A stretch of DNA of 64,000 nucleotides from a virus (Duplodnaviria; Heunggongvirae; Uroviricota; Caudoviricetes): the IMG/VR virus record IMGVR_UViG_3300044712_000851, positions 32,885 through 96,884 of that record; one strand, given 5' to 3'. A program made the position numbers and the translations under genes. Positions within the stretch are counted from its first letter, which is position 1. Every line of letters starts with the position of its first letter. A model generated the notes under the pieces. The model had not been told where the DNA came from, did no database searches, and saw only the letters and a list, made by a program, of their open reading frames with translations. Shown here in pieces: positions 1 through 64,000 of this stretch.

Positions 1-40
1 GAACTATATTTCAGTTCTTCCACAAGTTCCATATTCAGTA

Positions 41-286
41 ATGCCGTATTTAATCAATGCATCCGAGCATGTGTATTTAAGTCCAGATGAAAGTGGCGGT
101 TGTCAGAGAGCTGTTTTAGAAGCAAAGGCTTGTGGAGTTGATGTAGTTATAGATACTGATTCACCTAAACTTGTAGAGCTTAGTAAATTGACACCAGAAC
201 AGGTAAGGGAAAACTGGTCAGAAGAGGCTTATGCAAATAAACTCAAAAAAGGATTAGAGGAATTAATAAATGAAAAAGATAATTGA
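41..286 (+). CDS. hypothetical protein (reading frame is open to the window start, so it may be 5'-partial)
   Basis: ORF track; frame has no stop upstream to position 2. Confidence 0.4.
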   Translation: MPYLINASEHVYLSPDESGGCQRAVLEAKACGVDVVIDTDSPKLVELSKLTPEQVRENWSEEAYANKLKKGLEELINEKDN

Positions 287-618
287 AGCACATAAAATAT
301 TTGTAACTGAGTCTCCTATCTATATGGCGGGAAGAACGCCACGTTGGGCATATTTACTTTATTATCCAATAGCATATTTAACTTTTATGTTTCTCTCTAT
401 ATTTAACAAATGATAACTAAAAACAGAAGACCAAGACCAGTACTAAGAGAAAATGGAACAAAACTTTGTAGATGTGGTTGTGTTCTCCATAATACCCCTA
501 TTTTAATGACCATCAGTAAAGCTTCAAAATACAGACAAGCATCTGTTATAGAAGTTCCAGTTTGGAGTATCTCACGTCGCTGTGTATCTCATTCAGGCGA
601 ATGATAGGAGGTGAGCTT

Positions 619-864
619 ATGGATCAATCACAAGAAAAACCAACAATTTCATACGGAGACTTAGCAAGTTTATCCTCAGCATTAAAATTAGCTATTGAGG
701 GTCATTTGATGTCTTTGGAAGAAGGACGTTTTATTTGGAAGAAACATATGATTTCTGTGGGATGGAAGAAAACCGCAGATAGTTCTGTCTCAGAAGATTT
801 ACCAGAAGTAACGGAAACTGTTGTTAAAAAAATTAAAGGTAAAATCACAACTAAGGTTGTATAA
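619..864 (+). CDS. hypothetical protein
   Basis: ATG at 619 preceded by TAGGAGGTG; the ORF-track start at 562 is an upstream extension. Confidence 0.5.
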   Translation: MDQSQEKPTISYGDLASLSSALKLAIEGHLMSLEEGRFIWKKHMISVGWKKTADSSVSEDLPEVTETVVKKIKGKITTKVV

Positions 865-878
865 GGAGGTGTGTAAAA

Positions 879-1079
879 ATGACAGACGTTTTTAGAAAAT
901 CATATAAACCAGTTAGTGTGGAAATGTCCTCTTTTGTTATCAAACTCAAGGAAAAAGCTGAAGAGCTTTATGCCTTACTTGATGATGCGGGAACACCAGA
1001 CAATGGTAGGGAGATCGCTTTAGCTAAGACTAATCTTGAACAGTCCATCATGTGGGCGGTTAAAGGATTAACAGCTTAA
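879..1079 (+). CDS. hypothetical small protein
   Basis: AAGGAGGTG ribosome-binding site 8 nt upstream. Confidence 0.5.
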   Translation: MTDVFRKSYKPVSVEMSSFVIKLKEKAEELYALLDDAGTPDNGREIALAKTNLEQSIMWAVKGLTA

Positions 1080-1092
1080 GGAGGTGAATTTT

Positions 1093-1353
1093 ATGTTTGG
1101 AAAACTTTTCAAAAAGAAAAAAGTATATGACGAAGTATCTGCTTTGTCTGAAAAAATGGCTTATGGAGAAATAGATAGAGTTTCCTATCGTGAATTTAAC
1201 GAACTTAGGGAACAGTTTCTAGCCTTAACTAACTATATGGGTGTTAGAGTTTATAAACCTTATGGTTACAAAGTTGAAGAAAATGGACCAGTAAACAGTG
1301 GTGAAAATTGTGTTTCACAAGGACCAACTACTTTTACAGTAGCCATGAGATAA
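1093..1353 (+). CDS. hypothetical protein
   Basis: ATG at 1093 after AAGGAGGTG; the track start at 1084 is a GTG inside the ribosome-binding site. Confidence 0.5.
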   Translation: MFGKLFKKKKVYDEVSALSEKMAYGEIDRVSYREFNELREQFLALTNYMGVRVYKPYGYKVEENGPVNSGENCVSQGPTTFTVAMR

Positions 1354-1414
1354 ATATCTCTAACTGCTCATTCGCGTGAGTGGGCAGAAATGAGATTTTT
1401 AAGGAGGTGATATT

Positions 1415-1891
1415 ATGCCGTTAATAAAAATATTAAAAGATTACCAACCTACAGAAGGTTGGAAGCCAGGACAGATAGTTGAAATAACAAATCCTTGGAC
1501 ATTGATCCGAGAGGGTAATGCTGTTTTGGTCACTGCTGATGGAAAAGAATTAGAAGAGGATAAAGTTTTGATTGAAGTTAGAAGACTTGTAAGAAGTAAA
1601 AGCTTCATAGATTTTGTAAATTCTGCTATAGCTAAACATCCCCGAAAAGAGGAAATTGTATCAGTTCTTACTCGCGAGGGTGTCATGACGCTAGTTCCAG
1701 AAGAGGATAGGTCAGAAGCTCCTGTCCCTGCAACTGTTGAAGTAAGCGAAAAGGAAGAACCAGTTCAACCTATTGAAAAGATAGAAAGACCTAAGCCTTT
1801 AATTACTGAGGAACAACTGAAAGCTAAGATAGAGGAATTAAAAGCTAAAAAGGATATTCCTATTCCAGGTACAGAAATACCAGAGAAATGA
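1415..1891 (+). CDS. hypothetical protein with a Lys/Glu-rich C-terminal region
   Basis: AAGGAGGTG ribosome-binding site; 158 aa. Confidence 0.6.
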   Translation: MPLIKILKDYQPTEGWKPGQIVEITNPWTLIREGNAVLVTADGKELEEDKVLIEVRRLVRSKSFIDFVNSAIAKHPRKEEIVSVLTREGVMTLVPEEDRSEAPVPATVEVSEKEEPVQPIEKIERPKPLITEEQLKAKIEELKAKKDIPIPGTEIPEK

Positions 1892-2304
1892 AAGTCATTA
1901 CTTTAGGGACATTTGATACTCTACATTTAGGGCACATTCAACTCATTCAGTTTTGCCAAAAACTGGGTGATGTTGTCGTTGGTCTTAATACTGATGAGTT
2001 TGTAGAACAGTATAAACACAAAAGACCCGTTATGTCTTACGAAGAGAGAAAAGCCGTCTTAGAGGCTTTGGGAGCTAAAGTTATTCCTAATGACCAAAAA
2101 GAAAATGGAATTATTCCACTATTGGAAGAGGAAAAGCCAGAACTGATTGTTATTGGATCTGATTGGGCTAGGAAAGATTATGTTGGTCAGATTGGTATAA
2201 CATGGGATCAATTGGATGATATGGGTATAGGTATATGTTATTTTCCAAGACACCTTAAAATGTCCACAACAATTATAAAAGAAAGGATTAAAAATTCAGT
2301 ATGA
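1888..2304 (+). CDS. cytidylyltransferase-family nucleotidyltransferase (glycerol-3-phosphate cytidylyltransferase/TagD-like)
   Basis: N-terminal KVITLGTFDTLHLGH, which is the (H/T)xGH nucleotidyltransferase signature; about 138 aa like TagD. Confidence 0.7.
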   Translation: MKVITLGTFDTLHLGHIQLIQFCQKLGDVVVGLNTDEFVEQYKHKRPVMSYEERKAVLEALGAKVIPNDQKENGIIPLLEEEKPELIVIGSDWARKDYVGQIGITWDQLDDMGIGICYFPRHLKMSTTIIKERIKNSV

Positions 2305-2852
2305 AAATATCAGTAATAATGTGCAGTCTTCTTAACTCTCCAGATAAGGAAAAAGTTATCAAAGAATGCATAGATCTATTAAAAGGTTATGATGAGTTGA
2401 TTCTCCTCAAGGTTCAACCTGGGGAAATGGGATATTGCGAGGCATGGAATAAAGCCGCTTCAAAAGCTTCTGGAGATTTTTTGATATTTGTCTCTGATGA
2501 CAACTTTGTTACAGAGGGAAATTTACAAAGTATGTGCAAAGAAGATGAGGTTATTTCTCCAACAGGACACAATGTCGGTGGGGATAGTTTTTGGGGAGGT
2601 ATGTTTTGTCTACCAAGAAAGATTTATGAAAAGTATGGACTTTATGATATGATATTTAACGATGGCATTCATTACATGGATACTGATTTGGCTAGAAGAT
2701 ATGATAAAGAAGGGGTCAAAATGAGTAGGACTACTGGCGTTGTGGTTGACCACAGAGATCCAGGATACACACTTAGCAAGATTCCTGACTTTAACTCTAA
2801 AGTTGAAAAGAACAAAATATTATATGAAGAAAAATGGAAATCCGAAAATTAG
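2301..2852 (+). CDS. glycosyltransferase family 2-like (short GT-A)
   Basis: ISVIM start, DxD-like FVSDDN motif; overlaps the neighbouring genes. Confidence 0.45.
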   Translation: MKISVIMCSLLNSPDKEKVIKECIDLLKGYDELILLKVQPGEMGYCEAWNKAASKASGDFLIFVSDDNFVTEGNLQSMCKEDEVISPTGHNVGGDSFWGGMFCLPRKIYEKYGLYDMIFNDGIHYMDTDLARRYDKEGVKMSRTTGVVVDHRDPGYTLSKIPDFNSKVEKNKILYEEKWKSEN

Positions 2853-3633
2853 CGTAATAACTCCGTCTGTGAGGGGTGAAGGTCTACCGTTGGTTCAAAG
2901 AGCTTTAAGACATCAAGACTTTCAAGATTTTGAATGGATTATAGTTGGAGGATGGAAAAATCTAGGTAGTTTTGCCACTCACCTACAAGGTGTTTCTAAT
3001 AATCCTAAATATCCCGCCGAGTATCCAATAATGGTTGATGAACCAAAAAAACTAAAGGGAGATGTTTGGTCTCTTAATAAGGCCTATAACGCTGGTTTAA
3101 GGGAAGCCAAGGGAGAATTGATAGTTAGTTGGCAAGACTATACTTTTGCCCGTCCTGATGCACTACAGGGCTTCTGGGAGCATTTTAAAGAAGAACCTAA
3201 CACTTTAGTATCTGGATTAGGTAATAAGTATGAAACTGACAGTTGGGATGTGATGATCTGGGAAGATCCCCGCGGGAAAGATACATTTTTAAGTTACTAC
3301 CCTACTGCTTTTAATGAGATTGAGTGGAACTTCTGTTCTGTTCCTAAACAGGCTCTTTATGATGTAGGGGGATTTATTGAAGACTTTGATCAGGGATATG
3401 GAATGGATGCCTACAATGTCAACGAAAGAATAGCCAGTCTGGGCAAGTATGACTTCAAAATAGATCAGAGTCTAAAAAGCTATTCCCTTCCGCATGGACG
3501 GGTAAAAGATTGGGAGGAAAAAAACTGGATACACGAAAATAGGTACGGAATCATGAAAGAAAAGATGATTAAAGAGGGTAAGTGGCCAATTGCTCCATAT
3601 TTGACAAACGTCAGACAAACTGATATAGTTTGA
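2824..3633 (+). CDS. glycosyltransferase family 2
   Basis: KISVITPSVRGEG N-terminus typical of GT2; ATG at 2824 in the same frame as the 2740 ORF. Confidence 0.6.
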   Translation: MKKNGNPKISVITPSVRGEGLPLVQRALRHQDFQDFEWIIVGGWKNLGSFATHLQGVSNNPKYPAEYPIMVDEPKKLKGDVWSLNKAYNAGLREAKGELIVSWQDYTFARPDALQGFWEHFKEEPNTLVSGLGNKYETDSWDVMIWEDPRGKDTFLSYYPTAFNEIEWNFCSVPKQALYDVGGFIEDFDQGYGMDAYNVNERIASLGKYDFKIDQSLKSYSLPHGRVKDWEEKNWIHENRYGIMKEKMIKEGKWPIAPYLTNVRQTDIV

Positions 3634-3875
3634 TCATGGTACACAAACACGCGACAATGCGTGACTTATTAAGAAATCCCTCAGGAACTCTTCCTAAAGA
3701 TGGAGAAGAGTTGGTCGTTTCAAAGAATGGAATGCCCTCTTACCACATAACCCCAATTAATTCTGTCAACTTTATGGCTTCCTCACTGTCCCCTAGTGGT
3801 GTTCTTCGAAATGAAACTTTAAATATGTCTAAACAACCTAGCGGGGAGGTGACTATTCATGAGCACAAAAAATAA
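3630..3875 (+). CDS. hypothetical protein
   Basis: ORF overlapping the upstream stop (translational coupling). Confidence 0.35.
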   Translation: MIMVHKHATMRDLLRNPSGTLPKDGEELVVSKNGMPSYHITPINSVNFMASSLSPSGVLRNETLNMSKQPSGEVTIHEHKK

Positions 3876-4518
3876 AAAGAATTTTATAGTTAGCTTTATT
3901 TTAGATAGGTCTGGATCAATGGAATCTTGTAAGTCTGCTGTTATATCAGGATTTAAAGAATATATCAACGGACTCAAAAAGTCTAAAGATGCTGTTAATA
4001 CACGCTTTTCTTTAACCACTTTTGATTCTGAGAGTATCGATCACCTATACACAAATACACCTATCAAAGAAGTCGAACCTCTTAGCAATAAGACTTTCAT
4101 TCCACGCGCAGGGACTCCGCTCTATGATGCAGTCGTAAACACAGTTGAATCCCTTGCTAAAGAAGTAACTGAAAAGCAACCAGTTTTAGTAGTCATTATG
4201 ACGGACGGAGAAGAGAACTCTTCTCACGAACACGATGCAGATTGTTTTAGGGATCTTGTTAAAAAACTTAAAAAGCAAGGAAACTGGACATTTACGTTTA
4301 TGGGTGCAAACCAAGACTCTTGGGCAAATGCTCAGAAGTGGGGATTTGATCAGGGAAATACAATGGACTTTGCATCAAGCGACGCTGGAACCAGAAGTGC
4401 ATTTAAAGGGTTAGCTGCCGCAAGTGTTAACTTTATGGCAATGGCAAACGATACCAATGTACTAAGAGCATCAAACTTTTTCGACTCCAGTAAGGGGGGT
4501 GAAAAAGATGTACATTAA
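3859..4518 (+). CDS. von Willebrand factor A (vWA) domain protein
   Basis: MIDAS metal-binding motif DRSGSM, plus GTPLYDA and MTDGEENSS. Confidence 0.7.
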   Translation: MSTKNKKNFIVSFILDRSGSMESCKSAVISGFKEYINGLKKSKDAVNTRFSLTTFDSESIDHLYTNTPIKEVEPLSNKTFIPRAGTPLYDAVVNTVESLAKEVTEKQPVLVVIMTDGEENSSHEHDADCFRDLVKKLKKQGNWTFTFMGANQDSWANAQKWGFDQGNTMDFASSDAGTRSAFKGLAAASVNFMAMANDTNVLRASNFFDSSKGGEKDVH

Positions 4519-4726
4519 TCATTTTCATACTCATAGCCACAACTGTTGTCCAATGGGTGGTGAACACTGTAAACACTATTGTTCAGGTTGTGGTGTGAGT
4601 TATTGTTGTAAGTGTGGTAGGGAATGGGGCGGATATGTTTCTGTGTATCCTACTTGGAGTTATTCTGTGCTGGGTACTGGTTCAAATGTGTCTGCAAATA
4701 GATCTTCATGTAGTCACGCTCATTAA
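4499..4726 (+). CDS. Cys/His-rich small protein
   Basis: 12 Cys in 75 aa (CCPMGGEHCKHYCSGCGVSYCCKCG). Confidence 0.4.
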   Translation: MKKMYINHFHTHSHNCCPMGGEHCKHYCSGCGVSYCCKCGREWGGYVSVYPTWSYSVLGTGSNVSANRSSCSHAH

Positions 4727-4862
4727 TTCACGGTTTGGCTTGACGTCAATGCCGTAAGTGTGTTTAGATATTAATACATAACCACGAGGCCTCCGAGCTA
4801 GTGGGAAGAAAAAGTCATAGATTATTCTGTGGCTTTTTTTGTGTTTTAAGGAGGTGATATAT
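4727..4862 (+). promoter_or_regulatory. conserved late leader, copy A: TTGACG promoter-like box, GCCACGAGGC...GCTAGTGG hairpin, T7 tract, GGAGGTG
   Basis: About 80 nt similar to 12150–12260 (ATACATA[A/G]CCACGAGGC...GCTAGTGG...CTTTTTTTGT.TTTAA.GGA). Confidence 0.5.
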
Positions 4863-5369
4863 ATGGCAGACGCACAAAGATTTGAAAACTTATCACAATC
4901 AGCTAGAGAATCATTGGTCAACTCATTAAGGAGTCAGGAAACTGATCCTAGTACTTACGTTGACGTAACGGGTGATACTATGATTGGAGCTTTAGCAGTT
5001 CCAACTATTGGTGTTACCAGCAACGCCTCTGTCAGTGGCAGTCTTACTGTGGGAGGGGCATTTGTAGGTTCTACTTTCTCTTTTTCAAGCAACTCAACAG
5101 GTTTGGGTGGTCTTGTTTTGGGATCAAATGTAACCTTAACCAACGCACTTGTAATTAAAAATACAGTCTTGGGTGGACCGACGACAGCTCCTATACAGTT
5201 AGTTGCCTCAACCGCTTCACAAGCCTTTTTTGACTTTCAGGGAGCAGTTATATCAACCGCATCACTCAATCTTGCAGCTAATCAAATGGCTGGAGTAATC
5301 AAAGTATGGATTAATGGAGTAGGTGGTCAGAATGTTGGATACCTTCCAATATTTAAAGGAGTTGTTTAA
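4863..5369 (+). CDS. virion structural protein, Ser/Thr/Gly/Val-rich
   Basis: ATG after AAGGAGGTG; low-complexity beta-rich composition; downstream of the late leader. Confidence 0.5.
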   Translation: MADAQRFENLSQSARESLVNSLRSQETDPSTYVDVTGDTMIGALAVPTIGVTSNASVSGSLTVGGAFVGSTFSFSSNSTGLGGLVLGSNVTLTNALVIKNTVLGGPTTAPIQLVASTASQAFFDFQGAVISTASLNLAANQMAGVIKVWINGVGGQNVGYLPIFKGVV

Positions 5370-5422
5370 CTTTGAATTGACAAACTTTCGAGTTTTTCAA
5401 GACAGAGGAGGTGAAATAAAAT

Positions 5423-5731
5423 ATGGCTAATCTATTAGATTTATACGCCGATGTAGGTGCAAACATTATCGGTGACGACTCAGTTGCAACATTCAGAGTT
5501 GAGAACACATCAACAGGTGATGGTCTTGACGTCCGATCAGCAGGTGCAACCGCAGTTGCTCTTAATGTCTCAGTCTCAGGAGCTTCAGGTGCAGTTTTGA
5601 AACTTAACAACATCAACAAGGGATTTGTTTCAACAAATTCAGTTGGTACTATCGCTTACGCTTTCAAAATCGCTATAGCAGGAGCTGCTAACGGAGATTA
5701 TTGGGTACCTGTTTACACAGGAAAGGCTTAA
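5423..5731 (+). CDS. small virion protein (possible capsid decoration or fibre)
   Basis: GGAGGTG ribosome-binding site; Ala/Gly/Val-rich. Confidence 0.45.
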   Translation: MANLLDLYADVGANIIGDDSVATFRVENTSTGDGLDVRSAGATAVALNVSVSGASGAVLKLNNINKGFVSTNSVGTIAYAFKIAIAGAANGDYWVPVYTGKA

Positions 5732-5747
5732 GCCTGACCCAGGGCAT

Positions 5748-5769
5748 GGGGTAGTCTTCGGGCTACCCC
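5748..5769 (+). other. stable RNA hairpin GGGGUAGUC-UUCG-GGCUACCCC (UUCG tetraloop)
   Basis: 9-bp stem with one G·U pair and a UUCG tetraloop in the intergenic region; no T-tract follows. Confidence 0.5.
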
Positions 5770-5799
5770 TAAACCCGAACAAAGAAAGAAAGGTGAATT

Positions 5800-6477
5800 A
5801 TGTCAGCATTTACAGTATCAGAAATACAAAATCGTATTGCCACATTGGTCGATCAGTCAGCATCCGCACCAGATTCTAGTACGGATGAATTTGCGTGGAG
5901 AACAAAGCTTTTAGATAGATCCTATCAAGAATGGGCTTATGCCTATGATTGGGAAGCACTTAGAAAAGAAGTTTTTATTTCAGATGTTAGTGGAACTCCA
6001 ACCATTTCCCTTCCAGCCGATTTCAGGAAGATGGCAATGCAACCAATCCTCTACAACAATAGTGCTGTCCCTGAGGGTCAAGGTTGGCCAGAGATTAAAC
6101 CAGAAGACAGAAGAATGTATTTGAGTACGGATAATTATTTTTATCTCCTCGGTAGCCGTGGTAGCTACAACATGATATGGAGTCCAAATACTCTAGCTTC
6201 AGGAGCATCTTTATTGGTTTCTTACTTTTCATTTCCTACGATTCTTTCTACCGCATCACAAACAGTTGCAGTTCCTGACCCAGAATTTTTGGTTCAAAGA
6301 ACTGTCGCTTATATATATGAAGTTCGTAACGATGCCAGATTCCAAGAAGTTGAAACTAAGGCACGAGAGTGTCTTTTGCAACTCATCGACAATGAAAACA
6401 ACAGAGGTTTTTCTAATAATGACGATGTCATTACTCCAGAAAGACGAATGGATTTTCGTATAGGACGAGACGGTTAA
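5800..6477 (+). CDS. hypothetical virion protein
   Basis: RBS-like AAGGTG; 225 aa. Confidence 0.5.
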   Translation: MSAFTVSEIQNRIATLVDQSASAPDSSTDEFAWRTKLLDRSYQEWAYAYDWEALRKEVFISDVSGTPTISLPADFRKMAMQPILYNNSAVPEGQGWPEIKPEDRRMYLSTDNYFYLLGSRGSYNMIWSPNTLASGASLLVSYFSFPTILSTASQTVAVPDPEFLVQRTVAYIYEVRNDARFQEVETKARECLLQLIDNENNRGFSNNDDVITPERRMDFRIGRDG

Positions 6478-6481
6478 AAAC

Positions 6482-8416
6482 ATGTTAAGAAGATTTCCTC
6501 CTGCCACATTTAAGGAACCTAAATCTGCCTCTCTCGATTGGAACAACTTTAGGGGAGGATGGAATAGTTTTTTGCGTCAAACAGAGCTCAGCAACAATGA
6601 GCTTTCAGACGCTACAAACTTGATGTTAATCGGTCTTGGAGTTCCTACCAAAAGATGGGGAACTGAGGACTATTTTACGGCAGGGGCAACTGGTTATGGT
6701 AGAGGTCTTATCTTTGGTAAGGACTCAAGTGATAACAGAGTTTTGTTGGCAATTACAGACTGGGGATATCTCACCAAAAAGTCTGGTACTACATACACGA
6801 TGATAACAGGAGCTTCTTGGGCTTCTGGATATAACCTCGAGGGTATACAGATTGCTAATAAAATTTACTTGGTTAATGGACAAAGAGAGCTTGTTAGATA
6901 TGATTTTACCAGTTTGGTTGGTTTTCCAACCCTAGCAGTTCCGACAGGCGTTACCGCAACCAACATTTCAGGGGCTACTGGTCAAACCACAGTTGCATAT
7001 CAAATTACGGCAAATTCGCAGGTAGGAGAAACTCTTCCATCAACAGAAATTTCTCTTGCTTCAATGCCACAAGATTTGACTACAACCCTAGTCCGCTTAC
7101 AGTGGACTCCAGTTTCAGCTGCAAGTGGTGTTCTTACGGGATATTCAATTTACAGAGGATCACCTGGAGATGAAACTCTTTTGGCAACTGTTGATAATGT
7201 CACAACTCAGTATTTAGATATTGGGTTACAGGCATCCATTTTGACTCAGCCACCAGCTGATGACACAACGGGTGGACCTGTAGGAAAGTTTATTGCCCGA
7301 TATCAAGACAGAATTATTATTGGAGGAATTCCTGGAAGCCCTACTCTTATATACATATCTGGAAGATATCCATATCACGAGAGATTTTCTTTCGCATTTG
7401 GAGGAGGAACTCTTTTGGTATCACCAGATGACGGTCAAAATATCACGGGTATTAGTGTTATTAACGATAAAATTATTATCTTTAAAGAACATTCAGTCTA
7501 TCAGGTTACATTGGGTACGATTGACGTAGGAACCACAACAATATTAGTTCCAACCTACACTTTGATCACAGCTGGTCAGGGTTGTTACAGTCACAGATCT
7601 GTTATTGCTGTTGATAATGATATTTATTTTGTTGGACAGGACGGTATTTATGTATTGGGATATGAACCAAATATATTGAACGTTCTTAGAACCAATGAAT
7701 TGTCAGCCAAGATTAGACCATTCTTTGCTTCTCTAAGCCTAAGTGATTTACAGAATTGTTCAGCGGAATATTACGATAGAAAATATGTCTTAACATTTCC
7801 ATCAGCACAAAAGACTATTATTTTTGATAAAGAAAGATTGGCTTTCATGGGTCCATGGAATACACCATTTGGCATATCTAAGCTCCTTAAATACACAGAC
7901 AGCGATGGAGTTAGTAGATTGGTTGGAATAGATAGTACAGATAGCAAGGTTACCCACTTTGATGCCAATCTCAGAGACGACAAGGGAACTGCTTTTACAA
8001 CAGTCTTTAAGTCAAGAAAAGAGCAATTCGGAGCTTGGGATGCTTTTAAAACCATTGATGAAATGTTTATGCAATTTAGAAATGTCTCTGGAACAGTTAA
8101 TGTCAACGTCATTTTGGAAAACAGAGCGGGTGCATTTAGCACAGAAAAATCATTCACAGTTACAGGATCAAGTCAGCTTGGACAAACTGGTTGGGGTACA
8201 GATCTTTGGGGATCAGTAAGATGGGGCGAAACAATCAATGATCCAGGTGTATCAGCCGAGGAAATGTCTATTAGAGTCATTCTTGAAAAAGAATTTAGAA
8301 CTATGCAACTAGAAATTTTAACAAGCGATAAACAAGACAATTACGAATTATTAGGTGTTAGAAGCACCGTCCACAGTCAAGGACCAGGAGTGGTTCCTTA
8401 CACTTGGAATGTTTAG
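6482..8416 (+). CDS. large virion/tail-associated protein with an FN3-like domain and beta-propeller-like repeats
   Basis: LQWTPVSAASGVLTGYSIYRG is FN3-like; repeated IYFVGQDGIYVLGY-type segments. Confidence 0.55.
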   Translation: MLRRFPPATFKEPKSASLDWNNFRGGWNSFLRQTELSNNELSDATNLMLIGLGVPTKRWGTEDYFTAGATGYGRGLIFGKDSSDNRVLLAITDWGYLTKKSGTTYTMITGASWASGYNLEGIQIANKIYLVNGQRELVRYDFTSLVGFPTLAVPTGVTATNISGATGQTTVAYQITANSQVGETLPSTEISLASMPQDLTTTLVRLQWTPVSAASGVLTGYSIYRGSPGDETLLATVDNVTTQYLDIGLQASILTQPPADDTTGGPVGKFIARYQDRIIIGGIPGSPTLIYISGRYPYHERFSFAFGGGTLLVSPDDGQNITGISVINDKIIIFKEHSVYQVTLGTIDVGTTTILVPTYTLITAGQGCYSHRSVIAVDNDIYFVGQDGIYVLGYEPNILNVLRTNELSAKIRPFFASLSLSDLQNCSAEYYDRKYVLTFPSAQKTIIFDKERLAFMGPWNTPFGISKLLKYTDSDGVSRLVGIDSTDSKVTHFDANLRDDKGTAFTTVFKSRKEQFGAWDAFKTIDEMFMQFRNVSGTVNVNVILENRAGAFSTEKSFTVTGSSQLGQTGWGTDLWGSVRWGETINDPGVSAEEMSIRVILEKEFRTMQLEILTSDKQDNYELLGVRSTVHSQGPGVVPYTWNV

Positions 8417-8430
8417 GAGGTGAATTACTT

Positions 8431-9300
8431 ATGTCAGTAAATTTATGGGAAGCACCAACAGTTAACGCTTTTCCAGCTCGTCTGGATGGTACTCTTGATG
8501 GCTCAAGCACGTCTATCACACTTGATAGTACTACAGGCTTAGTAGCCCCAGGAGTTCTTTGTATTGATCGACAAGATGGAAGTGGAAACAATACTCCAAC
8601 AAAAAGAGAATATGTTTCATTTACAGCAATAGTCGGCAATAGCGTAACAGGCGTTACAAGAGGAGTTGCATCATCACAAGCACAACAACACAGTTCAGGT
8701 GCATTGGTTGAAAGTTTGCCAAACGTTACTATGTGGGGAGATTTAGTTGACTTTATTCAAGTTGAACACAGTTCAGCTGGTGGTCACGTTATCTCAACGG
8801 CTACCGTCTCATACATTGAAGACATTCAAATGGCTGTTACATCATTAGCATCAATCGCTCAGGCAAATATAACCAACCTTATTTCAAACAAAATTATTAT
8901 ATCTAGTGCGACAATAACTGGTCTTATTAATGCCTCAGGGGCTTCAATTGTTGGGTGGGGTGGAGTCGGAGGACTAGCACCTTTTGCAATCGTTGGGGTT
9001 GTAGCTGCGGGAACAAATGTTACTCCTTACCTAACCGTAGAAGACGCAATGACTTTGAAATCTGTTTCTATGGTTTTGAAGTCACCTGTTTCAGGAGCTT
9101 CACTTGTCATCGATGTTAATAAAAATGGAACAACCATCTTTACAGACCAAAACACACGTGCGTCTATTTTAGCTGGAGGTACTTATGTATCAACATCATC
9201 TTTAGCCGTCACAGCACTTGTTCCTGGAAATCTTTTGTCTTTGGATATCGATAATGGAGCGGGTGGGGGATCTGATTTAACAGTCCTTTTGGAAACTTAA
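8431..9300 (+). CDS. tail fibre-like protein, paralog 1
   Basis: Starts MSVNLWEA; shares YxEDIQMAVTS, TPYLxVEDAxTLKSVS and LSLDID...DLxVLLE blocks with the next gene. Confidence 0.55.
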   Translation: MSVNLWEAPTVNAFPARLDGTLDGSSTSITLDSTTGLVAPGVLCIDRQDGSGNNTPTKREYVSFTAIVGNSVTGVTRGVASSQAQQHSSGALVESLPNVTMWGDLVDFIQVEHSSAGGHVISTATVSYIEDIQMAVTSLASIAQANITNLISNKIIISSATITGLINASGASIVGWGGVGGLAPFAIVGVVAAGTNVTPYLTVEDAMTLKSVSMVLKSPVSGASLVIDVNKNGTTIFTDQNTRASILAGGTYVSTSSLAVTALVPGNLLSLDIDNGAGGGSDLTVLLET

Positions 9301-9304
9301 TAAC

Positions 9305-10186
9305 ATGAGCGTAAATCTTTGGGAAGCAACCAACTACGATTTCTATACAAACTCATTGGCAACGGGTATAGCAAGTAATTCAACTATCATCTATCTGCCA
9401 TCAGGAGCGTCTGGTTTAGTGGCTCCTGGAGTCATAGCAATCGATTTATATAGTGACGCGGGAGGAGCTTTGACTACCACTCTTCGCGAATTTGTTTCTT
9501 TTACAACCGTTACAACAGGTCAGGATCAAATATCTGGTCTTACAAGGGGTATAGGTGGTTCAACTGGATTAGCACACAATATTGGAGCTTTGGTTTACGG
9601 TGGTATAACAAATACCCACTGGACAGACTTAGTTGACTTCTTACAAACTGGACACGACGCAAGTGGCAAACACGTTATAGGAACAGCAACCATCGCGTAC
9701 ACGGAAGACATTCAAATGGCTGTTACATCGACAGCCTCTATTGCAAAGGCTTATATAGATACTATTCCTGCCACCACAGCTTTAATGTCTTTGGTTACGG
9801 TCTTTGCTATTAATGTCAGCGGAGCATCTTTGGTCGGTTTTCCAGCCCCAAATCCTGGAGGATTACCAATTATGTATGTAGCGGGAGGATTAGCTACAGG
9901 AACAAATTTGACACCTTACTTAATTGTAGAGGACGCCGTTACTCTTAAGTCTGTTTCAGCGACGTTACGATCACCAGTTTCAAGTGCATCATTAATTATA
10001 GACATAAATAACAATGGAACATCAATCTTTGATACCGCGACACAACCAAGTATTTTAACTGGCGGAACATACGTTTCAACAGCATCAATTAAAAATCCGT
10101 CTTTAGTATCAGGAAATTTAATATCTCTGGATATTGACACTAATCCAGGGTCTAGTGTGGATCTCAGTGTCTTATTAGAAAGCTAA
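9305..10186 (+). CDS. tail fibre-like protein, paralog 2 (tandem duplicate)
   Basis: Same N-terminus and conserved blocks as 8431–9300. Confidence 0.55.
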   Translation: MSVNLWEATNYDFYTNSLATGIASNSTIIYLPSGASGLVAPGVIAIDLYSDAGGALTTTLREFVSFTTVTTGQDQISGLTRGIGGSTGLAHNIGALVYGGITNTHWTDLVDFLQTGHDASGKHVIGTATIAYTEDIQMAVTSTASIAKAYIDTIPATTALMSLVTVFAINVSGASLVGFPAPNPGGLPIMYVAGGLATGTNLTPYLIVEDAVTLKSVSATLRSPVSSASLIIDINNNGTSIFDTATQPSILTGGTYVSTASIKNPSLVSGNLISLDIDTNPGSSVDLSVLLES

Positions 10187-10187
10187 A

Positions 10188-11327
10188 ATGTCAAGATTAC
10201 TACCAATTACAAACGAATCTAGCGACGGTCTCGGAAATCTAAGCGGGACAGCCGCTCCTATTGATTCATCATGCTCAGGGACAGCAGGTACTTACTCTTT
10301 GTCAGCTACTAATGCTTCTTTTGCCGCAGGACAACATATTTTTATACACCAGTCTCGCGGAACGGGTGTTGGTGCTTATGAAGAAAATATAATTGCATCA
10401 TATACTTCTGGAACAATCACCACGGCTCTTCCCTTGGAAAATACCTACACTGACAGCGGTTCTTCTCAGGCTCAGGTTCTTGTTGTTCCCGTCTACAGTA
10501 AGGTTACAGTTGGTTCTACATATACAGTTAAAGCGTGGGATGGAAATGTTGGAGGAATTATCTTTATTAGATGTAGCGGAAGTGTAGACATTACCTCAAC
10601 TGTTGCTGGAAACGGCGGAAACGGAAGTAATAGTGCTGCTCTTGATAATCAAACTGTGGCTGGTGGAACGGGTGGAGGTTTTAGAGGAGGACTAGGAAGA
10701 AACGACGCTCAAGATACCAAAATATCTAATGCAGCTGAAGGATCTGCTGGTGCAGAGGTTGGATACCAAAACTCTGCTAATGGATCTGGTGGAGGTGGAG
10801 GAGGAACGAATGCTAATGAAAATGCTCACGGAGGTGGAGGTGGAGGAAATGCGAGTGCGGGTACAACTGGTGGCGGAGCTCAAGGGGGAGTGGGTGGATC
10901 TGCTACGGGAGATGCTACTTTAGCAACAATCTTTTTCGGTGGTGGTGGAGGTGGAGGCTGGGTTCGTGAATCTAATGCGACATCAAGCGGTGCTTCTGGT
11001 GGAGCAATCGTTATTATAATTTGTAAAAAATTAAATCTTACAGGATCTATAAATGTAAACGGTGGGGTTGGTGGAGGCACGAACACTGGTGGAGGTGGAG
11101 GGGCGGGGGGATCAGTTTTAATTAGAACATTAAGCAGTACTATCGGATCTGGATTAATTACAGCTAGTGGGGGATCTGGGGGATCTGGAGGCTCAGCCAG
11201 TGGAGGAGCGGGCTCAAATGGAAGAATTAGAATTGAAACAGGCTCTTTGTCTGGTACTTCAACCCCATCAGCTAGTACAAACGTTGGAAATAACTCATGG
11301 CAAGGAAGTGTAGGTATAAAAGGATAA
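10188..11327 (+). CDS. glycine-rich fibre/spike-like protein
   Basis: Multiple GGGGGG runs; no collagen GXY periodicity. Confidence 0.55.
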   Translation: MSRLLPITNESSDGLGNLSGTAAPIDSSCSGTAGTYSLSATNASFAAGQHIFIHQSRGTGVGAYEENIIASYTSGTITTALPLENTYTDSGSSQAQVLVVPVYSKVTVGSTYTVKAWDGNVGGIIFIRCSGSVDITSTVAGNGGNGSNSAALDNQTVAGGTGGGFRGGLGRNDAQDTKISNAAEGSAGAEVGYQNSANGSGGGGGGTNANENAHGGGGGGNASAGTTGGGAQGGVGGSATGDATLATIFFGGGGGGGWVRESNATSSGASGGAIVIIICKKLNLTGSINVNGGVGGGTNTGGGGGAGGSVLIRTLSSTIGSGLITASGGSGGSGGSASGGAGSNGRIRIETGSLSGTSTPSASTNVGNNSWQGSVGIKG

Positions 11328-11328
11328 T

Positions 11329-11817
11329 ATGATAAACGTATCAGACATAGCTAATAATCTCCCACTCGTCATTACAATGTTGGGTATTTTCTTTACTGGT
11401 CTAGTTGCTGTCTATGGAATATTTGATAAAAAGATGAAAAATCGTATTAAAGAAGCTGGCGACTTAGATGAAAAAGTCAGAACTTTATATCGCGAAGAAT
11501 CCGATGCTCAGGCTAAAAAAATATCAGAACTTACCAGTAAGATGGCTGAACTTGAAAAATCAATGGAAAAAATAATCTCCGAGAATAAAATAATGAAAGA
11601 AATTTTTCAAGGAAGAGATGGTCAAACGCTTGAATTTCAAAAACAAGGTTTTGAGGCGATTAAGACTGCCGCTGAAATTAAAAGCATGGTTTTAGAACAA
11701 AGAACTATTTCTCTACAAAACAAAGATGGAATTTTAAATGTTAATAAAAATGTCGAACGACTTGCTAAGGCTATTGAAAAACACTTACAGAGTATTGAAA
11801 AACAAGGAGGTGAATAA
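11329..11817 (+). CDS. membrane-anchored coiled-coil protein
   Basis: One N-terminal transmembrane helix (LVITMLGIFFTGLVAVYGIF), then a charged helical region. Confidence 0.45.
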   Translation: MINVSDIANNLPLVITMLGIFFTGLVAVYGIFDKKMKNRIKEAGDLDEKVRTLYREESDAQAKKISELTSKMAELEKSMEKIISENKIMKEIFQGRDGQTLEFQKQGFEAIKTAAEIKSMVLEQRTISLQNKDGILNVNKNVERLAKAIEKHLQSIEKQGGE

Positions 11818-11820
11818 TTA

Positions 11821-12033
11821 ATGAACGATCAAAATTCAAAAAAATGGTATGAATCAAAGACTATCTGGTTTAACATTGTCATGCTTGTCTTGCAGATTGT
11901 TGGCCAGATAATGAATTCACCATTACTTGCCGATCATATGCAAGTACTTGAAATTCTCAGTACTGTTCAGACACTTGGAAACATTGTAATCAGATTCTTA
12001 ACAGACAGTCCAGTTGCTAAGAGTTTAATTTAA
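11821..12033 (+). CDS. small membrane protein (holin-like candidate)
   Basis: 70 aa with a hydrophobic segment IWFNIVMLVLQIVGQI. Confidence 0.4.
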   Translation: MNDQNSKKWYESKTIWFNIVMLVLQIVGQIMNSPLLADHMQVLEILSTVQTLGNIVIRFLTDSPVAKSLI

Positions 12034-12260
12034 TGGAAACAAGATAAGGCCCAGAGCTTTCCATAACCTACCCCTCAGGTTTTGGCTACCTTACTCTGGG
12101 TCTTGTCATATTTCTATTGGTTTGCCTTGACATCAGGGCAGACTTTATGTTTATATTTACTTATACATAGCCACGAGGCGTTATTGCTAGTGGCGACGAA
12201 GACTCATTGTTTCAATGGGTCTTTTTTTGTTTTAACGGAAAGAAGGTGAATTAATAATTT
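12034..12260 (+). promoter_or_regulatory. conserved late leader, copy B: long hairpin, TTGACA-N17-TTTATA, GCCACGAGGC...GCTAGTGG, terminator-like hairpin + T7, RBS
   Basis: Paralogous to 4727–4862; hairpin GACTCATTG-TTTC-AATGGGTC then TTTTTTTG about 30 nt before the ATG. Confidence 0.5.
12201..12229 (+). terminator. intrinsic terminator-like hairpin plus T-tract inside the leader (candidate attenuator)
   Basis: 9-bp stem (one mismatch), 4-nt loop, seven T residues. Confidence 0.45.
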
Positions 12261-13424
12261 ATGATTTTATCATCATCAAAAACTCAAGCTCCAATGTCTT
12301 CAGGTGGAATGTCTGTTCCAGCGGGGACTCCTGTTTATAGTGCTCCAATGTCAATTCCAGGGGCTTATAACACTATGGGAAATTATTACAATGCTCCCGT
12401 AGCCACACCTGCTCCAGCACCAACCCCTAAACCACAAGGAGGATCTGGTCCTACTCCAACAGCGGCAACAACCGCTCCAGCAGGATCTGGATTTGACATG
12501 AATGCTTGGAATGATGCTCTTAACACTTATTATTCTCCAGCTTACTCTAGATTGGATTCTCTTGCTCAACAGTATAGGGACCAAGAGCCTTTAGCAGAAC
12601 AGCAGGTTAATAATCAATATAACCAAGCGTTAATACCTATTGAAGACAACCTTAATACAGGAACGTCAAATATATCTCAACAGAGGCAGGATGTTTATCA
12701 AGGACAGCAATCAGCCATATCTCAGGCTAGACAACTCTACAACGAACTTATGCAACAAGGAATTGCAAAGTTTGGTGCAGGATCTTCAGCAGGACCAGCT
12801 TATGCTGCCATCCTTGGAAAACAAACTTCATCTAACATAGGTGGAGCAATGCAGACTGCTACAAACGCAAACAGCAAACTTGATTCAGAACTCAATAACT
12901 TAACAAAGTTTATAGGATCTCAGAAATCAAGCTTGGCAGAACAGAAGTTGACAGCTATTGGAAAGGTTCAACAAGATCTTAAAGATAAGTTGGCAGCTAT
13001 TGATTCTCAAAAAGGTCAGTTAGACCAGAGCAAGGCAGAACAACAGATGCAAGCTTTGATTGATGCACGAAACAGAGCCTATCAAATAGAGGATGCTTCA
13101 ACTGCATTCCAGAGACAGATAGATTTGTTCAACGCACAAACACAGGCATCTATTGCACAAAAGTACAGTGTTAACAATGGAATTAGTAGTGATGCTTTAT
13201 CACAATTCACTAAGTTAGCACCTATTTTGGGTATTCAGCCAGCAGCTCAAGTATTGGGAATAGACCTAAGTAAGGTTCAAGGACAATTAACTCCTTACGC
13301 AACTGGTACTTGGATCAATCTAGGAAACGGAACTTACTATAATAACCAAACAGGTGAATATAGTCAGACTCCTCCAGCTCAGTCAATTGATGCAATCTCG
13401 GGTATATTAACAGGGAATCGTTAA
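12261..13424 (+). CDS. Gln/Asn-rich coiled-coil virion protein
   Basis: RBS GAAGGTG; Pro/Ala/Thr-rich N-terminus then Q-rich helical region. Confidence 0.55.
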   Translation: MILSSSKTQAPMSSGGMSVPAGTPVYSAPMSIPGAYNTMGNYYNAPVATPAPAPTPKPQGGSGPTPTAATTAPAGSGFDMNAWNDALNTYYSPAYSRLDSLAQQYRDQEPLAEQQVNNQYNQALIPIEDNLNTGTSNISQQRQDVYQGQQSAISQARQLYNELMQQGIAKFGAGSSAGPAYAAILGKQTSSNIGGAMQTATNANSKLDSELNNLTKFIGSQKSSLAEQKLTAIGKVQQDLKDKLAAIDSQKGQLDQSKAEQQMQALIDARNRAYQIEDASTAFQRQIDLFNAQTQASIAQKYSVNNGISSDALSQFTKLAPILGIQPAAQVLGIDLSKVQGQLTPYATGTWINLGNGTYYNNQTGEYSQTPPAQSIDAISGILTGNR

Positions 13425-13468
13425 TCTAATGCCCCCTGTTAAAGATGGACATAGATTATTAATTTCTC

Positions 13469-16400
13469 ATGGCAATAAACCTTAAAGATATAGTAGCTAG
13501 TGCCAAACAGACTTTCGCAAAAATTGCACAAAGTCCAATGGCACAAGCTGCCGTCAAAACAGTTACAAATTTACCACAGACGTTCTCAAACCCTGTGGGT
13601 TCTCCTGTTGTTCAACAAGCCTTTCAAAACATCTCCAACTGGAGACCAAACCCTCAAAATTCCATGACTCTCGGTCAGGGAATATCTAAGCTTCCAGAAC
13701 AAGTCAAAACTGATTGGCTTCAGGGTGGTTTGGTTAAAAACAATCCATTATTAGGAATGGTTAATATTGCTGGTTACCATCCATCAGAACAAGCAATGAG
13801 CAACTTGGCAGCACTTCCTGGATCAATCTTCAATACTTATGCCCGTGCAGTCAGTGTTCCATTTAGACCAGGACCTCTATCAAGTAAGATCGGCGATATT
13901 GCCGCTGGAGTAGGTTCTATCATGGACCCAATTCAAGGACCAATTGGTGGAGCTTTTGGGGCAGGCATGAAAGGTATAGACAACCTCACAAAAGGTCAGC
14001 CGTTTACACAAGACATGGGAGAAGCTTACACAGAAGGAACTCAATTTGGTTATACCCTAACTCCTCTTAGTAAAATTACAGGAACAATTTTAGAGCCATT
14101 GGTTAGTAAGTTTGCTCCAGTTGAAATTCAAAACATCAATCAATATTTGAATTTAGCAAAGACAGCTGGTTCTGAGGGAATAAGAAATCAATATCTCAAA
14201 TTAGCCGCTAAAAGAATCATTCAAAACCTAACCAAAGATAGCCTTGAGGGTGCGGTAAGTATGGGTCTTTTTGGTGCCACAATGCCAGCCTCAAACAAAG
14301 AAGAGAGAATTAAGAACATTCTTGATCAGGGAATAATGGGTGCAAAATTTGCAGCTGGTATGGGTGGAATTAAACTAGGTGTTCAGGCAGGAGTAGGACA
14401 ACTTCCAGGTTTAATCAAAAACACCAAATCGGAAGACATGCCTCTTGGTTTATCTGTTAAAAAGCTAACCAGAGAACAACATTATCAAAACCTAGCAGAA
14501 CAGCAAGGAACTGCTGATTTGGGTGGAGGCAAGAGCGTCGTAACACAACCTCTTGGTGAAATGAATATAGAAAAACCTGTATTAAAGGCAGTGGACGCGA
14601 CTTTTGATGAGGGAACTGGTAGCTCAGGTTTTCATAGAAATTTGGATAAGGTAAGTAACATTAAACCAAGTTGGGCGATTATATACAAAACTAAACCAAG
14701 TCCTGAATTGATATCAGCCGCAGAAGAGGCTGGTCTTAAGGTTAATGTTCGTAAGAATGGTATTACCGATGTCTACGCAGAAGATATATCAAGAACACAA
14801 ACTCAAAAAGCCCAAAATATTTTCGATAAGTTTGCGGAGATATACAAGACAAAGAAAGCAATGTCGGTTGCTGAACCTGTGGACATTAAGGGAAAAACAG
14901 CCCCTGTTCAAACAGAAGTAACACCTCCATCACCAGAAACACAAACCATAGCTCAAGATATTACAGCTGGTACTAATAAGGCACAACAAATTCAAGATTT
15001 GATGACTGAAAATCAGAGGTTGCTCGCTGATCGTGCCCCAGGGGAGTCTATGACTGATTATTTCAAGAGGAATGTTGATGCAGAAGCTAAGATTAAGGCC
15101 AACAAGGAAGCAATTAATAACTTAATACAAGGTAAAGACAGCGGACTAATTAATGCGGAAGATTTGCTTAATACAGATACGTCTAAACTTCCAGACCGCG
15201 TTGGCGGACTAAATGTTAAACGTCTTAAGCTCTCTGAATCAGGTAAAAAAGTTATTGCAGGAATACAACCAGAATTAGAAAAGATCAAAGGCAGAACTCT
15301 AACTCACAAGGAAATAATTGATGCATCAGAAAAAGCCCCACTTCTTGAAAGAGTTGTTACCCGCGCGGAGACCAAAGCCGTCGATGCGTCTCTTTTGGCA
15401 ACAAAGGCTCATATTAGCAACCTAGATAGATCAGTTGAACAAGCTCTTAAGGAAGGGAAAAATCCTAAGGCATATATATTAGACATGCTTGAGACCTCTA
15501 AAAAAGTTTCAGCATACAATTCTGATGTGGCTCGAAGACTTGAGGCTAACAAGGTTAACCCAGAGGAGCTAAGCACAAGAGCAAGAATTTTATCCGATCT
15601 AGGTAAGATAGAAGCTGATAGTAATAAACTTGCCGAAGAGGCTGCAAAGGTTGATTGGAATGATTCAAAGAGCATTCAACAGTTTTATAGACAGTTTGTT
15701 AAACCAGGATTGAGGGAAATAATTGATGAGATGAGATACAATAACATTCTCTCAAACCCAAAGTCACAACTAAGAAACATATTTGGAAACTTGACACAGA
15801 CCTTTGTGGTCAGACCAGCCACAGATATTCTTTCAGAAACACTAAAAGGTACAACTTCTGGATTAAAAGGACAGGGTTTTGATTTGTCTCGTGGCTTGAA
15901 AGCTGGTGCTCAATATTACAAGGGATCATTGGGTGCATTCCCTGAGGCAAGTAAAGCCTTGATGAATGCTATTAAAGGCAAGACTCCTGTAGAAAAACTC
16001 GATATAAACTTTATGCCTACTGGTGTTCTACCAGAAAAATGGAATCTTCCAAGTAATTTGATGGAAGGTATGGATAGATTCTTTACCACTCTCATCATGG
16101 GTGGAGAGATGGCTCAAGGAAAATCTGCTTCATCTGCGGAAACTTTGGCTAAATATTCACTTTTCAGAAATAAGCTTGACCCATCAAACAATTCTGGACA
16201 AGGAATACTTCTTTCAAAATTAGACAAATTAGGAGTTGGTATTAACCAAATGAGAAACTGGCTTCCAGGTGGTAAATGGATGGTTCCTTTCTTCAATACT
16301 GGTTTTCAAATAGCAAAGCAATGGATCGAATATTCACCAGCTGGTCTTGCAACTATTCCAGGGGCTGCCGACAAAGAAGAACAGTTGGCAAAGGCACTTA

Positions 16401-17860
16401 TTGGATCAGGACTCTTCATGTTTGGAACAGCATTGGCAAACAGCGGAAATGTAACATGGGCTGCACCAACCGATCCAAAAGAAAAAGAGTTATTCTATGC
16501 AACAGGAAGAAAACCATATTCTATAAAGATCGGAGAAAACTGGGTACCAATGAATTATCTGGGAACAATATCTCTTCCTTTTGCCGTACCTGCGGCTATG
16601 CATTACTGGAACAAAGAAGCTCCTACTGCGATGACTGATAGTACCCTTCAAAAAGTTGGAAAGACAATGCTTTCAGGGGTTCAGCTTTGGGCACAACAGA
16701 CATCAATGGCAAACGTTGAAAATATACTTAAGATGCTTCAAGGAGACATCGACACTTCTTTGGCTGGATCTGCTGGTTTTGCTACCGCTCAAATAATTCC
16801 AATGGAAGGATTTTTGAGATATGTTGCTCAATTTATAGACCCTGTTTATAGAAAAGCTGGAGGATTTTTGGGTAATATTGAAGCTGGTCTACCTTTGGTT
16901 AGTATGACTCTACCATCTTACAAAGACCCACTCGGCAACACCGAAAAGAGATCTTTTATCAACAACTTCCTGCCATACGACATCAGCAAGTCAAATATTA
17001 ATTATGAAATTCCTTATCAGATGAGAATGTCTCAATTGCAAAGTAACGCGATTGAAAACAATATACAAAAACAAGCAGAGACTTTTATAGAACAAATGCA
17101 CGGAGTTCCACAGGACGTTGCGTTAACGCAACTCACCGACATGCAGAAGAATAATCCTAAGATGTTCCAAAATGTAAAAGACTTATTGCAAAAACAAGGA
17201 GAGGTTCAAAAAGCTGGATTGCAAGGGTTGTACACCACTCAGCCTGGTCAAGAGCCAGGTAGAGCTCTCTATATCATTAATAAGGCTAAAGAATTAAAAG
17301 ATCCAGAGAAGATTTCAACATTCTTAGACAACCTACAGAAGTTGCAAGTCTTGACTCCAAAGGTCATTGTAGAAATTCAAAAGCAACTCGAACAAGGGAA
17401 AGCCCCAACCAACTACGGAGTCAACCCATTGGAAAAGATTAAATATTTGTTGGGTGTTCCAGAGGCTAAAGCTGCCGATATTGGAACTACTCCTACTGTA
17501 AATTCGACTGCAACACCAGCACCAACAACCCAGCAAACACCAACAACAAAGAGTTCTACCATTCCTCCTGCCTCAATGCAGAAAATTATGAATACTTTGA
17601 GTTTGACTTCTTCAAAAAAGAAAGTCAAAATACCTCAGAAGCTAATTACAGCCGCAGGAAGAGTGCCAAAAGCACCAAAGAGTAGAAAGTTTTCACCAAA
17701 GAATACAAGCCGAAGTGGTTCATTAAAGGCTGGAAGTATAAAAGCTCCAAAGATTAAATCAGCAACTGGAAAAGGAAATTTTTCATTGAAGTCACTTAAT
17801 ATTAAGTTTCCTAAGTTTTATATGCCTAGACCTAGAAGAAGTAAAATCAAAGTAAGATGA
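13469..17860 (+). CDS. very large virion protein (tape-measure or ejected internal protein candidate) with a highly basic C-terminal tail
   Basis: 1463-aa ORF; last about 90 aa are Lys/Arg/Ser-rich; sits directly upstream of the cell-wall hydrolases. Confidence 0.65.
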   Translation: MAINLKDIVASAKQTFAKIAQSPMAQAAVKTVTNLPQTFSNPVGSPVVQQAFQNISNWRPNPQNSMTLGQGISKLPEQVKTDWLQGGLVKNNPLLGMVNIAGYHPSEQAMSNLAALPGSIFNTYARAVSVPFRPGPLSSKIGDIAAGVGSIMDPIQGPIGGAFGAGMKGIDNLTKGQPFTQDMGEAYTEGTQFGYTLTPLSKITGTILEPLVSKFAPVEIQNINQYLNLAKTAGSEGIRNQYLKLAAKRIIQNLTKDSLEGAVSMGLFGATMPASNKEERIKNILDQGIMGAKFAAGMGGIKLGVQAGVGQLPGLIKNTKSEDMPLGLSVKKLTREQHYQNLAEQQGTADLGGGKSVVTQPLGEMNIEKPVLKAVDATFDEGTGSSGFHRNLDKVSNIKPSWAIIYKTKPSPELISAAEEAGLKVNVRKNGITDVYAEDISRTQTQKAQNIFDKFAEIYKTKKAMSVAEPVDIKGKTAPVQTEVTPPSPETQTIAQDITAGTNKAQQIQDLMTENQRLLADRAPGESMTDYFKRNVDAEAKIKANKEAINNLIQGKDSGLINAEDLLNTDTSKLPDRVGGLNVKRLKLSESGKKVIAGIQPELEKIKGRTLTHKEIIDASEKAPLLERVVTRAETKAVDASLLATKAHISNLDRSVEQALKEGKNPKAYILDMLETSKKVSAYNSDVARRLEANKVNPEELSTRARILSDLGKIEADSNKLAEEAAKVDWNDSKSIQQFYRQFVKPGLREIIDEMRYNNILSNPKSQLRNIFGNLTQTFVVRPATDILSETLKGTTSGLKGQGFDLSRGLKAGAQYYKGSLGAFPEASKALMNAIKGKTPVEKLDINFMPTGVLPEKWNLPSNLMEGMDRFFTTLIMGGEMAQGKSASSAETLAKYSLFRNKLDPSNNSGQGILLSKLDKLGVGINQMRNWLPGGKWMVPFFNTGFQIAKQWIEYSPAGLATIPGAADKEEQLAKALIGSGLFMFGTALANSGNVTWAAPTDPKEKELFYATGRKPYSIKIGENWVPMNYLGTISLPFAVPAAMHYWNKEAPTAMTDSTLQKVGKTMLSGVQLWAQQTSMANVENILKMLQGDIDTSLAGSAGFATAQIIPMEGFLRYVAQFIDPVYRKAGGFLGNIEAGLPLVSMTLPSYKDPLGNTEKRSFINNFLPYDISKSNINYEIPYQMRMSQLQSNAIENNIQKQAETFIEQMHGVPQDVALTQLTDMQKNNPKMFQNVKDLLQKQGEVQKAGLQGLYTTQPGQEPGRALYIINKAKELKDPEKISTFLDNLQKLQVLTPKVIVEIQKQLEQGKAPTNYGVNPLEKIKYLLGVPEAKAADIGTTPTVNSTATPAPTTQQTPTTKSSTIPPASMQKIMNTLSLTSSKKKVKIPQKLITAAGRVPKAPKSRKFSPKNTSRSGSLKAGSIKAPKIKSATGKGNFSLKSLNIKFPKFYMPRPRRSKIKVR

Positions 17861-18687
17861 ACCCAATAGAACAAGCTAAAAATAACTTTACACATTTACT
17901 GAGCACTATTCCAGTGTTGGGTAAAATGTTTGGTGGATCACAACAACCAGTCGCGACCCCTCAACCATTGGCGGCTCGTGTCACAGGATGGAATCCAGTT
18001 TCAGATGGCTCTGGCTATTTACCTGCCTACGACAATGCACCAGCTCAGTACAAATACATACCAGATCCAACTCCACGAGCACAAAATCCTGTTCCACAGG
18101 CAGTTGCCCCTAGCCAACCCGTTCCACCAATGACTCAGACTGCCGTATCTGGCCAGAATGGACTTGTCAATCGAGGAAGACTCCCAGTTTTTGATACTCA
18201 ATTTAAACCCAATGAAACAGTAGTGGACGCTATCAATAAGGCAGCTACAAAATACAACGTCCCTGCCCAATTGCTTTTTGACATTGGTTATTCTGAGAGT
18301 TCACTTGATCCAAACAAACTTAATCCTGACGCCCCAGCTCTTGATCCCGAGGGTCTTTTCCAATTTACTAAAGGAAGTTGGTATGGAGGACCAGATGCAA
18401 ATGGTAATTGGCAACCTGGAATATTGAAACAATATGCAACTAATCCATCTATGAGCCTTTATAATGTACTTCCAAGCAATAACAGGCAAGATCCGTACAC
18501 CAACGCTTTGGCAGCGGCTTACTTAATTAAATATGGTCAGTTGGGTAAATGGGATGCAAGTGAATGGAATTGGGGCAATCAGTGGTCTCCGCAAGAACTT
18601 GAAAATCTAGGCTTCTATAAACAAACTATTTATCACAATCCAGGTGAACGTGCGAGCGTAAGATTGTCTAAGAAAACAAACAAATAA
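17857..18687 (+). CDS. lytic transglycosylase (SLT domain), virion-associated
   Basis: YSESSLDP...GLFQFT matches the SLT catalytic E-S...GLMQ motif. Confidence 0.6.
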   Translation: MNPIEQAKNNFTHLLSTIPVLGKMFGGSQQPVATPQPLAARVTGWNPVSDGSGYLPAYDNAPAQYKYIPDPTPRAQNPVPQAVAPSQPVPPMTQTAVSGQNGLVNRGRLPVFDTQFKPNETVVDAINKAATKYNVPAQLLFDIGYSESSLDPNKLNPDAPALDPEGLFQFTKGSWYGGPDANGNWQPGILKQYATNPSMSLYNVLPSNNRQDPYTNALAAAYLIKYGQLGKWDASEWNWGNQWSPQELENLGFYKQTIYHNPGERASVRLSKKTNK

Positions 18688-18752
18688 AGAGGTAAACGAC
18701 TTGACTTTTTCTTTGAAAGTAGTACTATTAATAAGGAGTCACAGCTCCAAAT

Positions 18753-19877
18753 ATGCAAATACCTTTGCCCATTTTTAGTCAGAGAGATCCTCGTTGGAAG
18801 GACAAAAAATTGGGTATCTCAAGTAATTCTATAGGGGGGTACGGATGTTTAGATACCTGTCTTGCCATGGTTGCAAAATACTACGGTAAAGATACTGATC
18901 CAGATAGGTTAAACTCTGCTTTAATTAAACTTACTAATGACACCAAAGAAGCGTGGGGATATAAAGATGGTGATTTGTACATATGGAAGTCAGTTACCCA
19001 AATCTATAGTGATATAACCGAAACTAAACAGGTCTTAACTCCAAATCCTGTTTCCTCAACTCAATTTAATTCAATCAAAGCTGAAATTGATGCTGGTCGC
19101 CCAGTTATAATAGAGGTTGATTTTATTCCTGCCACTTCAGGTATTGATATGCACTTCGTCGTTATAATTGGTTATACAGATAATGGAGATGGAACAGTTA
19201 CTTGGATAGTTGCAGATCCTTGGTATGGTGACGTTTCAAACCTAACTCGTTATTGTAAAGATGGTTTGGCTAAAAATCAGGCATACACCATACAAAGATT
19301 TGTCTTTACTTTCGGACCAATTCCTACTCCAGCAGTTGATAAACCAAATGATGATCAGGTGCGTGCTCTATCTGTAATTAATTCTGGTTATAACGATTTA
19401 CCAGCTGATGATAACAAACCAGGTAATTTAGAGTCTTATGCTCGCAGAATGATTGATGAAGATAAGGCATTTCCACAGGCAGACAACAAAGCAAAACAGT
19501 TTGATGCTTTCATCGAAAAATGGTTTAGAGAATGGACTTTAGCCGAAGATACTAACGGAAATAAAAGTCATCAGATTATTTTAGAGGAAGAGATGGGTAA
19601 ATTCTTAGGTTTCGAAGACAAGAGCACAGAATACCGTGGAGCAATAGAAAGTCTTGTTGGACACTTTGATGATGATCCAGCTCTACTTAAAGCATTGGAG
19701 GCATTTAAAGATGAATTAGACGGTCTAAGGGGCAAGCTTGAAGACTGTCAGAAAGCACAATTACCAAAAGGATATCTTGTAAAATCTGTCACTTTTCGCT
19801 GGTTTAATAAAAAGGATTATACGATTAATATCTATGACCCTTCTTTAGCCCCAAAAGACACATCTAACGATTCTTAA
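18753..19877 (+). CDS. peptidase C39-like/papain-like cell-wall hydrolase (endolysin candidate)
   Basis: N-terminal QRDPRW...GGYGCLDTCLAMV resembles Peptidase_C39_2. Confidence 0.5.
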   Translation: MQIPLPIFSQRDPRWKDKKLGISSNSIGGYGCLDTCLAMVAKYYGKDTDPDRLNSALIKLTNDTKEAWGYKDGDLYIWKSVTQIYSDITETKQVLTPNPVSSTQFNSIKAEIDAGRPVIIEVDFIPATSGIDMHFVVIIGYTDNGDGTVTWIVADPWYGDVSNLTRYCKDGLAKNQAYTIQRFVFTFGPIPTPAVDKPNDDQVRALSVINSGYNDLPADDNKPGNLESYARRMIDEDKAFPQADNKAKQFDAFIEKWFREWTLAEDTNGNKSHQIILEEEMGKFLGFEDKSTEYRGAIESLVGHFDDDPALLKALEAFKDELDGLRGKLEDCQKAQLPKGYLVKSVTFRWFNKKDYTINIYDPSLAPKDTSNDS

Positions 19878-20248
19878 GCTATTACAGCTTCTTCTTTATT
19901 GAGATCCTTTGGTGAATCCAAAACGACCAAGTCTTCCATGATGATTTCAGTCTCTCTATGTTTTTGTCCCTCGGGTGTATCCCATTCACGAGTAGAAAGT
20001 CTTCCTTCAACATAAACCTTGCGTCCTTTTTGTAAAATTTTGCCACAGATTTCTGCAAGTTTCTGCCATGCTACAATTCTATGATATTCAGTACTTTCTT
20101 TTTCTTCACCGCTTTCTGTTCTCCAACTTCGATTGGTTGCTAAGGCAAAAGTACATCTCATTGTACCAGGAGAAGCTTCACGCATCTCTGGGTCTCTCAC
20201 TACGTTACCTATTAAGGTAACCTTATTCAAACTACCTTTACTTGACAT
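19874..20248 (-). CDS. ssb: single-stranded DNA-binding protein
   Basis: LNKVTLIGNVVRDPEMR...YHRIVAWQKLAEIC...KGRKVYVEGRL, a bacterial SSB OB-fold pattern. Confidence 0.8.
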   Translation of the reverse strand: MSSKGSLNKVTLIGNVVRDPEMREASPGTMRCTFALATNRSWRTESGEEKESTEYHRIVAWQKLAEICGKILQKGRKVYVEGRLSTREWDTPEGQKHRETEIIMEDLVVLDSPKDLNKEEAVIA

Positions 20249-20270
20249 TATATTAACATTTCACCTCCAT

Positions 20271-20462
20271 CTAATTATCTTTTCCATAACTGCCAGTTAG
20301 TATAAACTTGATATGTTTACACTCGCGTCCACGATACATGGAGTCGGGGCAGTTGCAAATTAAGAATTTGGAGATGGGATATACTCGATACACTCGCCCT
20401 TTTTTTGATTGGGAGTGCACATATATGAAAGTTTTCTTTTTATCTGATACGATGGGCAGCAT
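20271..20462 (-). CDS. SWIM-type zinc-finger small protein
   Basis: CNCPDSMYRGRECKH fits CxCx10CxH. Confidence 0.4.
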   Translation of the reverse strand: MLPIVSDKKKTFIYVHSQSKKGRVYRVYPISKFLICNCPDSMYRGRECKHIKFILTGSYGKDN

Positions 20463-20508
20463 TGTATAGTTTGATATAGTTATATCAGGTTTGTTCTATA
20501 AATGCAAA

Positions 20509-21147
20509 TCAGATCATTTCACGCACACTGAAGCGATTTCCGATGAAGTATCTCTTTTTTTCTTCGTTTAGGAATGATCCTACAGCAGTCCCCGCAACAC
20601 CAGCCACAGTTTTAATAAAACTAGCAGCACCTTGCATCTCACAAATGTCTACTGGATTCTTTGAGTCTTCTGGAACTTCGTAGTTCTCTGCCCATGATAT
20701 TTCGAAAGTCATTTTAGGAGAGAAACCACAATGTAAAAGGGAAAACACATCAGTTAGATTATTTTTTTCTAATTCGACCTTACCAATCTTTGTTTTGACA
20801 AACTCTACTCCGTTCCACAACTTTTGTATTAAAGCTCTAGACGCTTGATTGTCAAAACAATCTATTACTAAATTATAATCACCAAAAGTAGAGTGACCGC
20901 TAAACTGTTCATTTCTGGTCTTTATTTCTTTTCCAAACCACTGATAGATGTTATATTGAAGTGCATCGACCTTAAACTGACCTATTTGATTAGGCATGTA
21001 AAACTGGGTTCCAGCCTGAACGTTACGCTCTTCTATTTTATCAAAATCAAGCACAGTAATATCGACCTCATTTCTGAAGTCTGAAGCTAAGTTGGCGGTT
21101 AAGTTACTACCCAACGCCCCCGCACCAAGAATCAATACTCTTTTCAT
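20509..21147 (-). CDS. ThiF/MoeB/E1-like adenylyltransferase (E1-like, first copy)
   Basis: VLILGAGALGSNLTANLA Rossmann glycine loop, DFDKIEERNV. Confidence 0.55.
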   Translation of the reverse strand: MKRVLILGAGALGSNLTANLASDFRNEVDITVLDFDKIEERNVQAGTQFYMPNQIGQFKVDALQYNIYQWFGKEIKTRNEQFSGHSTFGDYNLVIDCFDNQASRALIQKLWNGVEFVKTKIGKVELEKNNLTDVFSLLHCGFSPKMTFEISWAENYEVPEDSKNPVDICEMQGAASFIKTVAGVAGTAVGSFLNEEKKRYFIGNRFSVREMI

Positions 21148-21350
21148 TTTTTGCTTTGGTCTTTCATTTCACTAAGAATTGCCTTTAATAACTCTACGGT
21201 TTCTTTTGCTTCATCTTGTGATAAAAACAACCCTGATGAACAAAAGTCTGTACTTCTGACATAAATATCTCCATCCTGCTCAAGTGTAGCTTTCATTCTT
21301 TTGCCAGTAGCTTCTATTTTGTCGTATCTTTTTTTTCTATTTAGTATCAT
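21144..21350 (-). CDS. hypothetical protein
   Basis: ORF overlapping both neighbours. Confidence 0.35.
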   Translation of the reverse strand: MILNRKKRYDKIEATGKRMKATLEQDGDIYVRSTDFCSSGLFLSQDEAKETVELLKAILSEMKDQSKK

Positions 21351-21805
21351 ATTCTTTTAATCCACCCCGTTTCATTGTGATATTTACCATTATAGTAAAT
21401 ATACTTTTTAAAAACACCCAATTTTTCATATCCGTGTTTTTTGAGAAATGACTCCATTGGAGGGTTTTCAATGGTAAATGCCGTTATCATCCTTACTGGC
21501 CAGTTCTGTTTGGCATATTTCTCAAGAAAACTAATTAGTTCTGAACCATATCCCTGCTTTCTGTGCTGGGTTTTAATGTAGGTAGCTCCTATTCTAGCCT
21601 CAGATGGAATACTCAGAAAATCAAGTTGTCCAAATCCTAAGAGATTGTCGCCCTCCTCAATGACAAAGATAACATTCCACCTACCGTGTTCAAATTCTAA
21701 AAGACTTCCCCCACTATGAGCTAAGACCCTACTTCCCCACTCATCGTGGAGTAATATGTCTCTAAACTCTTCTGCATCTTTTTTGGTTAAATATCTTATT
21801 TTCAC
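21347..21805 (-). CDS. GNAT family N-acetyltransferase
   Basis: HRKQGYGSELISF is the acetyl-CoA-binding motif A. Confidence 0.6.
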   Translation of the reverse strand: MKIRYLTKKDAEEFRDILLHDEWGSRVLAHSGGSLLEFEHGRWNVIFVIEEGDNLLGFGQLDFLSIPSEARIGATYIKTQHRKQGYGSELISFLEKYAKQNWPVRMITAFTIENPPMESFLKKHGYEKLGVFKKYIYYNGKYHNETGWIKRI

Positions 21806-22008
21806 TTTAATGTTTTGGTTGCCATATCTACACTTGATGTTTCTCTCTTTTCAAACTCTTCTAATTTAAGTTTTCCACTCTCCCATCTCAACTTATCACA
21901 ATCCCAACAAGTATTAAAAAGCCTAATGTACATTCTATCCGACAAACTAAATGGTTGATTGTTACAGTCAGGACATTCTAATAAATTCATTCTCCGTATT
22001 CCCCGCAA
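21802..22008 (-). CDS. zinc-ribbon small protein
   Basis: CPDCNN...CWDCD. Confidence 0.35.
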   Translation of the reverse strand: MRGIRRMNLLECPDCNNQPFSLSDRMYIRLFNTCWDCDKLRWESGKLKLEEFEKRETSSVDMATKTLK

Positions 22009-22367
22009 ACAGCATTATACACCGCTGTCAAGTGGTCTTCAATCTCATCTGTAGATAATCCCTTATCTTGCAAAAAATAGGCTTGTGATACAAATACATC
22101 TTCGTCGGAAGATTTCCACCACTCATTTGGTTGGGGAATTTTTTTGACAATCTGTTCAAGATTTTTATCAACTTTGTATGCAGTCACGACCACAAAGATA
22201 TCGTCAGCCTCAGAATATACCACTCTAAGTCCCTTGTATTCTTTAGCTTTTTTACCATCTCTCCAAGATACGGGAGTTCCAACCTGAACAACTATCTCGA
22301 CGTCTTTAACGTCAATTCCTCTTTCTTTAATCCGATCCTCAGCATGTTTAGTTAAATTGACTATCAT
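21987..22367 (-). CDS. hypothetical protein
   Basis: 126-aa ORF within the operon. Confidence 0.4.
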   Translation of the reverse strand: MIVNLTKHAEDRIKERGIDVKDVEIVVQVGTPVSWRDGKKAKEYKGLRVVYSEADDIFVVVTAYKVDKNLEQIVKKIPQPNEWWKSSDEDVFVSQAYFLQDKGLSTDEIEDHLTAVYNAVCGEYGE

Positions 22368-22600
22368 TCATGTACTTTTTTACCTACCACCATTCTCATT
22401 AAATTTTCTCTCTCACCAGCTTTTGCCATTTCAGCATGAAAGTCTACATTAAAGTTATTAAAAAGACTGTAATCTCTAGCCATACACCCCGCTAAACCTA
22501 CCCAGCAAACAGTACACAATCCAATTTTTCCCATTCTTCCCATATCCAAATTAACATAGGGTACAGCTCCACACCTAGCACAGGCAGTTAGTAAATCCAT
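22364..22600 (-). CDS. hypothetical Cys-containing protein
   Basis: 78-aa ORF. Confidence 0.35.
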   Translation of the reverse strand: MDLLTACARCGAVPYVNLDMGRMGKIGLCTVCWVGLAGCMARDYSLFNNFNVDFHAEMAKAGERENLMRMVVGKKVHE

Positions 22601-23163
22601 TATTTTTTAATTAAACTTTTCATTCTATAAATAAGTTCCCTTGTGGCTCTAATATCTTCCATTGAATCGTGTGCTCCAAATTCAATTCCGAACTGTTGAC
22701 AAAGGGTAATGAGCTTGGTATCTGGGACTTCCAACATTCCAGAATAGATCAGAAAATTGGCAATGAATCTACTGTCTATACATCTCCAATTCTGCCAACT
22801 ACCAAAGTAGTCATCCCCGCGACGCTTAAAGAATTCGGCGAGGAAATCAATATCAAACCCTACGTTCTGTCCAGCGGGATAAAATTTATCGTTCTTATCA
22901 AATTTGTCTATGTAAGTTTCAAAGATTCCTATTATGTCCTTATATACCTGTTCTGGTCTTTCAAAAGTTTTAAGTTCGTCTATGGTAATACCGTTAACCA
23001 GCAGGGCTTCTGGATCTATATCTTCAAAGCTGTCTGGTTGTACACGAAAGTCGAACTCCTCTTTAATTTCTCCATCAATCTCCACAATTCCAGAAAGCTG
23101 AATAATACTATGTTTTCTGGGGTCTGTACCAGTTGTCTCCACATCAAAATATAATATTTTCAT
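22600..23163 (-). CDS. DnaQ-like 3'-5' exonuclease (DEDDh)
   Basis: Exo I FDVETTG, Exo II GQNVGFDIDFL, Exo III HDSMEDIRAT; start chosen at MKILYF. Confidence 0.7.
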   Translation of the reverse strand: MKILYFDVETTGTDPRKHSIIQLSGIVEIDGEIKEEFDFRVQPDSFEDIDPEALLVNGITIDELKTFERPEQVYKDIIGIFETYIDKFDKNDKFYPAGQNVGFDIDFLAEFFKRRGDDYFGSWQNWRCIDSRFIANFLIYSGMLEVPDTKLITLCQQFGIEFGAHDSMEDIRATRELIYRMKSLIKK

Positions 23164-23378
23164 TTTGGCTCGATACAAACTTTCCAACTATCAAAAACTC
23201 TTTTAGTCACTTGCAATATTAATTTATATTTAATAGGTCTCAATTTTCCAGTAAAGACATCATTCCAATATTCCTCTTCTTCGCTATCTTTATAAGCCCT
23301 CCTTGTCATTTCATAACAAATTTCACATTGCATTGTGTGACCGTCATTTTTAAGTATCTTTGTTTCTAGTTTAGCCAT
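23160..23378 (-). CDS. hypothetical small protein
   Basis: 72-aa ORF. Confidence 0.3.
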   Translation of the reverse strand: MAKLETKILKNDGHTMQCEICYEMTRRAYKDSEEEEYWNDVFTGKLRPIKYKLILQVTKRVFDSWKVCIEPK

Positions 23379-23379
23379 A

Positions 23380-23703
23380 TTAAGAAAAGTAATTTGCCAT
23401 GTCTTTCCAGTTAGTAAATCTTATTGCTCTGTCATCTATATAGGCAATTGCGGGGGGTTTAGTATTTGTTACTTCTAATTCTAAATCCATTTTGATCAGC
23501 CACTCGCGAACATCGTCAAGGTTTTCTCTAGCAGTGAAAATAACTACATTGAACCCCTTTGCCTTTAGACCATCAATAACTTCTTTACAATCTTCCTTTA
23601 GCGTCCCATAGATAGATCCCCCATTCCACCCTTTTTCATACGAATGGACGACTCCATCAAAGTCGACTGCTATTGTTTTAACATGTCTAAAGTTTTTACT
23701 CAT
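23380..23703 (-). CDS. HAD-like phosphatase, small
   Basis: IAVDFDGVV is HAD motif I (DxDG). Confidence 0.4.
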   Translation of the reverse strand: MSKNFRHVKTIAVDFDGVVHSYEKGWNGGSIYGTLKEDCKEVIDGLKAKGFNVVIFTARENLDDVREWLIKMDLELEVTNTKPPAIAYIDDRAIRFTNWKDMANYFS

Positions 23704-23704
23704 T

Positions 23705-24415
23705 TTAAAATAATGGGTTGTTTGTCACAGTGTGACCATAGCTTCTTAAAATTTCTGATGCAACACTGGTTTGATATATACCACCATATCCCTCATATCC
23801 ATATTTCATTGCCCTGTCTATAATACCGTCTCCGTCAATTTCTTCCTCGTCTAGTAGATAAGGCAATGGATCTCTATCTATTAGAGAAAGAATGTCTTTC
23901 ATTTTTGCAATAGCCTTATCCGCCTCACTTTTGACGAATTCATGAGAGTGTTTGACAAAGGCATCGTTGGTGACAATACCTATACCCACCACAGGAATTC
24001 CTAGCCTGTTAGCAGAAATTACCTCAGGAGTCATACTCATTCCAACTACATCAGCTCCCAGCATTCTAAGGGCTTGTTTGTCGGCAAATGTTTCGTAGTG
24101 TGGACCTCTCATAAACACATGGATAGCTTCTTTTTTAATATACTTTCTGGCTTTTTCTGTAAGGTTTTTATCAAATGGTTGAGAGAGATCAATAAAACTA
24201 GGTCCGTTCCAAGTTGATTTGTAGAAGAGAGTTATAAGATCTGTAATTAATACAGCGTCACCAACGGTCAAGCGAGGGTTAAGAGATCCAACCGCGGAGA
24301 CAACAACTAATCTTTTTGCACGTTTAATATCTTCAACAATATCTATTTCTGAAGCTCCCTCATAAATGTGTTGTCTTTTAATTCCGTCTGTTTCAATTGT
24401 TCCTGAATAAATCAT
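23705..24415 (-). CDS. purine nucleoside phosphorylase/MTA phosphorylase family (PNP_UDP_1)
   Basis: GADVVGMSMTPEVISA...GIVTNDA closely matches the GADAVGMSTVPEVIVA...SLITNK of trimeric PNPs. Confidence 0.75.
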   Translation of the reverse strand: MIYSGTIETDGIKRQHIYEGASEIDIVEDIKRAKRLVVVSAVGSLNPRLTVGDAVLITDLITLFYKSTWNGPSFIDLSQPFDKNLTEKARKYIKKEAIHVFMRGPHYETFADKQALRMLGADVVGMSMTPEVISANRLGIPVVGIGIVTNDAFVKHSHEFVKSEADKAIAKMKDILSLIDRDPLPYLLDEEEIDGDGIIDRAMKYGYEGYGGIYQTSVASEILRSYGHTVTNNPLF

Positions 24416-24882
24416 AGTATATAAGATTTTTGTATTAATATATTTCTGTAATCAAACACCTCTGGTCCGTTAAGATCTTTGGTATCTATAAAGTTTTCGC
24501 CAACTTGTATTTTAGTAAATATTCTCTTGGCTTCGGGATCTAGCTCTTTTCTTTCAAGCCACTTGTCCTTACTTTCCCAATATCCCATAAAAATAGTTTC
24601 TTGGAAGTAATCGGTAAAGATCTCTGTAATCGTGCACATTCGTGCAGGGAAAGGATACATCCAAAGAGCTTGAGCCTTTAAAGTAGAGATATCCTCACCA
24701 CTAAGTTGCGTCATTCCAGGTGGGTGAGTGTGGGCAAGGAGAAAAGCTGATCCAGGTGATTTCTTGTGAAGTAAGTAAAGTAAATCTTGCGGAAAGACAA
24801 CCATTCCAGGATTGCCCTCGATTATGTTAATCAAATTTCCATCCCGATCCACAATAGCTCCGTACTCTGATATATACTTCAT
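24412..24882 (-). CDS. JAB/MPN (JAMM) metalloprotease domain protein (second JAB)
   Basis: HTHPPGMTQLSGED equals HxHx7Sx2D. Confidence 0.6.
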   Translation of the reverse strand: MKYISEYGAIVDRDGNLINIIEGNPGMVVFPQDLLYLLHKKSPGSAFLLAHTHPPGMTQLSGEDISTLKAQALWMYPFPARMCTITEIFTDYFQETIFMGYWESKDKWLERKELDPEAKRIFTKIQVGENFIDTKDLNGPEVFDYRNILIQKSYIL

Positions 24883-24899
24883 AATATGATACTAACGTC

Positions 24900-25106
24900 T
24901 TATTCTTCCTTTGTCAAGGCTCTTTTCTTCAAGGAATTTAATCCAGGCACAAAATAGTGAGAAAGAACTCTTAGACAGATTCTGACTAGAGACAACAAAT
25001 ATTTTCTTGGAATACTTGTAGTCGTTCCGTTTTCGTTTGTTATTTCCAATCTCTGAGCTTCTTCCATCCACTCAAAGTTGGCATATTTAAGGTTTGATTT
25101 TATCAT
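24900..25106 (-). CDS. hypothetical protein
   Basis: ORF. Confidence 0.3.
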   Translation of the reverse strand: MIKSNLKYANFEWMEEAQRLEITNENGTTTSIPRKYLLSLVRICLRVLSHYFVPGLNSLKKRALTKEE

Positions 25107-25377
25107 CTTTTTTCACCGCCTCTTCTTTTTTCTCGATTTTAGGAGCAATATACCATGTCCCTCGTGTATCTTTTTTGATTTCATTCAAAAGTTTGACACA
25201 GGCTTCTAATTCCTCAAGAGAAGAAAGGTTGATTGTTCCCCCTAATTTAGATTCAATAGATGCTGAAACAATCAATTTTCCACTTGAATTGGATTTATAT
25301 TTACCCACCAAACCAAAATCTGAATCTTGAATAAAATGTGTTGCTTCAATTAAGCTTGTCTTTCTATAGTTTGTCAT
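25087..25377 (-). CDS. hypothetical protein
   Basis: ORF. Confidence 0.35.
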   Translation of the reverse strand: MTNYRKTSLIEATHFIQDSDFGLVGKYKSNSSGKLIVSASIESKLGGTINLSSLEELEACVKLLNEIKKDTRGTWYIAPKIEKKEEAVKKDDKIKP

Positions 25378-25391
25378 ATAAAAGTCACCCC

Positions 25392-25649
25392 CTATTTACA
25401 AGAAAACTGGGGCTCTACCCCGTGTCCGCTTATATATTCGTATTGAAAATTTAACACACCGTTTGGACAGACTTTGAAAGCCGCCTCGGTGTCTCTTTCG
25501 TGGTCGTTCTTTTTGCAGACCTCTATTTCTTTCATCTCTTTATAAATTGTTGGAGCTTTAGATCTACCCAAGAAAAAAGCACCAACTATGATAGCTATTA
25601 ATAATATAAAAGTTGAAATCTTGTGTGCGTTTCGATGTTCGTATGTCAT
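25392..25649 (-). CDS. small membrane protein
   Basis: One transmembrane helix (ILLIAIIVGAFFLG). Confidence 0.4.
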   Translation of the reverse strand: MTYEHRNAHKISTFILLIAIIVGAFFLGRSKAPTIYKEMKEIEVCKKNDHERDTEAAFKVCPNGVLNFQYEYISGHGVEPQFSCK

Positions 25650-25815
25650 ATAAATAATTTGATCAAACCATAAATAAAGAGTCCAAACAACAGTAACGGA
25701 ATTATGGATACAATTACACTAGCAACCACTAAGGCAACAACCACAACAAGCTTGGTCATTAATACCAATAAAAGTATAAAAGGCAACATAAATAATATTC
25801 CAAAAATTTTACTTT

Positions 25816-26670
25816 TCATGATCGTGTTATATAAAGTCCTCCATGCCCTACTCCGCCCTCTTCATAATAAGTCTGGGCAAGTTTAATAGCACTAGATAAA
25901 CTGTGTTCTTTGTCATAACCACTAGCACAGAACCCCAACTCAAGAATTTGCTGGTTGTCTTTTATAGTAGAGGTTATTTGTTGACCGTTTATCTTCCAGA
26001 TAACAACATAGTTTGACCCCTTTTTACTGAATCTTATTAACTGTCCACCTGCATCTTCAATAGTTTTTTGTAGATTACCAGCAAATGTGGCTCTGAACTC
26101 CTGTATTCGCTTCTGACGCTCCTCTTCTGCCAACTTAAGTGTCTCTAGCTCTTTAGCGGCACGGAACGCGTCACGTTGCAAACTGTGCAGTAGAAACACA
26201 TATCTAATCTCTGGTGTCACTCCCCGAATGCCCTCTAGGGGTTTTTCGTTTTCGTAAGCCTCTTTTACTTGATTTATAACCGTTCTAGACGCCTTTGGGT
26301 CAGAACCACAAGAATAATAGTGACTGTCATCCCACTGAATAAAGCGGACAATATCCCAAGGGTTTTCATTCATAAAAGAGACATGGATTGTTTCTCCAAA
26401 ACCTCGTCTAAAAAACATATCAAAATTGAAAGGAACTACATCCTCTCCCATTGGGTAGCCAACAAAAGTTTTCTGTCCTTCCTGTGCTTTGAGTATTTCT
26501 AAAGGAGTTGCTTTTCTCAAAATCTGCCACCTATTTCCCAGTTTCAAACGATACCAGCCATCTTCTTCATTGGTCTCTATTAAACGACCCAACGTACGAC
26601 AAACTCCATTCAAAACTGGAGCAGTTACTTCTTTTTCTTGTGTAAATCTTTTAAGGTTTATTTCTGCCAT
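25816..26670 (-). CDS. hypothetical protein, last gene of the Ubl operon
   Basis: 284-aa ORF, same strand, 160 nt after the JAB gene. Confidence 0.5.
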   Translation of the reverse strand: MAEINLKRFTQEKEVTAPVLNGVCRTLGRLIETNEEDGWYRLKLGNRWQILRKATPLEILKAQEGQKTFVGYPMGEDVVPFNFDMFFRRGFGETIHVSFMNENPWDIVRFIQWDDSHYYSCGSDPKASRTVINQVKEAYENEKPLEGIRGVTPEIRYVFLLHSLQRDAFRAAKELETLKLAEEERQKRIQEFRATFAGNLQKTIEDAGGQLIRFSKKGSNYVVIWKINGQQITSTIKDNQQILELGFCASGYDKEHSLSSAIKLAQTYYEEGGVGHGGLYITRS

Positions 26671-26833
26671 TTTTGTTAATTTTTTCTATAACTTCATTTA
26701 GTTTATCCCTTAATAATAATAGCTTATCTTCTTCAGAATTTCCAGATGCTAAAACAAAAGAACCTTTGGAATTTAATGTCCACCAATCCCAACCAGTTAG
26801 TTCATCTACATCAATTTTTGCTATTTTTGTCAT
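26651..26833 (-). CDS. hypothetical small protein
   Basis: Overlaps both neighbours. Confidence 0.3.
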   Translation of the reverse strand: MTKIAKIDVDELTGWDWWTLNSKGSFVLASGNSEEDKLLLLRDKLNEVIEKINKNGRNKP

Positions 26834-27504
26834 TTGTCTGGTTCAATATCTATCGGAATAGGCTGATCCTCTGTCGGTGGCCAATGATATCCTCCTTTTT
26901 TCCCAATTGGCAAGGAAAGAACCGACGGTTGATAGGGCGGTGGAAATATATCCGTTGGGTCTGGTTCTATTGCTTCTTTTTTTTTACCAGCAGGTCCCTC
27001 AACCCGCACTTTTTCTACTATGTCTTTAAAAACTTCATCTTCTATTTGGGCATCATCATACAATATTTCGTAAGGGATATTCTCGACAGTAATACGAAGT
27101 GGCTTAAAGACATCACACCTAAATACCATATCACCCGCGTGATTAGTGACGAGACTTAGTGACCAGTTATCTTTTTCATTTTCGGTATCTGAATCCTCTA
27201 TGGTAGCTTCATCTGTTGTAGACCAAAAAGCTTCCATGGTGTTGTGAGAATGCCACCAAAGTCTCCACATGGAAATATCCTCATTTTGTTCCATAAGCTC
27301 GTTGTAAAATTTAGACTGAGACTTGTAATCCAAAATAACATTTCCACCAGAAACAACCTGTTCAAAAATCCTCAGATCCTCAATTGTAAATATCTCACCC
27401 TTTTCATCTCTTTTAATTTTAGCCATACCACCAATCTCATGCTTTGTGGCAAGAGTATAGGCTCTAAGTTTTTGATATATTTTAACTGGGATCAGTATTT
27501 TCAT
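26830..27504 (-). CDS. JAB/MPN (JAMM) deubiquitinase-like metalloprotease
   Basis: WWHSHNTMEAFWSTTDE equals HxHx7Sx2D; conserved Glu upstream. Confidence 0.65.
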   Translation of the reverse strand: MKILIPVKIYQKLRAYTLATKHEIGGMAKIKRDEKGEIFTIEDLRIFEQVVSGGNVILDYKSQSKFYNELMEQNEDISMWRLWWHSHNTMEAFWSTTDEATIEDSDTENEKDNWSLSLVTNHAGDMVFRCDVFKPLRITVENIPYEILYDDAQIEDEVFKDIVEKVRVEGPAGKKKEAIEPDPTDIFPPPYQPSVLSLPIGKKGGYHWPPTEDQPIPIDIEPDK

Positions 27505-28993
27505 TGTTTTGGCTTTGAATTAATTCCGTTAATCTTTCCAAATTTCTTTCGGTCAAAACAGAATTTTCCGCAGGGATTGCTGACGCTTCCATTTGAGTTT
27601 CTTCTTGAACTTCAGATGCTTCGGGTCTGTCTAATGCCCACTCACCAGTGTTTGGAGAATATCTCAATCCATTTGCATCTAACCGTGATGGTTCTAGAAC
27701 ATCTCGTACATGGCTTCCCGCGGTATTACCACCTCCACCTCCATGTAAACCTCCACTAGCTCCGCCACCACCCATTGGCATTTCCTCTATCATCATTTCC
27801 CCAGCTACTTCACTATTTACTCTCGGTCGGTCACCATCAAAGTCTCTACGGTTGCAAGGAATTCTAGATATTTCGGTGCGTCCATTCATGTCAAAACTGC
27901 AAAATAATTTATAATCTCCACCTTCGTCATTTAACTCGATTCTTTGTATAGGTCTTCCCTCACCAATTTGCTGGATAAGTCTGACATAATAACTAACCGC
28001 AAAAGGCAACATTCCAGTTCCCCTTAAAAATTCAAAAGTATCCATATCGTTTCTTACTTCGTTGATTCGAGCTATGGTTCTACTCCAAGAAGCTATATAG
28101 GAATTAAGAGGGCTTACATAGGTGGCTGTGGAATAGACCATTTGTTCTGTTGCTTGTACAGATCTTTGCATTGCATCTAGAATAGATCGGTGGTCAAAAG
28201 TTGCTGAAACACCGTCAGATTCTTTAACTTTTTGTTCTTGCTCATATCTCTCAAAAGAGTAGTTAGGCTCTCTTGCCTTAGCTTTTGAACAAAACATACC
28301 CCACTTGGTATAACCAGCACCATCATGTGGGGAGCGGAGCAAATCTATAACATCCACAACTATTTCATAGAGATCTTGTTCTCTGTATTCTTGGTCTAGA
28401 TCCGCTTCAAGTTCTGAACCATAACAAAATCGACTATTTGAAATATTTGGATGATCATAACTACCATGATATCTATCTAGATTAACAGCACGAATTCCAG
28501 CGTGAATATCCCCAGCCTTAAGATCAATCATTATCTGAAAACGACCAGCATCTTTATCTTTTCTCCAGTCACTCCTAAGCGATTTAGGAAGTTTAATTGG
28601 CATGGTTGTAATGAAGATTCTTTTCTTTTTATCTACAGAGAATGCGGTTACGGCTTTTTGTCCGTCTATTTCGTAGTTTTTAATTTTAGTGATAACCCGC
28701 CTAAAACTGTCCAATACTTCTTGTTTGTTTTTGTTAATTATTTCTTTGTATTTTTTCTCTAGGCTACCACGAGTAACAGAAATAGTTTTTTGTCTTTTAG
28801 TGAGGTCTTCTAATCCTGAAGCAACCTGTTCCCATTCTTTTTTGTTTTTATCCAGTTTTTCTTTAATAACTTTCTTCTTGAGTTTGAGGAAACTAACTAA
28901 GGCTTCAGCAGCCATATCTTCCACAGAGAGGGTAGTCCCTTCGCGGGGACTGGCAGGAGAAACACTTGCATCGATTCTAGTTGAATTGTCCAT
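27482..28993 (-). CDS. E2-like (UBC-fold) conjugating-enzyme candidate with extra N- and C-terminal regions
   Basis: YDHPNISNSRFCYG (HPN then Cys 9 residues later) and a downstream IVVDVIDLLRSP resembling the E2 LL..PN helix. Confidence 0.4.
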   Translation of the reverse strand: MDNSTRIDASVSPASPREGTTLSVEDMAAEALVSFLKLKKKVIKEKLDKNKKEWEQVASGLEDLTKRQKTISVTRGSLEKKYKEIINKNKQEVLDSFRRVITKIKNYEIDGQKAVTAFSVDKKKRIFITTMPIKLPKSLRSDWRKDKDAGRFQIMIDLKAGDIHAGIRAVNLDRYHGSYDHPNISNSRFCYGSELEADLDQEYREQDLYEIVVDVIDLLRSPHDGAGYTKWGMFCSKAKAREPNYSFERYEQEQKVKESDGVSATFDHRSILDAMQRSVQATEQMVYSTATYVSPLNSYIASWSRTIARINEVRNDMDTFEFLRGTGMLPFAVSYYVRLIQQIGEGRPIQRIELNDEGGDYKLFCSFDMNGRTEISRIPCNRRDFDGDRPRVNSEVAGEMMIEEMPMGGGGASGGLHGGGGGNTAGSHVRDVLEPSRLDANGLRYSPNTGEWALDRPEASEVQEETQMEASAIPAENSVLTERNLERLTELIQSQNNENTDPS

Positions 28994-29050
28994 ATATCAC
29001 TTAAATACTAAATCTGAGGGGGTTAGCTAAAGCCCCCTCAGACACTAACC

Positions 29051-29287
29051 TTAACGCCCACCCTCAACATTTTTAGTGAGCAAAACTCTATCACCGTCTT
29101 CTAGCTCGTAATCCATTTCTGCATCCTCGCCGTTGACAGTTATTTCCTCGGTGGATTTTTTATTAACCCCAGCTGCTTCCAAGGCGTCCTGAACTGTGTG
29201 TCTGCCGTTGAGTGCGACCTCTTCGACTTTAGTACCAGTCCTCGCAACTTTAACTAGAATTCCTTCGTCTTTTCTTTTTCTTCCCAT
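29051..29287 (-). CDS. ubiquitin-like beta-grasp protein (ThiS/MoaD-like) ending ...VEGG-R
   Basis: ITVNGEDAEMDYELEDGDRVLLTKNVEGGR follows the ThiS/MoaD pattern, with a one-residue extension after Gly-Gly. Confidence 0.6.
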   Translation of the reverse strand: MGRKRKDEGILVKVARTGTKVEEVALNGRHTVQDALEAAGVNKKSTEEITVNGEDAEMDYELEDGDRVLLTKNVEGGR

Positions 29288-29305
29288 AAATACTCACCCC
29301 CATTC

Positions 29306-37173: not shown

Positions 37174-37255
37174 TGCTCCCTACAAGACTCGAACTTGTAC
37201 GCTTATTGGGCAACAGTTTTTGAAACTGCCTTGTCTACCATTTCAACAAGAGAGC
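37174..37255 (-). tRNA. tRNA-Leu(CAA), class II
   Basis: 3-bp D-stem, anticodon loop TTCAAAA, 13-nt variable arm, T-arm ACAAG-TTCGAGT-CTTGT. Confidence 0.6.
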
Positions 37256-37384
37256 TAGTCAAGACGGGGTAATTTTACTCACGTCTGTAAATTTCTTAGT
37301 CCCCGTCAAGGAGACTATAATCCTATATATTTTACCTATCAAGTGTAGATTTCGTGCTACAACTCTTTTAAAGATAGGTTTATG

Positions 37385-37466
37385 TGCACCTAACAGGACT
37401 CGAACCTGTACGTCTTACGGCAAGGGCTCTTAAGGCCCTCGTGTCTGCCAGTTCCACCATAAGTGC
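37385..37466 (-). tRNA. tRNA-Leu(TAA), class II
   Basis: Anticodon arm AGGGC-CTTAAGA-GCCCT, long variable arm, T-arm ACAGG-TTCGAGT-CCTGT. Confidence 0.6.
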
Positions 37467-37772
37467 TTACTTCTTTTTCTTAGATCTCTTATTGGCATTC
37501 TTCATCTGCCTATAAGCATCTTTGCTCAGAACATTATTTGCATACTTTTTAGCCATTTGATTTATCTTCCATTTATATATTTACGAACAACAACAATTTG
37601 CTCTTTGCCATCTACTATTTTGATTTTTGCTACATAGTGTTCCATTTCTGGATTGGCTTTAAGTTTTTGCTGTTCTTCTTCTAACTTTTGATATATTTCA
37701 TTTGGTTGTGGTCTTTCGCCTGACACTTTGACCACCTCCAACTGTAATCATTTTTTTCATAAATAGAATATG

Positions 37773-37854
37773 TTTAAAATTGTGCACTCTGTAGGATTTG
37801 AACCTACGACCTTCTCTATGTTAGAGAGTTGCTCTACCGCTGAGCTAAGAGAGC
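37773..37854 (-). tRNA. tRNA with anticodon loop CTAACAT (AAC anticodon, possibly Val); uncertain
   Basis: D-arm GCTC-AGCGGTA-GAGC, T-arm GTAGG-TTCAAAT-CCTAC; A at position 34 is unusual. Confidence 0.45.
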
Positions 37855-37858
37855 TTAG

Positions 37859-37939
37859 TGCACTCGCCGAGACTTGAACTCGGACGCCTTTCGACATATG
37901 TTCCTTAGACATACGCGTATACCATTCCGCCACGGGTGC
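37859..37939 (-). tRNA. class II tRNA with anticodon loop CTAAGGA (AAG, possibly Leu); uncertain
   Basis: 3-bp D-stem, 13-nt variable arm, T-arm CCGAG-TTCAAGT-CTCGG. Confidence 0.45.
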
Positions 37940-38045
37940 TTATAGGTAAATGCGTTCGGGAATATCGGACTCTATGCACCTTGGCTTATTAGTTTCCAAC
38001 TGGTTAGTAAATTACCAAGACGTACCTCCCCATATTTACCCTATG

Positions 38046-38116
38046 TGCTCTCTGAGGGAATCGGACCCCCGCGATCTCGATGTAAACGAGTTATTCTGCC
38101 ATTAAATTAAGTGAGC
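38046..38116 (-). tRNA. tRNA-Val(TAC)
   Basis: Anticodon loop TTTACAT, T-arm GGGGG-TCCGATT-CCCTC. Confidence 0.55.
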
Positions 38117-38197
38117 ATACGGAGATGTAAGAAATAGGGGGTCATCAAGGCCCGATAAAAACCAGACCTCTCGCCCAGACTCTACACATCCGACGTG

Positions 38198-38269
38198 TTC
38201 GCCATCAAGGAATCGAACCTTGTGCCAATTCTTTATAAGAGAATGGTGCAGCCAATACACCTATGGCGA
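38198..38269 (-). tRNA. tRNA-Ile(TAT)-like
   Basis: Acceptor TCGCCAT/ATGGCGA 7/7, anticodon arm ATTCT-CTTATAA-AGAAT, T-arm CAAGG-TTCGATT-CCTTG. Confidence 0.5.
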
Positions 38270-38397
38270 ATATTCTAGATAAGCTGCTTCGAAACCAACC
38301 TACGATGTCGAGGTATCAGCCAAATTCGTTCCAGAGGTTGGGATTAAGACGTCATATGATTCCCCAACATAACATCGTGTTTATGATTTTACCTAGG

Positions 38398-38480
38398 TGC
38401 ACCTCACAGGATTCGAACCTGCACGCTTTTTAGTGCGCTGGTTTCTAAAACCAGTATGTCTACCATTTCATCAAAGGTGC
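38398..38480 (-). tRNA. tRNA-Leu(TAG), class II
   Basis: Anticodon arm CTGGT-TTTAGAA-ACCAG, 16-nt variable arm, T-arm CAGG-TTCGAAT-CCTG. Confidence 0.6.
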
Positions 38481-38619
38481 TCGACGAGATAGGATGTTTT
38501 TTGTGGTGATCCTATCAACCACAACAGGTGCTTATTATATTAAAGTGCAGAAAGGCAGCGGAAGTGCACTGTGGCCTGTTTTTATTTTTCCGTGGTTATC
38601 TAGCTCACCCACGTCCTAG

Positions 38620-38702
38620 CGGAGGATATAGGATTCGGACCTACATGCCTTATTCAGACGATTGTTTTCAAGACAATTGCTCCACCGTTGAGCGAATCCT
38701 CC
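38620..38702 (-). tRNA. tRNA-Ser(TGA), class II
   Basis: Acceptor GGAGGAT 7/7, D-arm GCTC-AACGGTG-GAGC, anticodon loop CTTGAAA, long variable arm. Confidence 0.6.
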
Positions 38703-39150
38703 ATGTCTTACCTATTATAATCGCTCTAATAGTACTTTTGTCAACTCCATATTTGTCTCCTAGCTTCTTGTAAGAATAAGTCCCCGTTGAGTAGAACATT
38801 CTTATATCTTCAACTTCTTTGGCAGTTAACTTATTGCGATTAGTATTTTCACCTTGAGCATAGTTGTCTCTTCCCCGAGACTGCATATCCTCAATATTTT
38901 CTTCGTATGTTCCTAGCCTTAGATGGGCAGGATTGCAACATATTCGATTGTCACACGAATGCAAAACCAACATATCATCGGGAACTGGAATTTTGTTTAT
39001 TATATTAAAAATAAATCTATGTGCATCAACTACTAATCCGTTTGGTCCCTTCCAAGCTCCATATCCAGATCGTCTCACTGCACCAGTCCACTCCCAACAA
39101 CCGTTTGGGGCATTCTTATTTACTTTGTCCCAAAAGTTTTTTATCTTCAT
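38668..39150 (-). CDS. HNH homing-type endonuclease
   Basis: GCWEWTG...HRFIF...VLHSCDNRICCNPAHL is HNH_3-like; 3' end overlaps tRNA-Ser. Confidence 0.6.
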   Translation of the reverse strand: MKIKNFWDKVNKNAPNGCWEWTGAVRRSGYGAWKGPNGLVVDAHRFIFNIINKIPVPDDMLVLHSCDNRICCNPAHLRLGTYEENIEDMQSRGRDNYAQGENTNRNKLTAKEVEDIRMFYSTGTYSYKKLGDKYGVDKSTIRAIIIGKTWRIRSTVEQLS

Positions 39151-39158
39151 TCTGTTCT

Positions 39159-39251
39159 GCGGAGAAAGCTGGATTCGAACCAGCGAGATAATTAGTCTAG
39201 CGATTTAGCAAACCGCTTGGGATGGCCACTCCCTATTTCTCCAGGATCAGT
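39159..39251 (-). tRNA. tRNA-Ser(GCT), class II
   Basis: Acceptor GGAGAAA 7/7, D-arm GGGA-GTGGCCA-TCCC, anticodon loop TTGCTAA, 15-nt variable arm. Confidence 0.55.
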
Positions 39252-39523
39252 TACTCATAAGCCAGATTCTGTTAGGTACTTTATGTTTCAATTTTCCATT
39301 GTGCAATCTATCTAAGCCTTGACACTCATCCGAGCAGGATTTGTCGTGGACACCACGGCTTGAGTACGCAAGTTGCAGCACTAGAGATTACTCGTTTCAG
39401 CCTAACTTAATAGGATCGTTTCTGTAGCTCTAATCGGTCTTCACAGACCCCCATTTAATTGGGTAGTTTGCTCTGCTGTCTGGACTTTCCTCAAAAATGT
39501 GGGTGCGTCCTCCGTAGTTGTTT

Positions 39524-39560
39524 AGACTCTCTCGCATTATGGCGGAGTCGAACCGCCCCC
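39524..39560 (-). tRNA. tRNA-like 3' module (T-arm GGCGG-TTCGACT-CCGCC plus acceptor); no 5' partner found
   Basis: No complementary 5' acceptor within 110 nt; next to the 270-nt non-coding gap at 39252–39523. Confidence 0.3.
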
Positions 39561-39631
39561 AACCTTAAGTCGCCTGAGCGTCAGGATTCACTGCCTTTTA
39601 CAGGCCGTCATTTCTGTAGCACATCTGTAAC

Positions 39632-39706
39632 TGGTAGAGCATCTTGGACTCGGACCAAGGGCCTTCTCGATATCAGCGAGATGTTTTACCTCTCAACTAA
39701 TGCTCT
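39632..39706 (-). tRNA. tRNA-Ile(GAT)-like
   Basis: Acceptor AGAGCAT/ATGCTCT 7/7, anticodon arm TCTCG-CTGATAT-CGAGA, T-arm CTTGG-TCCGAGT-CCAAG, CCA encoded; D-arm atypical. Confidence 0.45.
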
Positions 39707-39782
39707 ATTTAAACTGTAGGTAAGGATTTTTCTTACCTTTAGACTATATATGATTATATACGATTGTATACGATTATTTATG

Positions 39783-39857
39783 AGACCCGAGACAGATTTG
39801 AACTGTCGAATTGCGGGTTTGCAAGCCGCCGTGTTAGCCAGGCTTCACCATCGGGTC
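39783..39857 (-). tRNA. tRNA-Cys(GCA)-like
   Basis: Acceptor GACCCGA 7/7, anticodon region CTTGCAAAC, T-arm GACAG-TTCAAAT-CTGTC. Confidence 0.45.
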
Positions 39858-40376
39858 ATAATTTAATAACTTCTCTGCCAACTCTTTATCCTTAAACCAA
39901 AAAGTTGTTCCTTGTGAATTTGGAAATCGAACTTCTGTGTAATCATTAGGCTTCACAATCCTCTCCCAATGATACATGTCGTGTCCTTGATTGGTATCGT
40001 GGGCAACTATAATGTCGGTTTTACCGAACATCAAATTGATGATCTCTGGTCTACGATGTATTCCAGGGTCAACAAATGCCATGTCAAATTTCTTTCCTTT
40101 AATAAATTTCTTTATATAAGATTCAAGTTCTTTGTTCCACTCATCCTCGCATTCAAACAAAACTGGTTTCCAATTCTTATAATCTTTATAATCTTCTTTG
40201 CTCTTCTGAAACCAATCGGTTTCGGTCTTATAATGTAAAAGCTCTATGGATGTAACATCTCCACAGTTGTCAAGCAAAAACTTAGTCCCCTCGCCGAGAC
40301 CAAACTCAATAATCTTATCGATTTTTTTGAGTGCAAACAATTTTGTAAAGTGTTCTTGCCAATCAAGATATCCCAT
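39834..40376 (-). CDS. SAM-dependent methyltransferase-like protein
   Basis: IIEFGLGEGTKFLL glycine-rich motif I; DMAFVDPG. Confidence 0.4.
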   Translation of the reverse strand: MGYLDWQEHFTKLFALKKIDKIIEFGLGEGTKFLLDNCGDVTSIELLHYKTETDWFQKSKEDYKDYKNWKPVLFECEDEWNKELESYIKKFIKGKKFDMAFVDPGIHRRPEIINLMFGKTDIIVAHDTNQGHDMYHWERIVKPNDYTEVRFPNSQGTTFWFKDKELAEKLLNYDPMVKPG

Positions 40377-40384
40377 ATTATAAG

Positions 40385-40456
40385 TGCCCTTAGGAAGAAT
40401 TGAACTTCCATCACATCTTTAGAAGAGACGTGCTCGGTCCGTTGAGCTATAAGGGC
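40385..40456 (-). tRNA. tRNA-Arg(TCT)
   Basis: Acceptor GCCCTTA 7/7, anticodon loop CTTCTAA, T-arm GGAAG-TTCAATT-CTTCC. Confidence 0.6.
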
Positions 40457-40501
40457 TAAACGCTAATTCAGTTTATCAACAATATCATTAACAAAGTGAA
40501 T

Positions 40502-40586
40502 TGGTGTCCTAGCTAAGAATCGAACTTAGATCGGATCTTTAGGAAAGACCAGTTCTATCCGTTGAACTATTAGGACTTAGACTAAC
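40502..40586 (-). tRNA. tRNA-Arg(CCT)
   Basis: Anticodon loop TTCCTAA, T-arm CTAAG-TTCGATT-CTTAG, CCA encoded. Confidence 0.55.
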
Positions 40587-40725
40587 CTGTATATCTGCTG
40601 GCTGATCTTCTAACTCAGCCTCAGTTAAACCAAATGCTAAAGCTTGTTTTCCAGCATCATATTCACCTATCGGTTGAGGTGCTGGTTCTTCTGTAAAAAC
40701 TGGTGCTTGCATAAATCTTTCCATG

Positions 40726-40798
40726 TGCCCCCAGTAAGAGTCGAACTTACAACCCCATCTTTCGCAAAGACGTGCTCCTCCAATCAAGCTGTGAGGGC
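40726..40798 (-). tRNA. tRNA-Arg(GCG)-like
   Basis: Anticodon loop TTGCGAA, T-arm GTAAG-TTCGACT-CTTAC. Confidence 0.45.
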
Positions 40799-40919
40799 TT
40801 AGTTTGCGATGTCAATGATGGCAGAAACTAATAGAAATATAGCCCAGTTATTAAGTGGACTAAAAACTATTGCTGGTGTGCCAGACCAAAGCCACGCGAT
40901 AAGCCAAATGACTAACATG

Positions 40920-40991
40920 TGCATCTAGAATGAATTGAACATTCATAGCTGGTTTCGAAGACCAGGGCTCTATCCATTAAGCTATAGATGC
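40920..40991 (-). tRNA. tRNA-Arg(TCG)
   Basis: Acceptor GCATCTA 7/7, anticodon arm CTGGT-CTTCGAA-ACCAG, T-arm GAATG-TTCAATT-CATTC. Confidence 0.6.
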
Positions 40992-41702
40992 TTAAATCTT
41001 TTCAAAATAACTTGCCGAACAATCGTATGGAAATCCAGTAGGATCAAAATCTCCTATAAATGGGTATTCCTTTTTTAATATCTCCCACTCTTCTTTATTT
41101 TTTTCATCTTCCTGATAAGCAGAAGAATCAAAAATTAAATCCATTGGAAGTGTTCCATCTCTAAATTTTTCATAGAGATATAACAATTCGGTTGCAGGTG
41201 GTTTTTCTTTATCGTTTAAAAAATGAACATCATGAATGTGAACAGTCGTTCCTTTTGCGAGATCAAAAATGACATTGTTTAAATACCATTTGGCAAATGT
41301 TTCACTGTGGTCTGCATCTATAAAGACAAATGAAGATAAATCTTTTGCTACGGTTTTCTTCACTATCTGATAGGTATCCATAATGTTTCCTGACACTACC
41401 CATATATTTTTGTAAATACCTTTCCTAACTAAGTTGGCAAACGCCTCCTCGGTATTTCCAGGTATATCAAACATTACATGGAGAGGATCTCCACCATTTT
41501 TTAAAAGTGCTTTCTGTATTATATAAGTACTTCTTCCTTCTCTCTCTGTTCCCATCTCGTATAAAACTCTTGGGTTGTCTCGCCTTACTTTGCAGTAAAG
41601 TACTAGAGATTCAAAGTTAGAATATTGGCTATTAGGTAGGCTTGGCCATACCTCTTCCACAAATTCCTTACCATAACTATTAACCAAATTTCTTATATTC
41701 AT
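40992..41702 (-). CDS. class I SAM-dependent O-methyltransferase-like (TylF/CmcI-type)
   Basis: FVFIDADHSETFAKW resembles the LFIDADK motif of OMT family 3. Confidence 0.45.
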   Translation of the reverse strand: MNIRNLVNSYGKEFVEEVWPSLPNSQYSNFESLVLYCKVRRDNPRVLYEMGTEREGRSTYIIQKALLKNGGDPLHVMFDIPGNTEEAFANLVRKGIYKNIWVVSGNIMDTYQIVKKTVAKDLSSFVFIDADHSETFAKWYLNNVIFDLAKGTTVHIHDVHFLNDKEKPPATELLYLYEKFRDGTLPMDLIFDSSAYQEDEKNKEEWEILKKEYPFIGDFDPTGFPYDCSASYFEKI

Positions 41703-41708
41703 TTTGTG

Positions 41709-41779
41709 AGCGGGTAACGGGAATCGGACCCGTTGCTATACCTTGGCAAGGTATCGTTGAACCAATCAACTATACCCGC
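41709..41779 (-). tRNA. tRNA-Gly(GCC)
   Basis: Acceptor GCGGGTA 7/7, anticodon arm ATACC-TTGCCAA-GGTAT, T-arm ACGGG-TCCGATT-CCCGT. Confidence 0.65.
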
Positions 41780-41794
41780 AGATTTGGTGAGCCC

Positions 41795-41870
41795 AAGTGG
41801 ATTCGAACCACTAACCTATTCCTTAAGAGGGAAGTGCTCAAACCGTTGAGCTATGGGCCCTCAGTCACCA
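41795..41870 (-). tRNA. tRNA-Lys(CTT)
   Basis: Anticodon loop CTCTTAA, T-arm AGTGG-TTCGAAT-CCACT, CCA encoded. Confidence 0.55.
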
Positions 41871-42051
41871 AAGTCTTAAAGATACTGTTAAACAAATGAA
41901 ACAGCCTGGTCGAAGTGGTAGATAAATTTGGATAAGTAACGGGTATTAGCCCCTCGCTTTTCATATTCTGCCAATCATCAATTATGTAGAGTAAGACTTC
42001 TATTTCGTCTAATGTTAGCTCTAATCTAGCTGATTTGCTTTGTTCATGCAT
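41851..42051 (-). CDS. hypothetical small protein
   Basis: 66-aa ORF between tRNAs. Confidence 0.3.
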   Translation of the reverse strand: MHEQSKSARLELTLDEIEVLLYIIDDWQNMKSEGLIPVTYPNLSTTSTRLFHLFNSIFKTLVTEGP

Positions 42052-42059
42052 CTTTAATG

Positions 42060-42134
42060 TGATCCCAGATGGATTCGAACCATCGACTGACTGCTTAAAA
42101 GGCAGCTACTCTTAAACCACTGAGTTATGGGACC
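42060..42134 (-). tRNA. tRNA-Lys(TTT)
   Basis: D-arm ACTC-AGTGGTTTA-GAGT, anticodon loop CTTTTAA, T-arm GATGG-TTCGAAT-CCATC. Confidence 0.6.
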
Positions 42135-42136
42135 AT

Positions 42137-42202
42137 TGGTGGCAAGATCAGGAGTTGGACCTGAATTCCATGTTCTTCAGACACGTGCCGTGACCACCTT
42201 GG
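42137..42202 (-). tRNA. tRNA-Phe(GAA), canonical copy
   Basis: Acceptor GGCAAGA/TCTTGCC 7/7, anticodon loop CTGAAGA, T-arm TCAGG-TCCAACT-CCTGA, CCA encoded. Confidence 0.5.
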
Positions 42203-42207
42203 CTATC

Positions 42208-42289
42208 TTGCCTCATGCTGGTAAAAAGGGAATCGGACCCCTATTCACGGCTTAACAGGCCGTCGTCTTACCGTTAGACGATTTACCAT
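42208..42289 (-). tRNA. tRNA-Asn(GTT)-like, second copy
   Basis: Acceptor TGGTAAA 7/7, D-arm GTCT-AACGGTA-AGAC, anticodon arm ACGGC-CTGTTAA-GCCGT. Confidence 0.45.
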
Positions 42290-42294
42290 TGTGC

Positions 42295-42364
42295 TTTGGA
42301 GCTAGGATTCGAACCTAGAATCGGACGGGCCAAAACCGTCAGTCCTACCGTTAGACGACTCCAA
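42295..42364 (-). tRNA. tRNA-Gln(TTG)
   Basis: Acceptor TTTGGAG 7/7, anticodon arm GACGG-TTTTGGC-CCGTC, T-arm CTAGG-TTCGAAT-CCTAG. Confidence 0.6.
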
Positions 42365-42404
42365 AATATCTATGCATTTTTTTCTAAATCTATGTAAATC
42401 TGTG

Positions 42405-42475
42405 CTTTGGGTCAGAGATTCGAACTCCAGTAAATAGATTCAGAGTCTATTGTCCTACCGCTAGACGAACCCAAA
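42405..42475 (-). tRNA. tRNA-Gln(CTG)
   Basis: Acceptor TTTGGGT 7/7, anticodon arm ATAGA-CTCTGAA-TCTAT. Confidence 0.55.
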
Positions 42476-42482
42476 TTATAAC

Positions 42483-42575
42483 TACGGGCTAGGACTCCAA
42501 CCTAGATTCCAACCGTCCCCTCCAACTTCAGGTTTAAAGCTATTCTCCGCCTCTGGCAGAGTTGCTGGTCGGGTG
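42483..42575 (-). tRNA. tRNA-like element with atypical T-loop (TTGGAGT); unresolved
   Basis: Stem CTAGG/CCTAG plus acceptor-like CCCGTAG but no matching 5' strand. Confidence 0.25.
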
Positions 42576-42608
42576 TTTTGCCAAATGTTTGGACACTATC
42601 CGTAATAT

Positions 42609-42677
42609 GTTGCGGAACTAAGAATTGAACTTATCTTTGAGGTTATGAGTCTCAAGTGCACCGTACACCAATCCGCA
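42609..42677 (-). tRNA. tRNA-Met/Ile2(CAT)
   Basis: Anticodon core CTCATAA, T-arm TAAG-TTCAATT-CTTA. Confidence 0.45.
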
Positions 42678-42680
42678 TGT

Positions 42681-42875
42681 CTAAATCTTTTTCTTTTTTA
42701 AGATTTCTTTAATGGTCTTTAAATCAACTGGTTTGTCTCCACCTATTACAGCCAAGGTATGTTTAGGTGATTCAATTGACAAACATATATCATTAAATTC
42801 TGGCATCTCCACTATCTTTTTACCTAAGGCTACTGCGTTTTTAATAGTATTGGTTTCAAACCAGATTTTAACCAT
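42681..42875 (-). CDS. hypothetical small protein
   Basis: 64-aa ORF between tRNAs. Confidence 0.3.
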   Translation of the reverse strand: MVKIWFETNTIKNAVALGKKIVEMPEFNDICLSIESPKHTLAVIGGDKPVDLKTIKEILKKKKI

Positions 42876-42887
42876 TTTATAAATTGT

Positions 42888-42957
42888 GACGGCTATAAGA
42901 ATTGAACTTATACGAAGGCCTTATGAGAGCCCCGTTCTGCCGTTGAACTAAACCGTC
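42888..42957 (-). tRNA. tRNA-Met(CAT), second CAT tRNA
   Basis: D-arm GTTC-AACGGCA-GAAC, anticodon loop CTCATAA, T-arm ATAAG-TTCAATT-CTTAT. Confidence 0.5.
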
Positions 42958-42963
42958 CTACTG

Positions 42964-43035
42964 TGACCCTGTGGAGATTCGAACTCCAGTAAGCAGAATG
43001 AAAGTCTGCTAGCCTAACCGCTAGCTGACAGGGCC
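42964..43035 (-). tRNA. tRNA-Glu(TTC)
   Basis: D-arm AGCT-AGCGGTTA-GGCT, anticodon arm GCAGA-CTTTCAT-TCTGC, T-arm TGGAG-TTCGAAT-CTCCA. Confidence 0.55.
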
Positions 43036-43235
43036 TTATATCCTCCACAGAATGGGCATTGTTCTTCAAATAACCTCATTCCATCAATTGTCTCATCGTC
43101 ATAATTAGAATGCAAACCAAATGTTTTTTTATGTCCAGTACATTTTTTAATACCAGATTTAATCATTTTATCTAACTTAACTCTCCTCTTAATGTCTTTG
43201 TCTTTATTACTAACACTTATATATGTTATTTGCAT
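43014..43235 (-). CDS. hypothetical small zinc-ribbon-like protein
   Basis: CTGH...CPFCGG. Confidence 0.3.
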   Translation of the reverse strand: MQITYISVSNKDKDIKRRVKLDKMIKSGIKKCTGHKKTFGLHSNYDDETIDGMRLFEEQCPFCGGYKALSASG

Positions 43236-43264
43236 TTATATGTTATTTGCATTGTGCCGACTGA

Positions 43265-43348
43265 AGGACTTGCACCTCCGTAGCCCTTTCGGACATCAGT
43301 TCTACAGACTGACGCAATTGCTACTCTGCCAAATCGGCATGTGGGTGG
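43265..43348 (-). tRNA. tRNA-Tyr(GTA), class II
   Basis: Acceptor GCCGATT/AGTCGGC, anticodon arm TCAGT-CTGTAGA-ACTGA, 15-nt variable arm. Confidence 0.65.
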
Positions 43349-43353
43349 CTAGA

Positions 43354-43425
43354 GAGAATTGAACTCTCGCGAATAGGTTCACAGCCTATTGATCTACCAC
43401 TGATCTATAACCACCATATTTTGCT
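43354..43425 (-). tRNA. tRNA-His(GTG) with G-1
   Basis: Extra 5' G, D-arm GATC-AGTGGTA-GATC, anticodon arm ATAGG-CTGTGAA-CCTAT. Confidence 0.6.
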
Positions 43426-43590
43426 GGAGTTCCCCCTGTACCAGCTTGTGTTCTTAGACCTTAAACTTTGAACAGGATGTTAAGGCACCTACCCAGGTGT
43501 AGAACCCATCCCCAGAGAAATTTTATACGGCATTATCTCCCAACCAATCAGTAAACTATGTTCAGGGAGCTCAAATCTGCTCCGTAAGGG

Positions 43591-43675
43591 ACTGTCCTCT
43601 TGGTGATGTCACACGGATTCGAACCGTGGTGAGTAGACTGAGAATCTACTAGCCTAAGCCTCTAGCTGATGACAC
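43591..43675 (-). tRNA. tRNA-Glu(CTC)
   Basis: Anticodon arm GTAGA-TTCTCAG-TCTAC, T-arm CACGG-TTCGAAT-CCGTG, CCA encoded. Confidence 0.55.
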
Positions 43676-43988
43676 CGAATAAACTTTGCTGTCTGACTTC
43701 TTTGGTTTTGACTTTCTTTTTACTATCAGGATTAAATGTATAATCTATCAAGTAATAAGTATCTCCCGCTTTAATTTCATTGTTTGAAAACTTGGCTACT
43801 AGGGTACTGTTTTTATTATGCACACCCTTTAGTCTCAAGTCTTCAGGAGACAAAGTCATAGTCTCCCCAGAGTGAACTACCTTAATTCCCTTGTTTTCTG
43901 AGAGTGCTCTCTTGACAAAGAAATCTCTAAGGCTAACTCTTGATCCAAATCTAAGTTCTTTTTTATGCTCGAACTTTAAACACTTCAT
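43662..43988 (-). CDS. hypothetical protein
   Basis: 108-aa ORF; C-terminus overlaps a tRNA. Confidence 0.4.
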   Translation of the reverse strand: MKCLKFEHKKELRFGSRVSLRDFFVKRALSENKGIKVVHSGETMTLSPEDLRLKGVHNKNSTLVAKFSNNEIKAGDTYYLIDYTFNPDSKKKVKTKEVRQQSLFGVIS

Positions 43989-43994
43989 ACTAAG

Positions 43995-44065
43995 TCAGGG
44001 AACTGAGAATTGGACTCAGTCTAGACGGCCCCAAACCGCCCGTGCTACCGTAACACTTTACCCTG
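43995..44065 (-). tRNA. tRNA-Pro(TGG)
   Basis: Anticodon arm GGCGG-TTTGGGG-CCGTC, T-arm CTGAG-TCCAATT-CTCAG. Confidence 0.55.
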
Positions 44066-44070
44066 TTATG

Positions 44071-44151
44071 CACCAGTGCTAGGATTCGAACCTAGAGTTT
44101 CGGGTTTGGAGTCCGATGGTTTACCGTTAACCGACACTGATAGATGCGCGT
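44071..44151 (-). tRNA. tRNA-Trp(CCA)
   Basis: D-arm GGTT-AACGGTA-AACC, anticodon loop CTCCAAA, T-arm CTAGG-TTCGAAT-CCTAG. Confidence 0.55.
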
Positions 44152-44156
44152 CTACG

Positions 44157-44218
44157 GGGAATCGAACCCCGCCCTACCGCTAGACAGGCGGTCATCTTAG
44201 CCAATTGACTCTAGACGC
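44157..44218 (-). tRNA. tRNA-Asp(GTC)
   Basis: Acceptor GCGTCTA 7/7, anticodon arm ACCGC-CTGTCTA-GCGGT, T-arm CGGGG-TTCGATT-CCCCG. Confidence 0.6.
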
Positions 44219-45106
44219 ATTAAGCCATCATAGAACACGTAATTAGACTTTGTCAAGTAGGGTTATTACAATTCCTCTGGAGAAACGAGGTTGTGTCTCT
44301 TTTTAGCCATCGCCCAAAAGCAGTGGTTGTGGTAGAATTTACCCGTAAATTTGGCATGGTAGTGTTCCTTAATGTATCTATCAGTCTCCGTTTCTGGGGT
44401 ATTTTCTATCACCATCATTTTGTGACACCACTGGCAGAAAGCAATCATTTTTTTGGTTCTTCAAAGTCTTTTAATACGTGGATTGCTAATAATATACCAG
44501 CAATAGTTCCGACAATAGACAAAACTATTTGGAAGATTTCAAAAGGTGTTGGACCTGGTTCATAAGAATAAGCATTCATTTCAATACTGCCACAAAAGAA
44601 ATCGCCAAAATCATTATGGCTACAAACAATATAACATAATTAAATATTTTTTTCATATTCTAATCTCTGGGAAAGTATGGGTAATAGACCACAGTTTTTA
44701 CGTTCCATTCTGTCTTTTCTTTGCAGATGATCTAAGTAACCCTGTCCGTCGACAGTTAGCATTATCATCACTCCTTACCTTTCGGTTAGAGACAACCAAC
44801 ATTTTATACAGAATTATGTTGGACAAAACGGGCTCAACGGCTGTAACGGGATGCAATCCTAAGCCTCCCCATACCTCCCCAAAAATTAGAATGTCAATGT
44901 TCTGCTGGAGGAAGGCTTTACGTGGTCTATCTTCCTGGGCTAGAAAGGAGGTGATAGCCTCACATCGCCACACCCGCGGGTAATCGCTCCCCCAGCACAA
45001 CGTTGAAAATCAAAATCGAACGAGTTGGGGGAATTATTACTTCAGACCCTCGAAAGAATCCGCTCTGCCTTATTGGTTATTCAGCAAGTTCCTCCAACTC
45101 ATAAGA

Positions 45107-45877
45107 TTATTTTATGTTAACGAACGGTAGTGCGTTACCACCCCAATAGGTCGGCATGTCGCCTTTCCATTTGGTTATTGCCAAGAACTGTAAATATTCT
45201 GGTGACAACGAACCAGAATCTTTTAATGCTTTTTGGGCATCGGCTTGTCCTTGAGCCTGAATCTTTGCAGTATCAGCTTCAAGTTGAGCCTTTTCCTTAT
45301 TCTGCTGAGCTACCTGTTTCGCTTCAATAGCATCATTGTAGTCTTTAGAAAAGTCGAAGTTAACAATATTAAAGTTATCTACAATAATATTGTAAGGCTT
45401 CATTTTAGTTGTAAGCTCTTCTTCCGCTAAATTTCTTACAGACTCCCTCTGAGTGATTAACTCTTGGGCTGTATATTTGGCGGTAATAGATTTAAACGTA
45501 TCTTGAATTGCTGGAGAAACTACCTTTGCCTGATAGTCTACTCCGATCCTTTGAAAAACGTCTGGAGCTTGAGTACCATCCAAGTGATAGTTGACTGCAA
45601 TTTTTGAATTGACAGTTTGTAAATCACTAGATGCTGCCTGAGCGTCCACTTGATCTATTTGGGTCTGGGTGTTCATTACATGAACCGATTCAATCAAAGG
45701 AATTCTGAATGCAATTCCAGGGGTTGCGACCCTATTAATAGCTCCGAAGCGGGTGATAACACCAACACTTCCAGCACTTACTATCCTAAACGGTGATAAG
45801 AACAAAAACAATATTAAAATTACTGCAATTGTTAATCCCGCTTTTAATAAACCATTATTTTCTTCCATATATCTCAC
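45107..45877 (-). CDS. SPFH/band-7 (prohibitin/HflKC-like) membrane protein
   Basis: N-terminal transmembrane helix, then GSVGVITRFGAINRVATPGIAFRIPLIESV, a band-7 pattern. Confidence 0.65.
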   Translation of the reverse strand: MRYMEENNGLLKAGLTIAVILILFLFLSPFRIVSAGSVGVITRFGAINRVATPGIAFRIPLIESVHVMNTQTQIDQVDAQAASSDLQTVNSKIAVNYHLDGTQAPDVFQRIGVDYQAKVVSPAIQDTFKSITAKYTAQELITQRESVRNLAEEELTTKMKPYNIIVDNFNIVNFDFSKDYNDAIEAKQVAQQNKEKAQLEADTAKIQAQGQADAQKALKDSGSLSPEYLQFLAITKWKGDMPTYWGGNALPFVNIK

Positions 45878-45953
45878 CCTCTTTCTTTTACACTTATCAT
45901 TTTAATAAGCTATTAAGTTGGGAAACCTGTCCAGTTCCCCAACCTATAGATCA

Positions 45954-46769
45954 TTACGGATCAACCGTTAAACTAAACGGTCCTGTGCATCCTTGATCAT
46001 AACCTGCTACCTTAGCCCAAATATTGCCCGTAGGTGTGTGGTGTAAAGTTACACTTTCACCTGTGACAATAGTGTTCCAAAGCAACTGATTTTCTGCTGG
46101 TCCATACCACAAGACATATGTGTGTAGTCCATCCTTAACAGTTGTCCACTGAAAAGTTGGGTCTCCATTAACATCTCGTCCGTGATAAGTAAGTGTTGGT
46201 GCCCAAGTAGGTGCATCACACTTTGGTCCCTCAGGAGCTCCGACAACTAAGTTAACAGGTTGAGGTGTTGGATCAACTGGTGTTGGACTTGGTGTAGGAG
46301 TACTTTCGTTACATTCTTTTTCGCACTCATCTACTGGTGTACTCGTTGGAGTAGGAGTAGCTGTTGGTGTAAAAGTTGGTGTAGCAGAAGGACTCGCAGT
46401 TGGAGTACTTGTTGCTACAGGTGTAGCGGTTGGACTGGCTGTCGGGGTAGGGCTACTTATTTGATTACAATTATTAAAATTGAAAATTAAATAATTTCCT
46501 TGTCCATCATAATTTACATTGTTATATGTAAAAGGTGCCCAAACATCTCCGTTGTGATGGCCATGACCATCTAAACCGTTTGCATCGTTAACTGAATGAA
46601 CCGAAACATTTATCTTGCTGTAGTTTCCAGATTGTCCATCTTTATGGCAAACTGTAACATTAACGGATTGAGGAGGTGTATTGGGATGAGCCAAGACAAT
46701 GTTTTTTCCTCCAAAATATAAAGCCAAAACAACTAATATTACACTGACTGAAATTAAAAGTTTTTTCAT
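45954..46769 (-). CDS. secreted protein with a Pro/Thr-rich linker
   Basis: Signal peptide, then PTPTASPTATPVATSTPT... linker. Confidence 0.5.
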   Translation of the reverse strand: MKKLLISVSVILVVLALYFGGKNIVLAHPNTPPQSVNVTVCHKDGQSGNYSKINVSVHSVNDANGLDGHGHHNGDVWAPFTYNNVNYDGQGNYLIFNFNNCNQISSPTPTASPTATPVATSTPTASPSATPTFTPTATPTPTSTPVDECEKECNESTPTPSPTPVDPTPQPVNLVVGAPEGPKCDAPTWAPTLTYHGRDVNGDPTFQWTTVKDGLHTYVLWYGPAENQLLWNTIVTGESVTLHHTPTGNIWAKVAGYDQGCTGPFSLTVDP

Positions 46770-46784
46770 CTTATAATCACCTCC

Positions 46785-47060
46785 CTATTGAATCTTGCCA
46801 TCAATAACACAGACAGATTCGCCAATTTGTTTAATACCACCATCTCCAGTATAAGTATCTAAATATTTATACACGTACTTATTATCTTCTGTCTGATAAA
46901 TTAAACCATCATGGTCACCAGTAATAATCTGTTTAATTTTTACTTGAGGACATGGAGTTGGAGAAGGGGAAGGAGGGGTGTGGGCGGCAGCTGTACCAAC
47001 TAATGCAAAAAAAGCCACAATAATTAATATCACTAAAAAGATTGGTCCCGCTTCATCCAT
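46785..47060 (-). CDS. small membrane-anchored protein
   Basis: Transmembrane helix then PSPSPTP linker. Confidence 0.4.
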   Translation of the reverse strand: MDEAGPIFLVILIIVAFFALVGTAAAHTPPSPSPTPCPQVKIKQIITGDHDGLIYQTEDNKYVYKYLDTYTGDGGIKQIGESVCVIDGKIQ

Positions 47061-47349
47061 ATCTGAAATATTACTTTATATTTGAGCCTTTGTCAAGGGT
47101 CGTTTTAGTCTTGAGATCGCCATTCTTTTATCTTGGCTATGGCGTCTTCATATGTTGGCACGTAGGCAATTTGATCAATAACGTTTTCTCTGTTGTAGGT
47201 TCTATAAGCACACCACTGATTCGCCCTTTTGACGAATTTGACTCCAGTAGCGACTGGCAATGTACCTTTTTCTTTTGGTGCTGGCATATTGATTTTAAAT
47301 CAACAGGCTGAAGAGTCGGACAGGTAACTCTCCAACCTGTTAATTAGTG

Positions 47350-47670
47350 TTACGGAAAGGTTGATTGAGGTTTTTCTCCCCACCATCCCTCACCAGAACA
47401 GTTTTTACCTTTGTATGAGTGATAAGGCGTTCCTTTTTTAGTAACCCTATCCATAGGCATCTTGTGAAGGACACACATTGGTGTATCCACTCCCGCTCCT
47501 ATATTATTCATAGCATTACTCCCTGCCTTTTGTCCAGGCAAAGAAGAGCTAGTAGGGGTTGATACCGTTGGTCTTGAGTTAACAAAAAGGTCTTTGAGAC
47601 TTGGACAAATGTTTCCTCTTTCGTGCATTGCACCACAGAATTGACATTCGTATTGTGTTGATTCTCCCAT
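47350..47670 (-). CDS. zinc-finger protein
   Basis: CQFCGAMHERGNICP. Confidence 0.4.
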   Translation of the reverse strand: MGESTQYECQFCGAMHERGNICPSLKDLFVNSRPTVSTPTSSSLPGQKAGSNAMNNIGAGVDTPMCVLHKMPMDRVTKKGTPYHSYKGKNCSGEGWWGEKPQSTFP

Positions 47671-48350
47671 TATTTTCCTTTATATACTATTTTATCAACA
47701 ATCTCGACTTCTTTATCCCAAGCTCCCAAAACATAATACCATCTACCGAATGGAGAACAGCCCAATAAAATTGGATCTTTCTTGGTTTCATCGGCATCTA
47801 TAATAAGTTTGTACTCTGGTTCGTCATCTCTGACTTTTTGCCAAGCAGTTGCAAACTTTTCCATCTCCGCCAAAGCTTCTCCTGGTAAAGTACGGTAATA
47901 TCCTTGAACATTTACCATTCTAAGCTGATACTTCTTTAAAAGTTTTGCTATTAGTTTTGGTGTTGAGAGAGCCCAACCAAACTTATCTTTGTGTTTGAGA
48001 TATTTCTTTCTAGCCTTTAAGAACTCTAATGCCACATATTCATCACTTGATGGGTTGTTAGCATCTATTCCTGTAGCTTTTTTGAGCATTCTCATTCTGG
48101 TTTTGACAACAGCAATTTGACCATCTAGCTCTTCCAAATCCATAACTGGTTCTTCACTCAGTATTTCATTGTAAACACTAACTGGCTTAACTACTTTCCT
48201 TTTATCTTTTTGAGGTTCTTCTCCTACTGCCATGGGTCTAACCATGTCATTACCGAAGTCTCCTAAAAGAGGATTCAAATCCCAACCAGATCTGTAAAGA
48301 TATCGGTCTCGGTTTTTGTTTCTACTGAAAAGTTTCTTTAGTATATTCAT
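47670..48350 (-). CDS. hypothetical protein
   Basis: 226-aa ORF. Confidence 0.45.
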   Translation of the reverse strand: MNILKKLFSRNKNRDRYLYRSGWDLNPLLGDFGNDMVRPMAVGEEPQKDKRKVVKPVSVYNEILSEEPVMDLEELDGQIAVVKTRMRMLKKATGIDANNPSSDEYVALEFLKARKKYLKHKDKFGWALSTPKLIAKLLKKYQLRMVNVQGYYRTLPGEALAEMEKFATAWQKVRDDEPEYKLIIDADETKKDPILLGCSPFGRWYYVLGAWDKEVEIVDKIVYKGK

Positions 48351-49144
48351 TACTTTTCACCTCCAGTCTTATCCACGATTTGAAGAGTGTCTGGAAAGAC
48401 ATCTATTTTAGGCGGGTCAGGAATCTTCCCACCGTGCATCTTTAGATAAAGATCATATATCTTTTGGAAATCTTCAAAATTAACCTCTGATTCTTTAACT
48501 TCTACAAATTCAAACCACTCCTTATTCTTCGTACCCACACGCAAGACCCCAACATGATCAACTTTTTGATGATACATTTCCTCATAGGCTTTTTTGTAAG
48601 CCATGACTTGAAGTTTATAATTAAAGTAGACACCAGCGCTTGTTTTGAAATCTATAATCCAAAATTCATGAGGTTTTTTAAACTCGAACTTTCTATCGTC
48701 AGTAAGACATTTAGCAACACCCTCAGAGTTTAACCACCCGCCGAAATCTAGAGTACCAGCAAATTTCATCGAGACTGAGGCAATGGCATGTTCGGCAACA
48801 TAGTCCATTGGTTGAACATCATGAAACCAGTTATGGAAAGACATAACCATTTTCTTTTCTCGGGTATTTTTAAATTCTTCGTTGAGAGAAACCTTTTCTC
48901 CTTGGAGTAATCTAGCGATCGCGTCATGTACATGGGAACCCGTAGCTAAGGCCTGTTCGCTCTTACGCTGGATTTCCTCCGCAGAGTTCTTGATGTAGTA
49001 TTGTTTTAATTGATAGGCAACAGGAGCAGCCTCTTCGAGGATAGTTGTAACACCAGGATAATATTCCCCATTAACCCAATAGTAATGAGAATCGTCAACC
49101 TGTTTTTTGACAATGTCGGGCAGTAATATTTTTACCACTTTCAC
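48350..49144 (-). CDS. PD-(D/E)xK family nuclease (phage exonuclease/Cas4-RecB-like)
   Basis: IIDFKTS (D-x-K) and QVMAYKK (Q..Y) motifs. Confidence 0.5.
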   Translation of the reverse strand: MKVVKILLPDIVKKQVDDSHYYWVNGEYYPGVTTILEEAAPVAYQLKQYYIKNSAEEIQRKSEQALATGSHVHDAIARLLQGEKVSLNEEFKNTREKKMVMSFHNWFHDVQPMDYVAEHAIASVSMKFAGTLDFGGWLNSEGVAKCLTDDRKFEFKKPHEFWIIDFKTSAGVYFNYKLQVMAYKKAYEEMYHQKVDHVGVLRVGTKNKEWFEFVEVKESEVNFEDFQKIYDLYLKMHGGKIPDPPKIDVFPDTLQIVDKTGGEK

Positions 49145-49161
49145 CTAGTAAAACTTTAAAA

Positions 49162-49968
49162 TTAAACCCTTAAGCTCCCAATCCATCTGAAGAAGGATTG
49201 TATAAACCCAGGCATTTTAATTCTTTCTTTAATAAGATCTTTCATTTGTCCAACTGTTATTTCTTCTTTTGCCTCGTTCATTTTCTTCCCCAAATCTTTT
49301 ACTTTGATTTTGTCCATCTGAACATCAGACAGATTCAAGGCTTTCTTAACAAAGTGAATTTGGTCTTCGAAGTTTTCTCTTATCTGTACCTTATCAACGG
49401 TCTGAAAGGCATTGGGCTGGGCAATTATTGCTGGAAGCATTGAAGTTTTTCCATTCTCTAAACATTCTAAAGCACAATCTTCACAATGATATTCACTGTG
49501 TTGTATACAGTCTCCATCAGACTCAAAGAAATCTTTATTCTTATAAGTTGCTGTTACTGAACTTCTTGGAAAATCTTCTAATTGCATATGTATTTGTTTC
49601 TTTTTTTTCTCTTTTTCTAATCTAATTTTCTTTTGTTCTTTTGTCTCAACACTTCGGTATGGAAACGCATCGGGATAAGTTTGCATTGCGTATGCCATTT
49701 TCCATTTTGCGTCCTGAGATTGTTGTAAAAGACTTGCTTGATAAGCAGACATCTGCTGTTGCTGAGCAAGATCTCTTAACAACCTCTCCCTATCCATCTG
49801 TGCCTGTAATGCTGTTTTCTGTTGACCACAAGCATATTGATGATTATCTCTATCTTGTGAGCAGTGAAAGAGCATTCCACAACTCTGGCAGTGGTAAAGT
49901 GTTGGATAATATCCAGACGCTCCCATTCCACCCGCCCCACCTAAAAAATCACTGTTTATAGCTGTCAT
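49162..49968 (-). CDS. hypothetical protein with a Cys/His cluster and a Gln-rich coiled coil
   Basis: HCQSCGMLFHC...HQYAC. Confidence 0.45.
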   Translation of the reverse strand: MTAINSDFLGGAGGMGASGYYPTLYHCQSCGMLFHCSQDRDNHQYACGQQKTALQAQMDRERLLRDLAQQQQMSAYQASLLQQSQDAKWKMAYAMQTYPDAFPYRSVETKEQKKIRLEKEKKKKQIHMQLEDFPRSSVTATYKNKDFFESDGDCIQHSEYHCEDCALECLENGKTSMLPAIIAQPNAFQTVDKVQIRENFEDQIHFVKKALNLSDVQMDKIKVKDLGKKMNEAKEEITVGQMKDLIKERIKMPGFIQSFFRWIGSLRV

Positions 49969-49981
49969 TCATCTCTACCAT

Positions 49982-50407
49982 TTATTGTTTCACCTGTTGT
50001 AATAACTTAACCGATTCTTGCAATGCGTAATACTCAGGATTCAATAGGTGTGGTAAAGAATTAACTACATCTTGAAATCCATTAATAACTAAATATGAAA
50101 CTACAACAAATCCAACCAATAAAACAACTGTTTTGTCGAGAGAATCAAATTTCTTATTTTTGACTACTATATTGCGGAAGAATTTATAGGTAAGACCAGA
50201 AGCAACCAACATTCCAATACCGACTAATAATTGTTGAAGACCTATGATAAGCTGTTGTCTTGTGAGTATTATCCACAGGTGCTGTAGAAGTAATCCAGCA
50301 CCAGCAGCGATAGACGTAATTGCAGAGGATAACTTGTCGATAACGTCTTGCATGAAAGCGGAAAAGCTTCCGCCCGCACTTGCCAAACTGTTCATTGCAC
50401 TTTGCAT
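49982..50407 (-). CDS. membrane protein
   Basis: Three or more hydrophobic helices. Confidence 0.45.
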   Translation of the reverse strand: MQSAMNSLASAGGSFSAFMQDVIDKLSSAITSIAAGAGLLLQHLWIILTRQQLIIGLQQLLVGIGMLVASGLTYKFFRNIVVKNKKFDSLDKTVVLLVGFVVVSYLVINGFQDVVNSLPHLLNPEYYALQESVKLLQQVKQ

Positions 50408-50513
50408 ATCTGTAACAACTATAAACTATTCTTTTTTATTTGTCAAGTCGAGTTTTCGTGGTCAAAAAGATACTTGACATTACTAGAGACATATGGTGTA
50501 TAGTTAAAACACG

Positions 50514-51206
50514 ATGTCAGATACTGCTCTTATCTTACAACCAAAAATAGTAACTTCCTTTTCGGAATCTTCTTTCATCGGGTCTCTTGATGCAATAGAG
50601 AATTTCTTCGAAACTATTGAGGGTACAGTATCAAATTTATCTGATGAACAACTCCTAAATTTATTCGGATTAGTCGACGAACTTGGCACTAGATCTTGGT
50701 CTACAAGAGCGTTGGTACTGGAAGAAATTGAAAATCGAACAAAGAAACTTCTTAATAAAGACAGTCTATCCAAAGCAGAATTTGGAGAACATGTTGCAAA
50801 GGTTGTGAACATTGCAAAGTCGACCGCCTATGAAGATATACATATTCTAAAGTCAGTCCGAGCGAGTGGACTGAAACCCAGACTGGATAGAACGTTTTAC
50901 AAAATAGCCCTTGGTGCTCCAAACTTTAAAGAGGCAGTTGAACACGCTGAGGAAGAATATGATTCCCTTGGTGGAAAATATAGCACTCGGGAATTTGAAC
51001 ATTGGGTCGGTGTTCAGAAAGGGACAATAGTAGAAGCGGAAATTCCAACCGAGGAAACTGTAGGCATAGAGGTTACAAGAGAGGAACTTCTCACCTTAAT
51101 AAGTGCCTTTGTTTTTTATCTTAAGAACAATCCAAACACTGGAACCGATACCGCTGCAAACCTGCACAAAAAATTAACAAATAGAATCAAACAGTTTAAA
51201 GAATAA
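50514..51206 (+). CDS. hypothetical protein (first gene of the replication module)
   Basis: 230-aa ORF on the plus strand after the strand switch. Confidence 0.5.
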   Translation: MSDTALILQPKIVTSFSESSFIGSLDAIENFFETIEGTVSNLSDEQLLNLFGLVDELGTRSWSTRALVLEEIENRTKKLLNKDSLSKAEFGEHVAKVVNIAKSTAYEDIHILKSVRASGLKPRLDRTFYKIALGAPNFKEAVEHAEEEYDSLGGKYSTREFEHWVGVQKGTIVEAEIPTEETVGIEVTREELLTLISAFVFYLKNNPNTGTDTAANLHKKLTNRIKQFKE

Positions 51207-51237
51207 TTTTTAGGGGACAAGCGGGTTGTATAAGTTT

Positions 51238-52179
51238 ATGGTCAATAGACAATTTTCTTATTCTGTAATAAATCATGTCGCTCGTAAAAAACTCAAGCTG
51301 AGTATGAACGAGTATGTCGTCGCGGACTGTATCTATCATCTCCAAAATAATAAAAAACATTCAGGTTGGTGCTTCTCTTCACGCAATTGGATGGCAACAC
51401 AACTCGGAATTACTAAGGCAAATATAGTCAACATAATAGACAGGTTAATCATTAAACAGATTATTGAAAAAGATGATTCCACTAAGTATTTAAGAACTAT
51501 GGGTCTGTGGTTTGACGTTGTAATTGCTCCAACAGAGACCGAAGAAATACCAAAACAAATCGGTATCGAATCAATACCGACGGTATCGAATCAATACCGC
51601 ATCGGTATCGAAACAATACCGCCATCTGATAGTAATAATATAAATATTAATAATAAATTATTAGACAATGAAAAGACAAAGTTGCCTATGTATATAAATA
51701 TGTGGAAAGAAATAAATCCTATGGGATATAGTAAGTTTTTTGCGATTCCTGTACAACGAAAAGCAACCGAGGAGTTAGTCAAAACTTTAGGGGCTGAGGA
51801 GTATACATCAGTTCTTGCTAAAATTAAGGAAACCAACAAACAGCAGTTTGCCCCACAGATATATTCTCCTTATGTCTTACAGATTAAATATCAACAATGG
51901 AAAGACTTTGTCGATAAGTCTGAGACCCCTGCTCCTAAAGAGCGTATGCCTGACGGTGAATGGTATGACCAAGAAAGTAAAGTCCATGAGTTTTGGGAAG
52001 GTGGAAAGCTAATTAAAGAATGCAAGACTGAGGAAGAGTACCGTGAATATCTCAAGAGTCGAGGTGTCAATGTTGTTGAAGTTCCAGAAATACCAGCAGA
52101 ACAGGCATATCATCCACCTACGGATGAAGAGATTCAGGAACAAATAAAGAAAGGAGAACGCAAGAAATGGGACTTTTAG
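51238..52179 (+). CDS. replisome organiser/replication initiator-like protein with internal origin iterons
   Basis: N-terminal winged-helix-like region; three tandem palindromic 20–22-bp repeats inside the gene; directly upstream of the primase-helicase. Confidence 0.45.
   Translation: MVNRQFSYSVINHVARKKLKLSMNEYVVADCIYHLQNNKKHSGWCFSSRNWMATQLGITKANIVNIIDRLIIKQIIEKDDSTKYLRTMGLWFDVVIAPTETEEIPKQIGIESIPTVSNQYRIGIETIPPSDSNNININNKLLDNEKTKLPMYINMWKEINPMGYSKFFAIPVQRKATEELVKTLGAEEYTSVLAKIKETNKQQFAPQIYSPYVLQIKYQQWKDFVDKSETPAPKERMPDGEWYDQESKVHEFWEGGKLIKECKTEEEYREYLKSRGVNVVEVPEIPAEQAYHPPTDEEIQEQIKKGERKKWDF
51561..51622 (+). repeat. three tandem iterons CGGTATCGAA(T/A)CAATACCG (candidate origin)
   Basis: Copies at 51561, 51581, 51603; each holds the inverted repeat CGGTAT...ATACCG. 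Confidence 0.6.
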
Positions 52180-53879
52180 ATAGAGCTCGGGGATATGTTG
52201 CAAAGGGTTTCTCGGTAATACCGATCAAGTCTCACGACAAAAAACCTGCAATTAATTCTTGGGAGAAATACCAGAAGCAACACGCTACGGATGAGGAACT
52301 TGTTTCATGGTTTACCAACGATGACTTAAACATTGCCTTAATAACTGGGGAGATATCTGGGGTTGATGTTGTTGATGTAGATTCTTACAAAGGGAAGGAA
52401 GCTGGAATAGTAATCAGTTCACCGCTTAGGGTTAACACGCCACGAGGAGGAAAACATTATTATTTCAAACATGTCGAAGGTGTCAAGCCTGGTGTTAATT
52501 CCGAAATGGGCGTGGATTTACGGGGTGATGGATCTTATGTTCTTTTGCCTCCATCAAAAGGACCTAATAATGTTGAGTATGCTTGGGAAAAAGACGGCGA
52601 GATAAATCTAGCTACCTTGCCACCAATACCCGCCGATATTGTAAACAAAATTAAAAAAACTGAAGAGGTATCTCAGGGTTTTAACCTTGCTGATGCTATT
52701 GATGTTTCTCAGGGATCTCGTAATGATACACTGCACAAAGCTGCCGTATCCCTGCTTAGAAAAAACCCACGCGATATTGCTTGGGGTTTAGTGTTGAGAC
52801 TTAATGACACATTTCAACCACCATTAAGTGAAAGAGAAGTACAAACTTTATTCAGGTCTGCTGAAACATTTATCAGTCGCAATCCTCCAATCACTCAAAA
52901 TTCAAACAAGGTTAATGAAGCCGAAGAGAATCCAGGATGGCGTGAACCAACATTGGCAGAGGATTTGGAGATGGTTAAGAAATATATCAGGGAAGGTAAA
53001 CAAGCGGGTTATCCGACTGGGTATCCAGAGATGGACGCTATCACTAACGGACTTTTACCTGGGCAATCTTACTTAGTGTTTGGTGATACCAATACAGGAA
53101 AATCTTTATTTGTATTGAACATCTTGGTTTATCTTGCCAAGAATGATATCAAATGTCTCTACTTTGATTTGGAAAACTCTATAACCATGACCACCGAAAG
53201 AGAAGTTCTCATTCTTGAAGACGGAAGGCTGAATAAACAAACTTGGGATTTGGCTGTACGAGAAAGAAAAGCGGATGAATTTATTGACAGACTAGAAAAT
53301 TATCCTCTTAGGGTTTATGACATTACAAAAATGGATGCTCGATTTGGACAGATAACTTATCCCGCAGTTGAGACTGTCATGAAAGAAGCTGTGGCAAAAG
53401 GTGTCCAAGTTATAGCCATAGACCACTTGCACTACTTTGACCCAAGCCAACAGGACTTTAACTACCTAGCAAATATCAGTCGAAAGATTAATGACTTCTG
53501 TGCCAAGTATGGAGTGGTCGTAATAGTTGTTGCCCACACCAAAAAAGGTTTAATGAAAGTCAAAAACGATAAGATTAAAACTGAACGACCAACTTTGGAT
53601 TCGGTTGCTGGGTCTGGTTTAATAAGCAAACACACTAAAAATGTCATTGGTTTGAGGAGAAACTATGCTTCTTCTTCGGAAGATGACCAACGCCAAACTT
53701 GGGTATATGTAGACAAGACTAAGTCTGGACCCTCTGGACAGTTCCAACTAGAATTTGACCCCTCCTGCCTAAGGTTTAGGGGTAGTAATTATGCCTATAA
53801 TCCAATGGAAGTTTTCAAAACTGTGGAGACTGCAACCAAGACAGAAACGGAGCTTGACAAAATTGAGGATATAATGTAG
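52167..53879 (+). CDS. bifunctional primase-polymerase (Prim-Pol) with a DnaB/RecA-like helicase domain
   Basis: N-terminal Prim-Pol-like FSVIPIKSHDKKP...VDVD; Walker A SYLVFGDTNTGKS and Walker B VIAIDHLH. Confidence 0.7.
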   Translation: MGLLDRARGYVAKGFSVIPIKSHDKKPAINSWEKYQKQHATDEELVSWFTNDDLNIALITGEISGVDVVDVDSYKGKEAGIVISSPLRVNTPRGGKHYYFKHVEGVKPGVNSEMGVDLRGDGSYVLLPPSKGPNNVEYAWEKDGEINLATLPPIPADIVNKIKKTEEVSQGFNLADAIDVSQGSRNDTLHKAAVSLLRKNPRDIAWGLVLRLNDTFQPPLSEREVQTLFRSAETFISRNPPITQNSNKVNEAEENPGWREPTLAEDLEMVKKYIREGKQAGYPTGYPEMDAITNGLLPGQSYLVFGDTNTGKSLFVLNILVYLAKNDIKCLYFDLENSITMTTEREVLILEDGRLNKQTWDLAVRERKADEFIDRLENYPLRVYDITKMDARFGQITYPAVETVMKEAVAKGVQVIAIDHLHYFDPSQQDFNYLANISRKINDFCAKYGVVVIVVAHTKKGLMKVKNDKIKTERPTLDSVAGSGLISKHTKNVIGLRRNYASSSEDDQRQTWVYVDKTKSGPSGQFQLEFDPSCLRFRGSNYAYNPMEVFKTVETATKTETELDKIEDIM

Positions 53880-53893
53880 ATTTATATCTATAG

Positions 53894-54199
53894 GTGAATA
53901 TGGCAGAGAATTACGATCAGGTACGAAAAGAATTTTCAGATATAGTTTTTAATAAAGCCACACTGCTCAATGGGGAAGAGAATCATGTAATCGATGACCT
54001 AATGATCAGGATGGAAGATTTGATGTGGGACGGAGTAGCACGATGGGCTAAAAAAGCTTTCAAGAACAATTGGGTACAAAAAGGTGAGTGGAAAGATGAA
54101 GAAGATTTAACATCCAGTATTGTCACTCACATCCTCACTTATTGGAACGAGGAGATGACGGCGGATATTGATATACCTACACTGTTACAGAGGCTTTAA
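53894..54199 (+). CDS. hypothetical protein
   Basis: 101-aa ORF. Confidence 0.4.
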   Translation: MNMAENYDQVRKEFSDIVFNKATLLNGEENHVIDDLMIRMEDLMWDGVARWAKKAFKNNWVQKGEWKDEEDLTSSIVTHILTYWNEEMTADIDIPTLLQRL

Positions 54200-54315
54200 A
54201 ATCGATTTGGTGGGGTCTGTGTGCGTTTTACAAGCGGGTATGGATGTGATAAAATGAATCTCGTATTTTTAAGGATTGGTTGGAAACACCTCGGACACCT
54301 CAATGATGTCCCCGT

Positions 54316-54564
54316 TTGTCCCGCCAACCAGTCCTTAAGTATATGAGTTACAGTTCAGAAGGGGACAAGTGGATACAGACTTGCAGACGATTCTTTGCTT
54401 TGTCTAATGAGTTGGGTTACAACTCAAACAAAATAAAAGAACATGCCAAGCGTTTTTGGGGTGAGTTCGAGTCATTTCGCAATCTTTCCACCGTCCAACT
54501 TAAATTGTTAATTGAAAAGATGGAGGAAAGAATCAATGGCAAAAGCACCACCATACGAGGGTAA
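54316..54564 (+). CDS. hypothetical protein
   Basis: 82-aa ORF. Confidence 0.35.
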   Translation: MSRQPVLKYMSYSSEGDKWIQTCRRFFALSNELGYNSNKIKEHAKRFWGEFESFRNLSTVQLKLLIEKMEERINGKSTTIRG

Positions 54565-54781
54565 AGAGTTAGATGAAATTGTTGAACACATTAAGCAAGG
54601 TTCGAAGTGGATGAAACAATTGAAACTCGATGACCCAAAGTTCAAGGATTACTTCGACCGCTTCTTAAAGTTAGTAGACTACTTCACTGCGTATGCTGAT
54701 CCAATTGGAGGACTGAGATTAATAACCGACCGAAGATATAGTTACATTGACAAAGAAAATAAAACGACTCCGACAAAATAA
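54536..54781 (+). CDS. hypothetical protein
   Basis: ATG after GGAGGAAAG. Confidence 0.4.
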   Translation: MAKAPPYEGKELDEIVEHIKQGSKWMKQLKLDDPKFKDYFDRFLKLVDYFTAYADPIGGLRLITDRRYSYIDKENKTTPTK

Positions 54782-54784
54782 AAA

Positions 54785-54805
54785 GGCGGGAGTGTTAGTC
54801 CCGCC
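54785..54805. terminator. bidirectional hairpin GGCGGGAGTGTTAGTCCCGCC between convergent genes
   Basis: 7-bp GC stem flanked by A-run and T-run. Confidence 0.55.
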
Positions 54806-54811
54806 AATTTA

Positions 54812-55270
54812 TTACTTAGACCAATAACCGTAGACACATCTTGTTCCACCTCTGGAACAATTGTATGTGTCGTTCAAGACACCGTCTATCACCGAAGCAA
54901 AGTGTCGGGAAAGACTTAAGACTAATCTCCCACTGGGAAGTTCATCTCGTCTTACATGAACCTTACAACCCTGCCCAATAAACATTGTTGGTGTCCATTT
55001 CCATCCTAATCGCTTGAGGTATATTGCTGATACCTCTTTGAATACGCCGTCTCTGGGGGAAGCCCCTTTACCTGCTATTCTTTTTGCGACTCGGCTGTGG
55101 TGGGTGGAAGCATACTCTTTGCCAATTTGAAACAAACTGGTATATACTTCTTGATAAGGTATCTGGGTCGCTATGGCGATTGCTCTCGTAACACAGTCGC
55201 CAGTCGTCCCCGTAAACCCTGCCTCTTTTCTACCACCATCGTTGTAGTTAAAATCAATCATTGTAATCAC
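54812..55270 (-). CDS. hypothetical protein
   Basis: 152-aa ORF. Confidence 0.45.
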   Translation of the reverse strand: MITMIDFNYNDGGRKEAGFTGTTGDCVTRAIAIATQIPYQEVYTSLFQIGKEYASTHHSRVAKRIAGKGASPRDGVFKEVSAIYLKRLGWKWTPTMFIGQGCKVHVRRDELPSGRLVLSLSRHFASVIDGVLNDTYNCSRGGTRCVYGYWSK

Positions 55271-55958
55271 CTCCTCTCTAACGGTAGCTCCGATTAAACT
55301 TTAACTGCCTTAGCGGTCAACTCTTTAAATTTCTTACCCTTTATTTCGGGCTCCCTTCTAAAAAGCTTGATCGCTCTGTTGATAGCAACTGCGAAGTTTG
55401 ATCCCTTGATCCGATATTCGCGTTCTCGTTTATATGGATAATAAACATAAACGGTTACTATATACATGGTTTATCACCCCCTTTCTTTTTAATGTGCGTG
55501 GCTAATGCCACTACATCCAGTATACCACCGCACAAATACTACAGGGTATTGAGTTCAATTTCTTTTTGGGACTGAAGCTATCAAAATGTTTTTAATGGAG
55601 ACTTTTTCAAAAAGTTAAAAATATGGCACTTATCCACAATTGTAGGCATGACAAAGATCTACTTGACAAGGAAGAAACTAAAATTAAAAACGTAATCCTA
55701 TAATTATCCGAGAGGTACCTTAACCCAACCAAACACTTCGGCTACTCCATAGAGTAGAGAGATAGCTACATACAGTACAAATATCAAACTATATATTCTG
55801 AAGATTGTTTTAAGTGGCCATGTTTCTATCCATGCCACTATCTTCCTGTCAATTTGGTGTATCTTATTCATGTTTTTGTTTGGCTGACTTCTCCAGTCTA
55901 GCCTTTCTACTATCTCTCCTTATTTTTTTAATCAACTGTGATACTGTTTTATATTTTA

Positions 55959-56474
55959 TCATTTGTGTCCTAGTTCTATGACTGCCCCGCCGTTGGCTGC
56001 ATAACTGCAACCTACTTTAAACTTTGGGTCTAACAATGAAAGGCGATGCCCTGGTGACCCGTCCCAAGCTTCTATAACATCCTTAGGATAGTTTCCCTCT
56101 GCATAATCTTCCGATATGGTATAACCTGCTGGTACATAGTTCTGAGCCCACTCTTTGAATTTTGCGTGGGCAATTCCCTCATCAAACCCTTGTTTAATAT
56201 CTAAATATCTTTGGGCTAGATTATTACATAAGTCGTCCTCAAGTCTTAAATCATCCAAGCCATGAGCCTCTCGGTAATCGTTGACTGCATCCCATATCTG
56301 TTGTCCCGTAAAAGTTCTAGGTCCGTCATTGCTGGACATGTAAGGTATTAGGGTTGCCTCGGGTTGACTTGTCGGAACGGCTTTAACATTCTTTCCAACA
56401 AACCCTCCGCCTACGAATGCCAAGAGCAATAAGACTAAAATTGTTGTTGTTGTATATCCTGATATGTTTTTCAT
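55959..56474 (-). CDS. secreted CAP/SCP-like domain protein candidate
   Basis: N-terminal transmembrane/signal segment; C-terminal GSPGHRLSLLDPKFKVGCSYA resembles the SCP-like motif. Confidence 0.4.
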   Translation of the reverse strand: MKNISGYTTTTILVLLLLAFVGGGFVGKNVKAVPTSQPEATLIPYMSSNDGPRTFTGQQIWDAVNDYREAHGLDDLRLEDDLCNNLAQRYLDIKQGFDEGIAHAKFKEWAQNYVPAGYTISEDYAEGNYPKDVIEAWDGSPGHRLSLLDPKFKVGCSYAANGGAVIELGHK

Positions 56475-56689
56475 TTCCTGATTTCTAATATTAAAACTTC
56501 TTTAGACATAAGCCTAAAGAAACCTTTAACTAACCAAACTATAAATTCTATTATGCTTATTACTGGCATGACAATGAACTGGAAGATTATAATGAACATA
56601 ATCAAGAACGGTGCAAAGCATGTCAGTAATATTTTTTCTCTTGGTGTCAAAGCACTCATATACTTTGACTGATCTACTGTTTCTTTCAT
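56471..56689 (-). CDS. small membrane protein
   Basis: Two hydrophobic segments. Confidence 0.4.
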   Translation of the reverse strand: MKETVDQSKYMSALTPREKILLTCFAPFLIMFIIIFQFIVMPVISIIEFIVWLVKGFFRLMSKEVLILEIRK

Positions 56690-57575
56690 TTTTGTATTTG
56701 AGCTATCAAACTCTCTAAGCTATCCAACATTTTTTCTTTGTCGGGTGCTATCGTAACATTCTGCATTACTGCTAATGAATGCTTAAGAGTTTTAACAGTT
56801 TCGTCCCTTTCCGCCTCATTCTTAAATTCTAAGTTTACCGTCATCTTCCATTCACCTCCTTTGTGTCTTTAATTATTCCATTCAATATTGCCAAGTCGAG
56901 TATAACTAATACTGACACTCCTACAAACTTTGTTGGGATGTATAGATCTGCAATGTACAAAACAATGACGGTGGTTAATAGTACCAAGGTAACCCAAGAT
57001 AAAAATATATTTTGTTTAATTTGTCTTTTCATATCCTCAGTCTACTCGCGTGGACTACTTACTTAATAATATTTGTTGTAACTTGTCGGCTAGTCCAACC
57101 AACTGTTCATGAAATGTCTTGACTTCCACGGACTTTGTTAATTCAATCAACTTCTTACCAACCTCAATCTTGGGTTGTATAAGATGTAATAAATTCTGTA
57201 TGTCTTGTTCTGATAGAAATGGTGTATTCATTTGAAATATTGTATGCATCTTACTGGAACATCTTTAAGTGTACTGGCACGGAATGACTCGCATGGTGCT
57301 TCCAACTGTACCCATACCGCCACCGCGATAATAATTACTACCGCTATCCATATTAAAATGTATGCTAAGTTTTCTTTATCCATTCTTAAATCCTCTAGGG
57401 GAATAATATCAAACTACAGGTGAAAGTGGTAGAGTTTTTATATGATACTAATCCCCCTAGAAAATTTAATGTTAAACCGCGTCCCCTTACTCAAGCTAAC
57501 AACTGAATACTAACATGTTTATTTATATCTGTCAATAGGTATTTTTGTATGGTCGTGGTGTGCTAAAAAGTCGAA

Positions 57576-57869
57576 CTACACCAATCTTCCGCGACGATAC
57601 AATCCACTCTTATAACTTCTGTGAACACGGGAATACTCCCTGTGTTTTTCCTTATTGTAATACTTCTGCCAATCGGGCGTCTGCTGTTTCTCTGGATGGT
57701 GAATTAAGAAAACTAATTTCTTTGAGACACCAAACATCTTACCCAACTGGCTTAAACTATACTGTCCTTTAAGTTTAACGATCTGTCGCCTATCATCATC
57801 AGACAACTTGCGACGCCGATCGTCAACCTTTCTAATCTTAAGGTGCTTTTCCTCAAATAGTAATGGCAT
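57576..57869 (-). CDS. basic HTH-like small protein
   Basis: SLSQLGKMFGVSKKLV helix-turn-helix-like segment. Confidence 0.4.
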   Translation of the reverse strand: MPLLFEEKHLKIRKVDDRRRKLSDDDRRQIVKLKGQYSLSQLGKMFGVSKKLVFLIHHPEKQQTPDWQKYYNKEKHREYSRVHRSYKSGLYRRGRLV

Positions 57870-57870
57870 T

Positions 57871-58146
57871 TTATTCGCTTCTCAATCTATCCCCAATTGC
57901 GAGTCTTACCTCAAGAGGTAGATCCAACAACTCTTTTTCTTTGCCAATGTTTTCATCCTCTGCCCCATTAAGACATTCTAAGACTGCGGAACATTCCGCA
58001 ATAGATCCACTATACTGGTTAAACCCTTGTGGACTTCTAGGCGTTTCACTCATGCCATAAACATCCCCATCAATCACTATCGTATAGCGATCCCAAGTCT
58101 TACCACCGTTATCAAATACTCTTATAATTGCTGTCATAATTTTCAC
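57871..58146 (-). CDS. hypothetical protein
   Basis: GAAAGGGGGTG ribosome-binding site. Confidence 0.4.
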   Translation of the reverse strand: MKIMTAIIRVFDNGGKTWDRYTIVIDGDVYGMSETPRSPQGFNQYSGSIAECSAVLECLNGAEDENIGKEKELLDLPLEVRLAIGDRLRSE

Positions 58147-58197
58147 CCCCTTTCTAGTTCTAATCCTTACCCACTGTATAAATGGGCAAGGTTAAAA

Positions 58198-58425
58198 TTA
58201 GTTAAGACAATCATCAAATGGAATTCCCATTTGTGTAGTGTTTAACATTAAGCATTGTCGGTACTTTATCTGACCCCGCAACTCTCCTGTCCTATAAATA
58301 CCCCTGACAATTGAGTACAGTATTAAGAAGCCAACTATCCCCCATACCGCTCCATGCCATGCGTATTCCGCATTTGTCTTTCGACCTCTCCTAACTTCTT
58401 TTGCTTTGTGTTCTTTTCGTCTCAT
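58198..58425 (-). CDS. small membrane protein
   Basis: Transmembrane segment. Confidence 0.35.
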   Translation of the reverse strand: MRRKEHKAKEVRRGRKTNAEYAWHGAVWGIVGFLILYSIVRGIYRTGELRGQIKYRQCLMLNTTQMGIPFDDCLN

Positions 58426-58686
58426 TATTAATCACCCCCTCTCAACTACCACTAACTAACCTAACTTTTTGTAGATGTCATAAGCGTGTGCTTTGTCAAT
58501 CTTTCTCAAATACTTTTCTGCTTCGCTTGTTCCCAATACATCCGCAAGTAGTTTCATTTGCTTTAGCAAAATATCCCTAAGGTATTGTGCTTCGCTTTCT
58601 GTCAATTCAATTTTTACATTCATACTTTTACCTCCTTTCTAATTAATTACTGTGTGTTGCCCCGTACTAGGGGGCAATCACAATAC

Positions 58687-59121
58687 TTAATCCTCTCCTC
58701 TCCCCTGTCTGTCTTGATACTCTTCCTCTAACTCTTCGAGGGTATAGTTTTCGTATCCCCTGCATCCCGACCTCAATGCCATCTTTGCAAAATCAAAAAC
58801 GGAATTGTTGGCTGGGTCTTCAAAATAAGACAAGTCTTTGTCAATCAAGTATTCAACCAACTCTGACTTGCGACTTTTGTTTAATAGCTCGACGCCTATT
58901 TCGTTAAGCCTATCTGTAACCAACTTCTCATTTCTAAAATCTAGATAGTCTCCCTCGAGTAACTCCCAATCAACATCACTTGCGTCGTCGGTACTAAGAG
59001 TTCCGTCTTTTAGCATAGGGCAAAAGACAAGAGTACCATCAATGAGCTTGTAACCACTGCCCATATCTTCGTACTTGTACCAAATTAAGTTTGTTTTGTT
59101 TCCAAATTGCATATGTTTCAC
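58687..59121 (-). CDS. hypothetical early protein
   Basis: GGAAAGGAGGTGAAACATATG. Confidence 0.45.
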   Translation of the reverse strand: MKHMQFGNKTNLIWYKYEDMGSGYKLIDGTLVFCPMLKDGTLSTDDASDVDWELLEGDYLDFRNEKLVTDRLNEIGVELLNKSRKSELVEYLIDKDLSYFEDPANNSVFDFAKMALRSGCRGYENYTLEELEEEYQDRQGRGED

Positions 59122-59381
59122 CTCCTTTCCACTTCTACTAATTCATTTTTAAGATATACAAAAGTGGGTATAATTTCAAAATTGTTTTTGGTTTTATAGT
59201 TTGCATCATAGACAAGTACCCTGTCTCCGTTATCTTCAATGAGACCGAATAAACAATTAGCGTCTCCCTCCTCAACAACATCTTTAAATTTGTATAACTT
59301 TATGTTTTGCATTTTGTTTTCTTTCTTTAATTTAGTTTTGACTGCTATCGCCTCGCCTAAGCCAAGCGATAGTATCAACAT
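59118..59381 (-). CDS. hypothetical early protein
   Basis: ORF. Confidence 0.4.
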   Translation of the reverse strand: MLILSLGLGEAIAVKTKLKKENKMQNIKLYKFKDVVEEGDANCLFGLIEDNGDRVLVYDANYKTKNNFEIIPTFVYLKNELVEVERR

Positions 59382-59587
59382 TAAATGTTTGGATTGATTG
59401 AATAGCTAGGTACACTAGACTTGTGAAATGTAACTGTAATTATCGCTACTCCCGTTTCTGTTTTACACAAGTCATACTTGAATCCGCGTCCATTCTTAAC
59501 TAGATATGTACCCGAGATATCAATACCATGTTCTTTTCCAAAATTAGTTAAATGTATCAGTGCTAAGTTTTCTAATATTTGTTTCAT
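59381..59587 (-). CDS. hypothetical early protein
   Basis: GAAAGGAGGCAAAATG. Confidence 0.4.
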   Translation of the reverse strand: MKQILENLALIHLTNFGKEHGIDISGTYLVKNGRGFKYDLCKTETGVAIITVTFHKSSVPSYSINPNI

Positions 59588-59653
59588 TTTGCCTCCTTTC
59601 TAATTCTTTTTGTACTGCCTCGTATTTATTAAATCCGAAGCAGTCAAAGACAA

Positions 59654-59965
59654 CTAGATCCCTTTGCCCCACTGTCTAAATTTAATCTTGCCGTCTAGAA
59701 TATCACTAAACTTACAAGTCATCTCAAAATCTCCAATCCCCGCCCAACCATCTTCATTGGAATAGAAACCTATTGTGATCTTATCGCTTCTACGCGTTGG
59801 AATATTTGAATCATTGTATTTTGTTATGAGTAGAGTTTTTTCTACTGTAACTCCCGCTTCGCCATTGTCTGAATGATTCATCGCGTACGAATCACAACCG
59901 CCTCCTGTTCCTAACCAGCTCCAACCCAACTTTTTCATCTGTTCTTCATATTTGTTTTTGTGCAT
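59654..59965 (-). CDS. hypothetical early protein
   Basis: GAAAGGAGGCTAAACAAAATG. Confidence 0.45.
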   Translation of the reverse strand: MHKNKYEEQMKKLGWSWLGTGGGCDSYAMNHSDNGEAGVTVEKTLLITKYNDSNIPTRRSDKITIGFYSNEDGWAGIGDFEMTCKFSDILDGKIKFRQWGKGI

Positions 59966-60033
59966 TTTGTTTAGCCTCCTTTCTATTCTGTTATGTGCGG
60001 TCTAGCCATTCACGATGTACTAAACCGCGTCTG

Positions 60034-60501
60034 TTACTTAAGAGTTGCAATCGCCCCATCCAATCGCGTTTGCTTTTCATCCTCACTCAAGCTGTCCCAA
60101 TCCTCTGGCATTTGTAACGCCCCCTCTGGAATTCCCGCCTTAAGCATTCTGACTTTCCAATCGTTAGCTTCTTTTTTATCTTTGGTAAAAAAGTCTCCCA
60201 ATTGTGCAATCATTGCTACATGACTAAGCCTCGAGGGTTCTTGATAATCCCGAAGATATTCACGGCATTCTGTTGTCAATGCTTCGCCAAGTATCTTTTC
60301 CGCCTTATCTACCGCCCCTTGCATGACCGATTGATACTTATACGATTCCCATGTACGGTTATAATATCTCGCCCTGTTAAAAGCGATCTCGTTGCCGTCT
60401 AGGTATAGCCATGCTTTATGACCCCACGAATTCCTTGTCTCGTAGTAATCAGCCTCAATTTTAACTCTATCGTTTATAATAAATGTTTCCATGTTTATCA
60501 C
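60034..60501 (-). CDS. hypothetical early protein
   Basis: RBS GAGGGGAGGTG. Confidence 0.45.
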   Translation of the reverse strand: MINMETFIINDRVKIEADYYETRNSWGHKAWLYLDGNEIAFNRARYYNRTWESYKYQSVMQGAVDKAEKILGEALTTECREYLRDYQEPSRLSHVAMIAQLGDFFTKDKKEANDWKVRMLKAGIPEGALQMPEDWDSLSEDEKQTRLDGAIATLK

Positions 60502-60578
60502 CTCCCCTCGCTAGTTCGATTTTTTAATCATATTGTTTATTGTTCCCGCCTCGAGCTATCTCAAGACGGGTACAATCC

Positions 60579-60938
60579 TCAGTATGCCGAAGCAGGTCGT
60601 GCCTGATCCTGTTCAAAAGTTGTCTCTTCCCATTCATCACCATCGTGATTTGTTAATCCGTGATAGTATTTCTTCAATGCCTCCGTTACTTCTTCAACTA
60701 TCGCTTGATCTTTTTTGCTTAACTTTGACGGATCAAAATTATAGCTATGGCATACTCTACCGAGTAGCCCACCTCCGAGATAGTTTTGGTATGCGGTCAT
60801 TTTAAAATCCTCTTCATCGTTGTCTTGATCTTTTTGTAATAAGTCATTGAGACCAATCTCAATTCCGCCCCCTCTATAACTAGCCTCGCATCGTAAAGTA
60901 TTATTCTCGATGTATTCCTCGTAATTTGTTTTACTCAT
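60579..60938 (-). CDS. acidic hypothetical early protein
   Basis: RBS GGGAGGGGGTG. Confidence 0.45.
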   Translation of the reverse strand: MSKTNYEEYIENNTLRCEASYRGGGIEIGLNDLLQKDQDNDEEDFKMTAYQNYLGGGLLGRVCHSYNFDPSKLSKKDQAIVEEVTEALKKYYHGLTNHDGDEWEETTFEQDQARPASAY

Positions 60939-61195
60939 TTGTTACTCACCCCCTCCCGTTGCTGTATAATTTTAATGTTGTCGTTTGAGTTTAGATCGTC
61001 GATAATAAATTCAAGTATAAGATTCCGAGCCGTCGCGAATGCTATATACTCAGTTCCGAATGCCGAGCTATCTGTTACCACTTCGCCGTTAAGCGTTATG
61101 ATGTAGCTCCACCCATACCCCGCATTCTTAACTGTAATTAATTTGTATGTTTTCATAGATATATTTTTGTTATTGTAAAATCCTCGCCCGTCCAT
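60935..61195 (-). CDS. hypothetical early protein
   Basis: ORF. Confidence 0.4.
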   Translation of the reverse strand: MDGRGFYNNKNISMKTYKLITVKNAGYGWSYIITLNGEVVTDSSAFGTEYIAFATARNLILEFIIDDLNSNDNIKIIQQREGVSNK

Positions 61196-61360
61196 GGTCT
61201 GATATGCTTGATATAAAATGCCCCTCTTGTTTTCTCATTCTTGAGTAACCAAAAGTGTGCTGTAATATTAAGCCGTCTGATTAATTGTTTTAGTTTTAAC
61301 ATTTTTAATTTTGTTTATATTGCCCTGTATGTATTCCAATACTAGGGCAATTAAATAAAA

Positions 61361-61930
61361 TTAGCCGTTGTATACAGTCGTTTTGAATGGACTGAATCCC
61401 TCGACCTTGTAACTATCTATCTTTGCCCAATCAAACTTGATCGAATCAAAATAGTTAACAGTGCCTTTGTCTTTGATACCCTTGACCGCAAACCCTATGG
61501 CTTCATCGTACAATGGTTTTAAATCCTCAAGCTTTGACCCACAATATACCACTTGACTGCCTATGTTAGCCTTGATATGTACTAAAAGCGTTTGATATAT
61601 ATACTCTATTTGTTCGCTCGTAAATAGATCAAAATTTTCTTTGACCTTGAGAAAATTAATTGTTTTATCAAACCCATCGTTGCCGTAAAAATCGAATGCT
61701 TGACTTATAACATGATTGTTTGATTCATCGCGTCCCAATACTAAAATCTTATAGTATGTACTTTTCTTTGGCTTATTTTCTCGCCCCGTTTTAGGGTTGA
61801 TCGTATAGCTACAATGTCTGAATCCGTGAGACTTGTTAAACTCTAGATAATCAGTTTTTGTAGTCTTTAATCTAAACCCATACGGATAATTTTCGCTCGT
61901 TAGTTTTTCAGTTGTCTTATATAGTTTCAT
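61361..61930 (-). CDS. hypothetical early protein
   Basis: 189-aa ORF. Confidence 0.45.
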   Translation of the reverse strand: MKLYKTTEKLTSENYPYGFRLKTTKTDYLEFNKSHGFRHCSYTINPKTGRENKPKKSTYYKILVLGRDESNNHVISQAFDFYGNDGFDKTINFLKVKENFDLFTSEQIEYIYQTLLVHIKANIGSQVVYCGSKLEDLKPLYDEAIGFAVKGIKDKGTVNYFDSIKFDWAKIDSYKVEGFSPFKTTVYNG

Positions 61931-62517
61931 GATTGATCACCCCCCATCGTTGTTTTAATTTCCTTGATATGTTTTAAATATTGATTGAATATGTCCGCAT
62001 TCAAGTTGTAACTTATATGCCCATTTATATATATAATCGCTCGTGATGTGTACAATTTAGCCGTGATTTCCTTGCCTTGAGCTATCTCGTTTTTGATATC
62101 CTTGATAAACTTAACCACCTTGCGATGCAATGCCTCGCGTTCCTTGAGTTTCCAAAAGTCATCCGAGTCCGTGAGTTGTAAAGTTTCCGCACAATCTAGC
62201 CCCACAATATACGAATGCCCCTCGTTGTCTTTAAGCGTGGCAATGTTAACTATCAAGCGTCCGCAATTCTCACAAGTAGCCCCGCCCCCGTCCTCGAATG
62301 TCCCCGCATAATCAAACCCCACAAGTGTATATTTGCGATCAATTGGCAAGTTATGCCTTGCAACTCTAGGGGCGACCCATTGAATGCGTTTACCTCTAAA
62401 CATATTCTGAATGAATCTACCCTTGAGATGTTTTTTGCAAACCCCGTTCGAATATCCCTCGACTTGATATTCTGCCTTGTGTCTGCCGTTAGTATCGAAT
62501 ATGCAATATAATTCCAT
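61927..62517 (-). CDS. hypothetical early protein with a CxxC...CxxC pair
   Basis: CENCGRL; 196 aa. Confidence 0.45.
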   Translation of the reverse strand: MELYCIFDTNGRHKAEYQVEGYSNGVCKKHLKGRFIQNMFRGKRIQWVAPRVARHNLPIDRKYTLVGFDYAGTFEDGGGATCENCGRLIVNIATLKDNEGHSYIVGLDCAETLQLTDSDDFWKLKEREALHRKVVKFIKDIKNEIAQGKEITAKLYTSRAIIYINGHISYNLNADIFNQYLKHIKEIKTTMGGDQS

Positions 62518-62519
62518 TT

Positions 62520-62858
62520 TTAGATTATTAGATTATTTTTAGTCAATAGCTCGTTCCGTTCAATGTTGCCATACTTCAAAGCATCCGCCCGTGATACTAG
62601 CGGATCGCCCGCGACTGTATAGCTATATAATCGCCTGTTATTCTCGTATATTGTTATGCGTGGCTTGTAGCCGTCGCGAGTTCGAATCGTTGATACTCTT
62701 ATATCGTCCGTAACCTTGCAAACATGTTCACATCGTCCGCAATAGTCCCCGCCCGCTTGACATTCTCGCGGTATATACTCACCGCATACGCATTTTATAT
62801 ATTTAGTTTCCATTTTAGTTTTAATTCTTATTGCCTCGCTCGATGTAATTAGCTTCAA
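62520..62858 (-). CDS. zinc-ribbon protein
   Basis: CVCGE...CGRCEHVC. Confidence 0.4.
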   Translation of the reverse strand: MKLITSSEAIRIKTKMETKYIKCVCGEYIPRECQAGGDYCGRCEHVCKVTDDIRVSTIRTRDGYKPRITIYENNRRLYSYTVAGDPLVSRADALKYGNIERNELLTKNNLII

Positions 62859-62873
62859 GCGAGGTTATAAAAA

Positions 62874-63239
62874 TTAGATCAGATATAACTCGTTGTCATA
62901 CTCTAAACTAACCGCCTCTTGTAGCATTGTATGCTTGATTGTTCGTGCGTATAACAATACCTCTTCAATGTTGGCGTCGACTTGTTCCGCCGTCCCATAT
63001 GATTCAACTATCGTTATGCGTTCAACTATTAGCCCCTTGCTATCTGATACCCATGCCCCTCGTGCTTCGAAGCTTGTAGCTCCGCCGAATAGCTTCGAGA
63101 ATAGCTCGAGCGTATCCGCCACAACTTGAGCGTTGTCTGTTACCTTGTCCGCTTCTTTAGTACTAGGGATATACAACTTGATACAATGATCTAGTTTAAA
63201 AATCCCCTTTAACTCTTGTGTTGCTTTTTTTATTTGCAT
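62874..63239 (-). CDS. hypothetical early protein (first gene of the leftward early block)
   Basis: 121-aa ORF next to the terminal non-coding region. Confidence 0.45.
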   Translation of the reverse strand: MQIKKATQELKGIFKLDHCIKLYIPSTKEADKVTDNAQVVADTLELFSKLFGGATSFEARGAWVSDSKGLIVERITIVESYGTAEQVDANIEEVLLYARTIKHTMLQEAVSLEYDNELYLI

Positions 63240-64000
63240 ATATATTCACCTCGATCCTATTTAGATCGTGCTTGAGGTGTTGACCCGTCCGAGTACTACC
63301 CCAAGCCCCGATCATGGAATTAATAGCGATATGCTATATAGTGAGCTGGTATATAACCGCGTGAGGTTATAGTTTGGTATCCCATTCAAAAGCTGGGCGT
63401 TACCCGCTCGAGTTTCCATTTGTCCCCTATATAAGTACTTGCTTTTTGTTATGTCTTAAGCTATAAATAATTTGTTAAGCGTTAAGACTTTCATTCATGT
63501 GCTTATACTCGTAGAATACTACACCCCAAAGGGATAAGTCAAATTTTTTTAGCCCGTGTTTTCGGTCAATAGTGACCAATTTAGGTTCAAAACCAAATGT
63601 TATTTTCTGAGGCTATTTTGTTTGAAGAGGGGCGACTTTTGCAATGTCAATGCTTCAAGCGTTGCGTGGTGTTTGCGTCCGAACTCGTTCCCATTGCCTA
63701 TTAATTGCCGTCGTGAGGTGTTGAGCTTGTAGCCTCGATGCGTCGCACATTCTTACTTATGCGACGCTATTTCGAGCCTGATAGCCTTGCGTTTCCTGTT
63801 ATGGGATGCACCCGCGTACTATTTATAGCAAAAAAACGACTTTTTGCGGTGGGGTGGTTTCCGCTTTTTAGCATGGGGGGGCGGGTACATGGGCGAGGCT
63901 AGAAAACCGATCCCGCTCGTGGGGCAAGGGGTACCCCTCACCCGTCGCGGTACTAATATAACACGGCTCAAATACCTTTCCCCATTTTTTCATTTTTCCC
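63240..64000. other. GC-richer non-coding region with no ORF >60 aa (candidate early promoter, origin or genome-terminus region)
   Basis: About 760 nt; composition shifts (runs such as GGGGGGGCGGG); divergent from the early genes. Confidence 0.4.

Follow-up and report, generated by a model that had tools for sequence, protein, structure and literature searches.

A repeated leader with a covarying RNA hairpin beside an intrinsic terminator precedes structural genes in a clade of uncultured phages

Two structural genes in a 64-kb stretch of phage DNA (the whole stretch that was analysed, hereafter the window) are each preceded by a copy of the same leader, in which a predicted promoter is followed by a short hairpin, designated H1, and then by an intrinsic terminator. 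Judging from related contigs, the duplication is not special to this genome; the leader appears to be the standard head of late transcription units across a phage clade. It was classed as an antitermination-type leader and as an undescribed leader RNA family of that uncultured clade. In the interpretation that we favour, with a confidence a little short of even, a constitutive promoter would be gated by the leader terminator and the adjacent H1 would act as a local signal for bypass.

Results

Anatomy of the two leader copies

The window is part of a phage genome of ~97 kb, and the same 168-aa protein is encoded on a 96.8-kb Logan contig. Structural genes occupy the + strand from ~4.8 to 19.9 kb of the window, the non-structural genes (replication, accessory and other) lie mostly on the - strand, and 36 tRNA genes and a tmRNA gene form one array at 34-44 kb. 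No close GenBank phage was found by megablast with 10 kb of the window, and tblastn with the 644-aa protein detected only remote cultured relatives (21-31% identity, partial protein coverage). A scan of reference genomes returned no match and so provided no clue to a prophage or host.

Copy A lies upstream of the 168-aa gene (4863-5369, + strand), whose product is structural and fibre-like, and copy B lies upstream of the 387-aa gene (12261-13424, + strand). An earlier note on this DNA had described a duplicated leader at these two places, with a TTGAC(G/A) box, an ATACATA segment, a hairpin and a run of seven T residues, and this leader is present in the sequence as described. Copies A (4740-4862) and B (12127-12260) are built alike. 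In each, a TTGAC(G/A) -35 box is followed after 18 nt by a weak TG-extended -10 element, and then come ATACATA(A/G), H1 (23-25 nt), a terminator stem-loop 6-9 nt after H1 that ends in T7, a ribosome-binding site (RBS) and the ATG.

All of the elements of copy A are on the + strand. The -35 box TTGACG (4740-4745) lies within the palindrome TTGACGTCAA and is followed 18 nt later by the -10 element TGtTTAGAT (4761-4769). The conserved start segment ATACATAA (4774-4781) would hold the transcription start, which we infer to be at about 4776-4777, and a short single-stranded 5' end. H1, with the sequence CCAC-GAGGC-CTCCGA-GCTA-GTGG (4782-4804), was delineated by folding and covariation; its parts are, in order, the outer stem P1 (CCAC/GUGG), a G.A mismatch, an A-U pair, a G-C pair, a bulged G, a C-G pair and a hexaloop. 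The intrinsic terminator (4807-4840), identified by terminator scan and fold, has the stem AGTCATAG/CTGTGGCT at 4813-4834 and T7 at 4834-4840, with an A-tract upstream that is able to pair with the U-tract. The RBS GGAGG (4850-4854) is followed by the ATG of the 168-aa gene at 4863.

Copy B, also on the + strand, comprises the -35 box TTGACA (12127-12132), the weak TG-extended -10 element TGtTTATAT (12148-12156, with the -10-like TTATAT at 12151-12156), the conserved start segment ATACATAG (12163-12170), H1 with the sequence GCCAC-GAGGC-GUUAUU-GCUA-GUGGC (12170-12194; covariation and fold), the intrinsic terminator (12198-12228; stem GACTCATTG/CAATGGGTC at 12201-12221, T7 at 12222-12228; terminator scan and fold), the RBS AAGGTGA (12243-12249) and the ATG of the 387-aa gene at 12261. 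The layout described in the earlier note is present in both copies; the distance of ~25–30 nt given for the T-run does not hold for copy B, in which T7 lies 33-39 nt before the ATG.

The occurrence of two copies in the window is far beyond chance. The 17-mer ATACATARCCACGAGGC, with an expected number of 0.17, has exactly two sites in the 64 kb, still two when three mismatches were allowed, and none of 100 shuffled sequences had at least two matches. With filters off, the H1 covariance model identified only the sites of copies A and B in the window, at 39.7 and 36.9 bits, the next best match scoring 14 bits. The earlier note had called for a search for further copies in the genome; in the window plus the 5 kb upstream of it (L003), there are two in all.

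Both terminators were picked up independently by a terminator scan of the window, and in both a stable stem-loop is followed by the U-tract of an intrinsic terminator (~7-9 nt). The terminator of copy A has eight core pairs, or 15 if the A:U extension is counted, followed by T7, with a folding energy of -15.8 kcal/mol (z = -7.0); that of copy B has nine core pairs and T7, at -12.9 kcal/mol (z = -4.5). The whole leaders fold into two hairpins, with z values relative to shuffled sequences of -4.2 (A) and -5.1 (B).

The promoter box claimed in the earlier note was supported in its -35 part, which matches the sigma-70 consensus at 5-6 of six positions and is strongly conserved; the -10 elements are poor in copies A and B, matching at three of six positions, and depend on the TG extension. 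Neither copy was among the promoters listed by a consensus promoter scan of the window. The -35/-10 spacer is poorly conserved between the two copies. As a separate observation, the palindromic -35 region TTGACGTCAA, which is absent from relatives, is flanked by GGC/GCC in copy A and by GCC/GGC in copy B.

H1 is a covarying RNA structure

Covariation was analysed in eight distinct leaders of the type found in the window (class I), which were aligned without difficulty. The start segment AUWACAWA was kept in all eight. Both sides had changed in seven of the nine H1 pairs, and 90.3% of H1 cells were paired, compared to 64.7% in shuffles, none of which (0/500) reached the observed value; when the partner strand was slid, 32-42% of cells paired. 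H1 is a covarying RNA structure. Its outer stem occurs as CCAC/GUGG, CCUCA/UGAGG, GUCCA/UGGAC, UUCAGA/UCUGGA, CUUCCU/AGGAAG and CAGG/CCUG, all of them paired, around a conserved core, 5'-GAG(G)N...N'(C)UA-3', with the G.A mismatch, A-U, G-C and bulged G. The last core pair itself covaries (C-G, A-U, U-A), and the hexaloop is variable (CUCCGA, GUUAUU, UUACAU, UUGUAU, CGACGU). The structure belongs to the + strand transcript, since the opposite strand would have A.C mismatches in place of its U-G pairs.

Among more distant relatives the shape of H1 was kept in two further groups, one with P1, an asymmetric internal loop, RGCG, a pentaloop and CGCU, and the other with a covarying 4-bp stem under a conserved AGCAA or AGCAC loop. 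These divergent classes were missed by the class I covariance model and caught by a script for the architecture (promoter, hairpin, terminator); because they were chosen by their pairing, they are not counted as an independent statistical test. The H1 sequences of different copies in one genome were unlike each other in L026, L031 and L034, which weakens the idea of one sequence-specific binding protein.

A search of the window with Rfam 15 matched no family beyond the tRNAs and the tmRNA. In E-value mode it yielded just weak terminator-like matches, far under the gathering scores, and there were no matches to Rfam 15 on 11 related contigs.

The leader in related phages

Orthologs of the 168-aa gene are preceded by the leader architecture in L004, L005, L008, L010, L013, L018, L020 and L023; among the metagenomic contigs with 168-aa homologs it was seen in every one that had an upstream intergenic region. 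A leader of the same kind precedes the 387-aa orthologs in L023 (48% identity) and L013 (32%), and in the L023 ortholog of copy B the terminator stem is kept via a two-sided change, A-U to U-G. An additional copy in L020 stands before a block of 203-, 511- and 396-aa genes, which is taken to be the capsid module.

An alignment of orthologs of the 644-aa tail protein recruited 28 more IMG/VR contigs (39-58% identity). Most of these contain 2-5 units per 10-18 kb, as detected by the architecture script (promoter box, two hairpins and T-run), which gave 54 matches on the gene strand; the opposite strand had 6, all of them long, coding-like stretches. The counterparts of the -10 element in relatives are TATAGT, TATAAT, TAGTCT or TGtTTTAAT. 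Terminator stems differ in sequence and keep their pairing and a T6-T9 run; L004, L005 and L008 have two terminators in tandem. The gene that follows the unit also varies, being fibre-like in some relatives and an adaptor gene in L033, L035 and L036. Both copies in the window, like about 40 units in relatives, combine TTGAC[AT] 55-130 nt before a terminator with an H1 that is 0-11 nt from the terminator stem and an ORF that begins within 60 nt.

When IMG/VR was scanned with the 168-, 387- or 644-aa protein alone, the yield was at most one distant locus (L002). A scan with the 168-aa family alignment A2 gave nothing; a metagenome scan yielded three loci. The one exact match in IMG/VR to CCACGAGGC-N-GCTAGTGG (L001) lies inside a coding region of an unrelated contig and was discarded as a chance match.

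The promoter precedes the terminator

The order of promoter and terminator was counted in 33 related contigs (430 kb, non-redundant). TTGAC[AT] was present 55-130 nt upstream of 44 of the 73 terminator-like sites on the + strand, compared to 4.8% at random positions, and of none of the 11 sites on the - strand; it was found within 70 nt downstream of the terminator at 2 of the 73 + strand sites. This order is the reverse of the ordinary one, in which the terminator comes before the promoter. An ORF of at least 50 codons starts 0-59 nt past the T-run in 40 of the 44 units, and in 8 units the start codon abuts the T-run. These distances leave no space for a second promoter between T-run and ORF start, so the polymerase has to pass the terminator to reach these genes.

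H1 and the terminator stem are separated by 0-11 nt in all 27 curated leaders, by 0 nt in 11 of these, and by 9 nt (A) and 6 nt (B) in the window. The outer H1 stem partly overlaps or competes with the terminator base in L010, L031a and L035b. When the terminator was forbidden in folding of the window copies, the cost was 8.8 (A) and 8.5 (B) kcal/mol, about the energy of the terminator alone. Because H1 and the terminator do not overlap in these copies, there is no simple mutually exclusive fold, and blocking the terminator costs its full stem energy.

A classical attenuator with alternative folds was rejected. In L005, an identical stem sequence (GUCCA/UGGAC) in H1 and terminator 1 would permit a 2:3 antiterminator fold; this identity is lacking in L004 and in the window. 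Pairing of CCUCC in the copy A H1 loop with the RBS GGAGG, which appears in the minimum-energy fold, was likewise rejected as a general mechanism, the loop being unconserved even in copy B.

Other promoters of the window

The window also contains a family of consensus promoters, TTGACA-17-TAGTAT/TATAGT, which we assume to be early. They lie on the - strand ahead of non-structural genes and the tRNA array, with one on the + strand at 3601. An ORF begins with ATG 6-10 nt past the -10 element at 24917, 35449, 47096, 50446 and 3601, so close that the mRNAs from those promoters are probably leaderless. The hairpin and terminator are absent after the consensus promoters of the window, which indicates that the leader is specific to structural operons.

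The + strand promoter (TTGACA-17-TATAGT, 3601-3638), with an ATG 6 nt after the -10 element and a leaderless look, serves the unit at 3636-4726 (+ strand). This unit is without a terminator of its own, so that the first terminator met by its transcripts is that of copy A. Promoter A starts 13 nt past the stop codon of this unit and is followed by the copy A terminator, which would have two jobs: ending the upstream unit and gating the transcripts from promoter A.

Search for a trans-acting factor

A Pfam search of all non-structural ORFs of the window, which covers about two-thirds of the genome, revealed no Q, N, NusG/LoaP-like, CAT/PRD, ANTAR, sigma or RNA polymerase domains. Comparison of 10 small proteins of the presumed early region with PHROGs yielded nothing relevant; a basic 97-aa protein (57576-57869) with an HTH and Arg-rich stretches had no informative match. 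L004 alone shares the Cys-rich 75-aa gene that immediately precedes copy A. The DFDGD motif of a 503-aa protein was set aside as a chance occurrence: the gene belongs to a ubiquitin-like/E1 gene cluster and carries no RNA polymerase signature.

Discussion

A model for late gene expression

In the model that we favour, each copy would be the leader of one late (structural) transcription unit. Host sigma-70-type RNA polymerase would initiate at the TTGACA promoter, and H1, an imperfect hairpin of 23-25 nt, would be transcribed within about 5 nt of the start. A few nucleotides after H1 the polymerase would meet the canonical intrinsic terminator, 10-35 nt before the RBS. By default, most transcripts from the promoter, together with read-through from the presumed early unit upstream, would stop there, giving RNAs of ~65 nt. 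The structural genes would be expressed solely upon terminator bypass, by which the late genes are probably switched on, and H1 would be the cis signal for it. Most likely, H1 would be bound by a putative phage-encoded (or phage-modified host) factor that, placed on H1 beside the terminator stem, would stop the terminator hairpin from forming or acting. The action would be local, with one H1 per terminator. Alongside such a factor we favour the alternative that H1 may itself act on RNA polymerase. In jumbo phages, experiments have revealed premature termination shortly past a start site and ahead of structural genes (PMC11512511).

Two observations make it likelier that the signal is read on RNA than on DNA: H1 covaries as an RNA, and the spacer of the promoter shows no conservation from copy A to copy B. 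Local action is likelier than processive action because each unit has its own promoter and each terminator its own hairpin within 11 nt, a closeness that a lambda-type processive system would not need. The earlier antitermination idea is supported in outline, in a form that looks local rather than lambda-like and processive. As for the suggestion that late expression depends on a phage antiterminator or RNA-binding factor, the conserved order of parts, the covariation of H1, the forced crossing of the terminator and the leader-free consensus promoters speak for it; the lack of an antiterminator or RNA-binding candidate in the window speaks against it. With such weak -10 elements in the window copies, late transcription might also, or instead, require an activator.

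A bolder form of the model, which we regard as rather unlikely, is that H1 represents a new minimal class of antiterminator RNA: a single ~25-nt hairpin that abuts the terminator and has a local effect, either by itself on RNA polymerase or together with a small phage protein. With its constitutive host-type promoter it would form a self-contained switchable unit, present in 2-5 or more copies per genome in a large clade of uncultured phages (~40-100 kb), that times all structural genes and is unlike N/nut, put, Q and RAT.

If the favoured model is correct, the timing of late genes in a widespread uncultured phage clade would be set after initiation: host polymerase would start constantly at ordinary promoters, and H1 beside the terminator would decide structural gene output. 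The compact, repeated hairpin-terminator switch would join the few known phage antitermination systems and would offer a concrete RNA motif with which to find the partner protein. It would also provide a portable part of ~100 nt (promoter, gate and RBS) for synthetic circuits and, for annotators, a signature of late transcription unit starts in metagenomic phages without cultured relatives.

Alternative explanations

The leaders may instead contain a constitutively leaky terminator, be served by a general antiterminator that is independent of the hairpin, or give rise to a 5'UTR-derived small RNA. The first two of these have in common that bypass would occur without H1. A leaky terminator would set the level of expression and end the upstream unit, or a general polymerase-binding late antiterminator would act, and H1 would be a 5' stabiliser or a folding insulator. 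We consider this possible and on the whole doubtful. The position of H1, ~5 nt from the inferred 5' end, would suit a protective 5' stem-loop, and its shape is kept while its sequence varies within some genomes. The absence of overlap between H1 and the terminator in the window copies is also in keeping with this explanation, as is the failure of the Pfam and PHROGs searches of the window to provide a specific RNA-binding candidate. Phage proteins such as Xp10 p7 and P23-45 gp39 bind RNA polymerase and suppress all intrinsic terminators late in infection; general antiterminators of this sort are documented (PMC4513864, PMC3351154). However, a stabiliser needs neither the conserved GAG...CUA core with its G.A mismatch and bulged G nor, in another subgroup, the conserved AGCAA/AGCAC loop, and it does not need to lie 0-11 nt from the terminator, as H1 does in 27/27 leaders. 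A leaky terminator after a promoter, moreover, amounts to a weaker promoter and leaves the near-universal promoter-then-terminator order (44 vs 2) unexplained.

It is improbable, in our estimate, that the chief product of the unit is an abundant small RNA of ~55-90 nt (5' tail, H1, terminator hairpin and U-tail) with a role in trans, such as that of a decoy or regulator, and that the genes are expressed from the read-through fraction. The anatomy is that of a bacterial sRNA, with a structured body between a promoter of its own and a Rho-independent terminator, and 5'UTR-derived sRNAs that arise by premature termination upstream of structural genes are known from 201phi2-1 and phiKZ (PMC11512511). 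Against this, 40 of the 44 units lie 0-59 nt before an ORF start and the units are located solely at the heads of structural operons; the presence of 2-5 copies per contig with differing hairpin sequences, and a single-stranded 5' segment of only ~5 nt, fit a cis role better.

We see very little likelihood that the units are mainly cassettes for recombination or module shuffling with no special regulatory logic, an explanation that would be compatible with the favoured model. They are repeated composite regulatory elements at module boundaries, the gene that follows them differs among relatives (fibre-like in some and an adaptor in L033, L035 and L036), and comparable elements, the PeSLs, are documented in T4-type phages (PMC4122927). 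Shuffling would account for the spread of the units, but not for the order of promoter, H1 and terminator kept in 44 of 46 cases, which differs from that of a PeSL with its stem-loop upstream of the promoter, or for the covariation of H1.

Hardly any weight was given to antitermination of the lambda Q type, in which a DNA-binding protein would load on polymerase at a sigma-dependent promoter-proximal pause, with ATACATA as the pause element and H1 incidental: the layout is that of pR'-tR' and the conserved initially transcribed AUWACAWA is loosely -10-like, but the -35/-10 spacer, where Q would be expected to bind, is poorly conserved between A and B, H1 covaries as RNA, a processive modification would make a fresh promoter and hairpin for each terminator needless, and no Q family was found in the window with Pfam.

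Comparison with known systems

At lambda pR'-tR', a sigma-70-type promoter is closely followed by a terminator ahead of the late genes. The leaders described here resemble this arrangement in having a predicted host-type promoter and an intrinsic terminator within about 100-200 nt, before late structural genes, and would resemble it in late expression through terminator bypass, with a short terminated leader RNA as the predicted default. Unlike the present system as modelled, Q reads promoter DNA, and its processive action extends along a single long operon. In the phages described here, each terminator has a covarying RNA hairpin beside it and the unit is repeated at every late transcription unit. 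Neither a Q protein nor the conserved spacer element of a qut site was found in the window.

N-nut and HK022 put are similar in that a promoter-proximal structured element of the nascent RNA is the cis signal for read-through, and in lambdoid phages, too, the hairpin sequence is phage-specific. The lambda and P22 boxB differs in its 5-bp stem and GNRA-like pentaloop, is accompanied by boxA, and supports processive action at distant terminators; the hexaloop of H1 is variable, and its stem contains a G.A mismatch and a bulged G. Nothing similar to boxA (CGCUCUUA) was found in copies A and B, whose 5' segment is AUACAUAA. The put element consists of two stem-loops of ~65-70 nt and acts processively with no phage protein, whereas a single hairpin of 23-25 nt precedes the terminator in the window. 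The H1 family as a whole is set apart from nut and put by a single hairpin of 23-33 nt with an internal G.A mismatch and a bulge, by a variable loop in the window class, by having no boxA, and by its constant place 0-11 nt from its own terminator.

The RAT elements of BglG, SacY and LicT are alike in being imperfect hairpins, ~25-30 nt long and interrupted by internal loops, that immediately precede a leader terminator and act locally, one per terminator. A RAT overlaps the 5' arm of the terminator, however, so that the two folds are mutually exclusive; in the window copies the hairpins are separated by 6-9 nt with no overlap, and no CAT/PRD protein was found among the non-structural ORFs of the window. 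The leader described here also differs in belonging to phage late operons, and only some relatives show an overlap, of a few nucleotides.

In polysaccharide and antibiotic operons that depend on LoaP, a NusG paralog, a small conserved leader hairpin is followed by intrinsic terminators, and a specialised factor provides read-through. LoaP is processive, unlike the local action proposed here; there is no sequence similarity between the leaders, and no NGN/KOW protein in the window. ANTAR leaders have two tandem hexaloop hairpins with a conserved A1 and G4, the second of which overlaps the terminator, in contrast to the one hairpin before the terminator and the H1 loops without a conserved A1 or G4.

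The PeSLs of T4-type phages are, like the present units, composite cassettes of a sigma-70 promoter and a stem-loop, many per genome, at module boundaries (PMC4122927). In PeSLs, which serve early genes, the stem-loop comes before the promoter, the usual order for a terminator and a promoter (PMC4122927); here the terminator lies downstream of the promoter (TTGAC[AT] upstream of the terminator at 44 sites and downstream at 2) at the heads of structural operons.

In phiKZ-like jumbo phages, a termination site occurs immediately past the start site, upstream of structural genes, with a secondary structure that is conserved among relatives (PMC11512511), as in the leaders described here. The jumbo phages use a phage RNA polymerase and the sequences are unrelated (PMC11512511), whereas the predicted promoters reported here are of the host sigma-70 type and several units occur per genome.

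Alternative pairings and translation signals of the leaders

In copy A, one of the two leaders that head structural genes, the loop of the 5' hairpin H1 contained CCUCC (4790-4794), complementary in sequence to GGAGG, the ribosome-binding site (4850-4854); when the entire leader was folded, its minimum-energy structure paired the two. Copy B and the relatives, the metagenomic phage contigs that carry the same kind of leader, did not share this complementarity. At 4373-4430 of the relative L005, where two terminators lie in tandem, the first terminator had a stem identical in sequence to the outer H1 stem, GUCCA/UGGAC. Such a shared stem would allow a trp-leader-like 2:3 antiterminator fold; among the relatives, the identity was seen in L005 alone.

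In several relatives (L031, L033, L034, L035 and L036), the start codon followed immediately after the T-run of the terminator (TTTTTTTATG), as at position 7276 of L035 and 10057 of L031, and there was no Shine-Dalgarno sequence. In these phages the U-tract may double as a ribosome landing site, and the arrangement suggests that their hosts rely little on Shine-Dalgarno pairing.

The other promoter family of the window, the presumed early TTGACA-17-TAGTAT/TATAGT/TAATAT consensus promoters, had just 6-10 nt between the -10 hexamer and the ATG of the ORF. Such promoters were found at 3601-3638 on the + strand and at 24882-24917, 35414-35449, 47060-47096 and 50407-50446 on the - strand. Because of this short distance, the presumed early mRNAs are probably leaderless. 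The structural operons, unlike these units, had long leaders and GGAGG-type ribosome-binding sites.

Sequences surrounding the two leaders

An imperfect palindrome enclosed the -35 box of both copies (4737-4753 in A; 12124-12139 in B) with its flanks exchanged, GGC-TTGACGTCAA-tGCC in A and GCC-TTGACATCAG-GGC in B; no such palindrome was seen in the relatives. Directly upstream of leader A (4499-4726, + strand) was a gene encoding a 75-aa protein with a very high content of Cys and His (HNCC...HCKHYCSGC...YCCKCG); L004 was the sole relative to conserve it in the corresponding position, with 50% identity. Between the upstream gene's stop codon and promoter B lay an inverted repeat, long but imperfect, AAGGCCCAGAG ... 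CTCTGGGTCTT, with 37 nt between its arms (12046-12104, + strand); it could serve in processing or weakly terminate the upstream unit.

The tRNA array

Preceded by a consensus promoter at ~44256, the array (34240-44220, - strand) comprised 36 tRNA genes and, inside it, one tmRNA gene (36750-37067, - strand). Three tRNA-like Rfam matches on the - strand, at 34247-34313, 34564-34684 (121 nt) and 34697-34752 (partial), had no ARAGORN call; they could represent decayed copies or else tRNA genes that contain introns or insertions. Four copies of a 27-nt repeat (TGCTTGTA..CCTGCGAGACA) were located in the 33250-35000 region (33329, 34311, 34611 and 34940, - strand), adjoining these uncalled matches.

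Other encoded proteins

Two products of a - strand gene cluster (20509-21147 and 24412-30336) were ThiF/E1-like; another was small and ubiquitin-like (29051-29287, - strand; Ub-Mut7C/ThiS match), and a further one carried a JAB/MPN-like HTHPPG motif. The cluster resembles a set for ubiquitin-like conjugation or deconjugation that is encoded by the phage. A neighbouring 503-aa protein (27482-28993, - strand) had a DFDGD motif, probably a chance occurrence.

A 66-aa protein (879-1079, + strand) matched the Acb2/Tad1 hairpin domain (E = 8e-13); it is a sponge candidate that would sequester cyclic nucleotides acting as immune signals. Three separate genes (3859-4518, 30336-31364 and 31584-33188) encoded von Willebrand A domain proteins; in the 534-aa protein the domain was C-terminal, preceded by a long N-terminal part without assignment. 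Finally, a basic 97-aa protein (57576-57869, - strand), whose gene lies amid non-structural ones, combined a helix-turn-helix, whose sole matches were weak and of resolvase type, with arginine-rich stretches (DDRRRKLSDDDRRQ; C-terminal YRRGRLV); it is, speculatively, a regulator candidate.
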